DNA from: a virus
Lineage: Duplodnaviria; Heunggongvirae; Uroviricota; Caudoviricetes
Strand: one strand, 5' to 3'
IMG/VR virus record: IMGVR_UViG_2881684137_000004
Coordinates: 1 to 64,000 of that record
DNA length: 64,000 nt
This document shows positions 1-64,000 of this stretch, one piece after another. The translations under genes were made by a program, and so were the position numbers. A model generated the notes under the pieces. It was not told where the DNA came from, made no database searches, and worked only from the letters and a program-made list of their open reading frames with translations. Positions within the stretch are counted from its first letter, which is position 1, and each line of letters starts with the position of its first letter.

Positions 1-1080
1 CTACAGCCTGCTTGTTCCTGCCGTGGTCACCACCGACAAAATCAGCGGCCGTCTCTCGCAATCTTTGTCCTCGATGGTGTAGGCACGCTGGATCGTTCTG
101 ACCGCTTCCAATGCAGCCGCGTTGTCCGCCTGCGCATGAACAGTGGCAATCGTGTCGCCCGCCTTGACGCGGTCGCCCGCTTTCTTGCTCAGGACCAAGC
201 CGACGGCATGGTCGATTTGATCGTCCTTCGACGCCCTGCCGGCGCCCAGCTTCATCGCCGCAATGCCCAGCTGCTCTGCAGCGATCGTCTGCACGATGCC
301 TGTTGATGGAGCGGGTACACGAATTTGCATCTTCGCTTGCGGAAGCACCCGTTCCGGGTGTTCCAACAACGCCTCATTGCCGCCCTGTGCTTTCACGAAA
401 TTGTGGAACAAGCGCAGCGCCGAACCATCCATCAGCTTTTGCTCCACCAATGCGCGCGCCTCCTCCAGCGTGTCCGCTTTGCCGCCGAGCACAACCATAT
501 GCGCGCCGAGCGTGAGCGAAACTTCCATCAGGTCGGAAGGGCCTTCCCCTTGCAGCGCAGTCAGCGCTTCCGCCACCTCAAGCGCATTGCCAATCGCAAA
601 TCCGAGCGGCTGGTTCATATCGCTGATGACCGCAGCGGTGCGGCGGCCAAGCTCAGAGCCGATCGCCACCATCGCTTCGGCAAGCGCTTCCGCTTCAGCA
701 AGCGTCTTCATGAATGCGCCGTCTCCCACCTTGACATCAAGTACAATGCTGTCGGCACCGGAGGCAATTTTCTTGCTCATGATGGAACTGGCGATTAATG
801 GAATCGATTCCACCGTAGCCGTCACGTCACGAAGCGCATACAATTTTTTGTCCGCTGGCGTCAAATCCCCGCTCTGGCCGATCACTGCGACACCAATCTC
901 GTTAACCTGTTCAATAAAACGTTCGCGCGACAATTCTGTCTGAAATCCTTGAATCGCCTCAAGCTTGTCAATTGTCCCGCCAGTATGACCGAGACCGCGC
1001 CCGGACATCTTGGCAACCGGAACACCGACAGCCGCTACAAGCGGCGCAACGACAAGCGTCACCTTATCGGAAGTGCCACC
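1..1080 (-). CDS. pdp: pyrimidine-nucleoside (thymidine) phosphorylase, C-terminal ~359 codons; host gene split by prophage insertion and read in-frame from the recombinase ORF
   Basis: Translation [37 protein letters not shown]...[20 protein letters not shown]...MSKKIA matches Bacillus Pdp from about residue 85 to the C-terminus. GC is about 57% versus about 33% downstream. Stop codon at positions 1-3. Confidence 0.8.
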
Positions 1081-1090
1081 TAAAGACATA
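1072..1090. other. prophage/host junction (att core region), inferred
   Basis: Pdp homology and the high-GC composition both end within codons encoding ...EFMSLGG|TSDKVTL. Host STGG is replaced by phage-derived MSLGG. Confidence 0.5.
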
Positions 1091-2700
1091 AATTCGACTT
1101 CAATGTCTTCTTCTTTGCCATTATATCCAGTATCAAATGCAAATTGACATTGTATCTCACCGTCTTTGAAAATTTCAATTTTATCAATGATCGTGTCTAA
1201 AAGAACTTTTTGACTTATTTGCGGTAATTTGTCAAACATATCAAGAAAACTTTTCATATTTCTTAGTATTTCATCATAAGTGATTTTATCATCCTTTTTT
1301 TCATTTGTTTTTTTCATTATTATCTCCTTTACTCTATTTGCTTCATTTAGTTCTTTTATCAACTGAATTTGATCTTCTTGGTATTCCTTTTTTAAAATTA
1401 AGTAATTTTCATCTTGTTCATCGAGTTCAAATAATAGTCGTTTTATCGATTCCTTACTTTTTTCCAATCTCCTTATTCCCTTGTTAATTTTTTCTAAATC
1501 AACTTTATCATCCAGTTGATTTTTAATCAATTGTTTTTCTATCTTGTCTGTTAAGTTATTTATGTCTACAGTCTTAATATATTCCTTTATTTTTTGAATG
1601 ATAAATTCCTCAATAATATCCTTTTTAAAATTATGATTGTTGCACTCCCTAATTGCATTACGGTTGTAACTACTTGAACAATAATAATATAGATATGGCT
1701 TTTTATTTTTCCTGGTTGAATTTCGAGATATATATTTCAAACCACACTCCCCACAAAAAAGAAGACCTGTTAATAAAAAGTTTGTTTGGTAATGTCTTGG
1801 TGGTGTGATTTTACTAACTCTTAAATCTCTCTTGCTGTTAATTAGTTGTTGCCTTTCTTCAGACCGAATTGCTTCATGCAAACCTTTAGCTATAATTTCT
1901 TTTTCACTGCCTTTTCCACCATATTCCACATAGCCGCTATAAAACTTAGAGAATATTACGTTATGGACAACATCTTTCGTCCAAAGTTCTGAGCAGTTTT
2001 TATGTTGTTTTAGTCTTCTAATGGCTTTGCCATTAGGCCTAAAGCCCAAATTTCTTATTTCTCCTCCGTTTAACCATTTAACTATAGAATAAATTCCATA
2101 TCCCTTTAGATACAAATCTTCAATTTCATAGATAATTGGAACGTCTTCTCTGCTTACTACTATACCTTTATCTGTTCTAATGTATCCATACGGTAAAGTG
2201 CCACCACCAAATTCCCCTTTTTCAGCTTTTGAACGCATCACATCAGAAACCCTCATTGAAATTGTTGCACTTTCTATTTCATCCAATGAAGCTCTTATGT
2301 TTTCCATTAGCTTCCCATATGGATCATTTAAGTTCACCTGCATTTCTCCTGTTGCTGAAAAAATTATTTCGCATTTAGCAGATTCTAAAATTGATCTAAT
2401 TGCTAAGGAATCTTCCGCTTTTCTCGAAAGTCTGTCTCTTCTGTATACGATTAGTTTATTGAAGTAGCCAGCTTTTGCATCACTTAAACATTCTAGTAAG
2501 ATTTTTCTGTCTTTTAATTTGGTTTTTGATGCAGAAACTGCGGGTTCAATATAAATTTTATAAAGAATACCTTCATTCTCTAAAATAATCTTTTCACCAA
2601 GAGACTGTTGCATTTCAATTGAATCACCATGTTCAACTTGTTTGTCAGTAGAAACTCGAATATAAATAGCATAAATTTTGTTATCAGTAATTTCAATCAC
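1081..2700 (-). CDS. large serine recombinase (prophage integrase), ~540 aa part of an 899-codon ORF
   Basis: N-terminal resolvase catalytic motif [11 protein letters not shown] and RDRLSR. Recombinase domain, Cys-rich zinc ribbon (CGECG...YYYCSS) and C-terminal coiled coil. Positioned at the prophage end. Confidence 0.85.
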
Positions 2701-2751
2701 CCCAATATATTTATGTTTTTTGTCTGGACTTTTATGTTCATTGATTATAAC

Positions 2752-2782
2752 AAAAAACGGTAAAGTAATAAACCGTTTTTTG
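2752..2782. terminator. bidirectional rho-independent terminator-like hairpin
   Basis: AAAAAACGGT-loop-ACCGTTTTTT, an A/T-flanked stem upstream of the recombinase gene. Confidence 0.5.
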
Positions 2783-2791
2783 AAAATACTT

Positions 2792-2917
2792 CTATTTTTG
2801 TTTTTTAATAAAGTCTGCTATTAATGATGCTAACAAGTTTTCGATTTCTTCTTTTTTTGTAAGGTCATTTCTTGTATTTTTAATTACTGTGAATTTTTTC
2901 GGAATATTAGTTGCCAT
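2792..2917 (-). CDS. small hypothetical protein (41 aa from internal ATG)
   Basis: RBS AAAGGAAAA precedes ATG (MATNIPKK...). The longer 62-aa form overlaps the upstream gene. Confidence 0.3.
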
Positions 2918-3539
2918 ATGTATTTTCCTTTTCCCTAAATAAGATTTTGACACTATCTTCACAAAATTTTTCGATATCATATGTATAATTTACTTTTTTC
3001 TTTTTTGAATCTATTGATACTCCGATTTTTTTACATTCTTCTCTATTAATACTTGATTTCTTACTTTCAATTGCAAATTGCACAAAATCATTAATATGTA
3101 CGAAATACGTTTCATGCTCAAATGTTTTAGTTTTCTTTTCTTTTTCTCGAAAATTTATAATAAATCCTGGGATTGTGTTATCCTTTTGAGTACTTTCCAT
3201 AAGAGATTTGACCTGTGAGTGTTTAATCATTGGCTGAGATTTTACATTTTCAGGTTTTATCCAAGGTGTTTCAGGATAAAAACTAATTCTATTATCTGAT
3301 GTACTTTTTAATTCAAGCAACCATAAATATGGAGGCTTAAAATGTAGCAAATCAAATGGGTTCGTAGTCATAAAACGTGAGTCAGATCCCCTTCCCCACT
3401 TTGCTGCATCAGCCAATCTTAAAAAATAAAAAGGTAGTTTTTTATAGCTTGCTTTCCAGTTATCTTCAAAAATCTTTCCTTCATTTTTTTTACTCAATAT
3501 ATCACTCCTCATTTTCCCCTGCGGTTCTTCTAATAACAT
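2907..3539 (-). CDS. putative PD-(D/E)XK nuclease, RecU-like Holliday junction resolvase
   Basis: Motif NPFD...LWLLELKST (D...E-x-K), similar to RecU. Likely start at the internal M (RBS AGGGGAAA) near 3512. Confidence 0.5.
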   Translation of the reverse strand: MLLEEPQGKMRSDILSKKNEGKIFEDNWKASYKKLPFYFLRLADAAKWGRGSDSRFMTTNPFDLLHFKPPYLWLLELKSTSDNRISFYPETPWIKPENVKSQPMIKHSQVKSLMESTQKDNTIPGFIINFREKEKKTKTFEHETYFVHINDFVQFAIESKKSSINREECKKIGVSIDSKKKKVNYTYDIEKFCEDSVKILFREKENTYGN

Positions 3540-3717
3540 TAAAATGTTCCATTAATACTTCTTTATTGTCTAAAAGGGCATCTCCATCGTTTGTTTCTAA
3601 ATAATCTTCTCCTGCAAATATTTCTGCTTTTGTAACAGTGCAATAAGTTATTACCTTTCTTTCTTGTGCGTCTGCCAAAAAACTTGAAGCATAAAATTCA
3701 TTATTTATTTTTAACAC
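3502..3717 (-). CDS. hypothetical protein
   Basis: ORF with GTG start and a weak RBS. Confidence 0.3.
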   Translation of the reverse strand: MLKINNEFYASSFLADAQERKVITYCTVTKAEIFAGEDYLETNDGDALLDNKEVLMEHFNVIRRTAGENEE

Positions 3718-3738
3718 CTACTTCTGCGTAAATTGTTT

Positions 3739-6700
3739 TTAAATTACTACTCTATCTTCTCTTACTTTTAAAACTCCTAACTCAGAGATTTCTTCAATTA
3801 GTAGTGTCGTGTGTGGAAACTTGGTATCCTTATAACGGTGAGGTTTGAATTGCGAACCTCTTCTATAACCACAAATGAAAAGTTTGTTTCCTCGTGTGAA
3901 CCAGCTTTTTTCTACAGTAGTCTTCTTCCCATCAGTAGCCACAGATGAAATTTGCTTATTGTAATGTGCAAATTGACCATCATAATACTTAATGTTGACA
4001 ACGCCATCAGGAGTGAGTAGTGACACAGTATGTTTATTTTTATCCTTGTCAAGAACAGTGCCAACGATTGCATCAATTTTAAACTTGGGCTTGTCCACAT
4101 CTCTGAACTTAATTCTTCCTGCAATTACTGGCTTCTCAGGCTGATTCTCGAAATTAACAATTCCATACTTTGCACGATCAATATGAGATAATTCATGAAT
4201 ATTATAATAGAAAGATAGTGAATCCATCTCCCACTTACTAATCGTTCCTGAAGCATGCTTGTCCCACTCATCATCAAATATTTTCTGATTTGTAGATATC
4301 AATACTTCTTCACTACTTAGCCATTCACGAACACCATTCATCAGTTTGTCATATTCTTTTTTAAATATTTTCTCACTAACAACTGGATAACCATCAACAT
4401 AATCAACAATACTTGCATTGGTAAAGTGCTCATTGAAGAACAAACGTGCTCTGTCATCAAGAATATAGAATTTATTCTTAACTTCCTCTTTGAATACTTT
4501 GGTCATTACATATTTGCGAAATTTGAATAGTCGAGAATATAGCTCATGCTCAGGGGGAAGCAATTTCTTTTCAATGATCAAGTTAAAGTTTTGAAGCGTT
4601 AACTTATCTTTGCGTTCATGAATTAAAAAGATAAATTCTTTCATCAGTTGCACTCGTTCTCCAAACGAATCAAAACAACCAGCTTTAATTAGTTGCACCA
4701 TCTGAGACTTCTTAATCAGTCCGGTATTGTACATCCTTTCAATGAAATCATCAAATGAAGCGTATGGTCGATGCTTTATTATAAGTTGGACAGCATCATC
4801 CCCGATTCCAACCAATCCTTTTAGTCCATATACAATTTCTCTGGTTTCGAAATCTGGTTTAAAACCAAAGTGAGCCTTATTGATATTTGGCAAACCAATT
4901 TTCACTCCATGCTGTTGCATATTCCCAATAGCAGAAGCAACTTTACCATAGTCTGTAGCTTTATTCTTTTTATCTTCTTCACTTTCTTCGCCACTAATAT
5001 CTTCTCCACTTGCTGAGTTGACTGTTAGGCAGGCTGTATTCCAGAAAAGCGGATCGTAGTTGTGATAAATATTTAACTCTTGAAGTGCAATAATACTATA
5101 CACAAGAGTGTGAAGAGTACTGAAGCTATATCCGATTTGGCGCTTTATCTGAACATTCCATATGTATTTCAATAAATTTTCTGATGCGTTATTTTCCCTG
5201 CCCTTTTCAAAAAACAATTGCTTAACTTCTTCCAGCACTTTTTTACTTCTCTTTGCTATGGCCTTTCTTAATTTATTAGCTTCCTCAATTGAAAAATTAT
5301 TAATTTGGCTATCCAGGACTATTAACATTAACACTTCTTGAGTATCTGCTACACCATAAATCTTCTTAAGATGGTGTTCCATTAGTTTAATTTCTTCACT
5401 GTTTAAGTTCCATTTATCCAGTTCATCGTACCATTTACTAATATCATTCTTATATTTTACATATAAATCTACTGGCTGCGTTTCTCCTCCATCTGCCATC
5501 AGTCTCATCAAAGAATTGGCAACAGAAGTTTCAAGTATATTCTCCGGTTTAACCTTTTTTGCAGTCTCAACACCAATTTGTGTGTTGAATTGAAATAGAT
5601 CCAAAACTTCTCCCTTTGCCATTCGCTCCCATATCTTGGGATCATCATATGTTAACACATCTGGATGGAAATATTCCTTATATGTATTACGCAAGTTACC
5701 TTTCCATTTTATTTGATCAAACTCCAGAAGCAAATTCATACTTTCTCGAATCTTATCCATTGCTTCAACTGTTAGAAGGTCATATTTAATACCTCCCATA
5801 TACTCGCTATCACCCATAGTGAACTGTGTGATAAATTGTCCATTCGGTGCTTTCATTAAAGCATTTCGTGCAGTTAAATCCTCGTTGTAGATGAAAACAC
5901 CACCTGCATGAATGCTTCGCTTATTTTCAACTCCTTCAATTTGGAGAGCCATTTCTTTTAATAGTGGGTACTTTTCAATTTCATTTATAAATTCTGTTAC
6001 TGGTTTCCTGTCTTCTTCTTCATTTCCATATAAGCAATCGGAAAGACTCCAGTTACTCCCTCTTTCAAAAGGAATGAGAGAGGCAATGTTCATCGCTATG
6101 TCATTATCTATTCCCAGACCTCTACATGACGTTAATACAGCACTTTTAGATTTTTCAGTACCAAAGGTTGCTATGTTTATTACTTTGCGTTCCCCTAATC
6201 TGTTTTTTAGTGCTGTAATAATTTGTTTTCTTTTTCCACCTTCAGAATCGATATCGATATCGGGGTGGTCTGGTCTCGACTTATGCAAGTGACGCCAATG
6301 AGGAAGATTATAAGTTAGTGGATCTACCTGAGTAATATCTAAAAGATAATTGATATAGAATCCAGCAGCACTCCCCCTTCCAGCACCAACAATACTGTTG
6401 CCCCCACAATCATCCCAAATAATATTTATGATCTCTTGAATAGTAACGTAGTATGCCGACATAGATTCACTGAGAGCTTGAGAGATATGCCACAATTCTT
6501 CAAATTCCAAATTAATACGAGCAAGTTTTTCATGAAGACTTTCTGATGTCAGAGTGTTACGTGGAACCTTCTCATCAAATCCATCTTCAATCAGTTTAAT
6601 CAAGTACCTATCTTGATCATCTTCAGAGTATGCGAGTTTCTTAATATATTCATACTTTTCATAAGCTGGTTTAAAAATGTGTCGCACCGAAAAATCAGGA

Positions 6701-7644
6701 AGTTTTATTCTAGGAATTGAAACTGGCTTAAATAGGTCGTAATCTTCTACCATATTGCCAATGAGCATTGTATTGTTTATAGCTTCTTTTGCTTGTTCTA
6801 TAGTGATATTATGTTCATCACAAAGTCTTTCTAACATTTCTTCTTCTGTTTGAACAAAACATGAGGCATAAAAACTCTCGGTTTCCCTGTCTCCTTGCTT
6901 GGAGTTTAAGTATGCACCATGTATAGCTAAATGTTCAGGTCTTAAAAAATGTGCATCAGTGGCAACTATAGTTTTCAACCCATAGGCTTGAGCAATCAAA
7001 ATTGCTTTTTTATTGAAATCTTTTTGCTCTACACTGAAAGAAGGCTGTAACTCTACAAAAAACTTTTCTTTGCCAAATACATCGATACACCATTTCATAA
7101 ACCCATTAATCTTTTTCTTTTGCTCTGTGATTCGATCTGTATCATTTATTTTTTCAGCCTCAATTAATTCTAATGTATGTATCGCTAGTTCAGATCCTAA
7201 GCAAGCTGTTGTTGCGATCAAATGCCCTTTATTTTTACTTACTATTTCAGCAAGAATGTGTTTTTCAGTAGGTACACGTTCCATAAGTCCTGTTTTAAAA
7301 CTTTGGCTCCAGGCAATTGAAGATAACTGTCGCAACTGATCATGGCCTTCTAAATCACAAGCAAGGAGAATAAAGTGTGGGAATTTAGTTACACCTGATT
7401 GGTAGTTATCTCTGACTTCTGATAACGAATCTACCAAGTAAATTTCATTCCCAAGTATTAGCTTAAAATCTTCCTTCATCTCTTTCTTTTTTTTCATTTC
7501 TTTCACTGTTTTTATTGCATTAACATGTGAAGATAAAGCTTCGTGATCAGTTATAGCTAGTCCATTATAGCCTAAGTCAACGGCAGTTTTAAGCAGAGCA
7601 TCAGTTTTATTGATACAATCCAATAAACGGATGTTGCTCCCCAT
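3739..7644 (-). CDS. dnaE: DNA polymerase III alpha subunit (DnaE-type, phage-encoded; cf. SPbeta YorL)
   Basis: 1301 aa. N-terminal PHP domain (GLAITDHEALSSHV), polymerase core, C-terminal OB-fold region. Confidence 0.9.
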   Translation of the reverse strand: MGSNIRLLDCINKTDALLKTAVDLGYNGLAITDHEALSSHVNAIKTVKEMKKKKEMKEDFKLILGNEIYLVDSLSEVRDNYQSGVTKFPHFILLACDLEGHDQLRQLSSIAWSQSFKTGLMERVPTEKHILAEIVSKNKGHLIATTACLGSELAIHTLELIEAEKINDTDRITEQKKKINGFMKWCIDVFGKEKFFVELQPSFSVEQKDFNKKAILIAQAYGLKTIVATDAHFLRPEHLAIHGAYLNSKQGDRETESFYASCFVQTEEEMLERLCDEHNITIEQAKEAINNTMLIGNMVEDYDLFKPVSIPRIKLPDFSVRHIFKPAYEKYEYIKKLAYSEDDQDRYLIKLIEDGFDEKVPRNTLTSESLHEKLARINLEFEELWHISQALSESMSAYYVTIQEIINIIWDDCGGNSIVGAGRGSAAGFYINYLLDITQVDPLTYNLPHWRHLHKSRPDHPDIDIDSEGGKRKQIITALKNRLGERKVINIATFGTEKSKSAVLTSCRGLGIDNDIAMNIASLIPFERGSNWSLSDCLYGNEEEDRKPVTEFINEIEKYPLLKEMALQIEGVENKRSIHAGGVFIYNEDLTARNALMKAPNGQFITQFTMGDSEYMGGIKYDLLTVEAMDKIRESMNLLLEFDQIKWKGNLRNTYKEYFHPDVLTYDDPKIWERMAKGEVLDLFQFNTQIGVETAKKVKPENILETSVANSLMRLMADGGETQPVDLYVKYKNDISKWYDELDKWNLNSEEIKLMEHHLKKIYGVADTQEVLMLIVLDSQINNFSIEEANKLRKAIAKRSKKVLEEVKQLFFEKGRENNASENLLKYIWNVQIKRQIGYSFSTLHTLVYSIIALQELNIYHNYDPLFWNTACLTVNSASGEDISGEESEEDKKNKATDYGKVASAIGNMQQHGVKIGLPNINKAHFGFKPDFETREIVYGLKGLVGIGDDAVQLIIKHRPYASFDDFIERMYNTGLIKKSQMVQLIKAGCFDSFGERVQLMKEFIFLIHERKDKLTLQNFNLIIEKKLLPPEHELYSRLFKFRKYVMTKVFKEEVKNKFYILDDRARLFFNEHFTNASIVDYVDGYPVVSEKIFKKEYDKLMNGVREWLSSEEVLISTNQKIFDDEWDKHASGTISKWEMDSLSFYYNIHELSHIDRAKYGIVNFENQPEKPVIAGRIKFRDVDKPKFKIDAIVGTVLDKDKNKHTVSLLTPDGVVNIKYYDGQFAHYNKQISSVATDGKKTTVEKSWFTRGNKLFICGYRRGSQFKPHRYKDTKFPHTTLLIEEISELGVLKVREDRVVI

Positions 7645-7761
7645 AGCAGTATGGCAATGAAGGCCAATAAAATTAATACACAGTGTTTATACACATCCTT
7701 TCAAAGAACAATACAACCTAAAGTTAAAATATGATACAATCCTACATAGGAGGGCTGAGAA

Positions 7762-8370
7762 ATGTTAAATGTTAAAATACAAATTACCGATGTTTCTAAA
7801 GGACTGAATTCTGAAATAGAGCTATCTGAAGCAGACAACCTTTCAAAACTAGTCATTATCCAAAATGTATTTAAATTATTTGGAGTAGATAACAACATAA
7901 TGGATACTGTAAATACATTTAATAATGCTGGAAAAGCTTATAAATCGTTTTTTGAAAAAGTAAAGCCAATAGAACCTATCGAGCCTGTAGTAAAAGATAA
8001 TAAGATCATTGCTACTGATTTAAAGGAATCTCTAATTAAAAATCATGAAAGTTTAAAAAATACTTACAAATCAAAGGATGACTCACCTGATTATTATCGA
8101 ACAGGAATAAAAGTAGATAGTAATAGCAGCCCAAGGTATAAACTTCGTTATAAATGCGATAAGTGTCACGATAATGGAATACACTATGTTTATGCGAATT
8201 CAAAATTTACATGGTGTCATTCGTGTGATCATAAACTGATAGTGAAACCTGCAATTCCTAAATATCACAGGACAGTCGTTAAACAAGAAGAAATCAATGA
8301 AAGTTATAGAGATAGTCTTGGAAATTTTTTCATAGCTGGAAACTATAGAGACACTAGTTTAAATTGGTAA
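7762..8370 (+). CDS. hypothetical Cys/His-rich protein (plus-strand moron)
   Basis: RBS AGGAGGG. CDKCHDNG...CHSCDHK zinc-binding-like motif. Followed by a terminator. Confidence 0.6.
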   Translation: MLNVKIQITDVSKGLNSEIELSEADNLSKLVIIQNVFKLFGVDNNIMDTVNTFNNAGKAYKSFFEKVKPIEPIEPVVKDNKIIATDLKESLIKNHESLKNTYKSKDDSPDYYRTGIKVDSNSSPRYKLRYKCDKCHDNGIHYVYANSKFTWCHSCDHKLIVKPAIPKYHRTVVKQEEINESYRDSLGNFFIAGNYRDTSLNW

Positions 8371-8423
8371 GATATTGAAAACTAAATTTAATTGTGAGAT
8401 ACTTATATAGTCATGTTCGATTC

Positions 8424-8459
8424 TTTTTTAGCTCACTCAGGGTTCAAGTGAGCTTTTTC
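8424..8459. terminator. bidirectional rho-independent terminator
   Basis: TTTTTT-AGCTCACT-loop-AGTGAGCT-TTTTT between convergent genes. Confidence 0.65.
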
Positions 8460-8475
8460 TATGTATTTTATTTAT

Positions 8476-8796
8476 TCAAACCGCTTTTTCAACAGATTTG
8501 TTTTTTAAAAACTTGAACATAATATTATTTTTTTCCATCCAGATTTCAATTTCTGAACATTTTTGCAGCCTATGCTTATCAACAAATCTCATAGGCAAGG
8601 AAATTAATCCTCTTGAATCAATTAATATGCCAATATTAGAACCAGTGTTTTGAATTGTGAAATTATCAAGATGATTTCCTATTCTGATTCTGTCCCCTTT
8701 TTTTAAATTGCTTTTTATTAAGTAGTTCATCGGGATGCTGATTCTTATACTTCCTTTGTCTTCAAAATGAATAGTTTTTGTGATCAAATTCATCAT
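8476..8796 (-). CDS. putative SpoVT/AbrB (MazE-like swapped-hairpin) domain protein
   Basis: GSIRISIPMNYLIKSNLKKGDRIRIG resembles the AbrB/MazE beta-hairpin DNA-binding motif. Confidence 0.4.
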   Translation of the reverse strand: MMNLITKTIHFEDKGSIRISIPMNYLIKSNLKKGDRIRIGNHLDNFTIQNTGSNIGILIDSRGLISLPMRFVDKHRLQKCSEIEIWMEKNNIMFKFLKNKSVEKAV

Positions 8797-8842
8797 CTCC
8801 TCTGTTGAATAACATCTTTATGTTTCTTTTTTGTATTTCACT

Positions 8843-9085
8843 TTATTCAATTAATAGTCCAGTGACAATAACATTTTTTTCTGTAACCTTCACAATAACA
8901 TCATCCTTCTTGAGGATATTCTCTAGAACTTCCTCTGTAAATATGTATTCTATTCCATTAATAGTGTAAACATTGTTTAACACTGGACTGATTGACCTAA
9001 CCTCGCCATTGTTGAAACATTTTGATACAAAAGCGTCTACAGTTGAATCCATTGGTTGCTCTTTTATCTTCTTAGTTTTTGCCAA
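8843..9085 (-). CDS. hypothetical protein
   Basis: ORF consistent with operon orientation. Confidence 0.5.
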   Translation of the reverse strand: MAKTKKIKEQPMDSTVDAFVSKCFNNGEVRSISPVLNNVYTINGIEYIFTEEVLENILKKDDVIVKVTEKNVIVTGLLIE

Positions 9086-9800
9086 TTACACTCACTCCCT
9101 TTTTAATATGATACTCCTTGAATCCTTCATTACTTATCTCAAGGCAATTTAATTGATAACCATAGACGCAACCTCCATCAATCCCAATTTTATCTTTTCC
9201 AAACCATATATCAGGTGAATTATGCAGATGGAATGCAGGGGTATGTCCGAATATTACTAACTTGTTTAAATTAGTTGGTTGATTAAGAAAACTATTCCTA
9301 ATCCATAGAAATTGATCATGGGATTGGTCTCTCCAGTTTGAAACATTTGGGTCTATACCTGCATGAACATAAATGAAATTTTCATCTTCGTAATAATATT
9401 CTGTTGATTCTAAAAACTCCAAATGATGCCGGTAATGCAATGTTATGAATTTCTTAGTTTCTTGTGATAGGTTATAGTCATATCCATTTTCAAACCAGTT
9501 TGTTCCTATGTAACTTTCAATAGTAAAGAATCCACCGTTTATTAAAAAAAGTTGTTCATTGCTGTTGCTGAGATAGTCAATAAACATCTGATCATGATTA
9601 CCTCGCAAAATTATCATATTATATTTATTTTTCATTTCTATTAGTTTTTCAATAACCTGTCTACTTTTAAAACCTCTGTCACAGTAATCACCAAGAAGAA
9701 TTAATTGATCCTGCTCTGGTTCATAGTTTATTATGTCTAATAGTGAAACAAACTCATCGTAGCAACCATGGATATCTGAAATTACTATTTTTCTTCTAAT
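9072..9800 (-). CDS. calcineurin-like metallophosphoesterase (Ser/Thr phosphatase / Ap4A hydrolase family); probable non-ATG (ATT) start
   Basis: LRGNHD motif in the ATG-initiated ORF (9072..9635). Motifs I/II (ISDIHG, LLGDYCDRG) lie in-frame upstream with no ATG/GTG/TTG. RBS AAAGGAG sits 8 nt before ATT at 9800. Confidence 0.55.
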   Translation of the reverse strand: MRRKIVISDIHGCYDEFVSLLDIINYEPEQDQLILLGDYCDRGFKSRQVIEKLIEMKNKYNMIILRGNHDQMFIDYLSNSNEQLFLINGGFFTIESYIGTNWFENGYDYNLSQETKKFITLHYRHHLEFLESTEYYYEDENFIYVHAGIDPNVSNWRDQSHDQFLWIRNSFLNQPTNLNKLVIFGHTPAFHLHNSPDIWFGKDKIGIDGGCVYGYQLNCLEISNEGFKEYHIKKGVSVIGKN

Positions 9801-9895
9801 TTGAAAAGCTCCTTTGTTCTTTATAATAAGGTTTCAGATATGTATTTTCTATTAATCTTTATAGTATAGATATAAATTATAAATGTCAATATGTT

Positions 9896-10408
9896 TTATT
9901 TCTTTACTCTTTTATACACTCCAAAGATTAAATCGTAAGACTTGGTATCTTCTTTATAAATAGCTTGATATGAACTGATTTCATAATCATCATGATCATA
10001 ATCTGGGAAAAATTTGTCACCTTTGAAAGAGTGATTAATATGAGTGAGATACAAGTAATCTGCAAAAGGTAGAAACTGTTTATAAATATCTGCTCCTCCG
10101 ATAACAAATACTTTTTTGTTATGAAAAGATTTTTGACATAATGAGATTGCTTGTTCAATAGAATTAACGACATGACATTCAGGGTATTTATTAGATGCCG
10201 TGTTAGTTTCCCTGGTTAGAATAATGTTAACTCTGTTAGGCAATGGTCTTCCAATTGAATTAAAAGTTCTTGAACCCATAATTACAACATTACCAGACGT
10301 AATTTCCTTAAAATAAGCAAGGTCTTCGGGAATTTTCCATGGAAGTGAATTGTTGTGATCCCCTATTAAATTATTTCTGTCTACAGCCGCAATAAGAGCA
10401 ATTGCCAT
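9896..10408 (-). CDS. dfrA: dihydrofolate reductase
   Basis: [16 protein letters not shown]...LPW...IMGSRTF...IGGA, classic DHFR motifs. Confidence 0.9.
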   Translation of the reverse strand: MAIALIAAVDRNNLIGDHNNSLPWKIPEDLAYFKEITSGNVVIMGSRTFNSIGRPLPNRVNIILTRETNTASNKYPECHVVNSIEQAISLCQKSFHNKKVFVIGGADIYKQFLPFADYLYLTHINHSFKGDKFFPDYDHDDYEISSYQAIYKEDTKSYDLIFGVYKRVKK

Positions 10409-11196
10409 CAGATAGCTACCTCCATTTTAATTGAGGGATGGCTCCGATAATTTAATAGTTTAAAATCATCAACTGTAAAATCGTAAAAATCTCTTATTTC
10501 GGGATTAATCCATAATTGGGGTGCATTGTAAGGGTTTCTATTAAGCTGTTCTTTTATCGGTTCAAAATGATTTTCATATAAGTGCACATTGTTAATATAA
10601 TGTTTAAAATATCCAACTTGTAAATTTGTCACTTGTGCAATCATGTGAACTAATAATGCATACTGTGCTGTATTAAAGCAAACACCCAATCCCAGATCTC
10701 CTGAGCGCTGAATAAGAGTGCAATTTAATTTCCCATCCGACACATCCCAAATTGTCTGGAGTGCACATGGTTGCAATACCATATCGTCCAAATCTTCAAG
10801 ATTCCAAAGAGTCATTAAATGCCTTCTTGATTGTGGATCGCTTTTAAGTCCTTCAATTAGTTTATCGATTTGACGATATTTTTTCACCTGGTATCCATAG
10901 GCTTTTCCGATAGTAAAATCTTCTCTCATCCATTCATTCCACACTTTTACGCCCATATTTTGTAACAGTCGAACATCATTACTTTGATATACATAGATCC
11001 AAAACAATTCTTTAAGCAAAGTTTTAAAAGAAACAAACTTGGTTGTTAGGATAGGAAATTCTTTTTGAAGGTCGAACTCCATTAACTTTCCAAAGATTTT
11101 TTTTGTGGGAATTCCTGTTCTATTATTATCATAGTAACCTTTATTCAGCACTTCATTTAATAGTGCTAAGTATTGCGTGTCTGCATCATTACACAT
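10408..11196 (-). CDS. thyA: thymidylate synthase (ThyA type)
   Basis: RTGIPT...LQPCA..Q (active-site Cys region). 262 aa. Adjacent to DHFR. Confidence 0.9.
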
Positions 11197-11266
11197 TTCT
11201 ACTATCAGCCTCCTATAATGTTTAGCACAAAAGAGGACATGTAGTCCTCCCTTATACTATTTTATA

Positions 11267-12019
11267 TTATTTTTTCTTTTTTTGTCGTTGGATTTCTTTT
11301 TCAATCAGTGGCTCTGGTGCAACCCATCCTTCTGGTTTGATAATTTTTCCGTGTTCGTTGTATCGAGGGTAACCATCCGCATGCAGCTTGTTCATATTAG
11401 CTTCATGGACGATATTAAAGATTGGATCAGGACAAGTGCCAAGGATGGTAAAGTCACCTTTATTGAAATAGGAAATATCAGTGCATGAGTCGATTTGACC
11501 AGTTAAAACGTCAAAATAATTTCTTGGGTATGGTTTGACTACTTGTTTATGGAAAGATTGAGACAGTCTTAATCTAAACTCAGTATACAGTGCATTAAAC
11601 TCATTTTCATTAAATGAAGTTGCATGTAATGCTTCGATTAATTCCTCTGCGATAAACCCTGTTCTATTTAAAATCATCTCTTTTGACATAGGAGTTGGGT
11701 TATCATTCATTGGATATTTGAAAGCTTTATGGAATTCACGAACTTTTTCAAATTCAGTATTAACTTGATCTCTTTTAACTATTGTATCAGTTTTTCCGCG
11801 AAATTTTCTTACTTTAACAGATTCAAGTAATGACACATGAAACTCTTTTACTCTTCGCACATCTTTATGATCAAAATATGTAACTAAGATTAAACCTCGT
11901 TCTTTTAACTGCTTGATAACACCTTTTTTCTTCAGTGGTCTAATCCAAATGCTGCTTTCAACTTCCCATGCCGTTTTTTTCCCCATACTATGAAATTCTC
12001 CTTTTATTCTAATTTTCAT
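11267..12019 (-). CDS. putative all-alpha NTP pyrophosphohydrolase (MazG / dimeric dUTPase-like) domain protein
   Basis: FHKAFKYP...RTGFIAEELIEALHA resembles the MazG/HisE EExxE metal-binding helix. Sits in the nucleotide-metabolism cluster. Confidence 0.45.
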   Translation of the reverse strand: MKIRIKGEFHSMGKKTAWEVESSIWIRPLKKKGVIKQLKERGLILVTYFDHKDVRRVKEFHVSLLESVKVRKFRGKTDTIVKRDQVNTEFEKVREFHKAFKYPMNDNPTPMSKEMILNRTGFIAEELIEALHATSFNENEFNALYTEFRLRLSQSFHKQVVKPYPRNYFDVLTGQIDSCTDISYFNKGDFTILGTCPDPIFNIVHEANMNKLHADGYPRYNEHGKIIKPEGWVAPEPLIEKEIQRQKKKK

Positions 12020-12063
12020 GTTTAAAAAGCATTGATTTTATTGAGTTTTTTGATTTACTATTT

Positions 12064-12831
12064 TTATGTATTTTGATTATCACCAATTATTTCCACTATA
12101 TATTGCGCCTTTTTGTTTTTTATAGTTGAAATAAGTATTTCGCTAACACCATATTCTTTTGCAAGCTTCACATTGCTGATTCCTGAAAGGGATTTTCTAT
12201 AAACTGCTAAAACTTGCTCGTCGTTTAATTTTCTCAATCTTTGTCTACCATCGTTTTTCAGCCTTTGATCTTTTAACATTTGTATATGTTCTTTTGTAAC
12301 CATTGACTCAAATACAGGAATAAGATGTTTCCAGTTGCTTTTATTCCTCACTCTTTTTGCTGAGCCAGGCTTCATATTGAATTTCTTCACTATGTATTTA
12401 ACACTTCTGTCGTGCAACCAAATATCTAAAACATCATCATCAGTCAAAATTGCATTCCCATTATTCTCTCCAGTTTGCACACCTTCAAATGCTCCGGTTT
12501 CCGATGCGTGTTTCATATTATAGCTTTGATCGCACCATTCCAAATTTGCATAGTGATTGTTTGTTTTATTTCTGTCTATATGATTTACAACATCATATTT
12601 ATCTGGATCTGGATTATGAACAAACAGTTTAGCAACTAATCTGTGGATTTTATACTGCTTGTTAGACAGGTTAACGATTTCATACTCATGTATTTTCAAT
12701 TGATTTTTAAGAACTCTGCCTGTACTATTATTCTTCGCTCTACCAAAATTACTTACACTGTATGTATGACCAAATTTATTAGGCAGAACACTGATTTCAG
12801 CAACATCTTTCCAAATTTCTTCTTCAATCAC
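12064..12831 (-). CDS. HNH homing endonuclease (NUMOD4/HNH_3 with C-terminal helix-turn-helix), free-standing downstream of nrdF
   Basis: HRLVAKLFVHNPDPDKYDVVNHIDRNKTNNHYANLEW motif. Start overlaps the nrdF stop. Confidence 0.8.
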   Translation of the reverse strand: MIEEEIWKDVAEISVLPNKFGHTYSVSNFGRAKNNSTGRVLKNQLKIHEYEIVNLSNKQYKIHRLVAKLFVHNPDPDKYDVVNHIDRNKTNNHYANLEWCDQSYNMKHASETGAFEGVQTGENNGNAILTDDDVLDIWLHDRSVKYIVKKFNMKPGSAKRVRNKSNWKHLIPVFESMVTKEHIQMLKDQRLKNDGRQRLRKLNDEQVLAVYRKSLSGISNVKLAKEYGVSEILISTIKNKKAQYIVEIIGDNQNT

Positions 12832-13886
12832 AGTTCATCAAAACCATTATTATCACTTGTTTTCGAATATTGACGTGACTTATTTTCAAAGAAATCAGTT
12901 TTACCAAGATTCAAGTTTTCATCGCTAAAAACTCTGATCCACGGCATTGAGTTTTCACTTACTCCATCATACACTGGAGAAAAATTCAGCATGCCAAGGC
13001 ATTTATTAGCTCTGTATTCGATGTATTCGCTCATTTCATCAATATCTACATCAATACCATTAAGAACGAAGCGAGACCACTCAGTCTCTAACTCTACTGC
13101 TCTTTTAAACAAGTTTTGCACATAAACCTCAAATACTCCGTCCTTATTAATTTCTGGATATTCACTTATGATTAACTTGAGAAGTAAAGACATAAAATAG
13201 CTATGTGCGAATTCGTCTTTGTTAATATATGAAATCATAGTAGATGTTTTTACCATCTTCTGATTACGAGCAAGGTTGTAGAAAAAGGCAAAGGAAGAAT
13301 AAAAATTGATACCTTCTAGTACAATCGATGCTGCAATTGAATTGCATAGATTAATCGGTGTAGGATTATTCTTAAACTCCTCATAGATATCGATGATCAG
13401 ACTGTTCCGTTCATAAATTTCTTTACGAGTTCTAGCCATATCAAAAGCTTTATTTTGAGATTCAAGTTTCTCAATAGATGACAACACATACGAATAACTC
13501 TGGTTATGAATTACTTCTTGATCCTCAATAACAGACAGTACCATTCTGGCACTAGAATCACTCAGATAGTCCTTCAAGACGCTAAGATAGTTTGGCTGTA
13601 CTGAGTCAAGGATAGATAGTAGCCCAATAATGTTCAGAAAGGATTTTTGTTCGAGTTCAGATAAAGTCTTCCATTGCTTTGCATCATCAATCATAGGGAT
13701 TTCTTCTGGTCGCCAGAAGTTGCTAACTAGGTTTTTGTAAATTTCATAGAATTGTGTGTACTTAATATCGTTCCAGTTCACAATTCCACTCGACTTGCCT
13801 CCAATCAGGAAGTCTGATTTATTTGGAGCAGAAACATCTAAAAATCTTGCTTTACTAAGCGGTTTATTTAAGTTCAAACTTATCAA
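12828..13886 (-). CDS. nrdF: ribonucleotide reductase class Ib beta subunit
   Basis: NWN...NFWRPEEI, ferritin-like di-iron helices. 352 aa, apparently uninterrupted. Confidence 0.9.
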   Translation of the reverse strand: MISLNLNKPLSKARFLDVSAPNKSDFLIGGKSSGIVNWNDIKYTQFYEIYKNLVSNFWRPEEIPMIDDAKQWKTLSELEQKSFLNIIGLLSILDSVQPNYLSVLKDYLSDSSARMVLSVIEDQEVIHNQSYSYVLSSIEKLESQNKAFDMARTRKEIYERNSLIIDIYEEFKNNPTPINLCNSIAASIVLEGINFYSSFAFFYNLARNQKMVKTSTMISYINKDEFAHSYFMSLLLKLIISEYPEINKDGVFEVYVQNLFKRAVELETEWSRFVLNGIDVDIDEMSEYIEYRANKCLGMLNFSPVYDGVSENSMPWIRVFSDENLNLGKTDFFENKSRQYSKTSDNNGFDEL

Positions 13887-14331
13887 TCTCCTTCATTATC
13901 TCATCTATGTAATATAATACTTTGTTCTCTTGTCCATTCAATGGAGACTGCTCTATTTTCAAACTTAATTCCTGAACATTGATACTATGTCTTTTCAAAT
14001 GATATTTTATTTCATCGACTGCTCTGCAATAGTGCATCCATTGCGTTTCACCTGTTCCAAATACAAATGTCATGGGAAAATGAGTCTTATTATCCTTCAA
14101 GTGATAAGAAAGAAATTTTCTCATTCTGGCAGGCAGTTTACCATTTCCCCAAGTGTAAGATCCGATAAGCAGAATATCGGTATCAGCCACTAATTCCTCT
14201 AAGTTAGATTCTTGAGAATGAAGATTGACAGAAGAGACGATACAGCCTCTTCTTATCAATTCTTTTTCGATGATGTCAGAAACTAACTTTGTATTGCCAC
14301 TCATTGAAGCATAAAGAATTGCCACCTTCAT
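13864..14331 (-). CDS. nrdI: NrdI-like flavodoxin
   Basis: MKVAILYASMSGNTK (FMN phosphate loop) and LLIGSYTWGNGKLP. Lies between nrdE and nrdF. Confidence 0.7.
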   Translation of the reverse strand: MKVAILYASMSGNTKLVSDIIEKELIRRGCIVSSVNLHSQESNLEELVADTDILLIGSYTWGNGKLPARMRKFLSYHLKDNKTHFPMTFVFGTGETQWMHYCRAVDEIKYHLKRHSINVQELSLKIEQSPLNGQENKVLYYIDEIMKEIDKFELK

Positions 14332-16610
14332 TACGAAGAGCAGCTTTCACAAGCCTCAGCGATATCAATCGAGGTCGATCTAACATAGTAGGTTGTTTTA
14401 CAACCTTCAGACCAGGCAGTCATGTGAATACTCAATAAATCTTTAGCTTTAATATCGTTTTTAACATAGATGTTAAAACTCTGAGATTGATCAATGTTTC
14501 GCTGTCGTGCCGCATTTTGCCTAACACTCCAAATTTGGTCAATCTCGTGTGCTGATTTATAAAACCAAGTTGTCTTGGAGTTTAGACTTGGGACAGTAAC
14601 AGGAATTTTATAGTTTTTCTTTTCTTCGTAATAGAGTTTATTAAAAACCGGATCAATTGAGGCTGTGCCATTAGCAAGTAATGCGGTACTGCCATTAGGT
14701 GCAACAGCCATAAGCCAACCATTTCTCATTCCCTGGCTCATAACCTGCTTTTTAAGCGCTCCCCAATCATGACGGTCATTGGTTTTATAATTTCTTCTCT
14801 CGAAGTATTTTCCAGTATTCCATTCTGAACCTTTATAAAGCGGATACGAGCCTTTCTCAATAGCTAGGTCAGAACTTGCTTTAATTGCATAATAAGCAAT
14901 TTCTTCATAAAGTTTATCGGCAAATTCTACAGCCTCTTCGCTTTCCCATCTAATACCTTTAATAGCCAAAAGCTCATTCCAAGAGAAGGTTCCCATTCCG
15001 GTTGATCTGTAATTTATATTACTCACTTGAGCTTGAAGGACTGGGATTGTGTTTTGATCGATAACATTATCAAGCATTCTCATCTGGATAGGAATTAGTC
15101 TACTTAATACATTGTCAACCACAGCTCTGCCAAGGTGGATACTTGATAGATTGCAAACAACCATATCCCCTGGCTTCTTGTGAATAATAATTTCTCCATC
15201 TTTAATATATTGCTTAGTGACAGTTGTTGGAGATTGATTATTTACGACTTCAACACACAAATTACTTGAGTAAATCATCCCTGCATGCTTATTAGGATTG
15301 GCACGATTAACAGTGTCACGATAGAACATATATGGAGTTCCAGTTTCAAGTTGGGAAACCATAATACGTTTCATGATGTCGATTGCCGCAACTTTATCTT
15401 TATTCAAATCGTTACAACGAACGCATTCTTCATATCGCTCTCTGAATTCTCCGTTTCCTTTTTCATCATCAAAAAAATCTTCAAGGCACCAACCCATAAC
15501 ACTTTTTACTTCGTGAGGATCAAAAAGATACCAGTCCGCTCTTTTCTCAACCTGCTCCATGAATAAATCTGGAAGACAAACTGCTGTAAAAATATCATGC
15601 GCTCTCTGTCTCTCATCACCATTATTTAGTTTTAAATCAAGGAATGACATAATATCTTTGTGCCACACATCCAAGTACACCGCGACCGATCCACTTCTAG
15701 TTCCTAACTGGTCAACTGATACTGCGGTGTTATTAAGCTGCCTAATCCACGGAATAACACCTGAACTGACATTTTTAAATCCTTTAATATCAGAACCTCT
15801 GCTACGAATTTTACCCACGTACGCGCCTATTCCACCGGAATTTTTTGATAAGTTTGCAATATCTGTATTAGAATCATATATTCCTTGCAAACTGTCTTCA
15901 ATAGTATCAATAAAGCAACTAGACAATTGACCATAAGACTTGCCAGCATTACTGAAGGTTGGTGTAGCCACAGTCATGTATTGGTTCGACAATGCCCAAT
16001 ACGCTTCTTTTACTAGTTCCATTCGCTTCTCTTTCTCTTCATCAGACATGAGAACGAGAGCAATGGTTAGATATCTCTCTTGCGGTAGCTCATAAATTTC
16101 TCCTGCATATCCTTTTGCAAGATATCTATCCACCAATGTCTTTAGGCCAATGTATGTAAATAGATAATCTTTCTCCGGTTCTATGTATGAATTGGCTAGT
16201 TTTATTTCTTCATTAGTATATTTTTTCAAGATGGTCTCTGAGTAGATACCCATTTCTCCAAGCTTTTTGAGAATCCCATAGTAGCTACCATATTTATCCC
16301 CAGGATCATATGAACGATTGTATCCTGCCTCTTTATAGAGTCTTTTCAGATATAGTCTAGCAGCCACATGTGTCCATTCCGTCTCGGATGTTGTAATGTT
16401 ATCCAAAGCATTGAGGACAAGTTTATTGCTAATTTCAGATGCTTTAATTTCTTTCTGAGAAAGAATAGATTTAATTGTTCTCTCACTAAGATTATCCGAT
16501 TGAAGATTAGGAAAATCGGACATAACTTTTTCTACATGCCTCACTAACCTTTGTTCATCGAATTCTAATTTCTGAATCTGCGACTTTCTGTCTTTTAACA
16601 CTTGTGTCAA
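14331..16610 (-). CDS. nrdE: ribonucleotide reductase class Ib alpha subunit
   Basis: 759 aa. Catalytic NLC.E region and C-terminal CESCSS redox Cys pair. No intein or intron apparent. Confidence 0.9.
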   Translation of the reverse strand: MTQVLKDRKSQIQKLEFDEQRLVRHVEKVMSDFPNLQSDNLSERTIKSILSQKEIKASEISNKLVLNALDNITTSETEWTHVAARLYLKRLYKEAGYNRSYDPGDKYGSYYGILKKLGEMGIYSETILKKYTNEEIKLANSYIEPEKDYLFTYIGLKTLVDRYLAKGYAGEIYELPQERYLTIALVLMSDEEKEKRMELVKEAYWALSNQYMTVATPTFSNAGKSYGQLSSCFIDTIEDSLQGIYDSNTDIANLSKNSGGIGAYVGKIRSRGSDIKGFKNVSSGVIPWIRQLNNTAVSVDQLGTRSGSVAVYLDVWHKDIMSFLDLKLNNGDERQRAHDIFTAVCLPDLFMEQVEKRADWYLFDPHEVKSVMGWCLEDFFDDEKGNGEFRERYEECVRCNDLNKDKVAAIDIMKRIMVSQLETGTPYMFYRDTVNRANPNKHAGMIYSSNLCVEVVNNQSPTTVTKQYIKDGEIIIHKKPGDMVVCNLSSIHLGRAVVDNVLSRLIPIQMRMLDNVIDQNTIPVLQAQVSNINYRSTGMGTFSWNELLAIKGIRWESEEAVEFADKLYEEIAYYAIKASSDLAIEKGSYPLYKGSEWNTGKYFERRNYKTNDRHDWGALKKQVMSQGMRNGWLMAVAPNGSTALLANGTASIDPVFNKLYYEEKKNYKIPVTVPSLNSKTTWFYKSAHEIDQIWSVRQNAARQRNIDQSQSFNIYVKNDIKAKDLLSIHMTAWSEGCKTTYYVRSTSIDIAEACESCSS

Positions 16611-16767
16611 TCTATCAATCTCCTTATCATTTATTTGATCAACCTCATCCCAAACCGAGGCATTTTCTCTCGTTGATCATGTGTGCTCCCCACTATCGTC
16701 GTGTTTAACCTCAACTCATTAGAGTCGACATAACTTATCTGAGCACCTTGCCCTTTACATAATTTAC

Positions 16768-16941
16768 TTATAGAGCTGTTTTAACTACACCTACAATAGT
16801 ATTTGCAGAAAGCATGTTTCCATCAATTGTAACGAATTCAAATCTGTTATCATTAAGTTCTGTTGCTAGTTTTGCAACATCAACGTTAAATACAGGAATG
16901 TTAGCGCCGCTTTTTAAGATAATATTGTATTTAGTCCCCAT
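16768..16941 (-). CDS. small hypothetical protein (57 aa), below the 60-aa ORF-track cutoff
   Basis: RBS GGGGAGAG followed by ATG. MGTKYNIILKSGANIPVFNVDVAKLATELNDNRFEFVTIDGNMLSANTIVGVVKTAL. Confidence 0.35.
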   Translation of the reverse strand: MGTKYNIILKSGANIPVFNVDVAKLATELNDNRFEFVTIDGNMLSANTIVGVVKTAL

Positions 16942-17020
16942 TCTTATCTCTCCCCTTATTTTTATATTTTTTCATCCCAAATAAATTTACAATTTCATAC
17001 TATTTTTTGTTTAAAAAATC

Positions 17021-17395
17021 TCAATGTTTCTCTAGCCTTTTGTTAATGCTTTTTAAGCTTTCAGCTATTGATTTTGAAGTTTGCTCTGTCTGTGTAGGAA
17101 AAGCAGTCCATCGCCAAATCAGTCCACTCCCTAATAGCATCGACTGAATTTTATCAATACTGTTGCCATATGCTACATCAATAATAGATATTACTGGAGA
17201 ATAATTATGGATCAGGTTTTCATCGTAAGTATTATTATAATATTCCAACTTTGAAATGAAATTTTCTCTCTCATTGATAATAATCTCCGGCTTTTCAAAA
17301 CCTTCCATTTTAACAAGTACCCCAATAAATCTTGTATCGTTTTTCAATGCTTCATGAATAACAGAATTCAATTGCTCCTTATTCATTTTCATCAC
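17021..17395 (-). CDS. hypothetical protein
   Basis: ORF, operon orientation. Confidence 0.5.
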   Translation of the reverse strand: MMKMNKEQLNSVIHEALKNDTRFIGVLVKMEGFEKPEIIINERENFISKLEYYNNTYDENLIHNYSPVISIIDVAYGNSIDKIQSMLLGSGLIWRWTAFPTQTEQTSKSIAESLKSINKRLEKH

Positions 17396-17430
17396 TCTCC
17401 TCTAATTCTACTTTATAATTCCTACAAACA

Positions 17431-17829
17431 CTAGAAACTTCGTGGTTTCTCCAGTTGTTTAACAATAGATTTCAGAGTCTTGACAACTAGTTCTGAAGAT
17501 GTTTGCGCCTGATTTTGAATCAAAAAGTTGTTGATACTCTTGTTTAAATCATATTCTAATTTAGTTTTCTTAAATTTTTCTTCTAGTTCTGAAAATGTGT
17601 TTCCATAGACCGCTGCCGCTATCTTTGAGTAAGAATTAATTATCTGAAGTTTGTCATCAATATCATTTAAAAGACAATCCAATCTTGCCAGATCAGATAC
17701 TTTCAGAATAGAAAACTGCTTTACTACAAATCCATCTTTGTCTGTTATAAGTAGTGAAATGTATTTGGCTTTTTTCTCAGTCGCTTCTTTCATAACTTCC
17801 ATTAATTCATTTTTAATATTGATTTTCAT
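17431..17829 (-). CDS. hypothetical protein
   Basis: Start moved to the internal ATG with RBS AGGAGA (MKINIKNE...) to avoid overlap with the upstream gene. Confidence 0.45.
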   Translation of the reverse strand: MKINIKNELMEVMKEATEKKAKYISLLITDKDGFVVKQFSILKVSDLARLDCLLNDIDDKLQIINSYSKIAAAVYGNTFSELEEKFKKTKLEYDLNKSINNFLIQNQAQTSSELVVKTLKSIVKQLEKPRSF

Positions 17830-18460
17830 TTTTATTTTCTCCTTCTTCTTGTAATTCTTCATCTTCGCAGTAAATACAAATTTTCGGATTTTTGCTTTCT
17901 TCCATTTCATCTGCATAGAATCCTTGTTTGCACAATTTACAATCATATCGAACATAACTAAGTGGATTATATCCACTCCAGGTACTCCCCAAATGAGATG
18001 AAATTTCTTCAATAGCACCACTGGAGACACTTATCCTCTCCAAGCAATCTTCATGTAAAATACCACCAACTTCACTATATTTGCCTAGCACTTCACCAAA
18101 ACGAATATATTTGCCTATTGCATTGCTTACTTGTTTTTGAGTAGCGATGAATACTCCTCTTACCTCACCAATTCTCCCAAAATCCCAAACCATTCTCCAA
18201 AGAAAATCGATGCTATCTTCTTTAATTACTCCTCCATATTCCCCAATTACACAACCTTTTGGCAGCTTTACAAGCTTATATTTTAGGAGTAATTCACTTT
18301 CCTTCATTGCTGCTGTCTTTTCCAGTGTCTGTTGTCCATTGCTATCTACATATGTATGAACACTATATCCAAATGAGGAGAATTCTACTGTACCATATTT
18401 CCCAGATTTCTTATGTTTAACTACTGATCCAAATGGAATGTTTCTACTCATTTGATTCAC
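17813..18460 (-). CDS. hypothetical protein with C-terminal Cys cluster
   Basis: 215-aa ORF. CKLCKQG...CIYCED motif. Confidence 0.5.
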   Translation of the reverse strand: MNQMSRNIPFGSVVKHKKSGKYGTVEFSSFGYSVHTYVDSNGQQTLEKTAAMKESELLLKYKLVKLPKGCVIGEYGGVIKEDSIDFLWRMVWDFGRIGEVRGVFIATQKQVSNAIGKYIRFGEVLGKYSEVGGILHEDCLERISVSSGAIEEISSHLGSTWSGYNPLSYVRYDCKLCKQGFYADEMEESKNPKICIYCEDEELQEEGENKNENQY

Positions 18461-18875
18461 CTTCTACTTTTGGAGTGACTTTTCCAGACTTGATGTCGTT
18501 ATCCAGGTCATTCAGTTGCTTAATGACATCCTCCATGTAATAGTATAAGTCCCAAATATCATGAGTGATATGCGTATCAAGAAAGACCTCATAGTATCCA
18601 TGTTCATAATTGACCGCAATCTCTCTTGTACGATAAAAACTATTAATTGGTGTTTTAGCTGTTTTCTCGAAACTCATTCTACTTAGATATGAATTGAACT
18701 CTTTCAAGAAATCATTATAGAGATTGACGACTTCATCAAGAGTGCGAAAAGCCAAGTATCCTTCAACAAATAAGTAGTATCTATCTGTTCCGTGACTATT
18801 ATCATTTTTGTAAACTTCAAAATCATCATTATGGAAATTAAATAAAGTTTCATATGTCTCAGTCAAAAAACTCAC
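18444..18875 (-). CDS. hypothetical protein
   Basis: ORF, operon orientation. Confidence 0.5.
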   Translation of the reverse strand: MSFLTETYETLFNFHNDDFEVYKNDNSHGTDRYYLFVEGYLAFRTLDEVVNLYNDFLKEFNSYLSRMSFEKTAKTPINSFYRTREIAVNYEHGYYEVFLDTHITHDIWDLYYYMEDVIKQLNDLDNDIKSGKVTPKVEGESNE

Positions 18876-18918
18876 CTCATCAATTAGTGTGAATCATTAT
18901 TCTCTAAAATAATTTTTA

Positions 18919-19296
18919 CTAAATGGTTTTTGGCCTATCGGTAAACTGAACTTCTCCAAAAATGTCACTTAATGACGTCCCACCAAATGCAGTGAAAGTA
19001 TGGTTATTGTCTTTATCAGTATGCTCTAGAACTAACACATTACTGTGTTGATCGATGTGAACACCTCCTAATCTAGCGAACACAGGACTCCCGTTCTGTA
19101 TAAATTGTTCATTGATGGGAGCAATAATTTCAGAAGTAAATATGTCTCTGTTGCCAAAATAGTTTCCATCTGGAATGGTGATTAAAATAGCTGTTCCATC
19201 CACAGAAAATGAAAATGTGTTATTGCTTGAATCGATTTCGATCATTCGATTGAGTGGAACAGTACCCCACACTTGAGCACCGTATCTAATTGTCAT
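18919..19296 (-). CDS. hypothetical protein
   Basis: ORF. Confidence 0.5.
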   Translation of the reverse strand: MTIRYGAQVWGTVPLNRMIEIDSSNNTFSFSVDGTAILITIPDGNYFGNRDIFTSEIIAPINEQFIQNGSPVFARLGGVHIDQHSNVLVLEHTDKDNNHTFTAFGGTSLSDIFGEVQFTDRPKTI

Positions 19297-19400
19297 TTTA
19301 ATTATTTCCTCCTAATGAATTTCTAATTTTTTTCCACTCTTTCCAACATATTGAGAAAGAGTGGGTGTTCTTACTTGTTATTTTTATTTAAACAAAATTT

Positions 19401-19655
19401 CTATTTTAGAATGAATTCTGACAGCTTGCTTTTTAATACATTGTTAGACTCAATTTGATTGCTCACATCATCTACTTCGTTATTAATTTGTCTAATACGC
19501 TCTTCAAGTTCCTCTTTCTCATTGATTCGAGTTAACTTTTCATCATTTAGCAAAATATTAGCTTGTTCAACTTCTTCTGATGCTTTGGTAAACATTGAAA
19601 TGGCATTTGCAACTTTTTGTTTTGCATGTGTTACTCTATTTTTCTTAAAATCCAT
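19401..19655 (-). CDS. hypothetical coiled-coil protein
   Basis: ORF. Confidence 0.45.
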   Translation of the reverse strand: MDFKKNRVTHAKQKVANAISMFTKASEEVEQANILLNDEKLTRINEKEELEERIRQINNEVDDVSNQIESNNVLKSKLSEFILK

Positions 19656-19672
19656 ATTTCAATTCACCCTTT

Positions 19673-20527
19673 CTATTCTAAAAATTCTTTAGGCAGTTGT
19701 AGAATTCCTGAATCCGATCCCCATACTTTAGGGAATTGAACATCCTTGATATTCTTTACAAATTCCCAAGTGATAATGTTACTGTTGATTGATTGCTGAA
19801 TGAGACGATTCGATTCGCTTTCACCACGAGCTTTTTCAATAGCAGAATCAGCTACTCCTTTTGCTTCCTCTCTTTTCCGTTGAGCTTCTTTCTTTGCGAT
19901 TTCAAGCTCAGTGTTTTTGCGCTCTAGTTCTTGTGCTGCTTCTACACGTTTGTCAATAGCTTCCTGTGTTTTTGCATCTGGTTTTGGAACACCAACTGTT
20001 ACGTTAGAGACAATGAATCCAAGCTTAGCAACATCTTCAGAGAATTGTTTCTGAACCTCAATAGCTGCCTCTGATGACTTTTCTCCATATACATCAATCA
20101 CTGTAAACTTTGAAATTGATTTACGTGCTGCATCCCAAAAGCGTGTGCGTAGATATGTATCTTCGATTTCACTAACTGGAATTGGCCCGAATGTATTAAA
20201 AATATATGAAACTTTATCTGGTTCAATTTGGTAATTGAATGCAAAATCAATCGTGATATTCTTACCATCGGAGGTTGCAATTTGAATTTCTTTGTATTCT
20301 TTAGTTTGCATGCGAACAGGATACTTGGTTACTTTATCAAATAGACCTGTTACTTGCCATCCTTGTCCTAGATTCGCATCTTTCACACCACCGTTTGGAG
20401 AATATACAATCCCCACATAGCCATTTGGAATTCTCACAGTCACCATCATAGCGACAATCAATCCGACAATCAATATTGCACCAATTACGCTTGCACCAAT
20501 TCTAAAGAAATTCATTTTTATTATCAT
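19673..20527 (-). CDS. SPFH (band 7 / prohibitin-HflK/C-like) domain membrane protein
   Basis: N-terminal TM helix, SPFH core (GYVGIVYSPNGG...), C-terminal coiled coil. Start placed at MIIKMNFF after RBS AGAGGATGA. The 302-aa track ORF extends further upstream. Confidence 0.7.
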   Translation of the reverse strand: MIIKMNFFRIGASVIGAILIVGLIVAMMVTVRIPNGYVGIVYSPNGGVKDANLGQGWQVTGLFDKVTKYPVRMQTKEYKEIQIATSDGKNITIDFAFNYQIEPDKVSYIFNTFGPIPVSEIEDTYLRTRFWDAARKSISKFTVIDVYGEKSSEAAIEVQKQFSEDVAKLGFIVSNVTVGVPKPDAKTQEAIDKRVEAAQELERKNTELEIAKKEAQRKREEAKGVADSAIEKARGESESNRLIQQSINSNIITWEFVKNIKDVQFPKVWGSDSGILQLPKEFLE

Positions 20528-20662
20528 CCTCTTGTTTTTTATTTTTGAAGGGTTGTATCTTTGTATCAATGTACTTTCCAATCTTATAATACAAGGGTGC
20601 CATTAGAATCCATAAAACACCCATAAGCATTATAATGACAATGCAGCCAGCCAAAATTTGAA

Positions 20663-20896
20663 TTAGAATTCCTCCTCCCACTTCCCGAAATTAATGTAAA
20701 TTAGTTCTTGTTCATGAGTAATTATGACTTTCTTAAACTCTAAAGAATTAATCACCTCTTTTGCTGATACATAGAGCCTTCCTGAATAGTCACCTGGTTG
20801 ATCCTGTATCACTTTATAAATATCTCCATGTAAGTGCTCAAAGACTATCTCAGCAGCTTCTCTTGCTCCTTTCCATCGCCACATTAAGTGTTCCAC
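20663..20896 (-). CDS. hypothetical protein
   Basis: ORF. Confidence 0.4.
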   Translation of the reverse strand: MEHLMWRWKGAREAAEIVFEHLHGDIYKVIQDQPGDYSGRLYVSAKEVINSLEFKKVIITHEQELIYINFGKWEEEF

Positions 20897-20950
20897 CTCC
20901 TTTAATGAAAGATTTCAACTTTCTATTTTTCAATGGAAATTTAAAATTAT

Positions 20951-21187
20951 TTATTTTTTCTTTTTAGCTGCTCGTTTCAACTTTCGTTCAGCGGCAAATT
21001 TAGTCAAAGTTGACTCTGTATTCTTACTCCCTGGAACCAAGTACAGTCCCTCGAAAGTTAACTCGAGTTTCTTACACTCTGTAATCGCCTCCCGTTCAGC
21101 TGCCGCTCTCACTCCAATTAGGTTGTTAATAACGAAGCTCTTTCCTTCCTTGTTTGTTGCTGTGGCATAGTAAATATAATTAGTCAT
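20951..21187 (-). CDS. hypothetical protein
   Basis: ORF. Confidence 0.4.
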   Translation of the reverse strand: MTNYIYYATATNKEGKSFVINNLIGVRAAAEREAITECKKLELTFEGLYLVPGSKNTESTLTKFAAERKLKRAAKKKK

Positions 21188-21215
21188 TTAAATTATCTCC
21201 TTTTATGTGTTTTAC

Positions 21216-22898
21216 TTATCTGTAATCGTCAATGAAAACTTGTTTAGTTTTTTCAATCTTAAATTTGGGTTTGAATACTTTCCATTCATTTAAATTCAAA
21301 TTACCGATGACATCAATTGTCTTATCAATAGGAAACTCTTCCAAATACTCTGTTTCGACTCTGAATTTTAATACAGTGAGATTAGGCTTTTTACTTTCCA
21401 GGTCACTCTTTTTCATGGCCCAGGTTGCTGATTCAGCAAATCCAGAAGCTTTCAGTGTGTCTAGGTTTTTTCCAATCGTATCTTTTTTAACTATGTATAA
21501 ATCTTTGATGAGAAATTTAGGCTCTGGACATTCATTCCCACTGACTTTTGCAAACTCTGCAACATCATTAATTAGCTTTTCTGTAATGTCTGACACATTA
21601 ACCGCAAAGTCATATTCAACTTCATAATCAAATCTCACATCATTTAATCCTTTATTTAAACTCAACTGAAATGCGTCAAGAGTGTTCCTTTTAATCCCCA
21701 CTCCTCCAGCACCAGGATGTCCACCTGAGAATAAAACCTCTGGCATTGAGCCAACAAAGCTCAGAAAATTGAATCCTGCAAATGACCTGAAGCTACCATG
21801 AAATTCGTCATCATTCTCCGCTGACTTTCCAAGTACAATAACTGGACGCTTAAACTTGTTAGCAATATCAGAAGCAATCAATCCATTCATATTTTTCCCG
21901 AGTGTTTCATCGACAATAATAATACATTTGCTACTTAAATCAATTGCTGGGACTATTCTTTCAATAGCAGCCTTTTGTTTAATCTTACGTTCTTCATTCA
22001 TAGCTTGCAATTCTCTTGCAAGCTTTTCTGCATATTTTTCATCTTTTGTTGTTAATAGCTCAATAGCCATTTCGATTTTATCCATTCTTGAAGCTGCGTT
22101 TAAGAATGGAGTGACACCAAATGAATAATCTGTAGACGTTAGCTTGCTCGTGTCTTTTTTTAATACTTTTAAAATAGCTTTAACACCTGGATTCTTGACA
22201 TTTTCAAGCGATGATTTTACTATGTATCGATTCTCTTCCTTCAACATTGACATTTGATCACTATGTAATCCAATTCCAGCTAAGTCAATTAAATCATCTG
22301 AATAGCTTGTCAAGAAATGATCATCTAACACCTGACAGACTTTCCATGCTAACAGTGAACCTGAAGTATGCTTATTCGGATAATTACAATCTTTATGCTT
22401 GTCATTTAATAAGATACAATAATCATTTTCGACATTCACTTCATGGTGATCAATGATAATAATATCGATGCCACGTTCACTGATTTCCTTGCATGCTTCC
22501 CATTCATTGCTGCTGCTATCCAGGACGATAAGTAAATCCGTATTCTCTGGAACTTCATCTTTCCTGAGATGAACTCCATGACCTTCAGAACGTTGAGCAT
22601 GAAAATATTTAACTTTTTTTGTGAAATTAATTAAATAATTAAAAATTATTGCTGTTGAATTCTCACCATCTGCATCAATATCAGCATGTAATGAAATATT
22701 CTCATTATTGAATATCGCTTTCATTATTCGCTCTTTTACTTTTTCAATATTCCTTAGTAGATATGGGCTATGCAACTCTTTAGTTGTCGGATTCAGATGT
22801 TTCTCTAAATCTTTTATCCCTCTTATCTTCCCAAGTTTTTCTTTTAGTTCATCTCCTTTATTGTATTTAGTAATGGGAATCTTTTCTTTCCAAGCCAT
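21216..22898 (-). CDS. DHH-family single-stranded DNA exonuclease (RecJ-like; cf. SPbeta YorK)
   Basis: DHH motifs (ADIDADG, IIIDHH) and DHHA1 (GGHPGAGG). Confidence 0.85.
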   Translation of the reverse strand: MAWKEKIPITKYNKGDELKEKLGKIRGIKDLEKHLNPTTKELHSPYLLRNIEKVKERIMKAIFNNENISLHADIDADGENSTAIIFNYLINFTKKVKYFHAQRSEGHGVHLRKDEVPENTDLLIVLDSSSNEWEACKEISERGIDIIIIDHHEVNVENDYCILLNDKHKDCNYPNKHTSGSLLAWKVCQVLDDHFLTSYSDDLIDLAGIGLHSDQMSMLKEENRYIVKSSLENVKNPGVKAILKVLKKDTSKLTSTDYSFGVTPFLNAASRMDKIEMAIELLTTKDEKYAEKLARELQAMNEERKIKQKAAIERIVPAIDLSSKCIIIVDETLGKNMNGLIASDIANKFKRPVIVLGKSAENDDEFHGSFRSFAGFNFLSFVGSMPEVLFSGGHPGAGGVGIKRNTLDAFQLSLNKGLNDVRFDYEVEYDFAVNVSDITEKLINDVAEFAKVSGNECPEPKFLIKDLYIVKKDTIGKNLDTLKASGFAESATWAMKKSDLESKKPNLTVLKFRVETEYLEEFPIDKTIDVIGNLNLNEWKVFKPKFKIEKTKQVFIDDYR

Positions 22899-22975
22899 TT
22901 TGTATTACCCCTTTCTTATTGCTGAACCAATATATCAGTGAACAGTATACATTGTCAATATAATATTTATGTATT

Positions 22976-23194
22976 TTATTTATTATCTAATATCAGACCG
23001 GATTTTTCTATATCTTGAACCATACTGCTCAATATGGCAAACTCTTTAGGGTTCAAGAATAGTTCTTTTTCTTCATACAAACACTCCATTACCTTCATCA
23101 AACCAGTATGCATATTCAATAATTGTTTTTCAGTCAATTTAAATGTACCAGTTGTTTTTGTTTCCTCTAACGTTTCGATGGTTAGTGTTTTCAT
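22976..23194 (-). CDS. hypothetical protein
   Basis: ORF. Confidence 0.4.
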   Translation of the reverse strand: MKTLTIETLEETKTTGTFKLTEKQLLNMHTGLMKVMECLYEEKELFLNPKEFAILSSMVQDIEKSGLILDNK

Positions 23195-23208
23195 AGTCCA
23201 CTATCTCC

Positions 23209-23574
23209 TTATTTGGTTAGCTGGATTAATTCGCTTTTCAGAGAGTTGATTTTTTGCTGGTACTCAATATCATTAAATAATTTGTATAAGCTTTTATAAT
23301 CTTCGATTTCCTGTAGAAGCAAATCCACTGCAAGTTTTTGTTCATTTGATAGATTTTTATCTTGAATTGGTATGCATGCCGCGTGTGCTGCCTCTATGAT
23401 TTGATTGGAATTGTTTTTTGCATGCACAAGATAAGTTACTTCCCTTTTCCCTACTCCTCGATTGTATTGATATTTAATAAAAACTGTATTGATAATGTAA
23501 ACATCATCACCATAACCATACAATTTAACTTTATCATCCAAACTAAGAGGTTTGATAGTCATGAAATCACTCAC
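23209..23574 (-). CDS. hypothetical protein
   Basis: ORF. Confidence 0.5.
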   Translation of the reverse strand: MSDFMTIKPLSLDDKVKLYGYGDDVYIINTVFIKYQYNRGVGKREVTYLVHAKNNSNQIIEAAHAACIPIQDKNLSNEQKLAVDLLLQEIEDYKSLYKLFNDIEYQQKINSLKSELIQLTK

Positions 23575-23842
23575 TTTTAGGAATTTTTTTTATTACCTTT
23601 TTATAATATTCATTTTTTAATTGATTAATAATATTCTCAAGCTTCTCGGCCTCAAGATCATCTTTATAATATTTTTCTAGATAATTCTGTAGCGCCATTT
23701 TATTCTCTTCCGTGTGATTTTCAATAGTTTCAAAAGCTTTATCAGCATCTGACAACATTAATAAGCTAGCGAAAATTAGAAATTCTCTGTCAATTTGTTT
23801 GATTTTTGTTTTTATTCTGACCATATATATCACCGCCCCCAT
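23567..23842 (-). CDS. hypothetical protein
   Basis: ORF. Confidence 0.45.
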   Translation of the reverse strand: MGAVIYMVRIKTKIKQIDREFLIFASLLMLSDADKAFETIENHTEENKMALQNYLEKYYKDDLEAEKLENIINQLKNEYYKKVIKKIPKSE

Positions 23843-23896
23843 TTAATAATATATATGAAGGAGAACGAACGTTTCACGCTCTCCTTCGAAAATTTA

Positions 23897-24622
23897 CTAT
23901 GAATTATTTACAACATGCTTTTGAACATTATAAATATCGGATCGTCCAGCACTATGAGCATACACTTGACTTTTACGTGTTTTATGTCCCAGTGTTGTGC
24001 CTTCTTTAAATACAGGATCTTTATGAACTTTTTTAGTCTTCACAGTTTCAATTGAACCAGGATTCTTCCAGATATTCATGATCCAGTGCGGTTTAAAAGG
24101 ATCTTTTAATACTTCTGTCCACCTCTCTCCATAACATAATTGCAACAGTTGTGTTTGTGTGGGATTGTTTATTCCCTTCATTTCAAAATAGCTTTTTAAC
24201 AATTCATGAAAATTTTTAAGTGCTCCACCTTCTGGACGCATAAACATCACTGATGAAACTGATGCCCGAATCTCTGTTGTATAGTATTTTTCGTCAATGA
24301 AGTTATTTATTATTGCAGCTCCAGACTCAAAATCTATATTCCCATCAATTAAACCAAAACGTATTATACAAGTTGAGCCCACATGCATAAATTTTTCAGT
24401 GTTAGGATTAAATATTATAAAATTGTACTTCAATGAACAGTTATGACATAAACAGCATTTATTTTTAAATCGGTCTGAAGTTTTATCAACTATATCTTCC
24501 AGTTGCCACTCCCTCTTAGCTTCATCAAAAGTAGAACTTTTGCAATTAATAACTAAGCGATTTACAACTGAAGAGTTAGGCGACTTCAACTCAATCTTAT
24601 CGTTCACATTAACTCTAACCAC
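23897..24622 (-). CDS. hypothetical protein
   Basis: 241-aa ORF, first gene after an intergenic promoter region. Confidence 0.55.
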   Translation of the reverse strand: MVRVNVNDKIELKSPNSSVVNRLVINCKSSTFDEAKREWQLEDIVDKTSDRFKNKCCLCHNCSLKYNFIIFNPNTEKFMHVGSTCIIRFGLIDGNIDFESGAAIINNFIDEKYYTTEIRASVSSVMFMRPEGGALKNFHELLKSYFEMKGINNPTQTQLLQLCYGERWTEVLKDPFKPHWIMNIWKNPGSIETVKTKKVHKDPVFKEGTTLGHKTRKSQVYAHSAGRSDIYNVQKHVVNNS

Positions 24623-24737
24623 TTTAAACTGATTCCTTTTAATATTGCATCACACTCCATAATAAGAATATGCGTTCGTTTGGAACACAATTCCATATTA
24701 TCATATAATACAACATATAGCAACAGGTAGAATATAT

Positions 24738-24768
24738 AATCAATATATAGTGTAATGTTAATTGTCAA
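24738..24768 (-). promoter_or_regulatory. candidate sigma-A promoter (TTGACA ... TATATT) for the downstream minus-strand operon
   Basis: Minus-strand TTGACA then a 15-nt spacer then TATATT, in a 266-bp AT-rich intergenic region. Confidence 0.3.
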
Positions 24769-24888
24769 TAAGAATTTTTTCTTATTTTATAATATAATGA
24801 GTTTATTCGTACTTATTTCCGTTTTATCATCTCAAATCCGACTTTTTCACATTTGAAAATCGCATCGATAAACGAATCATCTTCTCAA

Positions 24889-25344
24889 TCATTTTCCTTC
24901 CAATTTGTAAAGGGTAACTTCATAATCTTCGAATACCTCAGCTATTATACCCTTTACTACATTCCAATCAGCTCCACCTCGATCAGAACCAATTTTATAA
25001 GGAAGTGCTACTGAATAATTATGTCTTTTAGCAAAAAATTTGAGATCCGTTAACGTTGCTTTTAAAGCAGACAGATCGGTGAATTGCTTTCCATAACCAT
25101 AACCATCTTGAGCAAAGAGATTTGCAACAATTTTGGAGTAATTGTCCACTGCTGTGAACTGACATTTTCCCAGTATTTTTGGAGAGTGCATCTCTATAAA
25201 AGCTTTATATGTAACAAGCAAATCACTATACTTGTCACTAAGCTGTTTAGCAACACCGGAACCCATTACACCCTTACAGTTTACTTGATGGCCAATAATA
25301 TCTTCAGTTGCCTGTAATAAATCACCTTCTATAAGTTTTATCAA
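24889..25344 (-). CDS. macro domain protein (ADP-ribose binding / ADP-ribosyl hydrolase family)
   Basis: IEGDLL...HQVNCKGVMGSGVA matches the macrodomain G-D-I...N...GGGV motif pattern (cf. YmdB/MacroD). Confidence 0.75.
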   Translation of the reverse strand: MIKLIEGDLLQATEDIIGHQVNCKGVMGSGVAKQLSDKYSDLLVTYKAFIEMHSPKILGKCQFTAVDNYSKIVANLFAQDGYGYGKQFTDLSALKATLTDLKFFAKRHNYSVALPYKIGSDRGGADWNVVKGIIAEVFEDYEVTLYKLEGK

Positions 25345-25363
25345 TTACCTTCCTCCTTTGTTT

Positions 25364-26044
25364 TTACCAGCCAAAATTCTCTGGGACATATACTTGAATT
25401 TGTGTCCTTAGAATCTTTCTCAGGTCACTTTGAGGTTGCATGTGATCAGTCTCCGTGACTCGGATCAAGTATCTCCACTCATGCTCAGTTGCCCTTACTC
25501 CACGATGAATATTCCACCAGTCCCATTCTACTGCTGTACATGATGGTACGGGCGTTACCGATAGATCTTCTTTATCATTAATCTGTTCATTAACCATCTT
25601 ATATAAATCTGTTGTGGGTTCATTAGGGACATTTAGTATTGTAGGCTGTGTCACGAATTCAGTTAAGCAACCTTGCCCCGTCACCAGCAAATGAAATCGC
25701 GAGTACGTCATATTCTCTTGTGAATGAATGTCAGGATTACCTTTGGAATCAGGACGAAGATCATTACCTCTTGGTACACCATCAGTATGCCACGAAGGAA
25801 TTGCTGGATAAAAGCCTGGAACTAGCATATGTATTTTGGTATCAACAATAATATGCTTTCTATCAAACTTTAAATTCATTGCTCCAATTGCGGACTTAGT
25901 TAGTTCGCCACCGTATTTTAATGCGTCCTCTAGGCTTGCATTCCATAGCTGAGGAGTGTTTTTGATTACATCTTCAGATGGCTGAACAATTTTATTTCCG
26001 AATCGTAGGGGGTTTCTATTGAATAACACTCTCATTTTATTCAC
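25364..26044 (-). CDS. hypothetical protein
   Basis: 226-aa ORF with no confident domain. Has an HTD...H pattern but spacing is atypical for 2OG oxygenases. Confidence 0.5.
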   Translation of the reverse strand: MNKMRVLFNRNPLRFGNKIVQPSEDVIKNTPQLWNASLEDALKYGGELTKSAIGAMNLKFDRKHIIVDTKIHMLVPGFYPAIPSWHTDGVPRGNDLRPDSKGNPDIHSQENMTYSRFHLLVTGQGCLTEFVTQPTILNVPNEPTTDLYKMVNEQINDKEDLSVTPVPSCTAVEWDWWNIHRGVRATEHEWRYLIRVTETDHMQPQSDLRKILRTQIQVYVPENFGW

Positions 26045-26060
26045 CTCTGGTCTATGTTTT

Positions 26061-26477
26061 TCACTTGATTAAATGATCATCTATGTATGCCAACATTTTC
26101 AACAGTTGTTTTTGCTTGTGAAACGGAAGTTTGTTTATTTTTTCTGCGGTCACTTCCATTCTAAACCCGCTATTTGGCTCATTAATCTCCTGGAGAATAT
26201 TTTCGATCATATTATCAAGCTTGTCATTATCATAATTAGCAATTAACTCTTTGTAGTTTGAGCTAATAATTAAGAATGACTGTATAGGAGCAAAAAGCAG
26301 CAATACTAAATAACCAAAGATTTTTATATTTGCATCAACTTTATTAATACTATAAACCGAAAGGAATAAACCCCCAATAATCACCAGCACCACAATACCA
26401 ATTAATTCTAGTGAAGATTTTTTTATATACTTTGCAAATAGATTCCTGTTTTTTAAATTTCTAATTGCGTTATTCAT
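26061..26477 (-). CDS. hypothetical membrane protein
   Basis: Two predicted TM helices. Start at MNNAIRN with RBS AAGGAG. Confidence 0.45.
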   Translation of the reverse strand: MNNAIRNLKNRNLFAKYIKKSSLELIGIVVLVIIGGLFLSVYSINKVDANIKIFGYLVLLLFAPIQSFLIISSNYKELIANYDNDKLDNMIENILQEINEPNSGFRMEVTAEKINKLPFHKQKQLLKMLAYIDDHLIK

Positions 26478-26886
26478 GTTGTGCTCCTTGTGGAAATGTA
26501 ATTTCAATCCCATTGTCTTTAATATTAGACAGATCCTCATTTTTTACATCTTCTTTTACAAGACCCCATCCAAATAATGTCCTACCATAATAAAGATCGT
26601 TCAACTCTAATTCCTTATCAAACATATCTCCTCTCATTCGGACAATTCGCTCTTTAAAAAATTCATTTCCAATGATATTATACTCATCATCATACAAATT
26701 AAAAGATTCCTCATCTCTCTCACTATCCTTGTAAGTTGTGAAAATATACATCTCGTCTGGCAATTTTGGATCTGATTTTAACCATTCATACACTTCTTCA
26801 TCTGTGTTTGCAACTAAGTAAGTCAAGATACCTTTTTGGCTGTCTCTTGGTGAATAATGAATAAACATTATTTTATATAGATTCAT
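26470..26886 (-). CDS. hypothetical protein
   Basis: Start at MNLYKIM with RBS AAAGGATGAG. Confidence 0.45.
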   Translation of the reverse strand: MNLYKIMFIHYSPRDSQKGILTYLVANTDEEVYEWLKSDPKLPDEMYIFTTYKDSERDEESFNLYDDEYNIIGNEFFKERIVRMRGDMFDKELELNDLYYGRTLFGWGLVKEDVKNEDLSNIKDNGIEITFPQGAQHE

Positions 26887-26923
26887 TGTTCTCATCCTTT
26901 CAGAATAAAATCGCCGTTTCATG

Positions 26924-27457
26924 CTAGCTAGTTTGTTCAAATTCTCTTTGTTCAATCCAAGTTGCTTGAATTCTCAGAAAGTCATATTCTTTTATTTCTT
27001 CTGCCCATTCAACTTCTGCCCAATCATTAATTTTATCCCAGGCTCTACTTGTGTCATCCTTTAGTTTGAAATAATATTCTTCGTTTATTTGTGGGTAATA
27101 TGTCGATACTTGTCCGAAAATTCCTAATGATATTGACAGTTCTGAACTTCTTACAACTTCTAATTTTAATTTGTTTGCAAGTTCTCTCCATTGGATGTTA
27201 ATTTTAGAATTTTTTTTAGCTGTAGCTGGATATGTGTTTTTCTTAAATTGGTTCTCCCATTCTCTAGGGAGAACACTCCGATCAATAGTCAAGGTCTCAA
27301 TGTCAAGATACAGGTTTTTCTGCATAGGGAAACCAAGGAAGCTTTCTATTTCTATTTTATTTGCAATCCATTTATCTCCAAAAGTCCATAAGTGATTAAT
27401 TTTATCCCATGCTTCAGTGTTCCTTTTCACTTTGAAATATCTACTCAACCCTATCAT
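26924..27457 (-). CDS. hypothetical protein with internal tandem repeat (YFKVKRNTEAWDKINHLW / YFKLKDDTSRAWDKINDW)
   Basis: ORF. Confidence 0.5.
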   Translation of the reverse strand: MIGLSRYFKVKRNTEAWDKINHLWTFGDKWIANKIEIESFLGFPMQKNLYLDIETLTIDRSVLPREWENQFKKNTYPATAKKNSKINIQWRELANKLKLEVVRSSELSISLGIFGQVSTYYPQINEEYYFKLKDDTSRAWDKINDWAEVEWAEEIKEYDFLRIQATWIEQREFEQTS

Positions 27458-27653
27458 CCCCCTTAATAATTACAATTTGTTTTTTCAATAGTAACTCAAT
27501 AAAACTGTTTAAATCATATTTAGTTTTATGAGATGTGATTCCATCTCTCCATTCAACAGAAAGGGTATTTGAGTCAACTATTCTGGCATTAAACATTTTA
27601 TTTTTATGCGCACTCCAGAAAAAATTAAAGTTTTCAGGTATCAATATTTTCAC
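27441..27653 (-). CDS. hypothetical protein
   Basis: ORF. Confidence 0.4.
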   Translation of the reverse strand: MKILIPENFNFFWSAHKNKMFNARIVDSNTLSVEWRDGITSHKTKYDLNSFIELLLKKQIVIIKGDDRVE

Positions 27654-27658
27654 CTCTT

Positions 27659-29479
27659 CTATGCAGCAGCAATACTTTCAACAATATATTTGTACAAGTT
27701 TTTCGGTTTTTCATGCTTGAACCTAATTAAGTCCAATGCGTCTACAACTCTTTTTAGGTTCATCAGTATAAACTTGTAATCTTCGATATCGAGTTCTGTA
27801 CTTAATTCATTCCTTAGTTTACATTTTTCGATGATAATTCGATCTAAATATGCCTTATTATTCATTGCATCATAATACACAACACTATCTTCTACCTCTT
27901 CTGTGATTATTCCCAAAGCATCCACTTCTGTCTGTCTGATTACCATTACATCACCGATTGAAAATACATTGTGTTCAAACCCTACGATTCTGCTAATCAT
28001 TTCAAGAATCATCATAGCTCGCTCTTCCTGTGTGGATAAGCTAGTATTTGAAACACATCCTTTGAGCTTCACTTTTTCATTTAAGTTTGAAATATGTATT
28101 ATATTCTTATCTTTAGAAAGTAATTTTAGAATTCGGTCTTCTACTTTATTGTCAGAAACAACTATTTTCATTTTGTAATGTATGGCTATTTTTATTTTCT
28201 TTTCTTGTTCCAGTACTTCGTTGAAGTTGAACCAGAAGATTGTCTCATCATCGAAAAGTTCTGATCCCTGTTTAATATAAATATCATCTGAATCTAGTTC
28301 AAACCTTTCTATGTAACCAAGAGTACCACTACTTCCACTATAATGTCGCACACCACGAGCTTCTGGTGCTTTGTTTTCAATATCTGCTTGCATTTCCACA
28401 TTATCAAAATGTCCTACCGATTGTCGTACTGCTTCTTGTTTTAAAAATACATTATATTGATTTAAAGTTGTGATGTCTGGATTATCTAATTTGTCTAATG
28501 CGATTCCTAATAAGTATTTTTTTTGCTCCTTTTGTTCTGTATCAAGAACATTGAAAGCTATCTTATCTTTTACAGAATTTTCATCGATATGATTATTGAT
28601 TGCATCAATGTATGTTTCGATGTCAGATGCTTGTCCATTTAAAAAACTATCTTCTGTCAATTCACTTGCGTATTTTTTAATCAAACTTATAAATGAGTAA
28701 TATTTATCATCTCGAATAATATCTTTTCTATCTGGAGCTGTTAAATTTAGTGCTCTATCTGTTATGTGCAAATCACCTTTCAAATAGTAGAAGCTGTCTA
28801 ACTTTGTAATAAATCTTCCTTTATAAAATAACTTAAGTTCTTGACTGAAATTAGTCAAAGCTATCCAGCCTTTGAACAACTCGTTATCTTCAATGACTTT
28901 TAAAAAAGTACTATTGTCTCCTTCAGTTAAATCCTTTTTTATTTGCAGCTCCCCATTATAATAGATATCTAGTTCATGAATGTATCTACCCAACAATTCG
29001 ACTCTTTCTCTTATGGAGTATGAAGGGAATTGAGAAAAATCAAAATGATTAAGTATGAGTTTAAAACCTTTACGCTCTTCATTTTTTTCATTTACTATGA
29101 TTTCAGTATTATTTGTTCTAATCATATTCTCAACATCGAATACAATATGTTTTTTGCCGCTGTATACTTCTATGTAGTTGCTAACTGTAATGTTACTAAA
29201 GAAACCCATTCCAAAAGGAGACTCTTGTTTTTGTACATCCTCATCCCACTCTGACTCCGCAATTGAAAACAATGCTTGCGGATTGTTTAATATTGCTCCG
29301 TCATTTTCAATTATTACTCTATTATTTAATGTGTCTGTTGTCACGTACACCTTAGAAGCTTTGGCTCTCTGAGCGTTTTGAACAGTCTCGTCTAAAAATG
29401 ATAGTTTATCCTTAAATGTGCTTTGTCTTAGAAGTTTTAACTGGTTAATAACATTTACTTTCACTTCAACATTGCTCAT
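27659..29479 (-). CDS. GHKL-superfamily ATPase (Hsp90/MORC/MutL-like Bergerat fold), 606 aa
   Basis: N box ETVQNAQRA, G1 box IENDGAI, G2 box SPFGMGFFS in the N-terminal ~110 aa. Long C-terminal region of unknown fold. Confidence 0.65.
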   Translation of the reverse strand: MSNVEVKVNVINQLKLLRQSTFKDKLSFLDETVQNAQRAKASKVYVTTDTLNNRVIIENDGAILNNPQALFSIAESEWDEDVQKQESPFGMGFFSNITVSNYIEVYSGKKHIVFDVENMIRTNNTEIIVNEKNEERKGFKLILNHFDFSQFPSYSIRERVELLGRYIHELDIYYNGELQIKKDLTEGDNSTFLKVIEDNELFKGWIALTNFSQELKLFYKGRFITKLDSFYYLKGDLHITDRALNLTAPDRKDIIRDDKYYSFISLIKKYASELTEDSFLNGQASDIETYIDAINNHIDENSVKDKIAFNVLDTEQKEQKKYLLGIALDKLDNPDITTLNQYNVFLKQEAVRQSVGHFDNVEMQADIENKAPEARGVRHYSGSSGTLGYIERFELDSDDIYIKQGSELFDDETIFWFNFNEVLEQEKKIKIAIHYKMKIVVSDNKVEDRILKLLSKDKNIIHISNLNEKVKLKGCVSNTSLSTQEERAMMILEMISRIVGFEHNVFSIGDVMVIRQTEVDALGIITEEVEDSVVYYDAMNNKAYLDRIIIEKCKLRNELSTELDIEDYKFILMNLKRVVDALDLIRFKHEKPKNLYKYIVESIAAA

Positions 29480-29494
29480 CTATGTATTCTCCTT

Positions 29495-29800
29495 TTAAAC
29501 CATTACTTTATAATGTTTATTATAATGCATTCTTTTTAGTCTTTCGGTGATTGGAACTTCATTATTCTTTTTGTCCACATTTATATCAATTACTTCATTG
29601 CATTTTAATGTGAAGTTTACATTGTGATACCGAATAATTCTAAATCCTCCTGCAAACCTCATAATCGTCTTTCCGAGTTCTACGCCTCTAGTAATCTTAT
29701 ATACAACCTCTTCTAGCGAATCACATTTTGCCGCACTGAACTTGCAAACTTTTATGTATTTTTCTATTGATTTGTTTGTTACATTTAATTTCAACTTCAT
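29495..29800 (-). CDS. hypothetical protein
   Basis: ORF. Confidence 0.5.
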   Translation of the reverse strand: MKLKLNVTNKSIEKYIKVCKFSAAKCDSLEEVVYKITRGVELGKTIMRFAGGFRIIRYHNVNFTLKCNEVIDINVDKKNNEVPITERLKRMHYNKHYKVMV

Positions 29801-29845
29801 TTCTCCTTCCTGTTATTTTTTTGATATGGATAACTATACCATCAC

Positions 29846-29902
29846 AATCCTAATAGTGCAACATAATATTTTTATATTTTATATTATTGCACTACTAGGA
29901 TT
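29846..29902. repeat. 16-bp inverted repeat (AATCCTAATAGTGCAA / TTGCACTACTAGGATT) with 25-nt AT-only spacer
   Basis: 15/16 complementary arms in the intergenic region between the primase gene and the downstream gene. Confidence 0.6.
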
Positions 29903-29985
29903 TATTTAAATGCTATAAAAGAGGAATTTTATACTAAAAAGAGCACTAAAAAAGACAATGAAATCAAGAGTTTTGAAACAGGAAA

Positions 29986-31086
29986 TTAGTTAATTCTGAA
30001 GTTTTCATAAGAATCATAAAGCTGCTCAAATATTTCCCTTCCTTTATCGACCGGAGAATCTTTCTCTTCCTCGGAAAGTAAGTCTTCGCTATCCCACAAA
30101 GCAAAAACACTTCGATTCATACCAAACTTATCACCTTGTTTCTTAACATCTTCAATCCCTTTGTCCTTGTCCATTGCAATTATTACTCTGATCCCTGAGC
30201 CTAAGTCTTTGATTAACTTCACTTGTTGAGCGCTCAAATCGTCGCCGCTTATGGCTACACAGTTAGCATAACCATACTGTGTAGCTAACCAGCAGCTCTT
30301 TTCTCCTTCAAAAATTATAACTTCTTTTCTAATTAAAATATGAGTTAACGCTTTGTGGAAATTGTATAGTTCAATCACTTTATTGAAGTTATACAAATAC
30401 ATGAACTTATAAATCCCTTTTTTGTCGTAATCTTTGTGAATTGTCCTTCCTTTGATAGATACGATATCTCCATATTGATTGTGAACAGGAAAAATGATTC
30501 GTTCAGACAAAACATCAACGCCTATTTGAAAATCCACTTGTGTCTCTTTATCAATTCCTTCGCTAACATACTCTCGATACGGCTTCATCACATATTGATC
30601 TAAGACTGAATCTTCATATATTTTGTTTTCACTATATTCTTTAATGCTACTTTTCTTTCGACTGTTTTTGACCGACTTCAGCCAACTAAGATGATCAATC
30701 TTAACCGGATTTTTCAAATCAAAAGCTACTTTTCCCTTATAGTGCTTTAATTCATAGCCTAAGACATCACAAATCCATTGTTTTGCTTCATATAATTTAC
30801 GTTTTCTGCTTTCTTCAGTGTAAGAATTGAATTCTATGTATGAAACAAGGCCATAGATATCTATATTGCTTATACTCCTCGATCTAATACGACATTGCAA
30901 ATACTCTGTATTGTACACCTGGACAGACCTTGGATTATCGGAATTAAATTTGTCAGGTAATTGTGCTTCGAACCTATTTGACCTATCTACGATGTTTTTG
31001 CAGCCCAATTTTAACAGCAGTTTACTGATTTGATTCTCATTATAAATTTTATTTTTAATCTCGATTAAGTCATTTTCACTGCTCAA
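29986..31086 (-). CDS. DNA primase, DnaG-like TOPRIM domain
   Basis: TOPRIM signature IIFEGEKS...AMDKDKGIED. Confidence 0.75.
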   Translation of the reverse strand: MSSENDLIEIKNKIYNENQISKLLLKLGCKNIVDRSNRFEAQLPDKFNSDNPRSVQVYNTEYLQCRIRSRSISNIDIYGLVSYIEFNSYTEESRKRKLYEAKQWICDVLGYELKHYKGKVAFDLKNPVKIDHLSWLKSVKNSRKKSSIKEYSENKIYEDSVLDQYVMKPYREYVSEGIDKETQVDFQIGVDVLSERIIFPVHNQYGDIVSIKGRTIHKDYDKKGIYKFMYLYNFNKVIELYNFHKALTHILIRKEVIIFEGEKSCWLATQYGYANCVAISGDDLSAQQVKLIKDLGSGIRVIIAMDKDKGIEDVKKQGDKFGMNRSVFALWDSEDLLSEEEKDSPVDKGREIFEQLYDSYENFRIN

Positions 31087-31098
31087 ACTATCACCTCA

Positions 31099-32592
31099 TC
31101 AGCGTTCACGACCGTTGTTCTTAACTCTAGCCCAACAAACTTCTTTCCAGATATTTAGATCGGATATCACCTCATAAATAATTTGCTCATTTTCACTACC
31201 TTCACGATTCTTGGGAAGAAATAAAATCAAATATTTCTTTTCTTTATCTAATATGTATTCTTCCTCGTCAATTGTCCCGTCTTTTTGTTTCTTGTAATTA
31301 TAGCAATCAAATGAATTTCTTTCACCAGGGTATTCATCATCAAATACTAAGCGGCCTGCTATCACTACGGCTGCAACCTCTACAATCTCCATCGATTTAC
31401 CAATGCTGTCCAGATCAACATATCTAAACTCTTTACCTATTTTCATTTGTACTGTTGCCAAAGTTGCACAATTGTAATTCTCCTCTTTTACACAATCATG
31501 CAGCTCTTGTGCTGAGTTGGAGAATGCAAGCCATCGATCTGACTGTTGGGATAAATCTGGTTTAAAAGTATCGAAATAAATATAGCGGTAGTTCAATGGT
31601 CTGTGCAATTCAATGTTATTTATTACATCTTCAATCCTGTATTTCTTGAGAACAATCAGTTTGATAAAGTCTGGCTGATTTTGAGATAGCCATACAGCTG
31701 CTTCAAGCAATATTTCTTTTGTTTCCTTTGAATATTTCCCTCTATTAACAACATCTCGTGGGATAGGTTTTTTTAGAATCCTAGAAGCAACTGTTGCTAA
31801 CAACCTACCCTGCCATCTTTTCTTCCCTTCCTCATTTACAAAAATAATCGCTTTTTGAAATTGTAAATTGTTCTTCGGATTGAGTGCCTTAACGTTATGA
31901 TCAAAAATAGAAAGAACATATTTTTCAGTAACTATGCTACTTTTTCCTACTCCAGAGGAGAGAACAAGATACACTAGGTTACCAAGCTTTTGCCCATTAA
32001 TCCGTCTTGTCAGCCTTGGTGCATCAAAAAGTGGTAGACCCACCTCTTCACCCTTGTCTAATTCTTCAACCATTTCGACAATATCCTCTGTGAGATTGTA
32101 TACAACCACATCTCCTGAATTAATATGAGCAAAAGAGGTTTTAAACTGGTGTTGACAATATGTCAGTAATTGTTTTAATGACATATTTGCCAACTTCTCT
32201 ACATACTCTTTTTCTTCTATATTAATTAGATAATTATCTTGCATCTTCCTTAAAGATTCATACTTTTGTATCTCACTTAAATGATAATCATCATTCGGCT
32301 TTGAGGTGGAGCATTCATCCATCACTTCTTTAATTGTTGCGTAACCTCCGAACTTATCATATGTATCAAAATAAGAAGACTTACCCTTTTCCTTTGGCTT
32401 GGAGATCAGATATGTGTAAACAGTACTATCCTCAAATGTTCGGATTCCACTTTCATACATTTGAAGGCCAATTAAATAATAGAAGTACCATATGCTCTTT
32501 GTAAAAGTAGATTTTTCTATTTTATGAGATTTGTACTTAGAATAGAGATTAGGATTAAACCACAACGTACCAACTAATAATGTTTCATGCAT
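31099..32592 (-). CDS. replicative DNA helicase, DnaB-like (cf. SPbeta YorI)
   Basis: N-terminal DnaB-like domain and RecA-like core with Walker A LSSGVGKSS. Confidence 0.8.
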   Translation of the reverse strand: MHETLLVGTLWFNPNLYSKYKSHKIEKSTFTKSIWYFYYLIGLQMYESGIRTFEDSTVYTYLISKPKEKGKSSYFDTYDKFGGYATIKEVMDECSTSKPNDDYHLSEIQKYESLRKMQDNYLINIEEKEYVEKLANMSLKQLLTYCQHQFKTSFAHINSGDVVVYNLTEDIVEMVEELDKGEEVGLPLFDAPRLTRRINGQKLGNLVYLVLSSGVGKSSIVTEKYVLSIFDHNVKALNPKNNLQFQKAIIFVNEEGKKRWQGRLLATVASRILKKPIPRDVVNRGKYSKETKEILLEAAVWLSQNQPDFIKLIVLKKYRIEDVINNIELHRPLNYRYIYFDTFKPDLSQQSDRWLAFSNSAQELHDCVKEENYNCATLATVQMKIGKEFRYVDLDSIGKSMEIVEVAAVVIAGRLVFDDEYPGERNSFDCYNYKKQKDGTIDEEEYILDKEKKYLILFLPKNREGSENEQIIYEVISDLNIWKEVCWARVKNNGRER

Positions 32593-32643
32593 TTCGGAAG
32601 GAACAGTAAACTCCTTTAAATGTTTGCTAATATTAACACTCCT

Positions 32644-33258
32644 CTATTGTAGTAGGTCTGTGATGTCGAGTTCATCTTTACTGTTTGCATAAACATGACT
32701 GTTTTCTTCTTCGTTGCTATCGTCAATAACGGAAAGATTATGTATTTTTCTATTTAATTCTTTGGTCTTGTTCGCTTCGAATTTTTCCCGTTTTTTTCTT
32801 CTTAGCCATGCTTCGTTTAATTCTCCAATCATAATACTTATACAGTAATTTATTGCTCTGACATCATTGCTCCCTCTAAGTTTATTTTTAATGCACCATT
32901 GAATACTATCGTCTGCAAGAGCATAAGCTTCAAGCATTAAACTGTACTCAGCTCCCATTTTGAATCTCTTCTCTCTCTTACCTTTAACAACGTCATAGCC
33001 ATTTCTTAAAGCTTGTAGACGTATAATAATTGCTTTTGGCATTTCAATTAGCTGGTGTAGTTCTTTAACATACAGGAATAACTCATCCCATTTCTCAAGC
33101 TCTTTCGCTGTGTATTCTCTTTGTTCTATGTATTTATTATTACATCCTTCAATGCAAACATATCTTTTTTCGTTTGCAGGAACCATCAGATTAATATCTT
33201 CTTGGATTCCACAAATCAAACACTTCCTCTTCGTCACCTTCCTCTTCACTTCCGTCAT
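32644..33258 (-). CDS. hypothetical protein (possible zinc ribbon CLICG...CIEGC)
   Basis: ORF. Start uncertain; the 5' end overlaps the 3' end of the helicase gene in another frame. Confidence 0.4.
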   Translation of the reverse strand: MTEVKRKVTKRKCLICGIQEDINLMVPANEKRYVCIEGCNNKYIEQREYTAKELEKWDELFLYVKELHQLIEMPKAIIIRLQALRNGYDVVKGKREKRFKMGAEYSLMLEAYALADDSIQWCIKNKLRGSNDVRAINYCISIMIGELNEAWLRRKKREKFEANKTKELNRKIHNLSVIDDSNEEENSHVYANSKDELDITDLLQ

Positions 33259-35260
33259 CTGCAACATAACCTCCATACTCAAAGTCAATATAATCTGTAA
33301 TAAATCTACTCGGAAACGCCTCTTTATTTCTGTATTGTTGAACAAAACTAAGATTCAGCTCTTCTTCTGCTCGTGTGACTAAAACATAGAACAGCCGATT
33401 TTCTTCTTCAAGAGCCTGTGCTGGTGAGATGCTGTCTGAACACTCATTTAATGCAGAACTATGAGGAAGCACTGTCTCATTCATCAGAATCCCAAATACG
33501 TGTTTGTATTCCAATCCCTTAGACTTATGTATGGTCATTAATTTAACAGCATCTTTATTTCCAAATCCTTTAGATTCTTTTTGCTTCTTTGCATTTTTAA
33601 TGACCCTATTAACAAATCTGATATATGAACCAATATCTTCGTATCGCTTACTGGAGTTCTCTAATTCATCCAGGGTTTCGATGATAATCTCCCTGTGTAA
33701 TGAAGTAGTTTCGCTGTCATCATCTCCAATAAGATATTTTTCATAATCTTCTCTCAAGACCTTCAGAGCGATAATAGGCTTATAATCTTCAATTCGTTTC
33801 AGCGCGGATAGTTTATCAGCCACTTTTCTTTTTGCATATTGATTGTCGATCAAATTCAAAACATGCTCAATTGGTCTAGCTATAGGACTTTGTTTCTGTA
33901 ACTTACCGATATCAACTATTTTATCCTTCCTAATGTACATTGTTGGAAGTACCTCTCCAATTGCATTGAAATCATATGGATCAGCAATGACTCTCAAAAA
34001 GGCAAGTAGTGGTTTGACTATAGAGTTTTCATAAAAAACATCGTCTGTACTTGATGTGATGAAAGGAACATCACTTAACAGCAACTCTTCAAATATAGCT
34101 CTTGAATTAGAATTGGTTCGATATATGATCGCGAAATCAGAATACTTAGCGTCTTCGAGCTTTACTTTTTCCTTAATTTTTTTGGTAATCTCAGCTGCTT
34201 CGTGATCAGCAGATTCATAAACTTTTATACTTGGATAGATACTTGATTGCTTCGAAGCTAACGATTCTTTTTCAAGTCTCATCTTGTTCTTTTTGATTGC
34301 ATCATTAGCAAGCCCCAAAATGGTATTTGTTGACCTATAATTTGTATTCATCATAATAATTTTTGTTTCTGGATACCTTTTGGGGAAGTTTAAAATATTT
34401 TGTATCCTAGCTCCATTGAATGAAAATACACACTGATCTGAGTCACCAATTATAACCAAATTATTCTTCGGTGCTGTGATCATTTCAATGATTTCAAATT
34501 GCAGTAAATTTGTATCTTGAGCTTCATCAACCATTATGTATTGATATCTGTTTCTGATTGATTCTAATAGTGATGGATCTGACTTAAGCAGATGATAACA
34601 GTCTAGTCCCATATCGTCGAAATCGAGCAGATCTTTATCTCTCTTATATTCCTCATACTTATTCCATATTTTATAAATTTCAAGATTACAATTATCACTT
34701 TTACGATAATCCTTTAATGTCTTGAGCTGATTCTTGCAACTAGAAATCAACGAAAGGATATCTTCTGGTCTATATTTCTTCTCGTCAATTCCTAAAGACC
34801 GTGTAATCATTTTTATTGTGATTTGCTTGCTTTTGTCACTTGATAATATCCCTCGTTCTTCACCGTTCTCCCTCAGTATCTTTAAAAAGAAGCTATGAAA
34901 AGTTCCAGCAGTCACTTTTGAAAGTTCTTTCTTAGTGTTTAATCCAAGTTTAACTGCCTTTTCAATCATTTCTTTTGCAGCAGTTTTAGTAAACGTTATA
35001 AGTAAAACATTACTTAAATCAACTTTATGTATCTTATTTAAATATGAAAGCCTTGAAACTACTGTTGAGGATTTACCTGCACCTGCAACAGCGTTGACTA
35101 GTGCAAAGTTTTCTCTGTGTCGAACAAGTTCGATTTGACCACTGTTTAGTTTGATGTTTAGTTCTTCAAGCTTTCTGAAAAAATGAGAATCAGTGTCGGT
35201 ATCACTTACTAAATCTAGACTGGTAAGGCCATTAGACATTTGAGCTTTAGCGTATTTCAA
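33191..35260 (-). CDS. UvrD/PcrA/Rep-family SF1 DNA helicase
   Basis: Walker A AGAGKSS, FTKTAAKEM, DEAQDT, NYRS, TIHKSKGLE, VLVTRA motifs. TTG start with RBS GGGAGG. Confidence 0.85.
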   Translation of the reverse strand: MKYAKAQMSNGLTSLDLVSDTDTDSHFFRKLEELNIKLNSGQIELVRHRENFALVNAVAGAGKSSTVVSRLSYLNKIHKVDLSNVLLITFTKTAAKEMIEKAVKLGLNTKKELSKVTAGTFHSFFLKILRENGEERGILSSDKSKQITIKMITRSLGIDEKKYRPEDILSLISSCKNQLKTLKDYRKSDNCNLEIYKIWNKYEEYKRDKDLLDFDDMGLDCYHLLKSDPSLLESIRNRYQYIMVDEAQDTNLLQFEIIEMITAPKNNLVIIGDSDQCVFSFNGARIQNILNFPKRYPETKIIMMNTNYRSTNTILGLANDAIKKNKMRLEKESLASKQSSIYPSIKVYESADHEAAEITKKIKEKVKLEDAKYSDFAIIYRTNSNSRAIFEELLLSDVPFITSSTDDVFYENSIVKPLLAFLRVIADPYDFNAIGEVLPTMYIRKDKIVDIGKLQKQSPIARPIEHVLNLIDNQYAKRKVADKLSALKRIEDYKPIIALKVLREDYEKYLIGDDDSETTSLHREIIIETLDELENSSKRYEDIGSYIRFVNRVIKNAKKQKESKGFGNKDAVKLMTIHKSKGLEYKHVFGILMNETVLPHSSALNECSDSISPAQALEEENRLFYVLVTRAEEELNLSFVQQYRNKEAFPSRFITDYIDFEYGGYVADDGSEEEGDEEEVFDLWNPRRY

Positions 35261-35280
35261 TTAGATACCTCCCTATGAAA

Positions 35281-35487
35281 CTACTTGTCATCATTTTTCA
35301 ATCCAATACTAAAAGCTAGAGCAAAAATCATTACTAACATTACAATTAGAACATTGATCCATATTGGCGATAAAACCCACCACCAAGACCACAAAATATA
35401 ACCAGATATTTTCAATGCAATAAATACGATTGCTAGCATGCCTGTGAATCCTACACCATTATTAGAGCGTATTTTATTATTTTTCAT
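35281..35487 (-). CDS. small membrane protein (two TM helices, Trp-rich)
   Basis: ORF. Confidence 0.5.
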   Translation of the reverse strand: MKNNKIRSNNGVGFTGMLAIVFIALKISGYILWSWWWVLSPIWINVLIVMLVMIFALAFSIGLKNDDK

Positions 35488-35573
35488 TTTCCCTCTCCCT
35501 TCATCTTTATTACCTATAATTTTAAGTTTTGTTTGAACTTATCAAGCATCGTTATAGTATTTCCTATTCATTT

Positions 35574-35825
35574 TCAAACTTTAACTACATCATACACACT
35601 TACAAATAACTCTTTATCATCATCCCAATCAGCTTTCATGGCATATCTTCCTGGTTCCACAGGCATCTCAATTCTGTTATTACAGAAATCATTCATATCC
35701 ATCCCTACTAATCCGAAATTCAATTCATCTCCAGATTTTCTATGTTTAAAAGAAGTAATCTCTGATTCGAACGCATCAACAATAATTACTTCGACTATTA
35801 CCTCTGTGATATCAAATCTACTCAT
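35574..35825 (-). CDS. hypothetical protein
   Basis: ORF. Confidence 0.45.
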   Translation of the reverse strand: MSRFDITEVIVEVIIVDAFESEITSFKHRKSGDELNFGLVGMDMNDFCNNRIEMPVEPGRYAMKADWDDDKELFVSVYDVVKV

Positions 35826-36105
35826 TTCTACTCCTCCTTTTTTGAATGTTTTGTAATACTTCTATAAACTCATCTAGTGTAGCATCTGAAATTTCTCCAT
35901 TATTACCATGAATTTCTCTTTCTAGTCTTTCTAACGATAGCAGGTCATTTTGTGCATCTGTTATTCTCAACAGTTCATCATTGGACGATTTAAGTCTGTT
36001 GTAATTAATGAAGACCATATGATAAGAGGCTATCAGAAGAATGATAATTAACGCGATAATGATTCTTTTTAAATACACTTCGAAAAAAATTGAATACTTT
36101 TTCAT
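35818..36105 (-). CDS. hypothetical membrane-anchored protein
   Basis: ORF with N-terminal TM helix. Confidence 0.45.
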   Translation of the reverse strand: MKKYSIFFEVYLKRIIIALIIILLIASYHMVFINYNRLKSSNDELLRITDAQNDLLSLERLEREIHGNNGEISDATLDEFIEVLQNIQKRRSRNE

Positions 36106-36107
36106 AC

Positions 36108-36323
36108 TTATCTGCCCTCCTCTTTAAGTTTCTTCATTCTCAAATATTCATTAAATGCTATTTGAAAATTTACTTTCCCTGTTCTTCTGCCTGCGTACAC
36201 TATCATGTAATTTATTCGATCTTCATTTTCTACAAACGCGTTTACTAGTTGCTTTTGCCATTGTAAGAGTTTGTATCCAAAATGTTTCTCAATCCAGTCA
36301 ATCATCTCATTTGATTTATTCAT
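36108..36323 (-). CDS. hypothetical protein (71 aa from internal ATG)
   Basis: RBS AGGAGT precedes ATG (MNKSNEM...). The longer form overlaps the upstream gene. Confidence 0.4.
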   Translation of the reverse strand: MNKSNEMIDWIEKHFGYKLLQWQKQLVNAFVENEDRINYMIVYAGRRTGKVNFQIAFNEYLRMKKLKEEGR

Positions 36324-36753
36324 TAGTACTACTCCTGCTAAAAATCTTTTTAATCCACTTTGCAAATGAAATCGATGAGCGCTCTTCAAAGTTGTGACAT
36401 CCATTTTCACTCTTTTCATATGAGCATCTAAATGCCGAACTTGATGTATCGTTATTAAGACTACAATTCTTACAGACAACCTCGCTTAGCTCTTGTCTGT
36501 CTTCTTTGTTCATTATATAAAAATCAACTTTTCTTATTTTCAAATAATTGTATAAGTATACGATTCGACTGTATAACTGTTCTTCCGCAATTATATTCCA
36601 CTTGTAATATCTCTTTGGTTCCTTACAAATAATTGGCTGCTTATTATCAATGTAAGCCTTAAGCTCGTCCAGTGTATGATAATCTTCAATCACAAACGTA
36701 TCTTCAGTTCTTCCTCCAAAAGCTTGCTCACCGCTACACTTAACAATGATCAT
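36316..36753 (-). CDS. hypothetical protein
   Basis: ORF. Confidence 0.5.
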   Translation of the reverse strand: MIIVKCSGEQAFGGRTEDTFVIEDYHTLDELKAYIDNKQPIICKEPKRYYKWNIIAEEQLYSRIVYLYNYLKIRKVDFYIMNKEDRQELSEVVCKNCSLNNDTSSSAFRCSYEKSENGCHNFEERSSISFAKWIKKIFSRSSTNE

Positions 36754-36758
36754 CTGCT

Positions 36759-37445
36759 TTAAGCCTCCTTATTTACATACCAGCAAACATCTAAGCAATT
36801 GTCCCAACATACATTTTTAGTTTCTATTTCATGATTTTTAAATTCTCTAAAAAAGCCATATTTTAAATCGTCTTTCTCTAAATCTGACAATGTTGCATCT
36901 GCTTCGATCTTTAAATAAAGTTCTTCTTGGGTATTCGCATAGAAACCACCATCTCTTCCATCAGTGCAACCATATAAAACTGAATACTTATAAACCTTTT
37001 TAATTGTGTTTTCAAATATTCTTTTCAGATCATGAGAGTATCCAAATCTATTCTTATTTATGCTAATACTCTTTATTAGATTCCCGTCATCATGTCGCAT
37101 TGTTGCTGCATGCCAATCGCAAAACATTTCTACGATATCAAACAAATTCATATCTTGAATGCCATTGGGATAATGTTCAGGATGATGAGAATTTTTTGAA
37201 TAGTGATGTTTTAGTGCCACATCCATTTCATTCAAAAATGATTTGTATTCATCAGATCCATATGTGCTGTTCTTGAGTTTTGGTGTAAATTCGGTAAAGA
37301 TTTCAAGCTCAGGAGACTTTAATTTTGATTGGTCATGTTTTAGTGAACGATCAAGAATTTCCCTAGAAAACCCAATCATAAACTCTCGAACTTGTGCAAT
37401 ATGTTCTCTTGTATCTCTAATACAGTCGTCCTGTGAGTATGTCAT
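36759..37445 (-). CDS. putative HD-domain-like metal-dependent phosphohydrolase
   Basis: H...HD...H...H...D pattern (REH, KHDQSK, HHYSKNSHHPEH, DWHAA...HDD). Confidence 0.45.
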   Translation of the reverse strand: MTYSQDDCIRDTREHIAQVREFMIGFSREILDRSLKHDQSKLKSPELEIFTEFTPKLKNSTYGSDEYKSFLNEMDVALKHHYSKNSHHPEHYPNGIQDMNLFDIVEMFCDWHAATMRHDDGNLIKSISINKNRFGYSHDLKRIFENTIKKVYKYSVLYGCTDGRDGGFYANTQEELYLKIEADATLSDLEKDDLKYGFFREFKNHEIETKNVCWDNCLDVCWYVNKEA

Positions 37446-37462
37446 TTGTTATTCCTTCCTCT

Positions 37463-37783
37463 TTAAAAGTAAGTATTCGGTCGATATTTTAATGTTTCTT
37501 CCTCTAATTTTCTCTGCTCTGTGTAATGCTTATAATAACGATCAATATCGTTTTCAACAAAATGTTTCAGGATTTTTCCATCACCGAATTCATCATAAAT
37601 TACTTTATCAGGCATTCGTTCTAATATGTATTTAATAGCTCTGTTCGCTGTTTCATAAAATCTTCCTTTGAATACTCTTGGCTCTAAGTACTTGTTCTCA
37701 TCAAGATTAATTCTTTGTATAATCACTTGTTCTGGATAACGTTCAGCGCCAAGGATGTATAGCATATTCAAATTAATAATCAC
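37463..37783 (-). CDS. hypothetical protein
   Basis: ORF. Confidence 0.5.
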   Translation of the reverse strand: MIINLNMLYILGAERYPEQVIIQRINLDENKYLEPRVFKGRFYETANRAIKYILERMPDKVIYDEFGDGKILKHFVENDIDRYYKHYTEQRKLEEETLKYRPNTYF

Positions 37784-37873
37784 CTCTTATATATATTCCA
37801 CTTATAATATCTTAATTTGTAAATATAATTACTACTTTTCTGTACTTATAAATCAATTACAGTTACATCTCCT

Positions 37874-38155
37874 TTACTCTTGATAACAATACGAGAATGT
37901 GGTGTAATCAGTTAATTCTTGTGGCACCCTGACTAGATAAAAAGTGTTTGCAGGAATATATTTGCTATACTGTACCCTCACTAATCCATGTTTTGTACGT
38001 AATTTTGCTATATTTTTCATAGTCTCAAGTGAGGTAATCAGAACAGTGCTCTCTATTTTATTGCCAGCAGCTACAAACTTATCAATATCTTGATGATCAT
38101 ATTCAGGAATAAGTTGGTTCATTAGTTCGTTTAGTTTATTTATATCTAATGTCAT
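37874..38155 (-). CDS. hypothetical protein
   Basis: ORF. Confidence 0.5.
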   Translation of the reverse strand: MTLDINKLNELMNQLIPEYDHQDIDKFVAAGNKIESTVLITSLETMKNIAKLRTKHGLVRVQYSKYIPANTFYLVRVPQELTDYTTFSYCYQE

Positions 38156-38262
38156 TAAACAACCTCCCTTTTATATTGAATGTTGATAACCGTTCTATTG
38201 TTCACTTCCATTATGCTCTATACTAATTTGTGGTAGAATATTAAAATAATATTGTAATTGGA

Positions 38263-38955
38263 GTGATACTTTTGTTAAAAAACAGAGTTCTATATCAACT
38301 AGCAATAATGCAATTTCATTCCCTTAAAAGCTACTCTGAAGAAATGGAGGATTCAATTAAGTCGAGTGCAGCTAAATATCGAGAACACCTAAATGAAGAA
38401 GCTAAAAGTATTGATTCGTTTGATGATCAATTCTGGGAATATGGGTCTGATCGTCTAAAAGAGCTTCATATTGATTATCCCAATCATCTTCGTTCATCGT
38501 TACTAATCACTTGTATTACTATCGTAGAAAAGACGTTGACGAACATTCATTATGATATTAAAAATGAAACCGATATTAACATTGTAGGTTTAAATAGTAA
38601 AAAGTTGAAAGGCAGTACTATTAACAAAGTTGTAACTAGTATTCACTCTGATGAAATCTCACTTCATGAACTTATCAGCAGCGAGGAATGGAAAAATTTA
38701 AAATTCTACATTGACATTAGAAATCGTGTCGTCCATGATGCTGGCCTTGTCCATCCTAAAAAGCACGAAGAACTGTTTGGTCGTATTAAGCAAATTGAAT
38801 CGCAAGGTTCTGGTATTGTCGGCTTGAATACCTATCATGAAATAACATTTTCAGACAAGTTCTCTGAGAAAGTTATTTCAGATTGTCAGACCGTTTTGGA
38901 GCAATTCACCACTGTCATAAATAATCACTTCAAATCTAATCCTAAGCCTCTCTAA
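38263..38955 (+). CDS. HEPN-like domain protein (plus-strand moron; candidate abortive-infection / RNase-type factor)
   Basis: C-terminal FYIDIRNRVVHDAG fits the HEPN Rx4H motif (R-N-x-x-x-H). Opposite orientation to the surrounding operon, with its own terminator. Likely TTG/GTG start. Confidence 0.55.
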   Translation: MILLLKNRVLYQLAIMQFHSLKSYSEEMEDSIKSSAAKYREHLNEEAKSIDSFDDQFWEYGSDRLKELHIDYPNHLRSSLLITCITIVEKTLTNIHYDIKNETDINIVGLNSKKLKGSTINKVVTSIHSDEISLHELISSEEWKNLKFYIDIRNRVVHDAGLVHPKKHEELFGRIKQIESQGSGIVGLNTYHEITFSDKFSEKVISDCQTVLEQFTTVINNHFKSNPKPL

Positions 38956-38967
38956 GAGGCTTTTTAT
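38944..38967 (+). terminator. rho-independent terminator
   Basis: AAGCCTCT-CTA-AGAGGCTT followed by TTTTT. Confidence 0.7.
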
Positions 38968-39014
38968 GTATCACGGTATGAATTTAATGTTCAATATCAT
39001 CTTCCTCATTATAA

Positions 39015-39254
39015 CTAATACCCTTTCACAATGTTGCCTTGATATACGTCAAACCATTCATATGAATATCGTTCGAGTTTGCCCTTGTCATTTACAACCT
39101 CTATGTCACAATAAGAAGTTTTGCATACGTAAACTTTACCTTCTGTCAAATCAAAGTCGCTTGTATTTGCAATTAGCAAATCGCCAGAGCTTACTTTCAC
39201 CTCTTGACTATGGCAATTGATAGGAATAATATCGCCCCATCTGTCGGTCTTCAT
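39015..39254 (-). CDS. hypothetical protein
   Basis: Strong RBS AGGAGGAAAAGAA before ATG. Confidence 0.55.
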   Translation of the reverse strand: MKTDRWGDIIPINCHSQEVKVSSGDLLIANTSDFDLTEGKVYVCKTSYCDIEVVNDKGKLERYSYEWFDVYQGNIVKGY

Positions 39255-39504
39255 TTCTTTTCCTCCTATGAAACATGGATTTCAAATTGTTCAACGATTA
39301 ATGCTCTTATTGAACATTTTATTAAACTTTCTTCTTTTCTTTCTGTTTTTCATTAAAGTGAATGACTAGAATATATAGCTTTTGATACCATTTTAGTCTC
39401 AAACCGAAGAATTGTTCAAATAGCTCTATTGGGTGTTTATCTGCCCACTTATAAAACTCATGTGCGCTCGACATGTAAGTTTCTTGATTATCTTTCCTCA
39501 TATC

Positions 39505-39756
39505 TTATTCTGTCCACCATTTGAAATTTCTCATGGCGATGTCGTTTTCTTCTATATTGTTTCGTGCTTCTTGGACTGCATTTTTATATTTCTCAATAGA
39601 TTTTTCTGCCCAATATAATTCAGACAACCGATCAGAAAGCTCATCCTGAAGTCTAAGAGACATGTTTTCTAATTCTGTAAATTGACGCGCGCACTCACAC
39701 TCAGGGCAACTTTCGGTTTCGTACTCCACTTCACATTCTACACAAGTTTTATTCAT
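39505..39756 (-). CDS. hypothetical zinc-ribbon protein
   Basis: CVEC...CPEC motif. Confidence 0.5.
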   Translation of the reverse strand: MNKTCVECEVEYETESCPECECARQFTELENMSLRLQDELSDRLSELYWAEKSIEKYKNAVQEARNNIEENDIAMRNFKWWTE

Positions 39757-39770
39757 TTTTGTTCCTCCGG

Positions 39771-40088
39771 TTAACTTTTCATTTCGCTAACATCCACTTC
39801 GCATTCACTATCTTCGCTAATTATTTTTATATTTATGGCTCTATTCACTTCTTTATCATTAGCAAACCAGGGCTTCTTACCATCATTTAAAGGCACCCCA
39901 TATCCTTCAATATATCTTTCACCGAACCTTGCGCGGTATTGTGCAATGTTTTCTGCGTGTTCTTCTAGGTCATGCAAGTCAGCAAAGTATTCTCGATAAC
40001 CCTTCATCCATTCCTCATCCAGTACACTTTCATCAAGTTCGACTATGTATTCGTCTGTTCGCTGTACTTTACATAAGTATCTCTTCAA
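39771..40088 (-). CDS. hypothetical protein
   Basis: ORF. Confidence 0.5.
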   Translation of the reverse strand: MKRYLCKVQRTDEYIVELDESVLDEEWMKGYREYFADLHDLEEHAENIAQYRARFGERYIEGYGVPLNDGKKPWFANDKEVNRAINIKIISEDSECEVDVSEMKS

Positions 40089-40104
40089 CCATCCCTACCT
40101 CGAT

Positions 40105-40305
40105 TCAACTGTTGTGTGTGCGCCTTTCCAGGCAATTCATCATTAATTCCTTTTGATGCTCTAATTCTCTTTCTGCTTCTCTTTGCCTAGTAAAATTATA
40201 CTCACTAAGATCATGATTCCAATCGCATTTCTCACAAACGTTCCCATCAAAGGTTTTCTCGATACGAACCCTTCCACAATTCTCACACTCATAGTTTAAA
40301 TACAT
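40105..40305 (-). CDS. hypothetical zinc-ribbon protein
   Basis: CENC...CEKC motif. Confidence 0.45.
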   Translation of the reverse strand: MYLNYECENCGRVRIEKTFDGNVCEKCDWNHDLSEYNFTRQREAERELEHQKELMMNCLERRTHNS

Positions 40306-40341
40306 TTAATCACCTCAACATACTTGAAATCTGGACTCCAT

Positions 40342-40569
40342 CTATTTTCCAATTAAATATGATAGCTCAGGGACAGATAGTTCATTCAACATAATATTTG
40401 TAAGTGGAACTTCTTCGACTATAGTAGTTCTACACCTTATGTCATTAAGTTTATAGTTAATGTCTTTTTGTGAGAGATAGATATCAATTGTTGACTTATC
40501 CTCTGATAACAATAATATGCTGCTTGTTTTATTTCTAGTTTCATAAAACACTCTAAATGCCTTCTTCAT
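40342..40569 (-). CDS. hypothetical protein
   Basis: ORF. Confidence 0.45.
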   Translation of the reverse strand: MKKAFRVFYETRNKTSSILLLSEDKSTIDIYLSQKDINYKLNDIRCRTTIVEEVPLTNIMLNELSVPELSYLIGK

Positions 40570-40620
40570 TTATAAATCCTCCTTTCGTTATTCACCTTCC
40601 CGTGAAATGCATGTTTTATA

Positions 40621-41004
40621 CTAAATTAATTGTTTATCCTTAAAATGTTTTGTAGTAATTTCCCACGCTTTTGCACCATCTTCTTTGCCTTTGAGGAACA
40701 ATTCATTTTCTGATCGACCTAAATCAATATCATAAGCTCCAAAGTCAAATCCATCAATAACTCCATTTATATACTCTGGTAAAAACTCATGTTCTGAGAT
40801 TAAGGTATCAATTATTAAGTGTTCATATTCAAAACTATTCAAATCTGAAAATTTTTCTTTTGAAATGATGGATTCTCCAATACACATTGCTGTCAATAAG
40901 CAACCACAATCAGTTTCTGTGTCGTAATATTCCTTTTGTATTGGCTTAATATCTGCTTCTTCATACCAAATTGCAACTTTGTTAAGATCAATTCTCTTAG
41001 CCAT
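40621..41004 (-). CDS. hypothetical protein
   Basis: ORF. Confidence 0.5.
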   Translation of the reverse strand: MAKRIDLNKVAIWYEEADIKPIQKEYYDTETDCGCLLTAMCIGESIISKEKFSDLNSFEYEHLIIDTLISEHEFLPEYINGVIDGFDFGAYDIDLGRSENELFLKGKEDGAKAWEITTKHFKDKQLI

Positions 41005-41052
41005 TTACTTTTCCTCCATTGAGTTTATTAAAAATGCAAATTCAGTTCTAAC

Positions 41053-41502
41053 TTATAGATACCTTTCAATATATTCGTATATAATGCTTTCCTTACTGAT
41101 AATCCCAGATTCTTTCGAACACCGAGAGGTTTGCCAACAAAAATCTTGCCTGACTCTTGAAATTAAAGTGAATGTCCCGAATAAACCAAACTGCACTGCC
41201 AAATCATCAATTGTACTTTTTAATAGAATGTTATCAGTTATTTCTTTTTCTGAATCAAGATCATTTGCTGATTCTGTTTCGTCAGCGCCATTTAATATAC
41301 TTACTGTTATTTCAGAAGAAAAAATGTTCTCTGGGAACAGGTATTTATTGTAGTGTTGATATTTTAAATCAGTGCTTACTATAGCACCCCAGTACCCAAA
41401 CAAGAGATACATGTATATTTCTATTCTTAGTGAATTAAAGTCTGGATCTATTTTACTCAAATACTCTTTCAGAATTCTCGCAGATGTTAGCTGACTTTTC
41501 AT
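41053..41502 (-). CDS. hypothetical protein
   Basis: ORF. Confidence 0.5.
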   Translation of the reverse strand: MKSQLTSARILKEYLSKIDPDFNSLRIEIYMYLLFGYWGAIVSTDLKYQHYNKYLFPENIFSSEITVSILNGADETESANDLDSEKEITDNILLKSTIDDLAVQFGLFGTFTLISRVRQDFCWQTSRCSKESGIISKESIIYEYIERYL

Positions 41503-41554
41503 TTTTCACCCCATATTCTCTTCATTTCAGGTTATTATCCACTATCTGAATTCA

Positions 41555-41818
41555 TCAAAGAATTTGAGATAGTTCTTCAAGAGATATGATCTTATCTTCA
41601 TAATCCATCTCTTCACCTCTATCATCTTCATACTTTCCGCAACAAATATGCGCCTGATCCTCATGAATAAATTCAACATAAGTATGATCATAATTTTGAT
41701 AATCATAAAACTCTATTTCACTCAGAGAGTTTTCAAGATTTTCGATTTCACTTTCAATTCTTTTTCTTTCTTGTCTTAGAAAAATCAGTTCGGCAGCTTT
41801 ATTCATTATAATACACAC
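41555..41818 (-). CDS. hypothetical acidic protein
   Basis: ORF. Confidence 0.45.
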   Translation of the reverse strand: MCIIMNKAAELIFLRQERKRIESEIENLENSLSEIEFYDYQNYDHTYVEFIHEDQAHICCGKYEDDRGEEMDYEDKIISLEELSQIL

Positions 41819-41921
41819 ACACTTTCTTCAATTGTTTTTAATGCTTGGTTGCACAAACCAACTATATCCTGCTGCTCCTTAACTTGTTCACTCCTTTTTG
41901 TTAATCATGATTTTGAATTCC

Positions 41922-42587
41922 CTAGGAAATCGCATGATTCGACATGCTGGAACTTTTTAATAGAGATTGAAAGCCTCTCAGAATCATTTGGGGAATAATC
42001 CGACTCTCTGAGAATCCATAAAATCCACATGAAAACAAGCAGTGTATTTCAATAAGGAACGTTCCTTCGATATCGTTTAAGCCAACATCAATCGTATAAG
42101 CAGCTGGAGAGTAGGTATAATTTCGAATCATTTTATTTATAAGGTTGATATCAGGCATTTTAGTGAAGTCTCCAGAATAATTCTGAATTCCCACCAATTT
42201 TCCATTGTGTACAAAACCTCTCCATTCAGATTCAATATTCATAATCCTGGATACTATGTATTCTCCTTCAGGAATATGTTCTCTTTTTGACCCATGGATA
42301 ATTCCAGTGTAACCCTTTACCTTATTATTACTTTTTACGAACACATCTTCTTTCGGGAAATATTCACTATGCTTTTCTAATAATATAGGCATCCTTTTTA
42401 GATATTCAAAACTCCATAATTCTGCTGGAATGTTAATTGGTTTTATTTCGCTATGAATGTCATGATAATTAGACAAATATTTTCTAATAAACTCTATTGT
42501 CCCTGAAGGCGTATAGTTTGAATAATCATGCTCAAACATATCGTGCTTAACTTGGCCATTGATTGTTTGAATAAGAAAGTCTGCCAT
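41922..42587 (-). CDS. ATP-grasp-like domain protein
   Basis: SEWRGFVHNGKLVG (E-[YW]-R-x-F-V motif) and C-terminal IDVGLNDIEGTFLIEIH (D...E-x-[NH] metal-binding loop). Confidence 0.55.
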   Translation of the reverse strand: MADFLIQTINGQVKHDMFEHDYSNYTPSGTIEFIRKYLSNYHDIHSEIKPINIPAELWSFEYLKRMPILLEKHSEYFPKEDVFVKSNNKVKGYTGIIHGSKREHIPEGEYIVSRIMNIESEWRGFVHNGKLVGIQNYSGDFTKMPDINLINKMIRNYTYSPAAYTIDVGLNDIEGTFLIEIHCLFSCGFYGFSESRIIPQMILRGFQSLLKSSSMSNHAIS

Positions 42588-42599
42588 TCCTACCTCCTT

Positions 42600-42902
42600 T
42601 TATGTATTCGCCCCACATCTGCGACAAACTCTAAATTCTGAACAGCATGATTTGCAGTATAAAGGAACATTGCTATTTGGATGTGCATTCAGCCTATTGC
42701 AGTTACCACAGTTATATTGTGTGAACACTTGAAAAGCAATTGAACCACCTTTTAAATAAAAGCAGGTTTTACATTCTGGAAGTGAAAGTCTTCTGTTCTC
42801 ATATTTATCTTTTTCATACTTTTCAATATTATTTATTAAATCCTCATAAGCCTGATCATTGTGACTATTCATCCTTGAAATTGAAAGTTCTGTTATTTTC
42901 AT
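42600..42902 (-). CDS. hypothetical zinc-ribbon protein
   Basis: CKTC...CGNC...CKSC...CRRC motifs. Confidence 0.5.
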   Translation of the reverse strand: MKITELSISRMNSHNDQAYEDLINNIEKYEKDKYENRRLSLPECKTCFYLKGGSIAFQVFTQYNCGNCNRLNAHPNSNVPLYCKSCCSEFRVCRRCGANT

Positions 42903-42905
42903 ATT

Positions 42906-43088
42906 TCACCTCTTTATGAAGTTTATAAATGCCAAAATTATTAATGATACCGTAGCTAGCCAAAATGAAGCTTTTAAGCTATAATCCCTCTCTTGTTGTT
43001 TTGAATCAATTATTTCCCATAATAAAGACATTAGATAGATAGTACATACTGAGATTGTAAATTCCATATACATACGAGAATCAAACAT
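42906..43088 (-). CDS. small membrane protein
   Basis: RBS AGAGGAGAG supplied by the conserved duplicated intergenic element. Confidence 0.45.
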   Translation of the reverse strand: MFDSRMYMEFTISVCTIYLMSLLWEIIDSKQQERDYSLKASFWLATVSLIILAFINFIKR

Positions 43089-43090
43089 TT

Positions 43091-43260
43091 AGCCTATCTC
43101 TCCTCTTAAAGAAGGATATTTATACAATAACATCTTATCATTGTAATTCCTTTAAACAGTTTCAGGTGTTCGACCAGTTCTTGATTCTGATTAAGATATT
43201 TGATCCATAGCAGATGACACTATTGATGAATTAATCATACCTTTCAACTTAATTTCATTT
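43091..43260. repeat. decayed duplicate of 44143-44400 (3' end of gene 44178..44792 plus the downstream intergenic element)
   Basis: The segment translates as KYLNQNQELVEHLKLFKGIT versus KYLDQHPELVDYLKLFDDYN in the intact copy. The intergenic motif AGC(C)TATCT.CC.CTCT..AAA.AAGGATATTTAT...TTCCTTTAAA is conserved, with a ~120-nt deletion. Confidence 0.6.
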
Positions 43261-43846
43261 ACAACACTCCTTCATTTTTAGGTTGAAGTAAGTTAGTTTT
43301 GTTTCTGTCTTTTTTGCGTTCCAGATTCAGCTTATCAAAGAAGTAATCACAATAAGGATTGTATGTTTTGTTGTCAGTTCTTAAGTCTTTACTCAAATAA
43401 GAACTCTGATCTGCAGGATGCTTAAAATATTCTACACTCAGATAAAACCTATCACCGTAAATATTTCCACCTAAAATTCTCACACATAGCTTGGCAAATT
43501 TGCTGTCAGTCTGGGGTATCCATACATAATTGAAAGATCGATACGATCCGTCACTATCAACCTTCTTCTCACCTGCTGCATAAATAATATTATCTTCTAC
43601 ACGTAAAGCAACATCACTATTGTCTCTACGATAGCCTAAGTATTCAAATACGGTTGGCAGGCTAATTTCTACACCTTTTACTTTTGTAGTTCTAAGCTCT
43701 GTATTTACTCTGTTCTTTTCTAATTGTATTTTATCATAGAGCTTATTCATTTCACTTCTAACACCCAACTTGGCAGCTCGTGATTTTACATTTTCAAAAT
43801 CAATCTTTGCTAATTCATACTCCCGTTCCATCTCAGTTAATTTCAT
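43259..43846 (-). CDS. hypothetical protein
   Basis: 195-aa ORF. Confidence 0.55.
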   Translation of the reverse strand: MKLTEMEREYELAKIDFENVKSRAAKLGVRSEMNKLYDKIQLEKNRVNTELRTTKVKGVEISLPTVFEYLGYRRDNSDVALRVEDNIIYAAGEKKVDSDGSYRSFNYVWIPQTDSKFAKLCVRILGGNIYGDRFYLSVEYFKHPADQSSYLSKDLRTDNKTYNPYCDYFFDKLNLERKKDRNKTNLLQPKNEGVL

Positions 43847-43882
43847 CTACACAATCCTTTCTCAATATCCATCAGCATTAAC

Positions 43883-44110
43883 TTAAAACTCTGCATCATC
43901 ATTTGGGGGATGATCGAGAATCATTAAGCCATAATACCCTACAACTCTCCACTCGGAATGAGCCTCGATTAGAAATATACTTTCAACATTGTTTACACCA
44001 GCATCCAATGTGTATTCTGGGAACGCATTACTGTAGGCCTTAATCATCTGCTCTATAAGTGACAAGTCAGGCATTTTACTGAAACCTCCAGAATTTTTTT
44101 GAATTTCCAC
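43883..44110 (-). pseudogene. truncated paralog (C-terminal fragment) of the ATP-grasp-like gene 41922..42587
   Basis: QKNSGGFSKMPDLSLIEQMIKAYSNAFPEYTLDAGVNNVESIFLIEAH aligns with QNYSGDFTKMPDINLINKMIRNYTYSPAAYTIDVGLNDIEGTFLIEIH. GTG start immediately after an in-frame stop. Confidence 0.45.
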
Positions 44111-44177
44111 TCAGTTATATTCTGTTAAACCATGGCAAGCAGCTATCTACCCCTCTCTTTAAAAAAGGATATTTATC

Positions 44178-44792
44178 TCAATACAATTCCTTTAAAAGTT
44201 CTTCGCATTCATCAATTAAACTTTTTCTACCATCCTGTATATATTTCCTTATTGAGTCAGCCTGACATGATACACTCTTTCCTTTGAAGACATCGTTGTA
44301 GTCGTCAAATAGTTTTAGGTAATCTACCAATTCAGGATGCTGATCAAGATATTTAATCCATAGTAAATGATACCACTGATGAATTAGTTCTTTTTTGTAT
44401 GGTTTGTTGTTAATAATCGCATAGTCAAAATCTATTCCTTTAATCGAATTTACGTATTTCATCTTTTTGGACCAATTTGATTTTATAGAAATATTTTCAA
44501 GATTGTCATTAACATTAAATCCTTTTGATAACTGATAATGAAACTCTATATAATCCTCTTTACCAAAAGCTTCGACATTGGCTCCAAACGCTGAGAATCG
44601 TTGATCACCACAGGTTGAACACTCTAATACAATTTTATAAGTATGATCTTTTGGTAACTCTTCTATGTATTTAATCATAGCTTCTTTTCTTGTGAAACAT
44701 TTTCTATTTACATATTTATCTTCTTTGTAAGAATACACGTTGATTCCTTTTTTGTCAAACTCTATTTTATTTATTCTATCGATTCTGATCAC
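44178..44792 (-). CDS. hypothetical protein
   Basis: 204-aa ORF. Its 3' end is the template for the decayed copy at 43141-43260. Confidence 0.55.
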   Translation of the reverse strand: MIRIDRINKIEFDKKGINVYSYKEDKYVNRKCFTRKEAMIKYIEELPKDHTYKIVLECSTCGDQRFSAFGANVEAFGKEDYIEFHYQLSKGFNVNDNLENISIKSNWSKKMKYVNSIKGIDFDYAIINNKPYKKELIHQWYHLLWIKYLDQHPELVDYLKLFDDYNDVFKGKSVSCQADSIRKYIQDGRKSLIDECEELLKELY

Positions 44793-44845
44793 TTCCTTTT
44801 CTTCTTATATAGTGTATAATTGGATAATATTACTTTTGGGAGGAA

Positions 44846-45367
44846 TTGAAATACTTAATGAAAGATAAAGTTAAGGGCTTAGTAGTGGGTCTATCAATTG
44901 GCTTAATGTTTAGTGGTGCAGTTGCCTTAGCAGCTGACTATAGAACCACAATTCAACCAATGTTTAAAGAATTAAATTTTTACTTTAATGGTGATCTTAA
45001 AGTTATTGATGAAGCAATTGCACACAATGGAACCACCTACGTGCCGGTCAGAACTATTGCAAAAGCAGTAGGCACTACAGTAAAACCGGATTTTGATCGA
45101 CAAAGTATCTACTTAGGAAAAGAACCTAAAAACAAAGGGCTGACACTAGAACAAGCTATGAGTAAAGTTTGGAACAAATATAAGAACGAGCTTCCTCCTA
45201 GCTATAAGTATATGATGCTAGATAGCTTAACTGAAACAGGTGAATACAGAATAAAGATTTATGCAGTTGTAATTGATGACTATAAGACAGGATTGTCACA
45301 TACCACCACATATAATTTTTATGATGTAAATAAACACACAGGGAAAATAACTCCTGAATTCGATTAA
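44846..45367 (+). CDS. secreted protein with N-terminal signal peptide (plus-strand moron)
   Basis: MKDKVKGLVVGLSIGLMFSGAVALAADY signal sequence. GTTYVPVRTIAKAVG resembles copper-amine-oxidase N-terminal-like cell-wall domains. RBS GGGAGG. Confidence 0.6.
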   Translation: MKYLMKDKVKGLVVGLSIGLMFSGAVALAADYRTTIQPMFKELNFYFNGDLKVIDEAIAHNGTTYVPVRTIAKAVGTTVKPDFDRQSIYLGKEPKNKGLTLEQAMSKVWNKYKNELPPSYKYMMLDSLTETGEYRIKIYAVVIDDYKTGLSHTTTYNFYDVNKHTGKITPEFD

Positions 45368-45377
45368 TCAAGTCTCT

Positions 45378-45411
45378 GGACGATCAAACTTCATCGCGGT
45401 TTTGATCGTCC
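45378..45411. terminator. stable hairpin between convergent genes (no clear U-tract)
   Basis: GGACGATCAAA-loop-TTTGATCGTCC. Confidence 0.4.
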
Positions 45412-45433
45412 ATTGTCCCACATAAATGGCTAA

Positions 45434-45769
45434 TTAGATTAATCTTGCTCCTGTTACCTCAGTAAAATCTACCCACTCATACCCCTCACTAAAGTTAATT
45501 CTAAATTTCTTACTGTGACTTGAAATTTGAGAAACTGTTCCACTTATCATCCTGTCTCCATAAAGTGTAAACAAATTAACTTCAATCCCAAACCCCTCAA
45601 GATAGGAATCGCTTATACTTCGAAGAATAATCTCCCATTCATCTTCATGTATAATTGGTTTGCTACGCTTCTTATGGTTTTCCTGGCTTTCATTTATACG
45701 CTCTTTGTGCTCAGGCAACATCATCCGCGATGATTCCCAAAGGCCATTACCAGTGAGTTTCTTGCTCAT
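45434..45769 (-). CDS. yolD: YolD-like protein (partner of the Y-family polymerase)
   Basis: MLPEHKE motif and size (111 aa). Immediately downstream of the Y-family polymerase gene and overlapping it, as in B. subtilis uvrX-yolD / yqjW-yqzH. Confidence 0.7.
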   Translation of the reverse strand: MSKKLTGNGLWESSRMMLPEHKERINESQENHKKRSKPIIHEDEWEIILRSISDSYLEGFGIEVNLFTLYGDRMISGTVSQISSHSKKFRINFSEGYEWVDFTEVTGARLI

Positions 45770-47013
45770 TTATAATGACCTCCGATCTTAGCGTTCCTGT
45801 CTAGAGCCTGACCTGCTGCTGTCAAGGAACTGGCGCGTAAAATTGACACTTCCCCGAACCTGTCTTTGATTCCATCCATTGCTTTATCTACTTGCATTTT
45901 CTTTTCTGTGTTAGAAAACAATGATAGTTGATAAACCTCAGTACTAGACAAATTAGAAAGGGAAACACCGATTCTTCTAACTGGCTTTGTGTCCCAGTGT
46001 TGATAAAACAGTTTCTTAACAGCTGCGTAGACATCAACTGTCACGTTTGTGGGATCGATAAACTTTACCTGTCTGCTAAACCCTGTTGGATTATCCCAGT
46101 CTGCTCCTGAGCATCCTAGCGACACTACAGAGGCCATTAAACCTTTTTGACGAGTTCTTCTGCATACTTGTGTCACTAAATCTAAAATCACTGTCTCTAT
46201 CTCCCACGCTTCTTTGTAATCCCTAGGAAGAGTCATTCCATTGCCAATCACCTTTTGATTACTGTGAGTGCCTGGTGTTACTGGGGAGTCATCGTATCCA
46301 TTAGCTACTCGCCAAATAACCTGCCCATTTACTCCCCATTTGCTTAATCTTTTTATAGGTGTTTTTGCTAAATCACCAATAGTGCGTATTCCCATTCGAA
46401 GCAAATGCTTTTCCATCCTAGAACCAATTCCCCACATGTCACGGATAGGATTACTCCAAATGTGTTTATCCAGCTCATCTTTGTGTAATTGAAATATCCC
46501 ATTCTTATTTTTTTTGGCAATCATGTCACAGCACAATTTTGCAATCACTTTATTTTCACCGATTCCACATCTGGCAAAAACTCCAGTTTCAATCATTATT
46601 TTATTTTGAATTTGTCGTGCAACATCCTCAATAGAATTGCCAAATAAATGCATGGAACCCGTACAGTCAATAAAAAGCTCATCAATACTATACGGCTCAA
46701 CCAAATCGCTGAATGACTCAAGAATATCATTAATATGCATCGACACATCGATATACAATTGCATCCTTGGCCGCACAATCACTAAATCAGGACATTTCTT
46801 TGTTGCCTGCCATAATGCTTCAGCAGTAGTAACTCCAAAACTTTTGGCAAGTGGGCATGCGGCCAATATAATACCTGATCTTCTTTCAGGATCTCCAGCA
46901 ACCACAAGAGGCTTATGCTGAAATTCCGGATGTCGAACTTTTTCCACCGATGCATAGAAACTTTGCATGTCAATTAACATTATCGAACGTTTAGTTCTGT
47001 GTGTCATTAACAT
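45766..47013 (-). CDS. uvrX: Y-family (UmuC/DinB-like) translesion DNA polymerase (cf. SPbeta UvrX, YqjW)
   Basis: LIDMQSFYASVE...DELFIDCTG..., IMPB/MUCB/SAMB family motifs. 415 aa. Confidence 0.9.
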   Translation of the reverse strand: MLMTHRTKRSIMLIDMQSFYASVEKVRHPEFQHKPLVVAGDPERRSGIILAACPLAKSFGVTTAEALWQATKKCPDLVIVRPRMQLYIDVSMHINDILESFSDLVEPYSIDELFIDCTGSMHLFGNSIEDVARQIQNKIMIETGVFARCGIGENKVIAKLCCDMIAKKNKNGIFQLHKDELDKHIWSNPIRDMWGIGSRMEKHLLRMGIRTIGDLAKTPIKRLSKWGVNGQVIWRVANGYDDSPVTPGTHSNQKVIGNGMTLPRDYKEAWEIETVILDLVTQVCRRTRQKGLMASVVSLGCSGADWDNPTGFSRQVKFIDPTNVTVDVYAAVKKLFYQHWDTKPVRRIGVSLSNLSSTEVYQLSLFSNTEKKMQVDKAMDGIKDRFGEVSILRASSLTAAGQALDRNAKIGGHYK

Positions 47014-47024
47014 TCCTCCACCTT

Positions 47025-47038
47025 AGAACATTTGTTTG
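47025..47038. promoter_or_regulatory. LexA (DinR) Cheo box 1
   Basis: AGAACATTTGTTTG versus consensus CGAACATATGTTCG (12/14), 12 nt upstream of the polymerase start codon. Confidence 0.55.
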
Positions 47039-47046
47039 GTAATGTT

Positions 47047-47080
47047 ATTATACTACAAACATACGTTCCTTATGCAAGAG
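47047..47080 (-). promoter_or_regulatory. sigma-A promoter of the uvrX-yolD operon (TTGCAT ... TATAAT)
   Basis: Minus strand TTGCAT, ~18-19 nt spacer, TATAAT, then RBS GGTGGAGG and ATG. Confidence 0.5.
47056..47069. promoter_or_regulatory. LexA (DinR) Cheo box 2
   Basis: CAAACATACGTTCC versus CGAACATACGTTCG (12/14), lying in the promoter spacer. Confidence 0.55.
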
Positions 47081-47210
47081 AAATTTTATGGAAATATATA
47101 CAATTAATAATTTGTCTCCCATAAAGCATTTACAAATTTTGATTAACCTCTAACTAATTATATGTGTTATAATATGTACACAACACTAATAGAAAATACG
47201 GTGATCTATT

Positions 47211-47462
47211 ATGGTAAAAATTATTTTCACTAAACATGCGAAGTTGAGATGTAAACAGCAAAATATTAATATGGAAATCTTAACAAATGAACTTACAAAA
47301 ATTCCACCAGGGCATGGAAAAATCACTTGGAAAACTAATAACATGACACGGGTTGGCCTTGATTTTAAGCAAAGTAACATTGCACTCGTCACAACTGTAA
47401 TCACTAAGCAAAAATATATGTCTACTATTAAAAATAAAACTGCCAAATATAATAAAGCTTAA
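47211..47462 (+). CDS. hypothetical protein (plus-strand moron)
   Basis: ORF MVKIIFTKHAKLRCKQ.... The antisense minus ORF is low-complexity. Confidence 0.4.
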   Translation: MVKIIFTKHAKLRCKQQNINMEILTNELTKIPPGHGKITWKTNNMTRVGLDFKQSNIALVTTVITKQKYMSTIKNKTAKYNKA

Positions 47463-47507
47463 GGCATATTGATTTAGTTTTTTACTCCCTTCTATGAAAT
47501 CATGTTT

Positions 47508-47768
47508 TCATACTCTGTTAGATTTTACTTCATCTATCCTATCTAGCAGTTTATTACCCAACCTACGTACTGTGACTGAATTATGATAAACCTTATCAAA
47601 CATCCTGTAAAATTCCCTATCGGCAATTACATCATATTTTGCATTATTTTCATCATAGCAAATTGCATATAATGATAACTGTCTCTTTAAGTATTCTTCC
47701 GCGTCACTTCTTGATTTGTGCCATTGTAGATCAAAGTGTTCATCTTCTCCAATTAGATATGTATACAT
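47508..47768 (-). CDS. hypothetical protein
   Basis: ORF. Confidence 0.5.
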   Translation of the reverse strand: MYTYLIGEDEHFDLQWHKSRSDAEEYLKRQLSLYAICYDENNAKYDVIADREFYRMFDKVYHNSVTVRRLGNKLLDRIDEVKSNRV

Positions 47769-47817
47769 TTGTCTCCTCTTTAAATCATGTTATTATTGTA
47801 TTAGTTATATAAAAAAT

Positions 47818-48040
47818 CGACATCTTCTCTTGACTCTAAGTGCCCCCAAACAGTTTGAGCAAAGACTAATCTGTCTCCAATGTAATCCCAAACTTCAATT
47901 TCACAAAACTCCTCTCCGTCAATATTTTCTGCATTATTTGCGTGAACAATAACGCATTTGTCTCCATTTAAAGCTGATCTAGTTCCAGCTTCAATAAGCG
48001 ACTTGGTATTTCCTCGTTTAAAAATTCATAATTAATATTG
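47818..48040 (-). pseudogene. frameshifted ORF: ATG-AAT-TTT-TAA then +1 frame continues ~70 codons (KRGNTKSLIEAGTRSALNGDKCVIVHANNAENIDGEEFCEIEVWDY...)
   Basis: RBS AAGGAG is present, but the only in-frame start of the long frame is absent. Removing one T from the T5 run restores a single ORF. Confidence 0.35.
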
Positions 48041-48074
48041 CATATACTCCTTTATCAAACAGATTTTTTATTTT

Positions 48075-48287
48075 TCATGCTTTTCTTTTCCAGACAACTC
48101 CTTCATCTTCATAGGCAAAACCTCTACTGGGAATAACATCATTGTCATTCTGGTCAATCCCAATACTGAAATTATATTGTGCTGCAAAGTCAATTACTTT
48201 AGATACTGCCCTGCCCCATATCTGATGAACAGTTAATAGGTTATCAGATGAAATCTCAATAATTTGATCACCTTTAACTACAGTCAT
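48075..48287 (-). CDS. hypothetical protein (70 aa from internal ATG)
   Basis: RBS AGGAGGTAGTGAA before ATG (MTVVKGDQ...). Confidence 0.45.
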   Translation of the reverse strand: MTVVKGDQIIEISSDNLLTVHQIWGRAVSKVIDFAAQYNFSIGIDQNDNDVIPSRGFAYEDEGVVWKRKA

Positions 48288-48303
48288 TTCACTACCTCCT
48301 TGC

Positions 48304-49068
48304 CTAGTATGCAAGAATCTTATGCATATTAATATCAATCAACATCTTATTGACTTTTTCATAATCTGGTGTTTTAGGCAGATCAGATTTTTCATATGCT
48401 GTTTTTAAATGGTTATCATATTCTTCAATCATCTTCAGAGCTTCATCAAAAGTAAACTTTCCATCTCTACAATTCAACAGTAATTCTCTGTTTCCTCTAT
48501 ATGTGCAAAAGGTACCTGTCTCAAGTATTTCAATCGCACTTGTGAGCAGTCTAACAGCATGAGAAAAGAATTTAGTGTCGTAGCCATGCTTTTCTATCAA
48601 ATCTTGTCTTCCAGTACCATTAGAATTTTTCACTTTAATCTTTTGAATTTGAGAATGTGCATAGCCTCCAAATTTGTGTTTAATTGCTTTAGACAAAAAC
48701 AAATGACGATTATTAATTAGTTGATGCCCAATAAAAGTTAATTTCATATAGTCTTGTGGTCTTAAGAATAGAATCTCAATGTTATTTGGAACCCCTGACA
48801 TTGCATCCTTTACAAATTTATTAATATGTATGATATTAACATCTGTGTCGTCCTTAGTGTTTCTAAAATTTTTACCGCCGCTGCTATTGTACTCATTAAA
48901 CGAGTTTAATCCTAGATAGTATTCAACTGGTGGAATGCAAACACCTTTATAATCTCGATCTGAGTCTTTGGTGTTTGTCCCGTATGCATAACTCCCAGTA
49001 GGCGCAAGAATAATTGTACGCTCTTCTAGCCAACCTGGAGCATCTGAATTAAGGCATAATTTATTCAT
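48304..49068 (-). CDS. nucleotidyltransferase, Pol-beta superfamily (minimal NTase fold)
   Basis: LAPTGSYAYGTNTKDSDRDYKGVC fits the hG[GS]x9-13[DE]h[DE]h NTase signature. A downstream D could complete the triad. Confidence 0.6.
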   Translation of the reverse strand: MNKLCLNSDAPGWLEERTIILAPTGSYAYGTNTKDSDRDYKGVCIPPVEYYLGLNSFNEYNSSGGKNFRNTKDDTDVNIIHINKFVKDAMSGVPNNIEILFLRPQDYMKLTFIGHQLINNRHLFLSKAIKHKFGGYAHSQIQKIKVKNSNGTGRQDLIEKHGYDTKFFSHAVRLLTSAIEILETGTFCTYRGNRELLLNCRDGKFTFDEALKMIEEYDNHLKTAYEKSDLPKTPDYEKVNKMLIDINMHKILAY

Positions 49069-49300
49069 TAATTTTTACCTCCTCTTAAACTTTATTATTT
49101 CTTCACTTTATATAAATCAAGAAAATTAGCTATGTCCCAAGAAACAATTTCAACAGACCCATCTGATTTTACATGTTTGATATCAAATCCTGTTATTTTG
49201 TACGTTTCCTGGTTAACATGAACGTTTACAATTTCAACTTCTTCTTTGTACGCCCAATGATAATACTTTCTACCAATTAATCAGATATACATAATTCATT

Positions 49301-49648
49301 TCAACCTCCACTTACTATTTCAAAACTTACCGAAGACCTCTTTCCGTTCCAAAAATTAAAATCGTATTTAAAAGTTTTATTAAACAATAACACCGTCATT
49401 TCAAAGTAATGCTCGTGTTCAAAAACATCGATTATCTCACCGATCACTTTAGAATCACTGCTAGTCCTGTCTGAAACAAGTATATTTAGATAATCGTTCT
49501 TATTTCCGAATTTAATTGCTTTAAATTTTACTGTCATTTCTTCTGAGCAGCTATCTCCTGTAAGATCAATTGCTGATATATCATCGTAAATTCCCAATTC
49601 ACTTCGCATATCTTCGAGTGTTTTAATGCGCTCTTCTCGGGTAGTCAT
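49301..49648 (-). CDS. hypothetical protein
   Basis: ORF. Confidence 0.5.
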   Translation of the reverse strand: MTTREERIKTLEDMRSELGIYDDISAIDLTGDSCSEEMTVKFKAIKFGNKNDYLNILVSDRTSSDSKVIGEIIDVFEHEHYFEMTVLLFNKTFKYDFNFWNGKRSSVSFEIVSGG

Positions 49649-49777
49649 TAATTCACCTCACTTTTCAAAAACCTTTTCGCAAATTTTAATTGTTGCTCAA
49701 TATACCATTTATCGATGTCACTTTGATCCTGGAGCCATCAACCATATGAAATTATACATCTTCAAAACAAACCCTCC

Positions 49778-50326
49778 TTATTTCTGCAAATAGAAATATT
49801 CTTTTTCTCCTGTTTCAGTGCATGTCCTGTGCATTCTCTTTCCTTCCACATCAAAATAAATACTAAACTTTGATGACTCTGGAGGAGGAATGATTCTCCA
49901 CTTATCCGCGAACTCTTCCCATACATAAGAAACTCTTTCATTGTTTTCCCTGTTGTGTTTGATAATGTACTCAATTCTTTCAAAATTGTCATTATCAGTG
50001 CTAAAGCGTGTGCTACTGAACGGAAGAAAATCACAAGAATCAAGATCTGGCTCAGGAAAAATTAATAGTAAATCATCAGTACCAACTACAACAGGAATTT
50101 TTTCATACCATTTTATAACATCACTCATGAGCTTTTTCTTTGCTGTATTATTCTGCCTGTGTAATTCTCTGCGTTCTGGAGTAAATAAATTTCCTAGCCA
50201 GGATTCATCTTCAAATGGTTGATCTAGAATGACTTTAAACGACTTCACTCTATTCAATATCGTTTGTTCTCTGGTTTCTAGTGACATTTTTATTTTCCCC
50301 TCTTCACCACTATTATCATAAATCAT
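49778..50326 (-). CDS. hypothetical protein
   Basis: 182-aa ORF; start may be the internal MSLETREQ. Confidence 0.5.
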   Translation of the reverse strand: MIYDNSGEEGKIKMSLETREQTILNRVKSFKVILDQPFEDESWLGNLFTPERRELHRQNNTAKKKLMSDVIKWYEKIPVVVGTDDLLLIFPEPDLDSCDFLPFSSTRFSTDNDNFERIEYIIKHNRENNERVSYVWEEFADKWRIIPPPESSKFSIYFDVEGKRMHRTCTETGEKEYFYLQK

Positions 50327-50327
50327 C

Positions 50328-50552
50328 CTATTTCATATTTTCTCGTTGCTCAATGTATCCCTTAAAATATTCCCATTGTGCATCAAGTTCATCGATATTT
50401 CTTTTGATATAGCTTTCGGCAACAGAATCATCTACTAGCCCTTGGACAGACAATTGATACATTAGTTCAATCTTAGAGACCATTTCAAAAAACTCTTTTG
50501 CATATCCTTTAGCATAGTTCAGCCTATATTGATTAAGTCCATGTTTATTCAT
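50328..50552 (-). CDS. hypothetical protein
   Basis: ORF. Confidence 0.5.
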   Translation of the reverse strand: MNKHGLNQYRLNYAKGYAKEFFEMVSKIELMYQLSVQGLVDDSVAESYIKRNIDELDAQWEYFKGYIEQRENMK

Positions 50553-50554
50553 TC

Positions 50555-50989
50555 CTACCGCCTCTTTCCATCAGTTAATATATACATAGCAGCCCCATAT
50601 TTTTTCATCCGTTCCTTGTCTTTTACTGTGAATTCGATAAGCCTGGACACATCCATATTATCTTCAATATCCAATATCTTAATTTTAGTCGCCAATTCAT
50701 TTGTTTTTACTCTATAAATAAATTCATCGTATTTCTCACTCTTCCTTCTTGTGAGACAGTCAATAGCATCAACAACTTTATTAGAAAACAGATTTAGGCT
50801 TTGCAAATACTCCAGGGTGATTTCGGTATCCTCTACGATGTCATGAAGCAAAGCTACAATTCTCTCCTCTTCTGTTTCACATTTTAGCATTAAACGGAGA
50901 GGATGTAATATGTATGGATTCCCACCTTTATCATATTGTCCATCATGCATTCCTGTCGCTAATGTAATCGCCTTTGTCAATTGACTCAT
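50555..50989 (-). CDS. HD-domain (p)ppGpp/alarmone hydrolase-like protein (RelA/SpoT hydrolase-domain family, small alarmone hydrolase type)
   Basis: GMHDGQ...HPLRL...LLHDIVEDT matches the HD hydrolase motifs of SpoT/Mesh1-type enzymes. 144 aa. Confidence 0.7.
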   Translation of the reverse strand: MSQLTKAITLATGMHDGQYDKGGNPYILHPLRLMLKCETEEERIVALLHDIVEDTEITLEYLQSLNLFSNKVVDAIDCLTRRKSEKYDEFIYRVKTNELATKIKILDIEDNMDVSRLIEFTVKDKERMKKYGAAMYILTDGKRR

Positions 50990-51007
50990 CTTCTCAACTC
51001 CGTTAAT

Positions 51008-51340
51008 TTATTCTTTTGAAAGAGAGTTTTCATCGTTATTATCCCAAAACTCTTTGTAATACTTCTCACTAAAATTCTCTTTAGCAATCTTCTTTAATTC
51101 AGTAAGTTTGTTAATCATATCATCAATGTCACACATATGAATATAGTGACAATTTTCACCTTTTTCTTTTGAGTCCTCGTCATCTGGTGAGTAGCCATTA
51201 TAATAGCTCCATAAATTAATACAGCCATCCCATCTGATTGACACTTCGGTATTATTGTATTCTGAGCCAACCAAAGTCATGGAAACGACTTCATTTTTGC
51301 CAGAATGATTTTCTCTATATACCTTTCTAATATCCCACAT
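51008..51340 (-). CDS. hypothetical protein
   Basis: ORF. Confidence 0.5.
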   Translation of the reverse strand: MWDIRKVYRENHSGKNEVVSMTLVGSEYNNTEVSIRWDGCINLWSYYNGYSPDDEDSKEKGENCHYIHMCDIDDMINKLTELKKIAKENFSEKYYKEFWDNNDENSLSKE

Positions 51341-51379
51341 ATTCTACTCATCCTCCTCAAATGAAACTGAGATTTAATT

Positions 51380-51643
51380 TTATGATTTGGCTAGTGGTAT
51401 AAATTTAAAATATTCAGAGCCGAATTGATTTCTTAATTGTTCCAATCGGATAAAGCCATCGCTAATTGCTTCAATTTGAATCATACCAAAGTAGGCGTCC
51501 AGGAATCTGCCGTTGAATGAATTTCCTTCTTTGTTGATAATTAAAAATTCCAGAGAATCATATCCATGATCCTTTGCATATTCTTCAATCTCATAAATGT
51601 TCATGGCTTCTAAGTTCATATTTATTGCCTCCTTATGTAACAT
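51380..51643 (-). CDS. hypothetical protein
   Basis: ORF. Confidence 0.5.
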   Translation of the reverse strand: MLHKEAINMNLEAMNIYEIEEYAKDHGYDSLEFLIINKEGNSFNGRFLDAYFGMIQIEAISDGFIRLEQLRNQFGSEYFKFIPLAKS

Positions 51644-51682
51644 GAAAAGATTATTTTATAAGATGCAATATAGGTTTTTATT

Positions 51683-51934
51683 TTATGGTCGAGATTTATC
51701 TCTTTCAACCATATACCATTCATTATTGTGATTGTGTTCATGTTGAAGATATATTTTATTTGCGGTCTCTAGCATAAACTTGGCAACGATCTCATCGAGC
51801 AACCTGTAGCTTCCTTCTCTTAAATTATCTCGTTCCCAAGTTAAGGCTCGTAATTTATCTAGCGCTTCTGCCTCATCTGGAGAACCATATTTATTAATAA
51901 TATGCATACATTTCTGAAGATCTTTAATTATCAC
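51683..51934 (-). CDS. hypothetical protein
   Basis: ORF. Confidence 0.5.
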   Translation of the reverse strand: MIIKDLQKCMHIINKYGSPDEAEALDKLRALTWERDNLREGSYRLLDEIVAKFMLETANKIYLQHEHNHNNEWYMVERDKSRP

Positions 51935-51977
51935 AACTAATCACTCCTTTCTGATTCTATGAAACACTCGTTTCATG

Positions 51978-52697
51978 CTAAGTTAAACGGCGCTTATACA
52001 TTTCTCTGAGCATCTTTAATTGTCTCATATTTTGATCATAATTAAGCCATTCCCTAGAAATTTCAACATGTGTAGGCCATTTGAAGTATTTTATTAATTG
52101 AGGAAATCGTTTGAAGTATTTAATATCATACACAGAGTAGAATGCCAAAGACGCAAATACAAATGCAGGCGATTTAATTTGATAACTCTTTATTCCATCG
52201 GTTTTTAAAAATCTCACAAAAGATTTAGCTGACACAGAATCTCCAAAAATAAATCTCACATCTGTTCTATTGTTTTTTATAAGATATTCATGTGTTTTTA
52301 TCACAGCATCAATGGCTTGATAAGAAAAAAATGTGGAACGACTTTTGAATGGAAGAAGGGAAAGTTGTTTGAGCCCATCTTTTTCTTGTAAATGAATCGC
52401 TACGGCCTTTTGCACAGTAAAAGAGTTAAACAAGTCTTCTTCTCCAAAACAACCAAGGTCATTAACTATTACTTTTTTTCTCTTAAAGAATTTATATGTT
52501 TGCAATGAGACAATCAAGACAAAGATAATTGTTGGACAAAGTAGTAAATAAAGGAATGACATACTGAAAATATAGTCGAATCCATAAATCAAAACATTCA
52601 CAAAAATCAAGCTAGCCACGCAGATTAAGAGTGGATCAGCAAATCTCATTGTTAGCATGTATGAAGGTCTTTCGAATGCGCTTTTTATGTAGCTCAT
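51978..52697 (-). CDS. membrane protein (2-3 N-terminal TM helices plus a cytoplasmic domain)
   Basis: ORF. Confidence 0.5.
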   Translation of the reverse strand: MSYIKSAFERPSYMLTMRFADPLLICVASLIFVNVLIYGFDYIFSMSFLYLLLCPTIIFVLIVSLQTYKFFKRKKVIVNDLGCFGEEDLFNSFTVQKAVAIHLQEKDGLKQLSLLPFKSRSTFFSYQAIDAVIKTHEYLIKNNRTDVRFIFGDSVSAKSFVRFLKTDGIKSYQIKSPAFVFASLAFYSVYDIKYFKRFPQLIKYFKWPTHVEISREWLNYDQNMRQLKMLREMYKRRLT

Positions 52698-52974
52698 ATT
52701 TCCATCTCACTTATTAGTATTTTGCGTATCTCAATTTCTTTGCTTCTTCAATAACAACCTGGACGTCCTCATTCTCTACGATCATTCATTCTCCACCATA
52801 TTGAATATAAAACACATTCCCAATGAACAGTGTTTAATTTAAAAGTCATTAATTTATTTTACTAGCGTATGTGTCATTTGTTTCTCTGTTCCTTTTGGAT
52901 ATATGATACTAAAGCAGCTTTACACACTGCCTCAGGCAATTGTATGTAAGGTTTCTATTTTTCTCCTCTCAAAC

Positions 52975-53277
52975 TTAATCTGTACCTTTTTGATCATGGG
53001 TGGGGATACCTACCCCAAAAGCATCTTGAATAAAACAGCGTCCAACATGGGTGTTCAACCATCCAATAATTGTATCAGCAACAATCTCGGCAGTTTCTGG
53101 TGTTCCTTTGTGTATTGCGTTCCACACCTCATCAGAGACTGTATCAGGGTTTGTAGTGCGGTAAATAACATGTTGCATTATTTGATGCTTATATTTTGTA
53201 AGCCAAGTTTGCATCACATCAGACTCTAATCTTCCTTTACGATACAATGACATATCTTTGCAAGAACTAAATTCCAT
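52975..53277 (-). CDS. hypothetical protein
   Basis: Start at MEFSSCKDM after RBS GGGAGGAG. Confidence 0.5.
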   Translation of the reverse strand: MEFSSCKDMSLYRKGRLESDVMQTWLTKYKHQIMQHVIYRTTNPDTVSDEVWNAIHKGTPETAEIVADTIIGWLNTHVGRCFIQDAFGVGIPTHDQKGTD

Positions 53278-53292
53278 ATTAACTCCTCCCAT

Positions 53293-53486
53293 TATTTCAT
53301 CTTAACAAGTGTATGACACTCTTCTTCTATTACAAAGTATTCACCACCAACATGAAAATTTATTACCATGCCTACTTCTCCAAACATCTTTACTGACTAT
53401 CCGTTATTGAAAGGCTTGATTTGATAAGTTTTACCTTTTTCAAAATAGGTTCTAATATCAACTGTCCAATTTTTCAAACACAAATG
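53293..53486 (-). pseudogene. small ORF interrupted by an in-frame TAG (MRAHLCLKNWTVDIRTYFEKGKTYQIKPFNNG*SVKMFGEVGMVINFHVGGEYFVIEEECHTLVKMK)
   Basis: Good RBS AGGAAGGGG. The same frame continues after a single amber codon near 53388. Confidence 0.3.
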
Positions 53487-53516
53487 TGCTCTCATTTAAC
53501 GCCCCTTCCTAAAATG

Positions 53517-53735
53517 TCAATTTAGCTTGTCTATTGCCCAGTTATTGAAGCTAGATACGGAACATGATTTAATTCGATGGTCACAATCTGGATTATGCGG
53601 GCTAATTACATATGAAACCCTATTTGTCTCGTAATTAATCTTTACGATTTTCCTTATTGTATAATAGTCTCCGTAGAGACATCCAACTTCCAGACTAGAT
53701 GCTTCTGTTTCTTTAATCGTCACCGTTTTTCCCAT
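53517..53735 (-). CDS. hypothetical protein
   Basis: ORF. Confidence 0.45.
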   Translation of the reverse strand: MGKTVTIKETEASSLEVGCLYGDYYTIRKIVKINYETNRVSYVISPHNPDCDHRIKSCSVSSFNNWAIDKLN

Positions 53736-53756
53736 GTAAATATCACTTCCCTAAAA

Positions 53757-54101
53757 TTAATAATATGCTTTGCGTCCTGTTAATCGCTCATAGTAAGCCC
53801 CAATAACTCGCTCTATGCCAGGAGGTATTGAGATGATACTATGAGCATTCATAACCCTCTCTATCGCTCCCAACTCAATTTGTCCATGAATGTAACCTTG
53901 CTTTTCTGCCATTTTATTTGCAGTTTTAATCATTCTTTTTAAATTAGCAATGAATTTCACATCTTCTGGTTCATCGACTTCTACAGGCTTATTAACTGTA
54001 TCTTCTTGACATATGTCGCATTCCGTTTCGCTCCAATGTATATCTCTTCCACATTTACAACTGTGAACCATACGCCACCACCTTTTTGAATTAGTTCTCA
54101 A
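53757..54101 (-). CDS. hypothetical protein with N-terminal Cys cluster
   Basis: ORF. Confidence 0.5.
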   Translation of the reverse strand: MRTNSKRWWRMVHSCKCGRDIHWSETECDICQEDTVNKPVEVDEPEDVKFIANLKRMIKTANKMAEKQGYIHGQIELGAIERVMNAHSIISIPPGIERVIGAYYERLTGRKAYY

Positions 54102-54116
54102 GAATAAAATTATTCT

Positions 54117-54464
54117 TTATTCTTTCATTAAATACTTATCTAGTAAAACCGAAAGGTTCTCAATTGCTTTTTGGGGATTGTTCGATTGCTCAATATAAGT
54201 AACAATAGTATCTCTAATTCCATTATCATTAATTGCTACTTCTCCGTACATATCTTCCATCCAACTTTTTATTAAAATAAGTTGCTCATTCGCTTTGGCA
54301 TAATGTTCAGCTGCTTGTTCAATAGATTTTTGAATGTGCTCAGGGATTTTTTTCATTAAATTATCCGCTCCTGTCTTTTTGAAATTTGCTATATACATAC
54401 TACATAATTTATTATGGATTATTTCAATGCCGCGCGATTTCAATTGCTCTTTGCTTAGTATCAA
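54117..54464 (-). CDS. hypothetical protein
   Basis: ORF. Confidence 0.5.
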   Translation of the reverse strand: MILSKEQLKSRGIEIIHNKLCSMYIANFKKTGADNLMKKIPEHIQKSIEQAAEHYAKANEQLILIKSWMEDMYGEVAINDNGIRDTIVTYIEQSNNPQKAIENLSVLLDKYLMKE

Positions 54465-54578
54465 AAGAGCACCGAACTTGTTTTTATTTATTCTTTAAGT
54501 TTGAATAAATCCAAGAGCCACTTAGCTTCAAATCCATTTCTTTAATAGTGAATTTCCCACAGACAGCGGAGCAGACAT

Positions 54579-55010
54579 TTATCCTTTTCTCTGATCCACT
54601 TTGAACAACTTATCTCCTGAATGCCAGCCAGTAGTATAGATCATTTTTGTATCGACCACTCTTCGCACGATTTCATACTCAAACCACTGTCTGTCCCGTT
54701 TCTGTTCGCTGATCAATCTTATATCTCTAACATAGAATTCAATTTCAGATGTCGGCTGCCAAGTCAATCCAACGTATTCATTAATCTCATATTCTGCTTT
54801 TTGTATCGCAGGTGTATCAACAATTTGATTTGGCAAATTAATTATTGCATAATACTCAACAGCATTTTCACCGTCAATGTTACTTCGATCTGGGACGAAT
54901 ATTAAACCATCGTTATAGTAAGCTACATCAACGTTTTCACCGTCAGATATTAAATAGTATCGCCTTTCTTCGGGCGGATTTGAAGTGTCATATAGCATCC
55001 AATTTATCAT
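54579..55010 (-). CDS. hypothetical protein
   Basis: ORF. Confidence 0.5.
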   Translation of the reverse strand: MINWMLYDTSNPPEERRYYLISDGENVDVAYYNDGLIFVPDRSNIDGENAVEYYAIINLPNQIVDTPAIQKAEYEINEYVGLTWQPTSEIEFYVRDIRLISEQKRDRQWFEYEIVRRVVDTKMIYTTGWHSGDKLFKVDQRKG

Positions 55011-55024
55011 AATATTATCCTCCT

Positions 55025-55183
55025 ATCATTTGCCGATCTGAGAGCCGCAAGATACACACTCAATTAGTTCTAGTGTGTAGTCTCCACACATTAAAATGAA
55101 TTTTTTACTATCCACATCAACGCCCCCACGTTTATCAATCTCAAACTTTGCCTCATTTCCACAATTACATACGACCTTTATCA
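55025..55183 (-). CDS. small zinc-ribbon protein (52 aa), below the ORF-track cutoff
   Basis: RBS GGAGGAGAG before ATG. MIKVVCNCGNEAKFEIDKRGG...MCGDYTLELIECVSCGSQIGK with CxC...CG...CxxC. Confidence 0.45.
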
Positions 55184-55216
55184 TATCTCTCCTCCAAGCC
55201 CCATAAAACTATTCTT

Positions 55217-55462
55217 TCATAGCCTGTGCTCGTTCTCATCTGATTCTAAACAATAGTTGCTCCTAATTGCCTCCAAAGCCATCGCTTTTCCTTTCGCTGT
55301 TAGGTGAGGCAACAATTCAAGCAACAACTCCTCGCAAAATTGTGCATATTCATTGAATCCACCAGGCTTGTCAATCTCTTTTTCCAGTCTATTTAGTGCT
55401 TTATGTAAATCATTAGAGCGTATCAATATAAGTCTCCTCCTACTTGCACTCCAATACTTCAA
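55217..55462 (-). CDS. hypothetical protein
   Basis: ORF. Confidence 0.45.
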   Translation of the reverse strand: MKYWSASRRRLILIRSNDLHKALNRLEKEIDKPGGFNEYAQFCEELLLELLPHLTAKGKAMALEAIRSNYCLESDENEHRL

Positions 55463-55898
55463 ATCCTAACTCTTCACCTTTGATCAACTTGCTCCAAACT
55501 TCCCTCAACTCATCTTCGGTAACGAAATCTTCCTCAACGTTATTTAAAATTTCTCTAATCATAATTTCCACATTAACATTGCCATATGCGTCATAGATCG
55601 ATTCTTTCTCTACTTCATTAGAGCCAAAGTGAAAAACTCCTGCACCGTATTTGTGAAATACTTTATCAATGTAATCCCAATTGCGATCTAAATAATCTTC
55701 CACAGCCATTGACTCGGGGTCACCTACGGATAGCCAAACTGAGTGAATCCCATTTTCATAGTGTTTACTAGCTACCATTTTAACCGCATATTTGTCATAT
55801 CGTGTATTAACCGCAAACCATATTGATTTTGTGATCTTATTTAGAAATTCGTTGTTGTTAATTAGTTCCACCACTTTCGATTCGATAATCATCAGCAT
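55440..55898 (-). CDS. hypothetical protein
   Basis: ORF. Confidence 0.5.
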   Translation of the reverse strand: MLMIIESKVVELINNNEFLNKITKSIWFAVNTRYDKYAVKMVASKHYENGIHSVWLSVGDPESMAVEDYLDRNWDYIDKVFHKYGAGVFHFGSNEVEKESIYDAYGNVNVEIMIREILNNVEEDFVTEDELREVWSKLIKGEELGFEVLECK

Positions 55899-56193
55899 TA
55901 ATCAACTTCGGCTTACTCGCTTCCCAAGCTGCATTTAGTGCATTGTTTAGAACTTCGATTCCAACAATCTCAATATACCTTTTCATCATGTATTTATCTC
56001 TGTCATCCCTGTTGAGTATATAATAAGAATATTCTTCATTAATCTGACTATCCAAGAAGATCATTTTCCTCTTCCCTTTAGGAACGAATCTAACATTTTG
56101 AATGATATGATTCCAGTCATCTTCATTAAATATTACATTAACTTCCACTTTTCCAGCCTCTACTTTTTCTTCGTGTTTGTATGTACGCCACAT
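55858..56193 (-). CDS. hypothetical protein
   Basis: ORF. Confidence 0.5.
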   Translation of the reverse strand: MWRTYKHEEKVEAGKVEVNVIFNEDDWNHIIQNVRFVPKGKRKMIFLDSQINEEYSYYILNRDDRDKYMMKRYIEIVGIEVLNNALNAAWEASKPKLINADDYRIESGGTN

Positions 56194-56244
56194 GTTAACT
56201 TCTCCTCATCCTCTTCCTATAAAATAACCATTTGTTTCATGACA

Positions 56245-56613
56245 TCAATCAATTATTCGTCCCTCTGAAGATAGATTTTCTTCTTTTAAAAGCCCAAATC
56301 TCTCGCCTATTCTCATCATTTGATTTGGATGATTTACTTTGTATAGCCACATCATAGCGCCTACACAGTGCTGTTCTTTAACTGTCGTTGGCTTATCTTC
56401 GTTATAATTAACAGTTTTGTGACAAGAAAAACTTTGATCTTGCAGCAGATCGCTTTTGATTTGAATGATGCGTTTATTGAGAATAGTTTTATTTGTGCTA
56501 CTCCCTTCAACAAAAGGACAATCTTTACATGTTTGTTTTAGTTTGAACAAATCCCTGTCCTCTTTCTTATGTTTATTCTTTTTATACAAAAACTCTCTTA
56601 TGAACTTTCTCAC
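56245..56613 (-). CDS. hypothetical protein
   Basis: ORF. Confidence 0.5.
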   Translation of the reverse strand: MRKFIREFLYKKNKHKKEDRDLFKLKQTCKDCPFVEGSSTNKTILNKRIIQIKSDLLQDQSFSCHKTVNYNEDKPTTVKEQHCVGAMMWLYKVNHPNQMMRIGERFGLLKEENLSSEGRIID

Positions 56614-56751
56614 TCAAGACTATGAACTATCCCTTAATGCTTTATGTAAATTTTCATCTGTAACAGCGCGAATGTAGTCCTCAATATAATTCATACCACA
56701 TAACTCCTTATAAATGGTATTGTTTAATTTAATACTTTCCATAATAATAAG

Positions 56752-56805
56752 AGCGATATGCCAACCATTTCCTATTTCTAAGTTAAGTTTAGCATATCGC
56801 TCTAC
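56752..56805. terminator. hairpin with perfect 11-bp stem (GAGCGATATGC...GCATATCGCTC) and 31-nt loop, downstream of gene 56853..57362
   Basis: Perfect inverted repeat followed on the minus strand by TTATTATTAT. Confidence 0.35.
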
Positions 56806-56852
56806 ATACAGTCAATTAATATTAATATATGTTATATGTATTTTTCTTTTTA

Positions 56853-57362
56853 TTAGCTGAAACGAATATGTTTTGATTCTGGTGCAATTGTTGCTCCCTC
56901 AATCTTTACTTTTAATTTTAGATCTGCAAGAATATCTTTTTTAAGAATGTTATCAGGTTGCTTCTCACGATACTTCTCAGGGATTTTTGACTCATTGAGT
57001 ATCAAAACAGATGGAGGATTTCTTTGTAGTCTAACTCGAAAGACACCTGCTTCAATTTTTTCAATATTATTATTAACCATTATGCCTTGAGCATATTGCT
57101 TCAAACCTTTAAATTTATTTTCAAGGTACTTACGGCGTTTGGCAAGTCTATCTTCCTCCGCTTTGAACATTTCAATTTCCGATTCGATATTTTTTAGGAA
57201 TCTAGCAATGTTGTCGAGTTTATTTCCTAAAGCATCTTCAACGCTTTCTAGTGTTTCAATAAACATTTCCAGATCGTCTTCTTCAAGTTCATTGTCCCAG
57301 GAAGCATCAATAAATTCCATTAATTTTCTATATTGTGTTCCCAGCTCATATAATTTGGCCAT
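56853..57362 (-). CDS. Siphovirus Gp157-like coiled-coil protein (tentative)
   Basis: Size, N-terminal MAKLYELGTQYRKLMEF and coiled-coil architecture resemble the Gp157 family typically found near phage recombination genes. Confidence 0.4.
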   Translation of the reverse strand: MAKLYELGTQYRKLMEFIDASWDNELEEDDLEMFIETLESVEDALGNKLDNIARFLKNIESEIEMFKAEEDRLAKRRKYLENKFKGLKQYAQGIMVNNNIEKIEAGVFRVRLQRNPPSVLILNESKIPEKYREKQPDNILKKDILADLKLKVKIEGATIAPESKHIRFS

Positions 57363-57374
57363 ATAAAGTCTCCT

Positions 57375-58304
57375 CTATTTTTCGATTTCTGTGTATCCTT
57401 CATTTAAAAAGCAGGATTTAAACTCATCGCATTTAGTTCTCCATGAATATCCAACTGTAAACTTTTTAGACTTTAAATCAATTTTCATGATTTCATCATA
57501 CCCATTTCTGAATTCTGCTTCTTCAATATAGAACATAGTATTATAATATTTAGATTGATAAAATCTAATTCTTCGATCTTTTTCAACACTCTCATTAAAT
57601 GATTTAACTCTCTTTTTTATTTCTTGTATCTCTTTGTTGAATTCAGGATTGAGCACATGTGCGAATCTATTCGTTACATTGTGACTTCTCCCAAAGGGCA
57701 ACGATTTTGATTTACAGTGAGGACAGCCACTTGGGTATGTCCCATCTCCCATCAAAGTTCTTTCTCTGCTCATTTGAGACTCTAACATTTCTTTTGAGCA
57801 ATTATAACAGATACTAATATCATCTTTAAGATACTTCGAGTCCATATAATCATTCTGAATGATTTCAATTTTCAAATCATTATCGATAATATAATCAATT
57901 AAGCGATTAGTAATATTGTACTTTTTACTGCACTCCTGACACATGTCTCCCAATCCTTGAATAGTGATAAAGCCTTCATTGTAAATGATTCCTGAATAGT
58001 AAATGGGCTTATTGTAGTTTTTATCACCTTTATTATGGTTGCGACTGGATCTAGGATAAATTTTGTAATCACTCTTTTTATCACAATAATCACAAGAGAG
58101 TATGTATTTATGTTTCCATTTCAGCATACCTGTCTTTTCTGAATTCTTAATTATTTCATTCATAATAGGCAGCTCAAAGCCATATGAAGATTCTTTCTTG
58201 GCTTCTTCAATTACCTTCTGAGCTTCTTCCGAAACCTTACCGTCAATCAGCTCTAGCTCATCCAATGAAAGTTCAATTTTATATCTTTTGGTTTTAATTT
58301 TCAA
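57375..58304 (-). CDS. hypothetical multi-Cys (several CxxC pairs) protein
   Basis: 309-aa ORF. Confidence 0.5.
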   Translation of the reverse strand: MKIKTKRYKIELSLDELELIDGKVSEEAQKVIEEAKKESSYGFELPIMNEIIKNSEKTGMLKWKHKYILSCDYCDKKSDYKIYPRSSRNHNKGDKNYNKPIYYSGIIYNEGFITIQGLGDMCQECSKKYNITNRLIDYIIDNDLKIEIIQNDYMDSKYLKDDISICYNCSKEMLESQMSRERTLMGDGTYPSGCPHCKSKSLPFGRSHNVTNRFAHVLNPEFNKEIQEIKKRVKSFNESVEKDRRIRFYQSKYYNTMFYIEEAEFRNGYDEIMKIDLKSKKFTVGYSWRTKCDEFKSCFLNEGYTEIEK

Positions 58305-58313
58305 TCATTCTCC

Positions 58314-58565
58314 TTAAGTAATTTTATCAATGTTTCCTTTGTTTTTTTTTATAAAACTGAAGATGGCAATTAGCTCACGCATATTACGTTTATTCAGCAA
58401 CTCTGCACATTCATCTCTCAAGGTAAACAATTGCTCTTGAAAATCATTTCGCAAAGAAGAAGGACAGTCAAGTGTATCAGGTACTGCATTTAAATGACCT
58501 TCTTCGCTCTCATGGCAGCAAGTATCAAAATTGTTCCATAGGCAGTGATTGTTATTACAGTTCAT
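58314..58565 (-). CDS. hypothetical Cys-rich protein (83 aa from internal ATG)
   Basis: RBS GGAGAGTGA before ATG (MNCNNNHC...). Confidence 0.45.
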   Translation of the reverse strand: MNCNNNHCLWNNFDTCCHESEEGHLNAVPDTLDCPSSLRNDFQEQLFTLRDECAELLNKRNMRELIAIFSFIKKNKGNIDKIT

Positions 58566-59388
58566 TTTCACTCTCCATTCTATGTCTAAAGTACAATTTT
58601 CTATTTTCTTTTTTGACTTCGCACCACTTGTGCTCAAAGTCTGTCAATGCCTTAGATAGTGACGGTTTTGGTGACGAGTAGTGAGTTTCACAATATTTCA
58701 GTATCGTGTTCATATCCAGCCAGCCGTCTTCGTTTACCTTCCTGAGATCAATCAACTTATTATCTTCATACCACCACAGTCGAACATTTCTTACGTCACT
58801 TCTAACACTACTCAGAAGCTCACGGACGCGGTTCATGGTTGACCTATATGGTGTAACATATCCACCGCCTGATAAACCTCCTGATATATTGCTATTATCA
58901 AAATCATGCTTATATTGTTCGATTATTTCTTTGAAAGGATTATCATTTCTAATATTTCTATGAAATTTAGCTTTAAGATGAGATTTGAAACCATGAACAA
59001 TCATATCGCCAGGATTCAAGTCCGAATAATTCATCTGACATTCATAATCTTTCAATGGTCTTACATACAGCAGTCCGATACCAAAAGTTTTGCATATATA
59101 TTCGACCAACCAATTATCGAGCCTGGGACTATTTTTCTTATCTTTCCATGGGACAGCTACGTACACATAGTTTGCCATTTTGTATTTAGACCAATATACG
59201 GCTTGATTTAACAAATCAAGTGATAGGCTTACCTTAAGCTCAACCACAGTCGTCATACCTGTTTCTGTGTCGATGCCAACAACATCTGCTCGTTTCATTG
59301 TTCCACTAGGAGTTACTTCACTGTACACTTTTAAATCGTGCGATTCCAGCCAGCGTTTGACTGGCTCATACAATTCAATTTCCTTCAT
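58555..59388 (-). CDS. putative PD-(D/E)XK-fold nuclease domain protein
   Basis: N-terminal PVKRWLESHDL...ADVVGIDTETGMTTVVELKVS (D...E-L-K motif, Hjc/VRR-NUC-like). Confidence 0.45.
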   Translation of the reverse strand: MKEIELYEPVKRWLESHDLKVYSEVTPSGTMKRADVVGIDTETGMTTVVELKVSLSLDLLNQAVYWSKYKMANYVYVAVPWKDKKNSPRLDNWLVEYICKTFGIGLLYVRPLKDYECQMNYSDLNPGDMIVHGFKSHLKAKFHRNIRNDNPFKEIIEQYKHDFDNSNISGGLSGGGYVTPYRSTMNRVRELLSSVRSDVRNVRLWWYEDNKLIDLRKVNEDGWLDMNTILKYCETHYSSPKPSLSKALTDFEHKWCEVKKENRKLYFRHRMESENEL

Positions 59389-59662
59389 TTTTCAATTTTC
59401 TCTGCATGTGCATATTTGCTATTCGTTCCATCTGTTTTTGACGCTGATCTTCAGTGTACACTCTCGGTTTAGATTTTTGTCGGAAGGAAACTTGGTTAAA
59501 ATCTAATTCAAAGTAATGTCCTCCATCTGAATCGACACGAACAGGTTCAGAAACTTTACTGATCTTGTTGATTAGTCTGCTTTGGCAGCTATATATTCTC
59601 CACAATTTTTTTTCTTCATCAATCTGCAAAATAGTCTCTCTTTCTGCTGGTGATAATGCCAT
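59375..59662 (-). CDS. hypothetical protein
   Basis: ORF. Confidence 0.5.
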   Translation of the reverse strand: MALSPAERETILQIDEEKKLWRIYSCQSRLINKISKVSEPVRVDSDGGHYFELDFNQVSFRQKSKPRVYTEDQRQKQMERIANMHMQRKLKNEGN

Positions 59663-59871
59663 TTATTCATCTCCTTTGTTACTTTTCTACTAAGGTAGTT
59701 TCCAAATTATATCCTCGTTGCAATGCGGACAATTAACACAGAAACAAGTAATCCCATTCAATTCTCCATCTTCTTCTTGTCCAACTGTCAGAATCGTATT
59801 CGTTTCAATATCAAACTGCTCATCACAATCTCCACAGTAACCAACAATCATCTATACAACACCTCTTTCAT

Positions 59872-60330
59872 CTATAGTTTTAAAGTAATTATTTTTATTT
59901 CATTTTCTAGATTATTAATACAATCTTTCATTGTGTAGCTGACATAACCATGATCCTTGAATTCTTTATAGCCTAGTGTTACGTCAGTCACGCTGTATGT
60001 GTAACCACATCTTTCTATGTACATTTCAATACGCCTGCGTGGATCAGTCTCACATTCATATTTTATTTGTTCCTGTCTACGTCCCACAGAAGTCATGCAA
60101 GCCGAATCCAACTGCCTGTAGTCACCTAGTCCCTTATCTATCACATCAATCACGATATAATGTGGTACTACGTAGAATCTCTTTCCGCATTCGTTACATG
60201 TGGGGTCATCAAAAGCATATGCTTCAATGTCTTTATTCCGCGGAATGTCTTTCAGATCAAAATCAGCATTTTCAAAAACAACATATCCTTTGCATCCTGG
60301 TTTATTACAACGATGTGCTTCAATTGCCAT
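59872..60330 (-). CDS. hypothetical Cys-rich protein
   Basis: ORF. Confidence 0.5.
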   Translation of the reverse strand: MAIEAHRCNKPGCKGYVVFENADFDLKDIPRNKDIEAYAFDDPTCNECGKRFYVVPHYIVIDVIDKGLGDYRQLDSACMTSVGRRQEQIKYECETDPRRRIEMYIERCGYTYSVTDVTLGYKEFKDHGYVSYTMKDCINNLENEIKIITLKL

Positions 60331-60553
60331 TTACATTCCACCTTTATCAATTTGAATTGGTCGCTATACAGAGTACCAATCAATCAACTCTGAACCACCT
60401 TTTTCAATTTCTTCTTTTGCGATTTTAATGCATTCATCAACTGTGTAAGAGGTCACTGTGAAAGAACCTGTCTTATCTTCTTTTTCCCAGTGAAATCTCA
60501 TTGTTTCCATTCATTAAACCTCCTTAATTTCAGTATATATGCATTAATAACAC

Positions 60554-60814
60554 TTAATTTTTCTTTTTGAATCTAGAAATCAATCCTTTTGCTGAGCAAC
60601 TAATTGTTCCTCCATAGATGCCCAAACCTACAACCATAGCACTAAACATTAATGCGATTGCCGTGAGGAACCATGCTAATCCACCTGTAACTGTCACGCT
60701 ATAATCAGGAAATGCTAAACCAAGATATAGTGACATAATGATAAGAAGATAAAGCAAACCATATTCTTTAATATGTTTTTTCATTTTTATATTCTCCTTT
60801 CCTTTTCCATTCAA
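60554..60814 (-). CDS. small membrane protein (two TM helices)
   Basis: ORF. Confidence 0.5.
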   Translation of the reverse strand: MNGKGKENIKMKKHIKEYGLLYLLIIMSLYLGLAFPDYSVTVTGGLAWFLTAIALMFSAMVVGLGIYGGTISCSAKGLISRFKKKN

Positions 60815-60844
60815 CCTAATTTCACCAATAAAAAGTTCAACTTT

Positions 60845-61285
60845 TCAAAGCGCATGCGCATATTTAAACCAATATTCCCAATTATCAGCCATCTCAGCAA
60901 GCACATGACCATGACAAGCTGCTGGACTGCAGTAACAGCATAATACTTTACCCTTCAAGTCTTTTAAGTTAAGCAGCAAATCCTTTTGATTCACTATCCA
61001 TTTCTTAAAACACTCAATTGCTTCCTCTCTTGTGCCTACTTTGAATTCCGCTTTTGTGTTTTTCATATGAGAAAATGGATTGCCCCACATCGATCCACGT
61101 CCAATGTAAATATCATAGGGAACCTTATGATCTTTGTTGACCACTGTTGTTTTTATTGGTTCTAGGTGATTCTGCAATGCCCATTCTAACTGCTGTGACT
61201 TGGTTTGGTATTCAACTCTGCTGTTTTTAATATCTTGGATTACATTTCGAATATCTTTGCCACTTTTAACTATAGAAGATGTCAT
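60845..61285 (-). CDS. DUF4326-like domain protein
   Basis: C-terminal YDIYIGRGSMWGNPF...CCYCSPAACHGHVL resembles the DUF4326 signature. Confidence 0.5.
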   Translation of the reverse strand: MTSSIVKSGKDIRNVIQDIKNSRVEYQTKSQQLEWALQNHLEPIKTTVVNKDHKVPYDIYIGRGSMWGNPFSHMKNTKAEFKVGTREEAIECFKKWIVNQKDLLLNLKDLKGKVLCCYCSPAACHGHVLAEMADNWEYWFKYAHAL

Positions 61286-61322
61286 TACTTCAATCTCATT
61301 TTCGTTTACATATTTAATGATT

Positions 61323-61679
61323 TTATTTATAAGTAATCACCCTTATTTTCAATCCATATTTCTTTGCAATGTCATACATATGCTTACTTCCTTTACTTTC
61401 ACCGTCCCAAAATAATGCTAGGGCATCTCCTTCTTCAGCCATCTCTACATTTCTAATATATCCAGCCTTTTTTCCTAGTTCATCCCATTTGGCAGGATGA
61501 GAAGATATTACATACCCCTTCTCTAAAGCGTATCGTTCACCAAGTTTATCAGCCCCTCTTGCTGCACCTGATATGATACAAATCTCATCATTAATATTTT
61601 GAAGCAGTTTATCGAGTGACGAGCATACTAGGTCATAATCATTAAAATCACGAGAACCAGCAACTATTAATTTAAACAT
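61323..61679 (-). CDS. DUF2493 / SLOG (YspA-like) domain protein
   Basis: MFKLIVAGSRDF...ICIISGAARGADKLGERYA matches the Rossmann-like SLOG motif pattern. Start placed after the upstream gene's stop. Confidence 0.5.
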   Translation of the reverse strand: MFKLIVAGSRDFNDYDLVCSSLDKLLQNINDEICIISGAARGADKLGERYALEKGYVISSHPAKWDELGKKAGYIRNVEMAEEGDALALFWDGESKGSKHMYDIAKKYGLKIRVITYK

Positions 61680-61714
61680 TTTATTTGAACCATTCCTCCC
61701 AAGATGAGAATATA

Positions 61715-62155
61715 CTATTTGAAATGCGGTAGTGATACCGCCCAATCATAGAGTCGCTTATTAGAACTCAAAACAAATTCAAATTTACTCAAATTATCGG
61801 AATCATTATAGTTGTTTCTAATTGTATTTCCTGCATAATAGGTGCGTTTAGAGTTAATTGTATCCACATCATACTTAAAACCTTGTGGAAGAACTCTGAA
61901 TTTTTCCACTTCTCCTTCAAACATTATATAAGCATTTGGTGGATGATCACTATACCAATGACCACTGCAACAATATTTTGTTGCATATCCCTTCTGATTC
62001 AACAGTATAATTGTAGGAGCGATTAATTCGTCTATTTGCACGACATCCCCATGGCAGGAGTGTTTTGGACAATCACACTTACGTTTATTCTTAGCATTGG
62101 AAAGATTTAAAAATGAACTGTCATAAATCTCATAACAAGTTAAACAAATATACAC
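61715..62155 (-). CDS. hypothetical zinc-binding protein
   Basis: CLTC...CDCPKHSCHG motif. Confidence 0.5.
   Translation of the reverse strand: MYICLTCYEIYDSSFLNLSNAKNKRKCDCPKHSCHGDVVQIDELIAPTIILLNQKGYATKYCCSGHWYSDHPPNAYIMFEGEVEKFRVLPQGFKYDVDTINSKRTYYAGNTIRNNYNDSDNLSKFEFVLSSNKRLYDWAVSLPHFK
62104..62140. repeat. direct repeat copy 1 (5' end of gene 61715..62155), partner at 62580-62615
   Basis: TTAAAAATGAACTG..AAATCTC.TAACA shared by both copies (~27/32 identical). Confidence 0.6.
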
Positions 62156-62328
62156 AAGGCTGTCCTCCTCTTGGTTTCATACAAGTTCAATTCATATCAT
62201 AGAATATCTATATCTCATCAACATACACAACTGAACTTGCCTAATTGAGTTGAAGTGAAAAGTGAATATTTTTTACCTAAGATGGCTATAATTAATCTTA
62301 GAACGTAAGACTGGAGGTGAATATTAAT

Positions 62329-62490
62329 ATGAAATCAATAAACGGGATGGTATATGGTGTTGATCAGGCTCGCCCTGGAGAATGGAGAGTTTACTGTTTT
62401 ACAACGAAATCATTTTCTAACGAAACTTTCAAAACTGAGCAAGAGGCACTAGACGCACTAAACGGTGATGGCTTTAGTTTCTTCTATTAG
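62329..62490 (+). CDS. small hypothetical protein (53 aa; plus-strand moron)
   Basis: RBS GGAGGTG 8 nt before ATG. MKSINGMVYGVDQARPGEWRVYCFTTKSF.... Terminator follows. Confidence 0.5.
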   Translation: MKSINGMVYGVDQARPGEWRVYCFTTKSFSNETFKTEQEALDALNGDGFSFFY

Positions 62491-62505
62491 TTCTTTTGTA
62501 TTGCG

Positions 62506-62538
62506 GAGAAAGGGGATTTTAACCTCTTTCTCTTTTTT
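62506..62538 (+). terminator. rho-independent terminator
   Basis: GGAGAAAGGGG-loop-CCTCTTTCTC followed by TTTTTT. Confidence 0.65.
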
Positions 62539-62579
62539 ATACTCTTCTCTTATTTATAATGACGCTTATATTATCAGGA

Positions 62580-62615
62580 AGCTTAAAAATGAACTGCTGT
62601 AAATCTCGTAACATC
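62580..62615. repeat. direct repeat copy 2 (remnant of the gene start MLRDLQQFIFK...)
   Basis: See copy 1. Translates on the minus strand to a 25-codon remnant homologous to MYICLTCYEIYDSSFLNL. Confidence 0.6.
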
Positions 62616-62646
62616 TAGTAAAAATTTTGCTGCCTCGTTTTTGAAG

Positions 62647-63006
62647 TTAATCAAAACTTCTTAATCCTATTAGTGTGCAACCTATATTGGTTCTCGTTGT
62701 TCTTCCGTGAATATTAATATTTCCATATACACTGTCAATTCTCAGTTCTCCAACTTTCTCAGTATCTTCAGAACTGAACTCGAATTGAAAATCAATCTCC
62801 TTGCTAGAACTGAATCCAACATCCATTCCGTTATAAAAACATATGTATTCAATTACGACTGTTCCTTTAACAGTGCCTTTATCTTCAGTAGCAGTATTTA
62901 AGTAACCCCTATTTACTTTTATATTTGTGATATCAGAGTTTGTGTAAAGTTCGTTGTGAGTTACTACCTTACAAAAAACAATATCTTGCTTTAATAGATT
63001 CGTCAT
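62647..63006 (-). CDS. hypothetical protein
   Basis: ORF. Confidence 0.5.
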   Translation of the reverse strand: MTNLLKQDIVFCKVVTHNELYTNSDITNIKVNRGYLNTATEDKGTVKGTVVIEYICFYNGMDVGFSSSKEIDFQFEFSSEDTEKVGELRIDSVYGNINIHGRTTRTNIGCTLIGLRSFD

Positions 63007-63041
63007 TCTATTTACTCCTGTGAAAGCATCATTTCAAATTA

Positions 63042-63377
63042 TTAATAGTAATGAATATAACTCTTCCAATCCCACGAACTTAGATTCTCAATTTGCTCTC
63101 TTTTAGGAATTATGCGAGGTATAATTATGTCTTCAACATATTTTTCATCAATATGTTGATCAACATATACTTCATGATATCTAATAACTCTTTGATCGGG
63201 ACTGAACTTTAGACTTCTTATCAGTTTGTGTTCTGTTTCAAAAGCATTATAAAAGCTTTTTACAATCTTTTCACTCCACTCTTCCAGTAATCGTTCTGTT
63301 TGGAGAACTGCGGTTAATTCAGATTTCCCAAACACAACAATATTTGTTTTGGTGATTAAACTACTCATCTTCGTCAT
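63042..63377 (-). CDS. hypothetical protein
   Basis: ORF. Confidence 0.5.
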   Translation of the reverse strand: MTKMSSLITKTNIVVFGKSELTAVLQTERLLEEWSEKIVKSFYNAFETEHKLIRSLKFSPDQRVIRYHEVYVDQHIDEKYVEDIIIPRIIPKREQIENLSSWDWKSYIHYY

Positions 63378-63651
63378 CCCAATAAAGATTCTTTACAAAT
63401 TCCTCACCATCTTCATATGCCTCTTCAATTAAACCATCAACTGACTTTGAAAATGGAGTATCGCCATTCTCTTCTTCCCGATAATGAAACCAATTTTCAC
63501 AGAAGTATTTAAAGAAATTACCTTCATCAGTAATTTTATATCCGTCTGGGTGATTGTTTATTACAATCAGCAACGCCTCTTTACTAATCGTAACAACAAT
63601 TTGCTCTTCTTTTTCTTCGATTTGTGCAAAATAATTATTATTATAAGTCAT
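63361..63651 (-). CDS. hypothetical acidic protein
   Basis: ORF. Confidence 0.5.
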   Translation of the reverse strand: MTYNNNYFAQIEEKEEQIVVTISKEALLIVINNHPDGYKITDEGNFFKYFCENWFHYREEENGDTPFSKSVDGLIEEAYEDGEEFVKNLYWDDEDE

Positions 63652-63675
63652 TTGTGTAACTCCTTTTTAATTAGA

Positions 63676-63996
63676 TTAGTAAGCTTTGGCTAATTTATAA
63701 TCATCTGCATGCTTCCATTGTCTAAACCATTCTTTTGAATGAACATAGAATACATCTGCATGTTCTTGACTATCGTTCACAGTCCAGGTCTTTGTTTCTA
63801 TTTTGTAATCACCCATCCCAAATCGCTGATAACATTCTTCTTCAACGATATTCAGTCTGTTTGTTTTCCAGTATGATTTAAAAGGCCAAAAGTCAACATC
63901 TGCTTTTGTGCTGCCTACTTTCCAATTCTCAATCTTCCCATCGAGCAGCAGTACATTAGCGTGTAGCTCATAAGGATATTCATCGAGCCTACTCAT
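63676..63996 (-). CDS. hypothetical protein
   Basis: ORF. Confidence 0.5.
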   Translation of the reverse strand: MSRLDEYPYELHANVLLLDGKIENWKVGSTKADVDFWPFKSYWKTNRLNIVEEECYQRFGMGDYKIETKTWTVNDSQEHADVFYVHSKEWFRQWKHADDYKLAKAY

Positions 63997-64000
63997 TGGT

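Follow-up and report, generated by a model that had tools for sequence, protein, structure and literature searches.

The first 2700 nucleotides of the window, the 64,000-nucleotide stretch of viral DNA analysed here, form a single minus-strand open reading frame (ORF) of 899 amino acids in the ORF listing, with a GTG start and a stop codon at positions 1–3 (Table 1). A complete large serine recombinase (LSR) core of ~31% GC is joined in frame to residues 90–443 of a Paenibacillaceae Pdp (pyrimidine-nucleoside phosphorylase), which are encoded at 58% GC. Pfam assigns Resolvase, Recombinase and Zn_ribbon_recom domains to the N-terminal part, and Glycos_transf_3 (537–762) and PYNP_C (803–876) to the C-terminal part. 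The Glycos_trans_3N domain was not found in the Pfam search of the ORF, which indicates that the N-terminal domain of Pdp is missing. These matches bear out the initial annotation, which had proposed that a recombinase ORF reads through an att junction into a host gene. The GC fraction falls from 0.58–0.67 to 0.30–0.37 across positions 1050–1090 and then remains at about 0.30–0.39 as far as position 64,000. The intact Pdps nearest to the host part are those of Paenibacillus abyssi and P. tarimensis (~70% identity). An identical 899-residue protein is deposited at NCBI as RXZ77926.1, entitled 'thymidine phosphorylase [Paenibacillaceae bacterium]' and encoded on a 467-kb contig. Searches of the window for tRNA genes and Rfam families gave zero matches, and a promoter and terminator scan of positions 1–3800 performed no better than on shuffled sequence.

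Table 1. Features of the window at and beyond the recombinase–pdp junction.
Feature	Position	Strand	Remarks
Stop codon TAG of host pdp	1..3	-	Terminates the 899-aa chimeric ORF as well; exact start of the window
Host pdp, 3' part	4..1065	-	Pdp 90–443 (chimera K546–L899); alpha/beta and PYNP_C domains; ~58% GC
attR site, approximate extent	1040..1095	-	Extent inferred from the usual 40–50 bp size of LSR att sites
Predicted crossover dinucleotide GA	1067..1068	-	GAT codon bases 1 and 2 (Int D545 / Pdp D89)
Large serine recombinase core	1069..2700	-	aa 1–544; GTG start at 2700; ~31% GC
Presumed coiled-coil insertion and last zinc-domain strands	~1110-1578	-	aa ~375–530; coiled coil inferred
Zinc-ribbon domain	1585..1776	-	aa 309–372; PF13408
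Recombinase domain	1825..2148	-	aa 185–292; PF07508
Resolvase catalytic domain	2212..2670	-	aa 11–163; PF00239, E 7.9e-26
Remaining prophage in window	2701..64000	-	At least 61 kb; 30–40% GC; genes nearly all on the minus strand
PolIII-alpha	3739-7644
DHFR	9896-10408
ThyA	10408-11196
MazG/PRA-PH-like gene	11267-12019

Judged by its sequence, the segment 1–544 of the ORF is a large serine recombinase, with catalytic, Recombinase and zinc-ribbon domains all present and a coiled coil predicted. Residues 241–460 align to the C-terminal domain of the A118 integrase (4KIS), including the coiled-coil region. Every family-invariant residue is kept in the core, and the R15-V16-S17 motif is invariant across 20 family members. 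The top match in the phage collection searched is the integrase GP56 of the Geobacillus phage GVE3, Geobacillus virus E3 (53% identity over 550 residues), so that the proposed comparison with LSRs known to target pdp identified a homologue. The alignment continues through the junction (FMSLGGTSD in the window, FISFGGVGD in GVE3). Identity to the integrases of the SPbeta family is ~25% (24.6%), which does not amount to close homology of the SprA/SpoIVCA type. A scan of viral contigs with the LSR as a single-protein query gave no match, and relatives among these contigs were then found by an alignment-based scan. Metagenome contigs contained no match for the LSR protein or for a 24-mer from the phage P arm.

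The phage P arm of the junction lies at 1069 and above, where the minus strand reads ...TTTATGTCTTTAGGTGGCACTTCC, and the host B' arm occupies 1066 and below, with the sequence TAAGGTGACGCTTGTCG... The two arms flank a GA dinucleotide, with the phage-specific ACTTCC directly on one side and the host-specific AAGGTG on the other. LSR att sites are described as usually 40–50 bp long (PMC3783163). In four attP sites from relatives, dyad symmetry peaks on this GA (score 65, versus 18–45 elsewhere tested), with 14–19 of 25 positions symmetric around it, and the window junction maps onto the same GA, the predicted point of crossover. The gene is split as the initial annotation had stated, but the site is codon 89 (GA of Asp89, 1067–1068), not codon ~85. 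The change of host STGG to SLGG, which had been taken as the boundary, also has a different origin: all 120 closest Pdps read KHSTGGVGDKT, so the SLGGTS of the window is encoded by the phage. The P arm has SLGGTSD where GVE3 has SFGGVGD, so that the identity of attP and attB around the crossover is much shorter than the 23-bp core of GVE3. A location of attP inside a pdp gene of the phage itself was considered and rejected. The B' side of phage pdp genes differs (GAT AAA ATT AGT...), and the match of 20-plus bp to host pdp sits in the integrase ORF.

The same architecture recurs in other genomes. An in-frame int::pdp fusion at the same pdp codon was found in six other Bacillales lysogens from five genera; with the window this makes seven attR fusions, none of which loses the frame at the junction. 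The six comprise P. tianjinensis, in which host dacF-spoIIA-sigF lies downstream, a P. urinalis-like lysogen (P0003/L142), Virgibacillus halotolerans, a GVE3-like prophage of a 60%-GC host, Siminovitchia and P. pini. The P. tianjinensis counterpart is likewise deposited as 'thymidine phosphorylase'. An empty site (L143) is available for the P. urinalis-like lysogen (L142); the two are 100% identical over 5084 bp, beginning 13 nt before the GAC codon, and the predicted crossover position falls inside the attB/attR core shared by this pair. Together with the published GVE3 system, these lysogens corroborate the earlier proposal that a prophage was inserted in pdp by an LSR.

The opposite junction was found in two genomes, Anoxybacillus flavithermus (P0071/L003), where it lies behind xerD-deoB-punA, and a metagenome contig (P0206). 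Both encode a chimera of Pdp residues 1–89 and the integrase tail described below, and both of these known attL chimeras are intact ORFs. The window holds the right-hand end of its prophage, attR, and the far end (attL) lies outside the 64 kb. The attL partner of the window genome was sought in three ways. A degenerate DNA pattern for KHSTGGVGDTT gave 0 matches to attL prophage ends in viral contigs. A tail-profile search of a set of 5.8 billion proteins gave four matches, and a phmmer search with a GVE3-type tail against representatives gave seven; none of either is the Pdp::tail hybrid of the window genome.

In phage-form relatives the integrase does not end at the crossover. At least 15 such integrases, of 653–702 residues, read S(L/F)GGVGDTT and then continue into a conserved tail of ~115–135 residues that is always in frame with int. 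The short recombinase C-terminus that had been expected after attP is therefore not what these relatives carry. Two of five tails exceed the Pfam gathering threshold for HTH_26. The AF2 model of the tail has a pLDDT above 90 over the helical core, and its top Foldseek matches are XRE regulators, with weak E-values (0.15 and above). On the predicted model, the tail is a well-folded helix-turn-helix (HTH) domain of the XRE/Cro type.

A full-length pdp of the phage follows int directly in all five phage-form relatives for which downstream sequence exists (GVE3, L138, L139, L140 and L141), and in each a mini zinc-ribbon gene accompanies it downstream of int/attP. In these genomes int and pdp are separate genes, and the phage pdp is full length and low in GC. 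A replacement gene stands behind int in five of five relatives, which favours complementation over regulated excision. Not every prophage of the group has such a gene, since in A. flavithermus a phage pdp is absent from attL. No phage-borne full-length pdp is present within the 64-kb window; its expected position is the far end of the prophage.

The remainder of the window agrees with a phage of the GVE3 type, that is, a large low-GC genome (at least 63 kb in the window) with a module for DNA metabolism and replication upstream of int. In addition to the genes in Table 1, this part of the prophage has homologues of RNR, RecJ, a primase and a helicase. The order of DHFR, ThyA, RNR, RecJ, primase, helicase and PolIII-alpha is broadly that of GVE3, at 22–40% identity. 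Genomes of related phages measure 132–142 kb. In the account of PMC8303945, GVE3 is a plaque-forming, virion-producing phage of ~30% GC that lysogenises a Geobacillus host; its site of integration is a 23-bp core in host pdp, and a pdp of its own lies downstream of the resolvase. Chimeric proteins at both attL and attR of GVE3 are mentioned in PMC13245101, which cites van Zyl et al. 2015. Because insertion of GVE3 into host pdp/deoA with chimeric ORFs has already been reported, the arrangement in the window is real but not new.

Positions 1–2700 are thus very probably the attR of a temperate phage of >63 kb, a distant relative of GVE3, in the pdp of a member of the Paenibacillaceae, and this explanation includes two in-frame chimeras. 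In this phage group attP lies within the integrase ORF, immediately after an LSR core that is complete from the catalytic and recombinase domains to the zinc ribbon and coiled coil, and its codon phase matches that of the phosphate loop of pdp, GGVGD(89). Strand exchange by the LSR is predicted at the GA of the Asp codon. With attP in the integrase ORF, in pdp phase and exchanged at GA, integration yields two in-frame chimeras. The attR product, present in the window, is the Int core (1–545) fused to Pdp 90–443. The attL product, seen in relatives and expected here, would consist of Pdp 1–89 and the former integrase tail (~120 residues, XRE-type HTH), and would stand downstream of the deoB-punA promoter of the host. 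Integration inactivates the host pdp, as the chimera has neither the N-terminal domain nor an intact GGVGD loop. In most phage-form relatives the phage pdp lies immediately downstream of attP, and it would therefore enter the host operon at attL. For the phage in the window, the attL chimera, its own pdp and an intact prophage are predicted from relatives with 45–55% LSR identity, and its attP form would carry the HTH tail and pdp. Int::Pdp' may be competent for excision, which would restore pdp.

Four other explanations bear on the same data. The contrast in GC is very large (0.31 versus 0.58) and the source, a 'Paenibacillaceae bacterium', may be a metagenome-derived or draft assembly, as would suit a misjoin, over a short stretch of shared sequence, between a low-GC phage contig and a high-GC host contig, with the ORF as an artefact. 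Such a misjoin is extremely unlikely. It would have to coincide with the very dinucleotide at which unrelated attP sites predict the crossover, the same pdp codon is used in six other lysogens of five genera, the P. urinalis attB/attR pair is a clean insertion, and GVE3 itself combines a GC content of ~30% with a reported Geobacillus lysogen (PMC8303945). From these comparisons of sequence, the junction is a genuine attR and not an assembly chimera. The annotation of the ORF as one protein at NCBI, and the phage pdp encoded beside int in relatives, would also fit a native bifunctional recombinase–phosphorylase gene of the virion genome instead of an att junction. The probability of this is close to negligible, because phage forms keep int and a full-length, low-GC pdp as separate genes, the Pdp part here is without the first 89 residues and has host GC, and in relatives host genes directly follow the fusion.

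An element of the SPbeta or skin type, which would excise in a terminally differentiating cell and rebuild pdp with the fusion as part of the programme, is very unlikely. An LSR-bearing element does divide a protein-coding gene here, and in relatives the site adjoins dacF-spoIIAA-spoIIAB-sigF, but the integrases of the SPbeta family are only distantly related (~25% identity) and relatives have a pdp of their own as a replacement. Pdp serves nucleoside salvage, and we know of no sporulation-specific role for it. The closest relative, GVE3, is in addition a virion-producing phage that forms plaques (according to the description in PMC8303945). The analogy with developmental gene reconstitution drawn in the initial annotation is accordingly not upheld. 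Selection for functional chimeras is unlikely, if less so. The HTH domain would be moved to a Pdp(1–89)::HTH regulator driven by the host promoter, and Int::Pdp' would be a lysogen-specific isoform of the integrase. In its favour, the tail is a conserved, well-folded HTH that never departs from the int frame in phage forms, neither of the two attL chimeras known has an interrupted ORF, and seven of seven attR fusions are in frame; integration-dependent remodelling of a protein also has a precedent in mycobacteriophage BPs (PMC4557955). Against this, an attP within the ORF and in the same phase as pdp fixes the frame, so that in-frame chimeras need no selection, and the HTH may act solely in the phage-form integrase.

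The insertion of a GVE3-like phage into pdp can be compared with several known systems. It shares with GVE3 a homologous LSR (53%), the target gene and codon, an attP predicted to lie inside the integrase ORF, and a large genome of low GC in which the DNA-metabolism genes lie on one strand in similar order. Chimeric ORFs at both junctions, as described for GVE3, are a further likeness, with attL of the window phage predicted. It differs in its host, a member of the Paenibacillaceae with a pdp of 58% GC, and in its other proteins, which are just 22–40% identical. SPbeta (sprA/spsM), skin (spoIVCA/sigK) and A118 (comK) resemble it in the insertion of an LSR element into an ORF, with excision expected to rebuild the gene; their LSRs are distant, with ~25% identity to that of the window. 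To our knowledge, attP is not within the integrase ORF in these three elements and no integrase–host chimera is formed. Lambdoid phage 21 and e14 insert in a metabolic gene, icd, and bring sequence that preserves its function, as the GVE3 group does. Phage 21 supplies a substitute 3' end of icd only and uses a tyrosine integrase, whereas phages of the GVE3 group carry a whole separate pdp.

Mycobacteriophage BPs and its relatives have attP inside a phage ORF, and integration alters the C-terminus of the protein (PMC4557955; Broussard et al. 2013). That gene is a repressor, the integrase is a tyrosine recombinase and the product is merely shortened (PMC4557955). In the window system the serine integrase itself is the affected gene, and its predicted HTH tail would be swapped for a fragment of a host enzyme. 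In the 'suicidal' archaeal tyrosine integrases of the SSV1 type, attP lies within the integrase gene, which is partitioned on integration (PMC8371274). Whereas that split possibly inactivates the integrase (PMC8371274), the LSR core here is whole and upstream of the crossover, and integration would take away an accessory C-terminal domain alone. The two systems also belong to different recombinase families and different domains of life.

The protein deposited as 'thymidine phosphorylase' is really an attR chimera from a host whose pdp is disrupted. The odd integration site of GVE3 is a hallmark of a widespread group of Bacillales phages, whose hosts include Paenibacillus, Geobacillus-type hosts, Anoxybacillus, Virgibacillus and Siminovitchia. 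The conserved cassette of this group appears to consist of an LSR that has a C-terminal HTH and bears attP within its ORF, a replacement pdp and a mini zinc-ribbon protein. A predicted crossover at the GA of Asp89 is now available, along with several natural attP/attB pairs, for an LSR family of thermophiles and mesophiles, which could serve as orthogonal integrases. The system also allows one to ask whether a swap of the C-terminal domain of the integrase at integration affects directionality or the control of lysogeny. Integration may act as a remodelling switch, which strips the XRE-type HTH from the free-phage integrase, rebuilds it as Pdp(1–89)::HTH and leaves an Int::Pdp' isoform, although this is doubtful, and slightly more so than selection for functional chimeras as such. 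Pdp(1–89)::HTH, the phage pdp and the mini zinc-ribbon protein would then all be transcribed from the nucleoside-catabolism operon of the host (deoB-punA-pdp). If the chimeras had distinct activities, such as a lysogen-specific nucleoside-responsive regulator or an altered directionality of recombination, the system would be a serine-integrase counterpart of integration-dependent immunity.

The feature at window 1..2700 is a real, precisely defined attR, the junction between phage and host DNA. As the initial annotation had proposed, the large serine recombinase (LSR) reads through into pyrimidine-nucleoside phosphorylase (Pdp) as one ORF: three LSR domains are followed by two Pdp domains, a Pfam search did not find the Pdp N-terminal helical domain in the 899-aa product, and the GC content is 0.58 at window 1-1000 and 0.30-0.39 in each 1-kb bin from 1001 to 64000, with the fine-scale step between 1050 and 1090. 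An identical 899-aa protein, RXZ77926.1 ('thymidine phosphorylase [Paenibacillaceae bacterium]'), is encoded on a 467-kb contig. Host DNA beyond the pdp stop codon falls outside the window; relatives have a cation-efflux or beta-lactamase-type gene there, followed by dacF-spoIIAA-spoIIAB-sigF. A sigma-70-like promoter match in the end of the integrase gene (int) points into the host pdp fragment and may be a chance match, as the promoter scan overall showed no enrichment compared with shuffled sequence.

Coordinates of the chimeric ORF, the predicted crossover and related features
Feature	Sequence	Position	Strand	Remark
LSR::Pdp ORF	window	1-2700	-	899 codons, GTG start
pdp stop codon	window	1-3	-	first bases of window (ORF listing)
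Predicted crossover	window	1067-1068		phage DNA >=1069, host DNA <=1066
Promoter match	window	1149-1178	-	TTGAAA-18-TACAAT, 10/12
Homing-endonuclease-like ORF	window	12064-12831	-	HNH_3 + NUMOD4
Resolvase	899-aa ORF	aa 11-163		Pfam, LSR domain
Recombinase	899-aa ORF	aa 185-292		Pfam, LSR domain
Zn_ribbon_recom	899-aa ORF	aa 309-372		Pfam, LSR domain
Glycos_transf_3	899-aa ORF	aa 537-762		Pfam, Pdp alpha/beta domain
PYNP_C	899-aa ORF	aa 803-876		Pfam
int::pdp fusion	L090 (Paenibacillus pini JCM 16418)	9932-12678		LSR frameshifted upstream of junction
attR	L002 (Paenibacillus tianjinensis)	~11680		P arm encodes SLPVVLD
Mini zinc-ribbon protein	L001 (GVE3)	9322-9705		after phage pdp, 101-127 aa
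Mini zinc-ribbon protein	L138 (phage form)	9366-9671		after phage pdp, 101-127 aa
Mini zinc-ribbon protein	L139 (phage form)	9528-9848		after phage pdp, 101-127 aa
Topoisomerase II gene	L137 (GVE3)	9519-13622		GP69, in-frame stop

Within the phage collection, the LSR is closest to the integrase encoded by Geobacillus virus E3 (GVE3, 141 kb; 53% identity over 550 aa). The alignment runs past the junction (window FMSLGGTSD versus GVE3 FISFGGVGD), and the GVE3 sequence imitates the Pdp phosphate-loop motif HSTGGVGD. The GVE3 integrase is 675 aa long and continues for ~120 residues beyond this motif. A search across 5.8 billion proteins that used the LSR part as query returned two further LSR::Pdp fusions (919-920 aa) and more than 15 integrases of 653-702 aa from unintegrated relatives (phage forms, with attP inside the int ORF), most of which read ...(F/I)S(L/F)GGVGDTT and then continue into a conserved tail. 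P0073 (156 aa, 2.4-kb contig) passes from roughly the first 95 residues of an LSR of GVE3 type straight into the tail (…RKLED|TTTTKKIK…), perhaps through an internal deletion or through misassembly.

The initial annotation placed the split of pdp at about codon 85, whereas the comparison points to codon 89. The motif KHSTGGVGDKT is present in all 120 of the closest Pdps examined; therefore the window 'SLGGTS' is phage-coded, and host sequence starts at the GAT codon or just past it. Dyad symmetry at four attP sites (GVE3, L138, L139 and L141, the last three being phage-form relatives) has a sharp peak centred on the GA of this codon (summed score 65 versus 18-45 at other tested positions), a pattern that the central dinucleotide of an LSR site should show. 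In the int ORF as in pdp, GA forms the first two codon positions, so both recombinant junctions are necessarily in frame. The read-through is thus a structural consequence of the attP position, and by itself is no evidence of selection for a chimera. The P arm of P. tianjinensis does not encode SLGGVGD; together with the SLGGTSD of the window, this shows that the inner P-arm sequence differs from phage to phage around a constant GA(T/C) centre.

In-frame int::pdp fusions were observed in P. tianjinensis (complete genome, with host dacF-spoIIAA-spoIIAB-sigF next), a P. urinalis-like strain, Virgibacillus halotolerans (132-kb predicted prophage), Siminovitchia sp. and a 142-kb GVE3-like prophage, whose LSR is 93% identical to that of GVE3 and whose host pdp has ~60% GC. 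P. pini has such a fusion as well, but a frameshift ~25 codons short of the junction breaks its LSR into a 523-aa piece and a 403-aa piece that holds the Pdp part; the cause is either a draft-genome sequencing error or decay of the prophage integrase. At the opposite end (attL), Anoxybacillus flavithermus carries a 215-aa ORF composed of Pdp 1-89 (...KHSTGGVGD) and the integrase tail (TTTTKKIK...), behind xerD-deoB-punA and followed by phage lysis genes, and a metagenome contig encodes a second such hybrid (P0206). A near-isogenic P. urinalis pair provides the cleanest control: the empty site has the order xerD-deoB-punA-punA-pdp-czcD-dacF-spoIIA and is 100% identical to the lysogen over 5084 bp, starting 13 nt ahead of the GAC(Asp89) codon. 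This comparison rules out an assembly artefact in general and leaves one very unlikely at the window junction.

The core of the window LSR is complete ahead of the crossover. Its residues 241-460 align with the C-terminal domain of the A118 integrase, including the coiled-coil region, and the family-conserved ...KIEI.KDG.V... strands end at ~aa 525. The short recombinase C-terminus predicted to be restored at attP is not seen in phage-form relatives, where the tail past attP comprises 115-135 aa. Two of five tails match HTH_26 (Cro/C1-type) above the Pfam gathering threshold (26.9 and 26.8 bits versus 22). An AlphaFold model of the tail (18-sequence alignment) has a confident helical core (pLDDT >90 at residues ~30-110). 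The PDB entries that match it best belong to XRE-family regulators and to controller proteins of restriction-modification systems, with a probability of up to 0.99 and a target-normalised TM-score of 0.64-0.70, but with weak E-values. The 590-aa protein P0209 contains four tandem domains resembling this tail and then an unrelated C-terminal domain, so the tail fold exists outside integrases too.

A full-length, low-GC pdp directly follows int in all five phage-form contigs that reach past int (GVE3, L138, L139, L140 and L141). In GVE3 it encodes 432 aa, overlaps int by 4 nt and precedes the gene for a 127-aa protein that carries a zinc ribbon of the LSR type; such a mini protein (~100-127 aa) follows in four of the five, and the L141 contig ends within pdp. 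In GVE3 and its distant relatives L138 and L139, the mini protein resembles the LSR zinc-ribbon domain minus the coiled coil, plus terminal beta-strands. The phage pdp should be a poor target for the phage's own integrase because its B' side (GAT AAA ATT AGT...) differs from that of host pdp (GAT ACG ACG AC...). After integration the cassette would lie directly behind the truncated host pdp, which fits the published suggestion that the lysogen depends on the phage enzyme (PMC8303945). The mini protein would thereby land in the host deo operon; its candidacy as an integrase accessory or directionality factor is pure speculation. The cassette is missing from the attL end of the A. flavithermus prophage. 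Neither a further pdp or LSR nor a tail or mini zinc-ribbon gene was found within the 64-kb window; if the phage has such genes, they lie at the far end beyond it.

Window 2701 to 64000 is low in GC and nearly all on the minus strand. Its genes include those for PolIII-alpha, DHFR, ThyA and a MazG-like protein, alongside homologues of RNR, RecJ, primase and helicase. The gene order is broadly that of GVE3 at only 22-40% identity; the phage is a distant member of the GVE3 group. No close relative was found in the viral, metagenome and genome collections searched. An HNH_3 + NUMOD4 ORF, a typical mobile insertion of large phage genomes, separates the MazG-like gene from the replication-module genes that come next. 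Unrelated to the junction, the depositors of the GVE3 topoisomerase II gene cite peptide sequencing for read-through of its in-frame stop.

According to secondary sources, GVE3 integrates within host pdp at a core of 23 bp and has a pdp of its own downstream of the resolvase (PMC8303945), and chimeric proteins may arise at attL and attR (PMC13245101, citing van Zyl et al. 2015). The window prophage is thus a new, divergent case of a kind of integration already described. The proposed likeness to SPbeta/skin elements finds no support: identity to those integrases is ~25%, the interrupted gene belongs to salvage metabolism, and relatives carry a spare pdp, with which they appear to cope with the disruption. 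Conceptual analogues are the integration-dependent immunity of mycobacteriophage BPs, with attP inside the repressor gene (PMC4557955), and SSV-type integrases, which integration partitions (PMC8371274); unlike these, the window LSR keeps its catalytic core whole. In the proposed mechanism, which is well supported by comparison, integration would strip an accessory predicted DNA-binding domain off the integrase and fuse it with Pdp 1-89, driven by the promoter of the host operon; the integrase core would gain 354 Pdp residues. A regulatory role for this exchange of the tail for a host fragment, with a host-promoter-driven Pdp(1-89)::HTH chimera, is improbable.

Follow-up and report, generated by a model that had tools for sequence, protein, structure and literature searches.

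A GHKL ATPase with a degenerate, protease-derived C-terminal domain encoded in the replication gene cluster of an SPbeta-like prophage

Introduction

What does a large GHKL ATPase do among the replication genes of a phage? The question is raised by a gene in a 64,000-nucleotide stretch of DNA of the class Caudoviricetes (positions 1 to 64,000 of IMG/VR record IMGVR_UViG_2881684137_000004), which is called the window below. GHKL-S5 ATPases, including Hsp90, MORC, MutL and the type II topoisomerases, are well understood. A preliminary description of the locus, made from the sequence alone, had suggested either a DNA-handling ATPase or an anti-defence function. We posit that the protein is an early-expressed, nucleotide-gated clamp, which carries a non-catalytic, protease-derived domain for target binding and acts in phage-host conflict, a functional reading to which we give about an even chance of being correct. 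Gripping of a target is likelier than DNA handling because the protease motif has been lost and a residue contacting ATP has changed.

The gene and its surroundings

The gene belongs to an SPbeta-like prophage of a Paenibacillaceae genome, and its features are listed in Table 1 (residues are numbered from Met = 1). An AAGGAG ribosome-binding site lies 9 nt upstream of the ATG, and the product, a soluble, stand-alone protein, is 100% identical to an annotated protein of a Paenibacillaceae genome (hypothetical protein EBB07_28270, P0001). Because of this identical protein and approximately 200 full-length homologues, with E-values down to 1e-229, a chance open reading frame at 27659-29479 can be dismissed, and the gene call of the preliminary description is confirmed. 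The minus-strand orientation was absent from that description, as were the protease-derived C-terminus and the alteration of both catalytic centres.

Table 1. Features of the GHKL gene, its product and the adjoining upstream region (window coordinates)
Feature	Residues	Coordinates	Strand	Remarks
Complete CDS, 606 aa + stop		27659..29479	minus	ATG start at 29479
101-aa ORF (orf101)		29495..29800	minus	directly upstream of GHKL gene, 15-nt gap
Intergenic region primase/orf101		29801..29985	minus	promoter-like hexamers and near-palindrome
GHKL (Bergerat-fold) domain	1-151	29027..29479	minus	Hsp90/sacsin type
N-box DETVQNAQRA	30-39	29363..29392	minus	aligned to HtpG E34, N38
Altered G1 box ENDGAIL	58-64	29288..29308	minus	alignment columns; Asn59 opposite HtpG D80
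G2 box/ATP-lid SPFGMGFFS	87-95	29195..29221	minus	opposite HtpG GQFGVGFYS
Second domain, S5-fold transducer or Hsp90-middle-like	152-257	28709..29026	minus
APDRKD motif	248-253	28721..28738	minus	in second domain
Helical region	258-354	28418..28708	minus	AF2 model pLDDT 77-94
Disordered acidic linker	355-404	28268..28417	minus	~50 residues; AF2 pLDDT 29-55
Small alpha/beta subdomain	405-481	28037..28267	minus
Degenerate minimal zincin-fold domain	482-606	27662..28036	minus
VVDALDL, remnant of HExxH active-site helix	578-584	27728..27748	minus	alignment A3 and motif census

The gene had been placed immediately downstream of the primase and helicase genes. It does lie downstream of both (primase, 29986-31086; helicase, 31099-32592), but orf101 intervenes between the primase gene and the GHKL gene. 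The order in the window is YorJ-like primase, GHKL gene and YorK-like, RecJ-like exonuclease, and the GHKL gene is co-directional with the lytic replication gene array, with gaps of 5-15 nt. It is probably transcribed as one unit with orf101. In 8 related loci the GHKL gene has a homologue of orf101 (33-40% identity) at 2-5 kb upstream, never adjoining it, and searches of orf101 against Pfam, PHROG and PADLOC gave no match. Between the primase gene and orf101 lies a putative promoter/operator that may serve the transcription unit of the GHKL gene, as judged from promoter-like hexamers at 29910-29883 with an extended -10 TG, which are consensus matches only, and from a 41-bp near-palindrome at 29854-29894. 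The latter occurs only once within the window, and we therefore rejected the idea of a repeated operator.

Relatives of the gene are found in early regions of phages or prophages. An all-against-all BLASTP comparison of the ORFs within 4 kb of the gene in 8 loci showed no conserved adjoining gene. The position of primase and helicase genes relative to the GHKL gene is variable. In related phages the accessory conflict genes TIR, SIR2, DndB and PemK lie near it. Some distant members of the family that bear an HExxH motif adjoin NERD and DUF87/AAA_10 genes, or DpnII, on contigs that do not look phage-derived.

Domain architecture

The N-terminus of the protein is a true GHKL fold, nearest to those of Hsp90, sacsin and MORC, and it has the Bergerat alpha/beta sandwich typical of the superfamily. 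The family profile aligned with E. coli HtpG in hhalign at a probability of 96.6% (E 5e-10), with the alignment stopping by residue 107; the Bergerat fold with an Hsp90-like G2 box, as proposed in the preliminary description, is thus upheld. Glu31 and Asn35 of the N-box (E-x3-N), predicted to be the catalytic base and the Mg2+ ligand, are kept in all 268 full-length family members, and the G2 glycines Gly90 and Gly92 (F89-G90-M-G92-F-F-S) are invariant in an alignment of 66 members. The G1 box departs from the DxGxG pattern: sister clades have D(D/N)GxG, whereas the window protein has N59-D-G61-A-I63, with Asn59 in place of the canonical adenine-binding Asp and Ile63 in place of the second Gly. 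In a by-eye alignment, Phe139 appears to occupy, family-wide, the motif-IV Thr position of Hsp90 and GyrB.

Following the GHKL domain, the preliminary description had reported about 480 residues with no recognisable motif. We find there an S5-like transducer or middle domain, a helical region, a disordered linker, an alpha/beta subdomain and a degenerate zincin-fold domain of the minimal type. Pro249, Asp250 and Arg251 of the APDRKD motif are invariant among the 66 diverse members, and every aligned sequence from the set of 268 has the D-R of this PDR motif; T4 rIIA has APSRE at the position corresponding to the family's APDRK. By motif-level equivalence, Arg251 may act as a gamma-phosphate sensor like the Arg of 'NLSRE' in Hsp90. 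The helical region has a mean identity of 36% within the clade. Residues 372-376 of the linker (pI 4.6) form a short conserved motif, PEAxG, of which Ala and Gly are invariant in alignment A1. The protein as a whole is acidic (pI 5.1), and the alpha/beta subdomain is its most basic part (pI 8.0).

Signals for ATP binding and hydrolysis are mixed, since the residues predicted as catalytic Glu, Mg-binding Asn and sensor Arg are kept and the adenine-binding Asp is lost. In Hsp90, changing the G1 Asp to Asn (the yeast D79N mutant) abolishes ATP binding, so that a nucleotide-gated step may fail in the window's clade.

The C-terminal domain has the zincin fold, with a beta-sheet, an active-site helix and the next helix. 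In the aligned helix, distant relatives (19-30% identity) carry HELAHxxxxTxDNTxxH. The window protein has VVDALDL, with Asp580 for the first His, Ala581 for Glu and Leu584 for the second His, and the xxTxDNTxxH stretch that follows is deleted, so that the third zinc-ligand segment is gone. HExxH is kept by 85 of the 268 family members, and Pfam Peptidase_M78 and SprT-like match 6 and 1 of the 66 members, respectively. The homologues with HExxH and a downstream His/Asp thus resemble the minimal zincins (projannalysin/selecase, Wss1/SprT-Spartan, M78 ImmA/IrrE and the M13 neprilysin core); the window protein differs from these in that it has neither of the His ligands nor the catalytic Glu, and in the alpha/beta subdomain that precedes the domain. 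Judged by these residues, its C-terminus should be unable to cut. The strand and helix scaffold is retained in the window's clade, with conserved IGDxxV, YxDR and DYKF motifs. Searches of the PDB with full-length and C-terminal profiles gave no meaningful match, and the literature searched contained no description of a fusion of a GHKL ATPase with a zincin protease. Zincins are the commonest domain of the 'polyvalent proteins' of phage conflict (PMC5512222).

Family distribution and conservation

The change of the G1 Asp and the loss of HExxH are tightly coupled in the family. Among the 268 full-length members, 167 have the G1 Asn and lack HExxH, and 84 have Asp together with HExxH; the exceptions are 16 with Asp lacking HExxH and a single member with Asn and HExxH. 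Conservation is highest in the GHKL domain, whose mean identity within the clade is 70% versus 43% for the zincin-like domain. The GHKL domain contains 58 invariant positions, and hundreds of sequences at 46-61% identity have kept full length with no frameshifts. We therefore conclude, also from the fixation of E31, N35, G90, G92 and R251, that the protein is under strong purifying selection.

Clustered at 50% identity, the family runs to no fewer than 1,684 clusters (1,684 representatives, E <= 1e-3). Its carriers are mainly Bacillota phages and prophages, and it is almost wholly metagenomic or prophage-borne. A search with alignment A1 found it on 35 IMG/VR viral contigs, mostly of 90-205 kb. 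Among 50,697 cultured phage genomes, neither the gene (megablast, tblastn) nor its distant relatives P0150, which bears HExxH, and P0218 (tblastn) had a match. Source records name the members just 'hypothetical' or 'ATP-binding protein', none of ten distant cluster members had an informative name, and the sole PHROG match (9 of 66 members) was phrog_6203, of unknown function. GHKL ATPases had been called uncommon in phages; this view does not hold, as BFVD contains 89 viral proteins that match at E <= 1e-3, among them Hsp90-like proteins, rIIA and topoisomerase II of phages.

Proposed function

In the GHKL-S5 machines Hsp90, MORC, MutL and GyrB, binding of a nucleotide closes an N-terminal dimer. 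In the clamp that we propose, a nucleotide at the Bergerat fold would probably do the same, with Arg251 from the second domain completing the site. Given this closure and the tethered zincin, the family probably worked ancestrally by cutting a target protein under nucleotide gating. The window's clade would most likely capture or sequester its target uncleaved, under a modified nucleotide cycle. We posit that this target is most likely not DNA but a protein of the host or of a competing element, bound in host take-over or in counter-defence of the kind proposed for T4 rIIA, because the genes lie in co-directional early arrays of replication and nucleotide metabolism, with variable accessory neighbours and no fixed partner. 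Of the roles considered in the preliminary description, an anti-defence function is still the most plausible class.

A bolder version, which we regard as speculative and unlikely, is that the family constitutes unrecognised nucleotide-gated conflict proteases, in which a GHKL clamp of the Hsp90/sacsin type would feed a target to the tethered minimal zincin or position it there, and that the window's clade is a 'double-dead', non-cleaving trap or decoy in large temperate phages of Bacillota. Possible uses of such a trap include the sequestration of an immune protein of the host and the poisoning of dimers formed by an active homologue. On this version, the Asp-to-Asn change might have re-tuned the site to another nucleotide, for instance a signalling nucleotide or a 6-oxo purine. 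A natural comparison is offered by the sister clades with both centres intact and the window's clade, in which the coupled loss is accompanied by strong purifying selection. Should the conflict role proposed above be true, this contrast would be a tractable route to a new mechanism of phage conflict, and also a route into the biology of phage GHKL proteins like rIIA, which is still obscure.

A parallel to the proposed clamp is T4 rIIA, which is described as combining a GHKL domain with a variable C-terminus and as acting in counter-defence (PMC7824862). The window protein is likewise phage-encoded, early (as predicted here), of a comparable length (~600-750 aa) and N-terminally GHKL, and among the named classes of its structural neighbours in viruses rIIA is the most frequent (E 1e-12 to 1e-9 in Foldseek), although TM-scores are only ~0.3. 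Membership of the rIIA family was rejected, as hhalign of alignment A2 against T4 rIIA gave a probability of 15% over the GHKL core only and no rIIA PHROG matched; unlike the HExxH-bearing members of the present family, T4 rIIA has no such motif. Of the 20 neighbouring ORFs scanned, none matched a PHROG of rIIB, a protein that is poorly conserved.

A GHKL and S5 module is also shared with MORC, paraMORC and SMCHD1. Fusions of GHKL with an effector are already known from paraMORC-HEPN (PMC3710099), which follows the same logic of an N-terminal GHKL clamp and a C-terminal effector in conflict contexts. The window protein differs in that CW, coiled-coil and HEPN parts are absent and the effector is a zincin, dead in its clade; HATPase_c_3 scored 19.2 bits, below its cut-off of 25, and no restriction-modification neighbours were found in the window.

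Alternative explanations

Prophage defence or superinfection exclusion is possible, but in our judgement rather unlikely. The gene would be a 'moron' benefiting the lysogen, its GHKL domain sensing an invader and its C-terminal domain being or recruiting the effector, as in single-protein GHKL systems such as Tiamat TmtA and the paraMORC fusions. The accessory conflict genes of related phages are consistent with such a role, and because distant HExxH-bearing members occur in cellular contexts resembling defence islands, the family could be defensive instead of counter-defensive. TmtA models (PADLOC) share the sacsin-like GHKL core and match 13 of the 66 members (best E 2e-11), the window protein weakly so (13.5 bits, E 2.5e-3, profile positions 72-172 of 1486). 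This likeness is confined to the core, however, and size and C-terminal architecture are wholly different, so that membership of Tiamat was rejected. The defence reading is further weakened by the position of the gene inside the closely spaced lytic replication array, by the dead state of the putative effector in the window's clade and by the conservation of the family in many large phages, where it is close to being a core early gene.

That the protein is an Hsp90-like chaperone or holdase for phage proteins, for example of the replisome, with the C-terminal domain serving client binding and dimerisation, seems to us unlikely. HtpG is the best relationship by sequence profile, a giant-virus Hsp90 is the top BFVD match and replisome genes lie near the gene in the window. 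With the Hsp90 family (HtpG, TRAP1, GRP94) the window protein shares the Bergerat fold, the Hsp90-type N-terminal helix, the ExxxN N-box and the FGxGF(F/Y)S G2 box; with the SRR module of sacsin the family has an ELIQNA-type N-box in common (NCBIfam sacsin-like, 27 bits; Pfam SACS in 5 of 66 members). Pfam HSP90, however, matches neither the window protein nor any of the 66 members, the second domain of the family is much shorter than that of Hsp90, and a zincin-derived C-terminus stands in place of the Hsp90 dimerisation domain. The window's clade also has Asn at the adenine-binding Asp, the active-looking protease motif of sister clades points to degradation and not to folding, and linkage to any one client gene is not conserved. 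An HtpG fragment, which the preliminary description had kept in mind, is rejected, because only the N-domain aligns and the C-terminus is unrelated to that of Hsp90. The same applies to a sensor histidine kinase, as neither a HisKA/DHp phosphoacceptor domain nor a partner response regulator was found. If the protein were only an accessory chaperone, the value of the finding would be modest and annotational.

We consider it improbable that the protein is a MutL-, MORC- or topoisomerase-like ATPase acting on DNA with the primase and helicase in replication, repair or recombination. The location between a YorJ-like primase and a YorK-like exonuclease, repeated in the IMG/VR relatives L037 and L046, is what speaks for it. 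In Bacillus phage Goe12, however, yorK comes straight after the primase gene and no GHKL gene lies between them, and in most relatives either the nearest 10 kb contain neither primase nor helicase, or the gene is placed between RNR and PolIII genes; the expected co-occurrence with primase and helicase is thus not conserved. We found no Toprim, MutL C-terminal, nuclease, CW or coiled-coil DNA-binding domain, no part of the acidic protein is strongly basic, its alpha/beta subdomain being only mildly so, and the C-terminus derives from a protease. MutL was rejected as no MutL_C dimerisation/endonuclease domain is present, and an ATPase subunit of a type II/IIB topoisomerase (GyrB, ParE, Topo VI-B, Topo VIII) as there is neither a Toprim domain nor a partner A subunit with a 5Y-CAP domain. 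Topo VIII is carried by plasmids of Paenibacillus; the idea of a Topo VIII or Mini-A protein was likewise rejected, since the searches found neither Toprim nor 5Y-CAP.

A decaying pseudoenzyme of no important function would account for the loss of HExxH and the replaced G1 Asp at the two catalytic centres, but is very improbable in view of the intact length of hundreds of diverged sequences and the invariant positions of the GHKL domain and Arg251.

Gene and protein family

The ORF of 606 amino acids at 27659-29479 was borne out by the ORF listing and its translation, with an ATG start; its strand, which the preliminary description had left out, is minus, and the start is preceded, at a distance of 9 nt, by an AAGGAG ribosome-binding site. 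It is a genuine gene. A 467-kb contig encodes an identical protein, recorded as 'hypothetical protein EBB07_28270 [Paenibacillaceae bacterium]', and Paenibacillus genomes together with many metagenomes contribute about 200 full-length homologues, roughly 610 aa long and 46-61% identical. With a pI of 5.1 the protein is acidic, and it lacks transmembrane segments. In an exhaustive HMMER search the family comprised 1,684 cluster representatives at E <= 1e-3 (728 at E <= 1e-10, 161 at E <= 1e-30), the best 150 of which are mostly 560-700 aa long and align over their full length. Residues are numbered here from Met 1; the alignments of the window's close clade (A1) and of 66 diverse family members (A2) and the AlphaFold model lack Met1 and are numbered one lower.

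N-terminal half and nucleotide site

The structural annotation of the GHKL protein is well supported. Pfam HATPase_c_3 (19.2 bits, cut-off 25) and the NCBIfam sacsin-like ATP-binding domain (27 bits, cut-off 50) both scored below threshold, PHROGs returned no match and PADLOC only TmtA at 13.5 bits. Structural and profile comparisons gave a clear answer. In an AlphaFold2 model (27 homologues; pLDDT 78.7), residues 1 to about 257 are a GHKL domain followed by an S5-type second domain. With hhalign, the 66-member family profile matched E. coli HtpG over residues 5-107 (probability 96.6%, E 5e-10), pairing E31 with E34, N35 with N38, Asn59 of the window protein with Asp80, and SPFGMGFFS, confirmed at residues 87-95, with GQFGVGFYS.

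The ATP-binding motifs of the window protein are only partly intact: in DxGxG the adenine-contacting Asp is replaced by Asn and the second Gly by Ile63. The equivalent mutant of yeast Hsp90, D79N, does not bind ATP. The second domain is closed by an invariant P249-D250-R251, which resembles NLSRE of Hsp90 and APSRE of T4 rIIA, and R251 is a candidate gamma-phosphate sensor. Whereas Hsp90 and GyrB carry a motif-IV Thr (GTKV), the family has Phe (GFKL) when aligned by eye; this Phe (Phe139 in the window) is invariant family-wide, including clades with an intact DxGxG (A2), which may make for an unusual nucleotide pocket throughout the family, beyond the window's clade.

C-terminal domain and coupled changes

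Three segments separate the two halves: residues 258-354 are helical, residues 355-404 form an acidic, disordered linker (pLDDT 29-55), and residues 405-481 make up a small alpha/beta subdomain. In the alignment of 66 diverse members, those with 19-30% identity carry a C-terminal HELAHxxxxTxDNTxxH; Pfam Peptidase_M78 matches six of the 66 and SprT-like one. Modelled separately, residues 405-606 of the window protein reached a pLDDT of 90.7, and residues 161-180 of that model form a helix aligning to HExxH. There, VVDALDL (residues 578-584) stands in its place (His to Asp, Glu to Ala, His to Leu), and the third-ligand segment is deleted. The scaffold motifs IGDxxV, YxDR and DYKF, common to active-looking relatives, are kept. 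The window protein has the protease-domain fold with the HExxH motif absent, and its C-terminal domain cannot be a zinc peptidase.

Among 268 full-length members, 167 have Asn at G1 and lack HExxH, 84 have Asp and HExxH, 16 have Asp and lack HExxH, and one combines Asn with HExxH. E31 and N35 are kept in all 268, and D250-R251 in every aligned member of this set. Conservation within the window's clade is highest in the GHKL domain (70% mean identity with the window; 58 of 150 positions invariant), followed by the S5 domain (65%), the zincin-like domain (43%) and the linker and helical region (32-36%). The nucleotide site has probably stayed in use, in modified form.

A PEAxG motif (28352-28366, residues 372-376) lies in the disordered, otherwise poorly conserved linker, with Ala and Gly invariant across the window's clade; it may serve as a docking site for the protease-derived domain, or be a site that this domain formerly cleaved.

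Proposed function

We posit, with about even confidence, that the protein is a GHKL clamp, expressed early, that would use its protease-derived domain to bind a target protein and leave it uncleaved; phage-host conflict would be the most likely setting. Three precedents from the literature support a conflict role: GHKL-effector fusions such as paraMORC-HEPN (PMC3710099), phage conflict proteins, in which the zincin is the hub domain (PMC5512222), and rIIA, with a GHKL domain and variable C-terminus, in counter-defence (PMC7824862). A description of a GHKL-zincin fusion was not found in the searchable literature. Viral structural neighbours include many rIIA proteins (E 1e-12 to 1e-9, TM about 0.3), giant-virus Hsp90 and phage topoisomerase II; hhalign revealed no specific sequence relationship to T4 rIIA (probability 15%), and no rIIB-like neighbour was present among the neighbouring ORFs scanned.

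A prophage defence protein is a rather unlikely alternative; two distant HExxH-bearing members do occur in cellular, defence-island-like settings, one with NERD, DUF87 and SecA, the other with DpnII. An Hsp90-like chaperone, to which the HtpG match would point, we consider unlikely; an HtpG fragment was rejected, as there is no HSP90 Pfam match and the middle and C-terminal regions differ. A DNA-handling ATPase seems quite improbable: by the membership tests, the protein is neither a histidine kinase nor MutL nor a topoisomerase subunit, and the linkage to primase and helicase genes raised in the preliminary description did not prove general, the order helicase-primase...GHKL...YorK recurring in only two loci (L037 and L046; tblastn with the window's neighbours). 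A functionless relic is very improbable, a decaying gene being rejected on the conservation of the motifs and the GHKL domain.

Genomic context

The window is an SPbeta-like prophage of a Paenibacillaceae genome, and positions 1-47000 (minus strand) carry replication and nucleotide-metabolism genes, nearly all of them co-directional, including a class I RNR (see table). Among cultured phages, Bacillus phage Goe12 (Spbetavirus) has the nearest relative of the helicase, at 53% identity. No near-identical DNA was found in 50,697 cultured phage genomes, so the lineage appears uncultured. In Goe12, yorK directly follows the primase; the GHKL gene therefore sits within a variable insert of the replication module.

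Features of the window around the GHKL gene
Feature	Position	Strand	Remark
PolIII alpha (YorL-like)	3739-7644	-	
RNR small subunit	12828-13886	-	
RNR large subunit	14331-16610	-	
SPFH/Band-7 protein	19673-20581	-	accessory, early region
RecJ-like exonuclease (YorK-like)	21216-22898	-	
About ten small ORFs, including the phosphatase below	between 22898 and 27659	-	
Phosphatase (phrog_335)	24889-25344	-	accessory, early region
GHKL gene	27659-29479	-	
orf101	29495-29800	-	
DnaG-type primase (YorJ-like)	29986-31086	-	
DnaB-like helicase (YorI-like)	31099-32592	-	
233-aa protein (phrog_6344)	32644-33345	-	function unknown
UvrD helicase	33191-35260	-	
R2K-clade ATP-grasp protein	41922-42587	-	accessory, early region
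Y-family polymerase	45766-47013		

No conserved adjacent gene was found among the relatives' loci. One relative (P0110, 142-kb contig) lies upstream of a TIR protein, followed by YorF, YorG, YorH, DnaB, primase and YorK homologues; others lie between RNR/ThyX genes and a split PolIII (P0006, P. donghaensis prophage), among small ORFs with a ligase as the sole replication gene nearby (P0056, 121-kb contig), right after a lysis cassette and before a family-A polymerase (P0150, with HExxH, 41.7-kb phage contig), near NrdD, SIR2 and an integrase (P0270), and in a phage-like array of genes ahead of an SNF2 helicase (P0151). IMG/VR yielded 35 loci, most of them on contigs 90-205 kb long. With tblastn, the order RNR...GHKL...PolIII was found in seven loci, and most loci had none of the window's neighbour genes within 10 kb. 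In one-genome-per-species data, the clade is present in Paenibacillus, Lachnospiraceae, Clostridium tagluense and Aminipila.

Conflict-type accessory genes near the GHKL gene in related phages encode a TIR-domain protein (ThsB-like), SIR2, DndB, PemK and an MrpR-like recombinase (L004 14258-15058; L008 13259-14029; L002 2507-7551); in SPbeta-like genomes the region is a possible hotspot of cargo for defence or counter-defence. In the Paenibacillus donghaensis prophage (L006 15644-20178), the PolIII alpha homologue is in two pieces, a 406-aa PHP/N-terminal and a 675-aa finger/C-terminal part with a 314-aa ORF of unknown function between them, an arrangement that points to either a split gene or a mobile element lying in between.

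As called mechanically, from a TTG start, the 233-aa ORF shares about 155 nt with the 3' end of the UvrD gene; since its phrog_6344 match starts at residue 38, the true start probably lies downstream. Directly upstream of the GHKL gene, the 101-aa orf101 has no database annotation; in eight related prophage or IMG/VR loci, homologues (33-40% identity) precede the GHKL gene by 2-5 kb, a loose, non-adjacent co-occurrence. The 186-bp gap between primase and orf101 contains a 41-bp near-perfect AT-rich palindrome (29854-29894; TAGTGCAATAATAT...ATATTATGTTGCACTA) that occurs once in the window and overlaps promoter-like hexamers with an extended -10; it could be the operator/promoter of the GHKL gene's transcription unit or an AT-rich terminator of the primase operon.

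Follow-up and report, generated by a model that had tools for sequence, protein, structure and literature searches.

A predicted solo HEPN protein encoded by a mobile, reverse-oriented cassette of SPbeta-like phages

The DNA considered here, a window of 64,000 nucleotides corresponding to positions 1 to 64,000 of the viral record IMGVR_UViG_2881684137_000004, carries a gene that runs against its neighbours, ends at its own intrinsic terminator and encodes a protein with the conserved motif and the predicted fold of the HEPN superfamily. The gene has no recognisable partner, and it occupies a different position in each of the five SPbeta-like phages that carry it or a close relative. We consider it most likely, at a probability of about 0.6, that this self-contained, reverse-inserted unit specifies a stand-alone HEPN RNase that acts as a single-protein abortive-infection or superinfection-exclusion factor. 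Solo HEPN defence proteins of prophages are already known in HepS and Tha, and the family to which the window protein belongs adds one that is absent from the catalogues.

A reverse-oriented gene with its own terminator

The first-pass annotation had picked out a plus-strand gene of 230 codons in a stretch dominated by the minus strand, and both observations hold. A naive ORF call over the window placed 97 of 114 ORFs on the minus strand (53.9 kb, against 4.6 kb on the plus strand), and only 3-4 of the plus-strand ORFs have a credible ribosome-binding site. The ORF of the HEPN gene extends from 38263 to 38955 on the plus strand and specifies 230 amino acids if read from a GTG codon. The TTG at 38272, which gives a protein of 227 amino acids, is the likelier start because GGAG lies 8 nt upstream of it, because an identical protein at NCBI is 227 amino acids long and because the closest homologue has a TTG codon behind TGGAGTG. 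The identical protein is EBB07_28340, from a 467-kb contig of a 'Paenibacillaceae bacterium'; it was the sole match in a word-indexed homologue search, the profile version of which returned four proteins only, while an exact-protein look-up gave no record for P0001. The features of the locus are as follows.

38156..38271, plus strand: divergent intergenic region upstream of the HEPN gene, with a promoter-like site and a ribosome-binding site, read from the sequence
38229-38239, plus strand: extended -10 promoter-like site TGTGgTAGAAT (TGgTAGAAT at 38231-38239), a sequence reading
38261-38264, plus strand: ribosome-binding site GGAG, read from the sequence
38272..38955, plus strand: coding sequence of the predicted solo HEPN-superfamily protein, 227 aa (other start GTG 38263, 230 aa)
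38527..38529, plus strand: codon of E86, the acidic residue of helix 2, conserved in at least 90% of 91 sequences and invariant in the close clade
38719..38736, plus strand: codons of the Rx4H catalytic motif R150-N-R-V-V-H155, in which R150 (38719-38721) and H155 (38734-38736) are invariant
38944..38967, plus strand: intrinsic terminator from a pattern scan, with an 8-bp stem (4 G-C pairs), the TAA stop codon in the loop and a T-run behind

The genes on either side, 37874-38155 upstream and 39015-39254 downstream, both lie on the minus strand and each has a strong ribosome-binding site; the HEPN gene is therefore divergent from the former and convergent with the latter. A further plus-strand ORF at 38966-39220 is the antisense shadow of the downstream gene. 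The extended -10 element is located 33 nt 5' of the start codon and was missing from the output of a generic promoter scan because its -35 hexamer is weak. A comparable arrangement, TGtGATAAT followed by TGGAGTG and a TTG start, is found at the closest homologue (L012), so that the extended -10 element and the layout of ribosome-binding site and TTG codon are common to the two closest loci. An internal hairpin is shared with the closest homologue only.

The terminator consists of AAGCCTCT-CTA-AGAGGCTT followed by TTTTT (38944-38962), and it was the sole terminator-like site in a pattern scan of both strands from 37500 to 39600. When read on the minus strand this hairpin has no T-run behind it, and the same scan found no minus-strand terminator across the HEPN gene. 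In all five phage loci a hairpin with a T-run stands at the stop codon; it overlaps the stop codon in three of the four related loci and is equivalently placed in all four. The private terminator and the opposite orientation to which the first-pass annotation drew attention are thus present in the window and have been kept in its four relatives.

The predicted HEPN family

An exhaustive search with HMMER through 1.84 billion cluster representatives yielded 108 proteins at E<=1e-3, of which 15 were at <=1e-10 and six at <=1e-30. Nearly all of the 108 are 200-250 amino acids long and align from end to end. A bare R-x4-H is a weak pattern that is often expected by chance; the motif in the window protein gains its significance from conservation across the family, since R[NDH]xxxH is present in 103 of the 108 representatives (102 in the RN form). 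Of the remaining five, two are spurious long proteins of low complexity, two are fragments and one is a variant. In the alignment used for column analysis, which holds 91 sequences with a mean column identity of 19%, R150 and H155 are the sole invariant columns, and N151, E26, P70, E86 and W140 are conserved at 90% or above. The segment IRNRVVHDAG, first noticed as a possible HEPN motif near the C-terminus, is indeed there, at residues 149-158 of 227; it sits two-thirds of the way along the protein and not at its extreme C-terminal end.

Taken alone, the window protein has no significant match in Pfam, NCBIfam, PHROG or PADLOC, its best being to the PADLOC model RTasHEPN with an E-value of 0.008 over 40 residues. 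Because its own matches to HEPN profiles are marginal, we base the HEPN assignment on the family and not on the single sequence. At the family level, 72 of 91 members match RTasHEPN (PDLC03820, a DRT model), with a best E-value of 6e-9, and the family consensus matches it at 4.4e-11, with residues 120-209 aligned to profile positions 55-142 of 148. A few members match models for Csx1/Csm6, CARF-HEPN and Cas13b as well. The best neighbours in Pfam are HEPN_RiboL-PSP (PF18735) and DUF3644 (PF12358), with no score reaching the gathering threshold of either: PF18735 is matched at E<0.01 by 14 of 91 members (best 8.2e-5, under threshold), and the consensus scores 17.6 bits against a threshold of 28.4 for PF18735 and 19 bits against 27.6 for DUF3644. 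The window protein itself does not match PF18735 and reaches DUF3644 at an E-value of 1.3 only. The Pfam families initially put forward for this protein (HEPN_MAE, RiboL-PSP and Abi) consequently fell away, their curated thresholds not having been reached in the HMM search.

By these scores the window family belongs to no curated HEPN family. About 106 cluster representatives in 1.84 billion make up a HEPN family that lacks a catalogue entry, there being no Pfam, NCBIfam or PHROG model for it. RTasHEPN is the nearest sequence profile, and the long N-terminal helices of the window family lie outside the match; the family therefore reads as a remote relative of the RTasHEPN group and not as a member, its N-terminal helical hairpin being distinct and far longer. 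The name RTasHEPN is absent from the literature that we examined, but we infer that it corresponds to HEPN-like neighbour cluster 79, described beside UG22 reverse transcriptases (Mestre et al. 2022, PMC9226505).

AlphaFold2, when supplied with the alignment of 91 sequences, produced a model with a pLDDT of 96.4 and a pTM of 0.91; without an alignment the pLDDT was 38 and the model was unusable. The elements of the alignment-based model are these.

Residues 2-45: helix 1
Residues 51-99: helix 2
Residues 100-137: insert of two short helices
Residues 138-156: helix 3
Residues 166-178: extra helix
Residues 183-193: beta-hairpin
Residues 197-222: helix 4

This arrangement fits that of a HEPN domain, as the first-pass annotation had anticipated, and agrees on four points with the published definition of the superfamily (Anantharaman et al. 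2013, PMC3710099). In the model R150-x4-H155 ends helix 3 and is followed by a loop (157-165), which is the location given for Rx4H in that definition. The definition places a polar N, D or H directly after the conserved arginine, a position that is occupied here by N151, conserved at 90% or above in the alignment and present as RN in 102 of 108 representatives. It also describes a conserved acidic residue in helix 2, often as Ex3[KR]; E86 lies in the corresponding helix (51-99), where the sequence reads E86-K-T-L-T and the Ex3[KR] spacing is absent. Finally, helices 2 and 3 are separated by an insert, as published, in this case residues 100-137. Agreement on these four points makes the case for membership of the HEPN superfamily, as judged from the alignment and the model. 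When the model was compared with the PDB by Foldseek no significant match was obtained, and the BFVD gave one, to an uncharacterised Myoviridae protein. A profile search of PDB sequences found no HEPN chain at E-values up to 10.

One alternative is that the protein is no HEPN-type enzyme, being instead a generic helical bundle in which the R, N and H residues have a structural or ligand-binding role, or one that resembles HEPN proteins by convergence. We regard this as extremely improbable. The sequence of the motif and its location where helix 3 ends coincide with a conserved acidic residue in helix 2 and with the insert between helices 2 and 3, and they do so in a family of which 72 of 91 members match a HEPN defence profile; it is the coincidence of these features that makes convergence unlikely.

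Phage residence, mobility and solo status

The ORF at 3739-7644, of 1301 amino acids, shares 57% identity from end to end with the YorL DNA polymerase of SPbeta; other products encoded in the window are ribonucleotide reductase, ThyA, DHFR, RecJ-like and Band_7 proteins, a DnaB-like helicase and a primase. This match and the set of replication genes identify the window as part of a large temperate phage of the SPbeta type, and the prophage belongs to a Paenibacillaceae genome. The close clade of the HEPN gene, at 36-54% identity, is carried by four further phage elements.

L001: Paenibacillus chitinolyticus; IMG/VR contig of 119.6 kb, also on a genome contig of about 1 Mb
L002: P. dendrobii; IMG/VR contig of 138 kb, also on a genome contig of about 1 Mb
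L012: contig of 51.9 kb, with the closest homologue
L013: contig of 167.6 kb, sharing its backbone genes with the window

In each of the five phage loci the HEPN gene opposes minus-strand genes on both sides, and it is the only plus-strand gene at the site, apart from one adjacent plus-strand gene in L001 and one in L002. Its position in the phage backbone differs in every case. The L013 copy, for instance, is flanked by the genes for the large subunit of ribonucleotide reductase and the Band_7 protein, whereas the window copy is about 20 kb away from these. Among the four genes on each side, none is shared between loci, even at E<0.1. The combination of varying position with constant terminator and orientation points to a mobile, moron-like cassette. 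The window copy has no flanking repeats, no tandem or ToxI-like repeats and no Rfam match. A search of 50,697 phage records (the SPbeta group included) and 72,556 plasmids with the HEPN protein by tblastn gave no match, nor did a megablast search of phages with the region.

The proposal that the gene is a moron can be accepted in part. The promoter-like site, the terminator and the shifting backbone position agree with it, while the composition does not set the gene apart: its GC content of 0.339 and GC3 of 0.303 compare with means of 0.337 (sd 0.027) and 0.293 (sd 0.045) for the genes of the window, so that there is no compositional sign of recent acquisition and the values are those of the phage average. 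On present sequence evidence the locus may be called a moron by its architecture and its distribution but not by its composition.

The gene had been described as lacking an obvious partner, and this can now be extended from the window to about 60 related loci. Among the neighbours and the large ORFs of the window, PADLOC and Pfam detected no reverse transcriptase, MNT or other defence component, and the flanking genes are small, unrelated minus-strand ORFs without family matches. A reverse-transcriptase partner of the DRT/UG22 kind was considered and rejected, as the sole DRT-labelled matches in the window are to the phage DnaG-like primase at 29986-31086. A degenerate DNA pattern written by hand retrieved 50 metagenomic loci, of which 45 carry a family member; no adjacent reverse transcriptase was found in these 45 or in the other related loci, and no neighbour recurs among the 45 once near-duplicate contigs are set aside. 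Further searches for related loci with alignment A5 and protein P0009 found nothing in viral contigs, and alignment A3 found nothing in metagenomes. A recurring neighbour of 350-410 amino acids was examined as a hidden partner and discarded, the proteins being mutually unrelated and their domains heterogeneous. Ten large neighbours in the metagenomic loci had unrelated domains or none; among those recognised were a type IV secretion coupling protein, a kinase-TPR protein, ankyrin repeats, a trypsin-like peptidase, DUF4365 and an IS110 transposase. Elsewhere the gene lies downstream of a type I restriction-modification S subunit (P0024) or has a weak TIR_2 protein nearby (P0017). It stands alone amid genes for a TonB-dependent receptor and a glycoside hydrolase in one locus (P0110), and between an ABC transporter and a chemoreceptor in another (P0012). 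Taken together, these neighbourhoods indicate that the window family is genuinely stand-alone.

Possible function and relation to known systems

We envisage the locus as a single gene between a promoter-like site and an intrinsic terminator, placed backwards within the early/replication array of an SPbeta-like phage, from which the lysogen would express the protein using the cassette's own promoter. By homology the product would be a metal-independent RNase, with an active site to which the end of helix 3 would contribute R150, N151 and H155 and helix 2 would contribute E86, and which would probably be completed across a homo-oligomer interface, like those of other HEPN enzymes. The protein would remain inactive until an infecting phage supplied a trigger; it would then cleave tRNA or bulk RNA and phage production would stop, as with HepS and Tha. 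Candidate sensor or regulatory surfaces are the N-terminal helical hairpin, which is unusually long (2-45 and 51-99), and the small beta-hairpin at 183-193. In the lytic cycle, read-through from the surrounding genes would be antisense to the HEPN gene, because the reversed orientation has been kept and the gene is crossed by no terminator of the minus strand, and such transcription may switch the gene off and thereby avoid self-killing. The antisense placement thus suggests a plausible route to self-immunity that has no need of an inhibitor.

HepS and Tha are partner-less HEPN RNases of prophages with proven defence activity (PMC13043305, PMC11087260), and neither appears to be related to the window protein. 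These two characterised analogues lend backing to the function first proposed for the gene, which would protect the lysogen or exclude superinfecting phages. HepS, the 'HEPN Solo' protein of the Salmonella prophage Gifsy-1, has no partner and is made constitutively as an auto-inhibited tetramer; a peptide of the phage tail tip opens the tetramer and tRNA anticodons are then cleaved, and the Gifsy prophages themselves evade HepS through silent variants of the tail-tip (J) protein (PMC13043305). Like HepS, the window protein is a single small HEPN protein with a canonical RX4H, borne by a prophage in an accessory position and lacking a conserved partner or inhibitor. Its stand-alone, prophage-borne and partner-less organisation is HepS-like, a resemblance that is not proof of membership of the HepS family. 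In the Gifsy-1 LT2 record R100x4H105 was found in none of the eight annotated CDS that were checked. The HepS scheme of a constitutive, auto-inhibited protein that is triggered by a phage protein is most likely the appropriate working model for the window protein.

Tha, from Staphylococcus aureus prophages such as 80alpha, is a HEPN RNase activated by phage tails, and opposing transcription shuts it off in the lytic cycle (PMC11087260). Tha-1, of 301 amino acids, combines a C-terminal HEPN domain with a separate domain at the N-terminus that resisted modelling, and its gene sits in the cI lysogeny operon, paired with the antisense inhibitor gene ith (PMC11087260). In the window cassette, unlike in Tha, it is the HEPN gene itself that is reverse-oriented, and there is no conserved small neighbour. 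The type VII HepT/MntA systems differ in having an adjacent MNT nucleotidyltransferase, and the HepT signature RX4HXY is missing from the window protein, whose RNRVVH-D-A lacks the Y at the second position past the H; the protein is also about 90 residues longer than HepT toxins. UG22-type DRT systems differ in turn, since neither the window nor the related loci have an adjacent UG/Abi reverse transcriptase.

Several observations count against the proposed reading: the marginal profile matches of the single protein, the lack of a HEPN chain in the profile search of the PDB, the phage-like GC and GC3 values and the weak -35 hexamer. Some distant family members, moreover, lie in unremarkable chromosomal surroundings that contain no defence genes (the P0110 and P0012 loci). 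A gene placed in reverse within a lytic operon might just as well serve the lytic cycle, and the product might be an RNase that is made when the phage infects or is induced and that degrades or processes RNA of the host or the phage, in host shut-off or transcript turnover. The situation of the gene amid early/replication genes (helicases, primase, a DUF5662 gene and many small ORFs), its fully phage-like composition, the conservation of its catalytic motif and the fact that no lysogeny-module genes were identified beside it would all suit such a role. We nevertheless think it unlikely, given that five phages have kept the reverse orientation, the private promoter-like site and the terminator while the position varies, which accords with an accessory cassette and not with a backbone function. 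The gene is also missing from every sequenced SPbeta-group phage that was searched, and its distant relatives occur in chromosomal or mobile-element contexts outside phages.

That the protein is an addiction toxin which stabilises the prophage, with an antitoxin that has gone unrecognised (whether a small protein, a structured RNA or an antisense RNA produced by read-through on the minus strand), strikes us as quite improbable. No MNT gene or conserved neighbour appears in about 60 loci, tandem or ToxI-like repeats and Rfam matches are lacking, RX4HXY is replaced by H155-D-A, and the internal hairpin goes no further than the closest homologue. We attach very little weight to an anti-defence function, in which the nuclease would destroy host immune RNA or the cyclic-oligoadenylate messenger, as some Csm6 HEPN domains can, and so shield the phage from type III CRISPR or a similar system. 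The close clade is phage-borne and a few members match Csx1/Csm6 and CARF-HEPN (best E-values 1.3e-5 and 1.4e-6), but these matches concern only 1-3 of 91 members and cover just the shared HEPN core, and the protein has no CARF or other ligand-binding domain. The occurrence of distant members in bacterial chromosomes by restriction-modification, TIR and DUF4365 genes and IS elements is better accommodated by defence on the side of the host or of a mobile element. We retain the stand-alone defence RNase as the preferred reading.

Solo HEPN proteins of prophages have lately been shown to be potent sensors and effectors, as in HepS and Tha, and the locus touches on the questions of how many independent solo HEPN families there are and how prophages survive their own copies. 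If the protein is simply another abortive-infection RNase, the gain is a modest one, a further family for the catalogues of defence systems. A bolder proposal, which we advance tentatively and hold to be doubtful, is that the family represents a new class of single-protein phage sensors, in which a coiled-coil stalk of helices 1 and 2 and the beta-hairpin would sense the trigger, and that SPbeta-like phages shuffle an antisense-inserted cassette that lytic read-through would silence. This would be an inhibitor-free solution to autoimmunity distinct from both Ith and the J variants of Gifsy. The conserved antisense placement is to us the most interesting aspect of the locus. SPbeta, the type phage of its group, infects the genetically tractable Bacillus subtilis. 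With five SPbeta-like phages that carry the cassette at five backbone sites, control that depends on orientation, and so on antisense transcription, is approachable by experiment.

Identity of the phage and a likely source of spurious reverse-transcriptase calls

The 1301-aa product of the window ORF at 3739-7644 (-) shares 57% identity over its full length with the SPbeta DNA polymerase YorL, and it is accompanied in the window by genes for ribonucleotide reductase, ThyA, DHFR, a RecJ-like protein, a Band_7 protein, a DnaB-like helicase and a primase. With this polymerase and this gene complement, the window is a portion of an SPbeta-like large temperate phage within a Paenibacillaceae genome. 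The 5 kb around the HEPN gene (36000-41000) had no match at the nucleotide level in the phage collection. The primase-like protein (29986-31086, -) is matched by two PADLOC models for reverse-transcriptase defence systems, RT_UG29 (E 3e-7) and RTasDnaG-like (E 7e-6), and both matches run through its DnaG-like domain. The DnaG-like phage primase probably gives rise to false 'DRT' calls when phages of this kind are annotated automatically for defence systems.

Further reverse-oriented genes and two minus-strand ORFs

Besides the HEPN gene, two window genes that run against the prevailing orientation are considered here, together with two minus-strand ORFs.

Window genes
7762-8370, +, third reverse-oriented gene, 202 aa, adjoining the YorL-like polymerase gene and having a good ribosome-binding site
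24889-25344, -, ORF related to a Macro-domain protein
36759-37445, -, DUF5662 family member, 228 aa (E 3.5e-36), two genes from the HEPN cassette
44846-45367, +, reverse-oriented gene, product of 173 aa carrying a Cu_amine_oxidN1 domain

The Cu_amine_oxidN1 protein has a homologue (43% identity) in the Paenibacillus dendrobii prophage locus L002, encoded at 7405-7893. There the gene lies immediately upstream of the HEPN homologue and on the same strand, so these two accessory genes may be carried jointly by some phages. The next gene but one after the same HEPN homologue, beyond a 79-aa ORF, encodes at L002 8993-9481 a protein with a Macro domain (Pfam E 1.4e-5), to which the product of window 24889-25344 is 56% identical; this is a macro domain encoded by a phage, and ADP-ribose might be its substrate. 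The 202-aa protein encoded at 7762-8370 matches phrog_34931 (E 1e-42) and gave no Pfam match and no PDB sequence match, and the terminator scan detected none for its gene.

A hairpin within the HEPN coding sequence and the surroundings of distant relatives

Within the HEPN coding sequence there is a near-perfect inverted repeat of 21 nt (38838-38880, +), with a folding energy of -18.4 kcal/mol and a z of -4.4 against shuffles. The closest homologue, on contig L012, has a weaker hairpin at the same codons, which by eye differs by one C-G to U-A change; the hairpin is missing from the three more distant phage homologues. Some distant members of the HEPN family adjoin defence-type genes and others lie in ordinary metabolic neighbourhoods. 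Three genes found beside distant members are these.

Genes beside distant HEPN family members
L011 1943-3241, weak TIR_2 protein
L014 629-1876, type I restriction-modification S subunit
L022 4602-5654, DUF4365 protein
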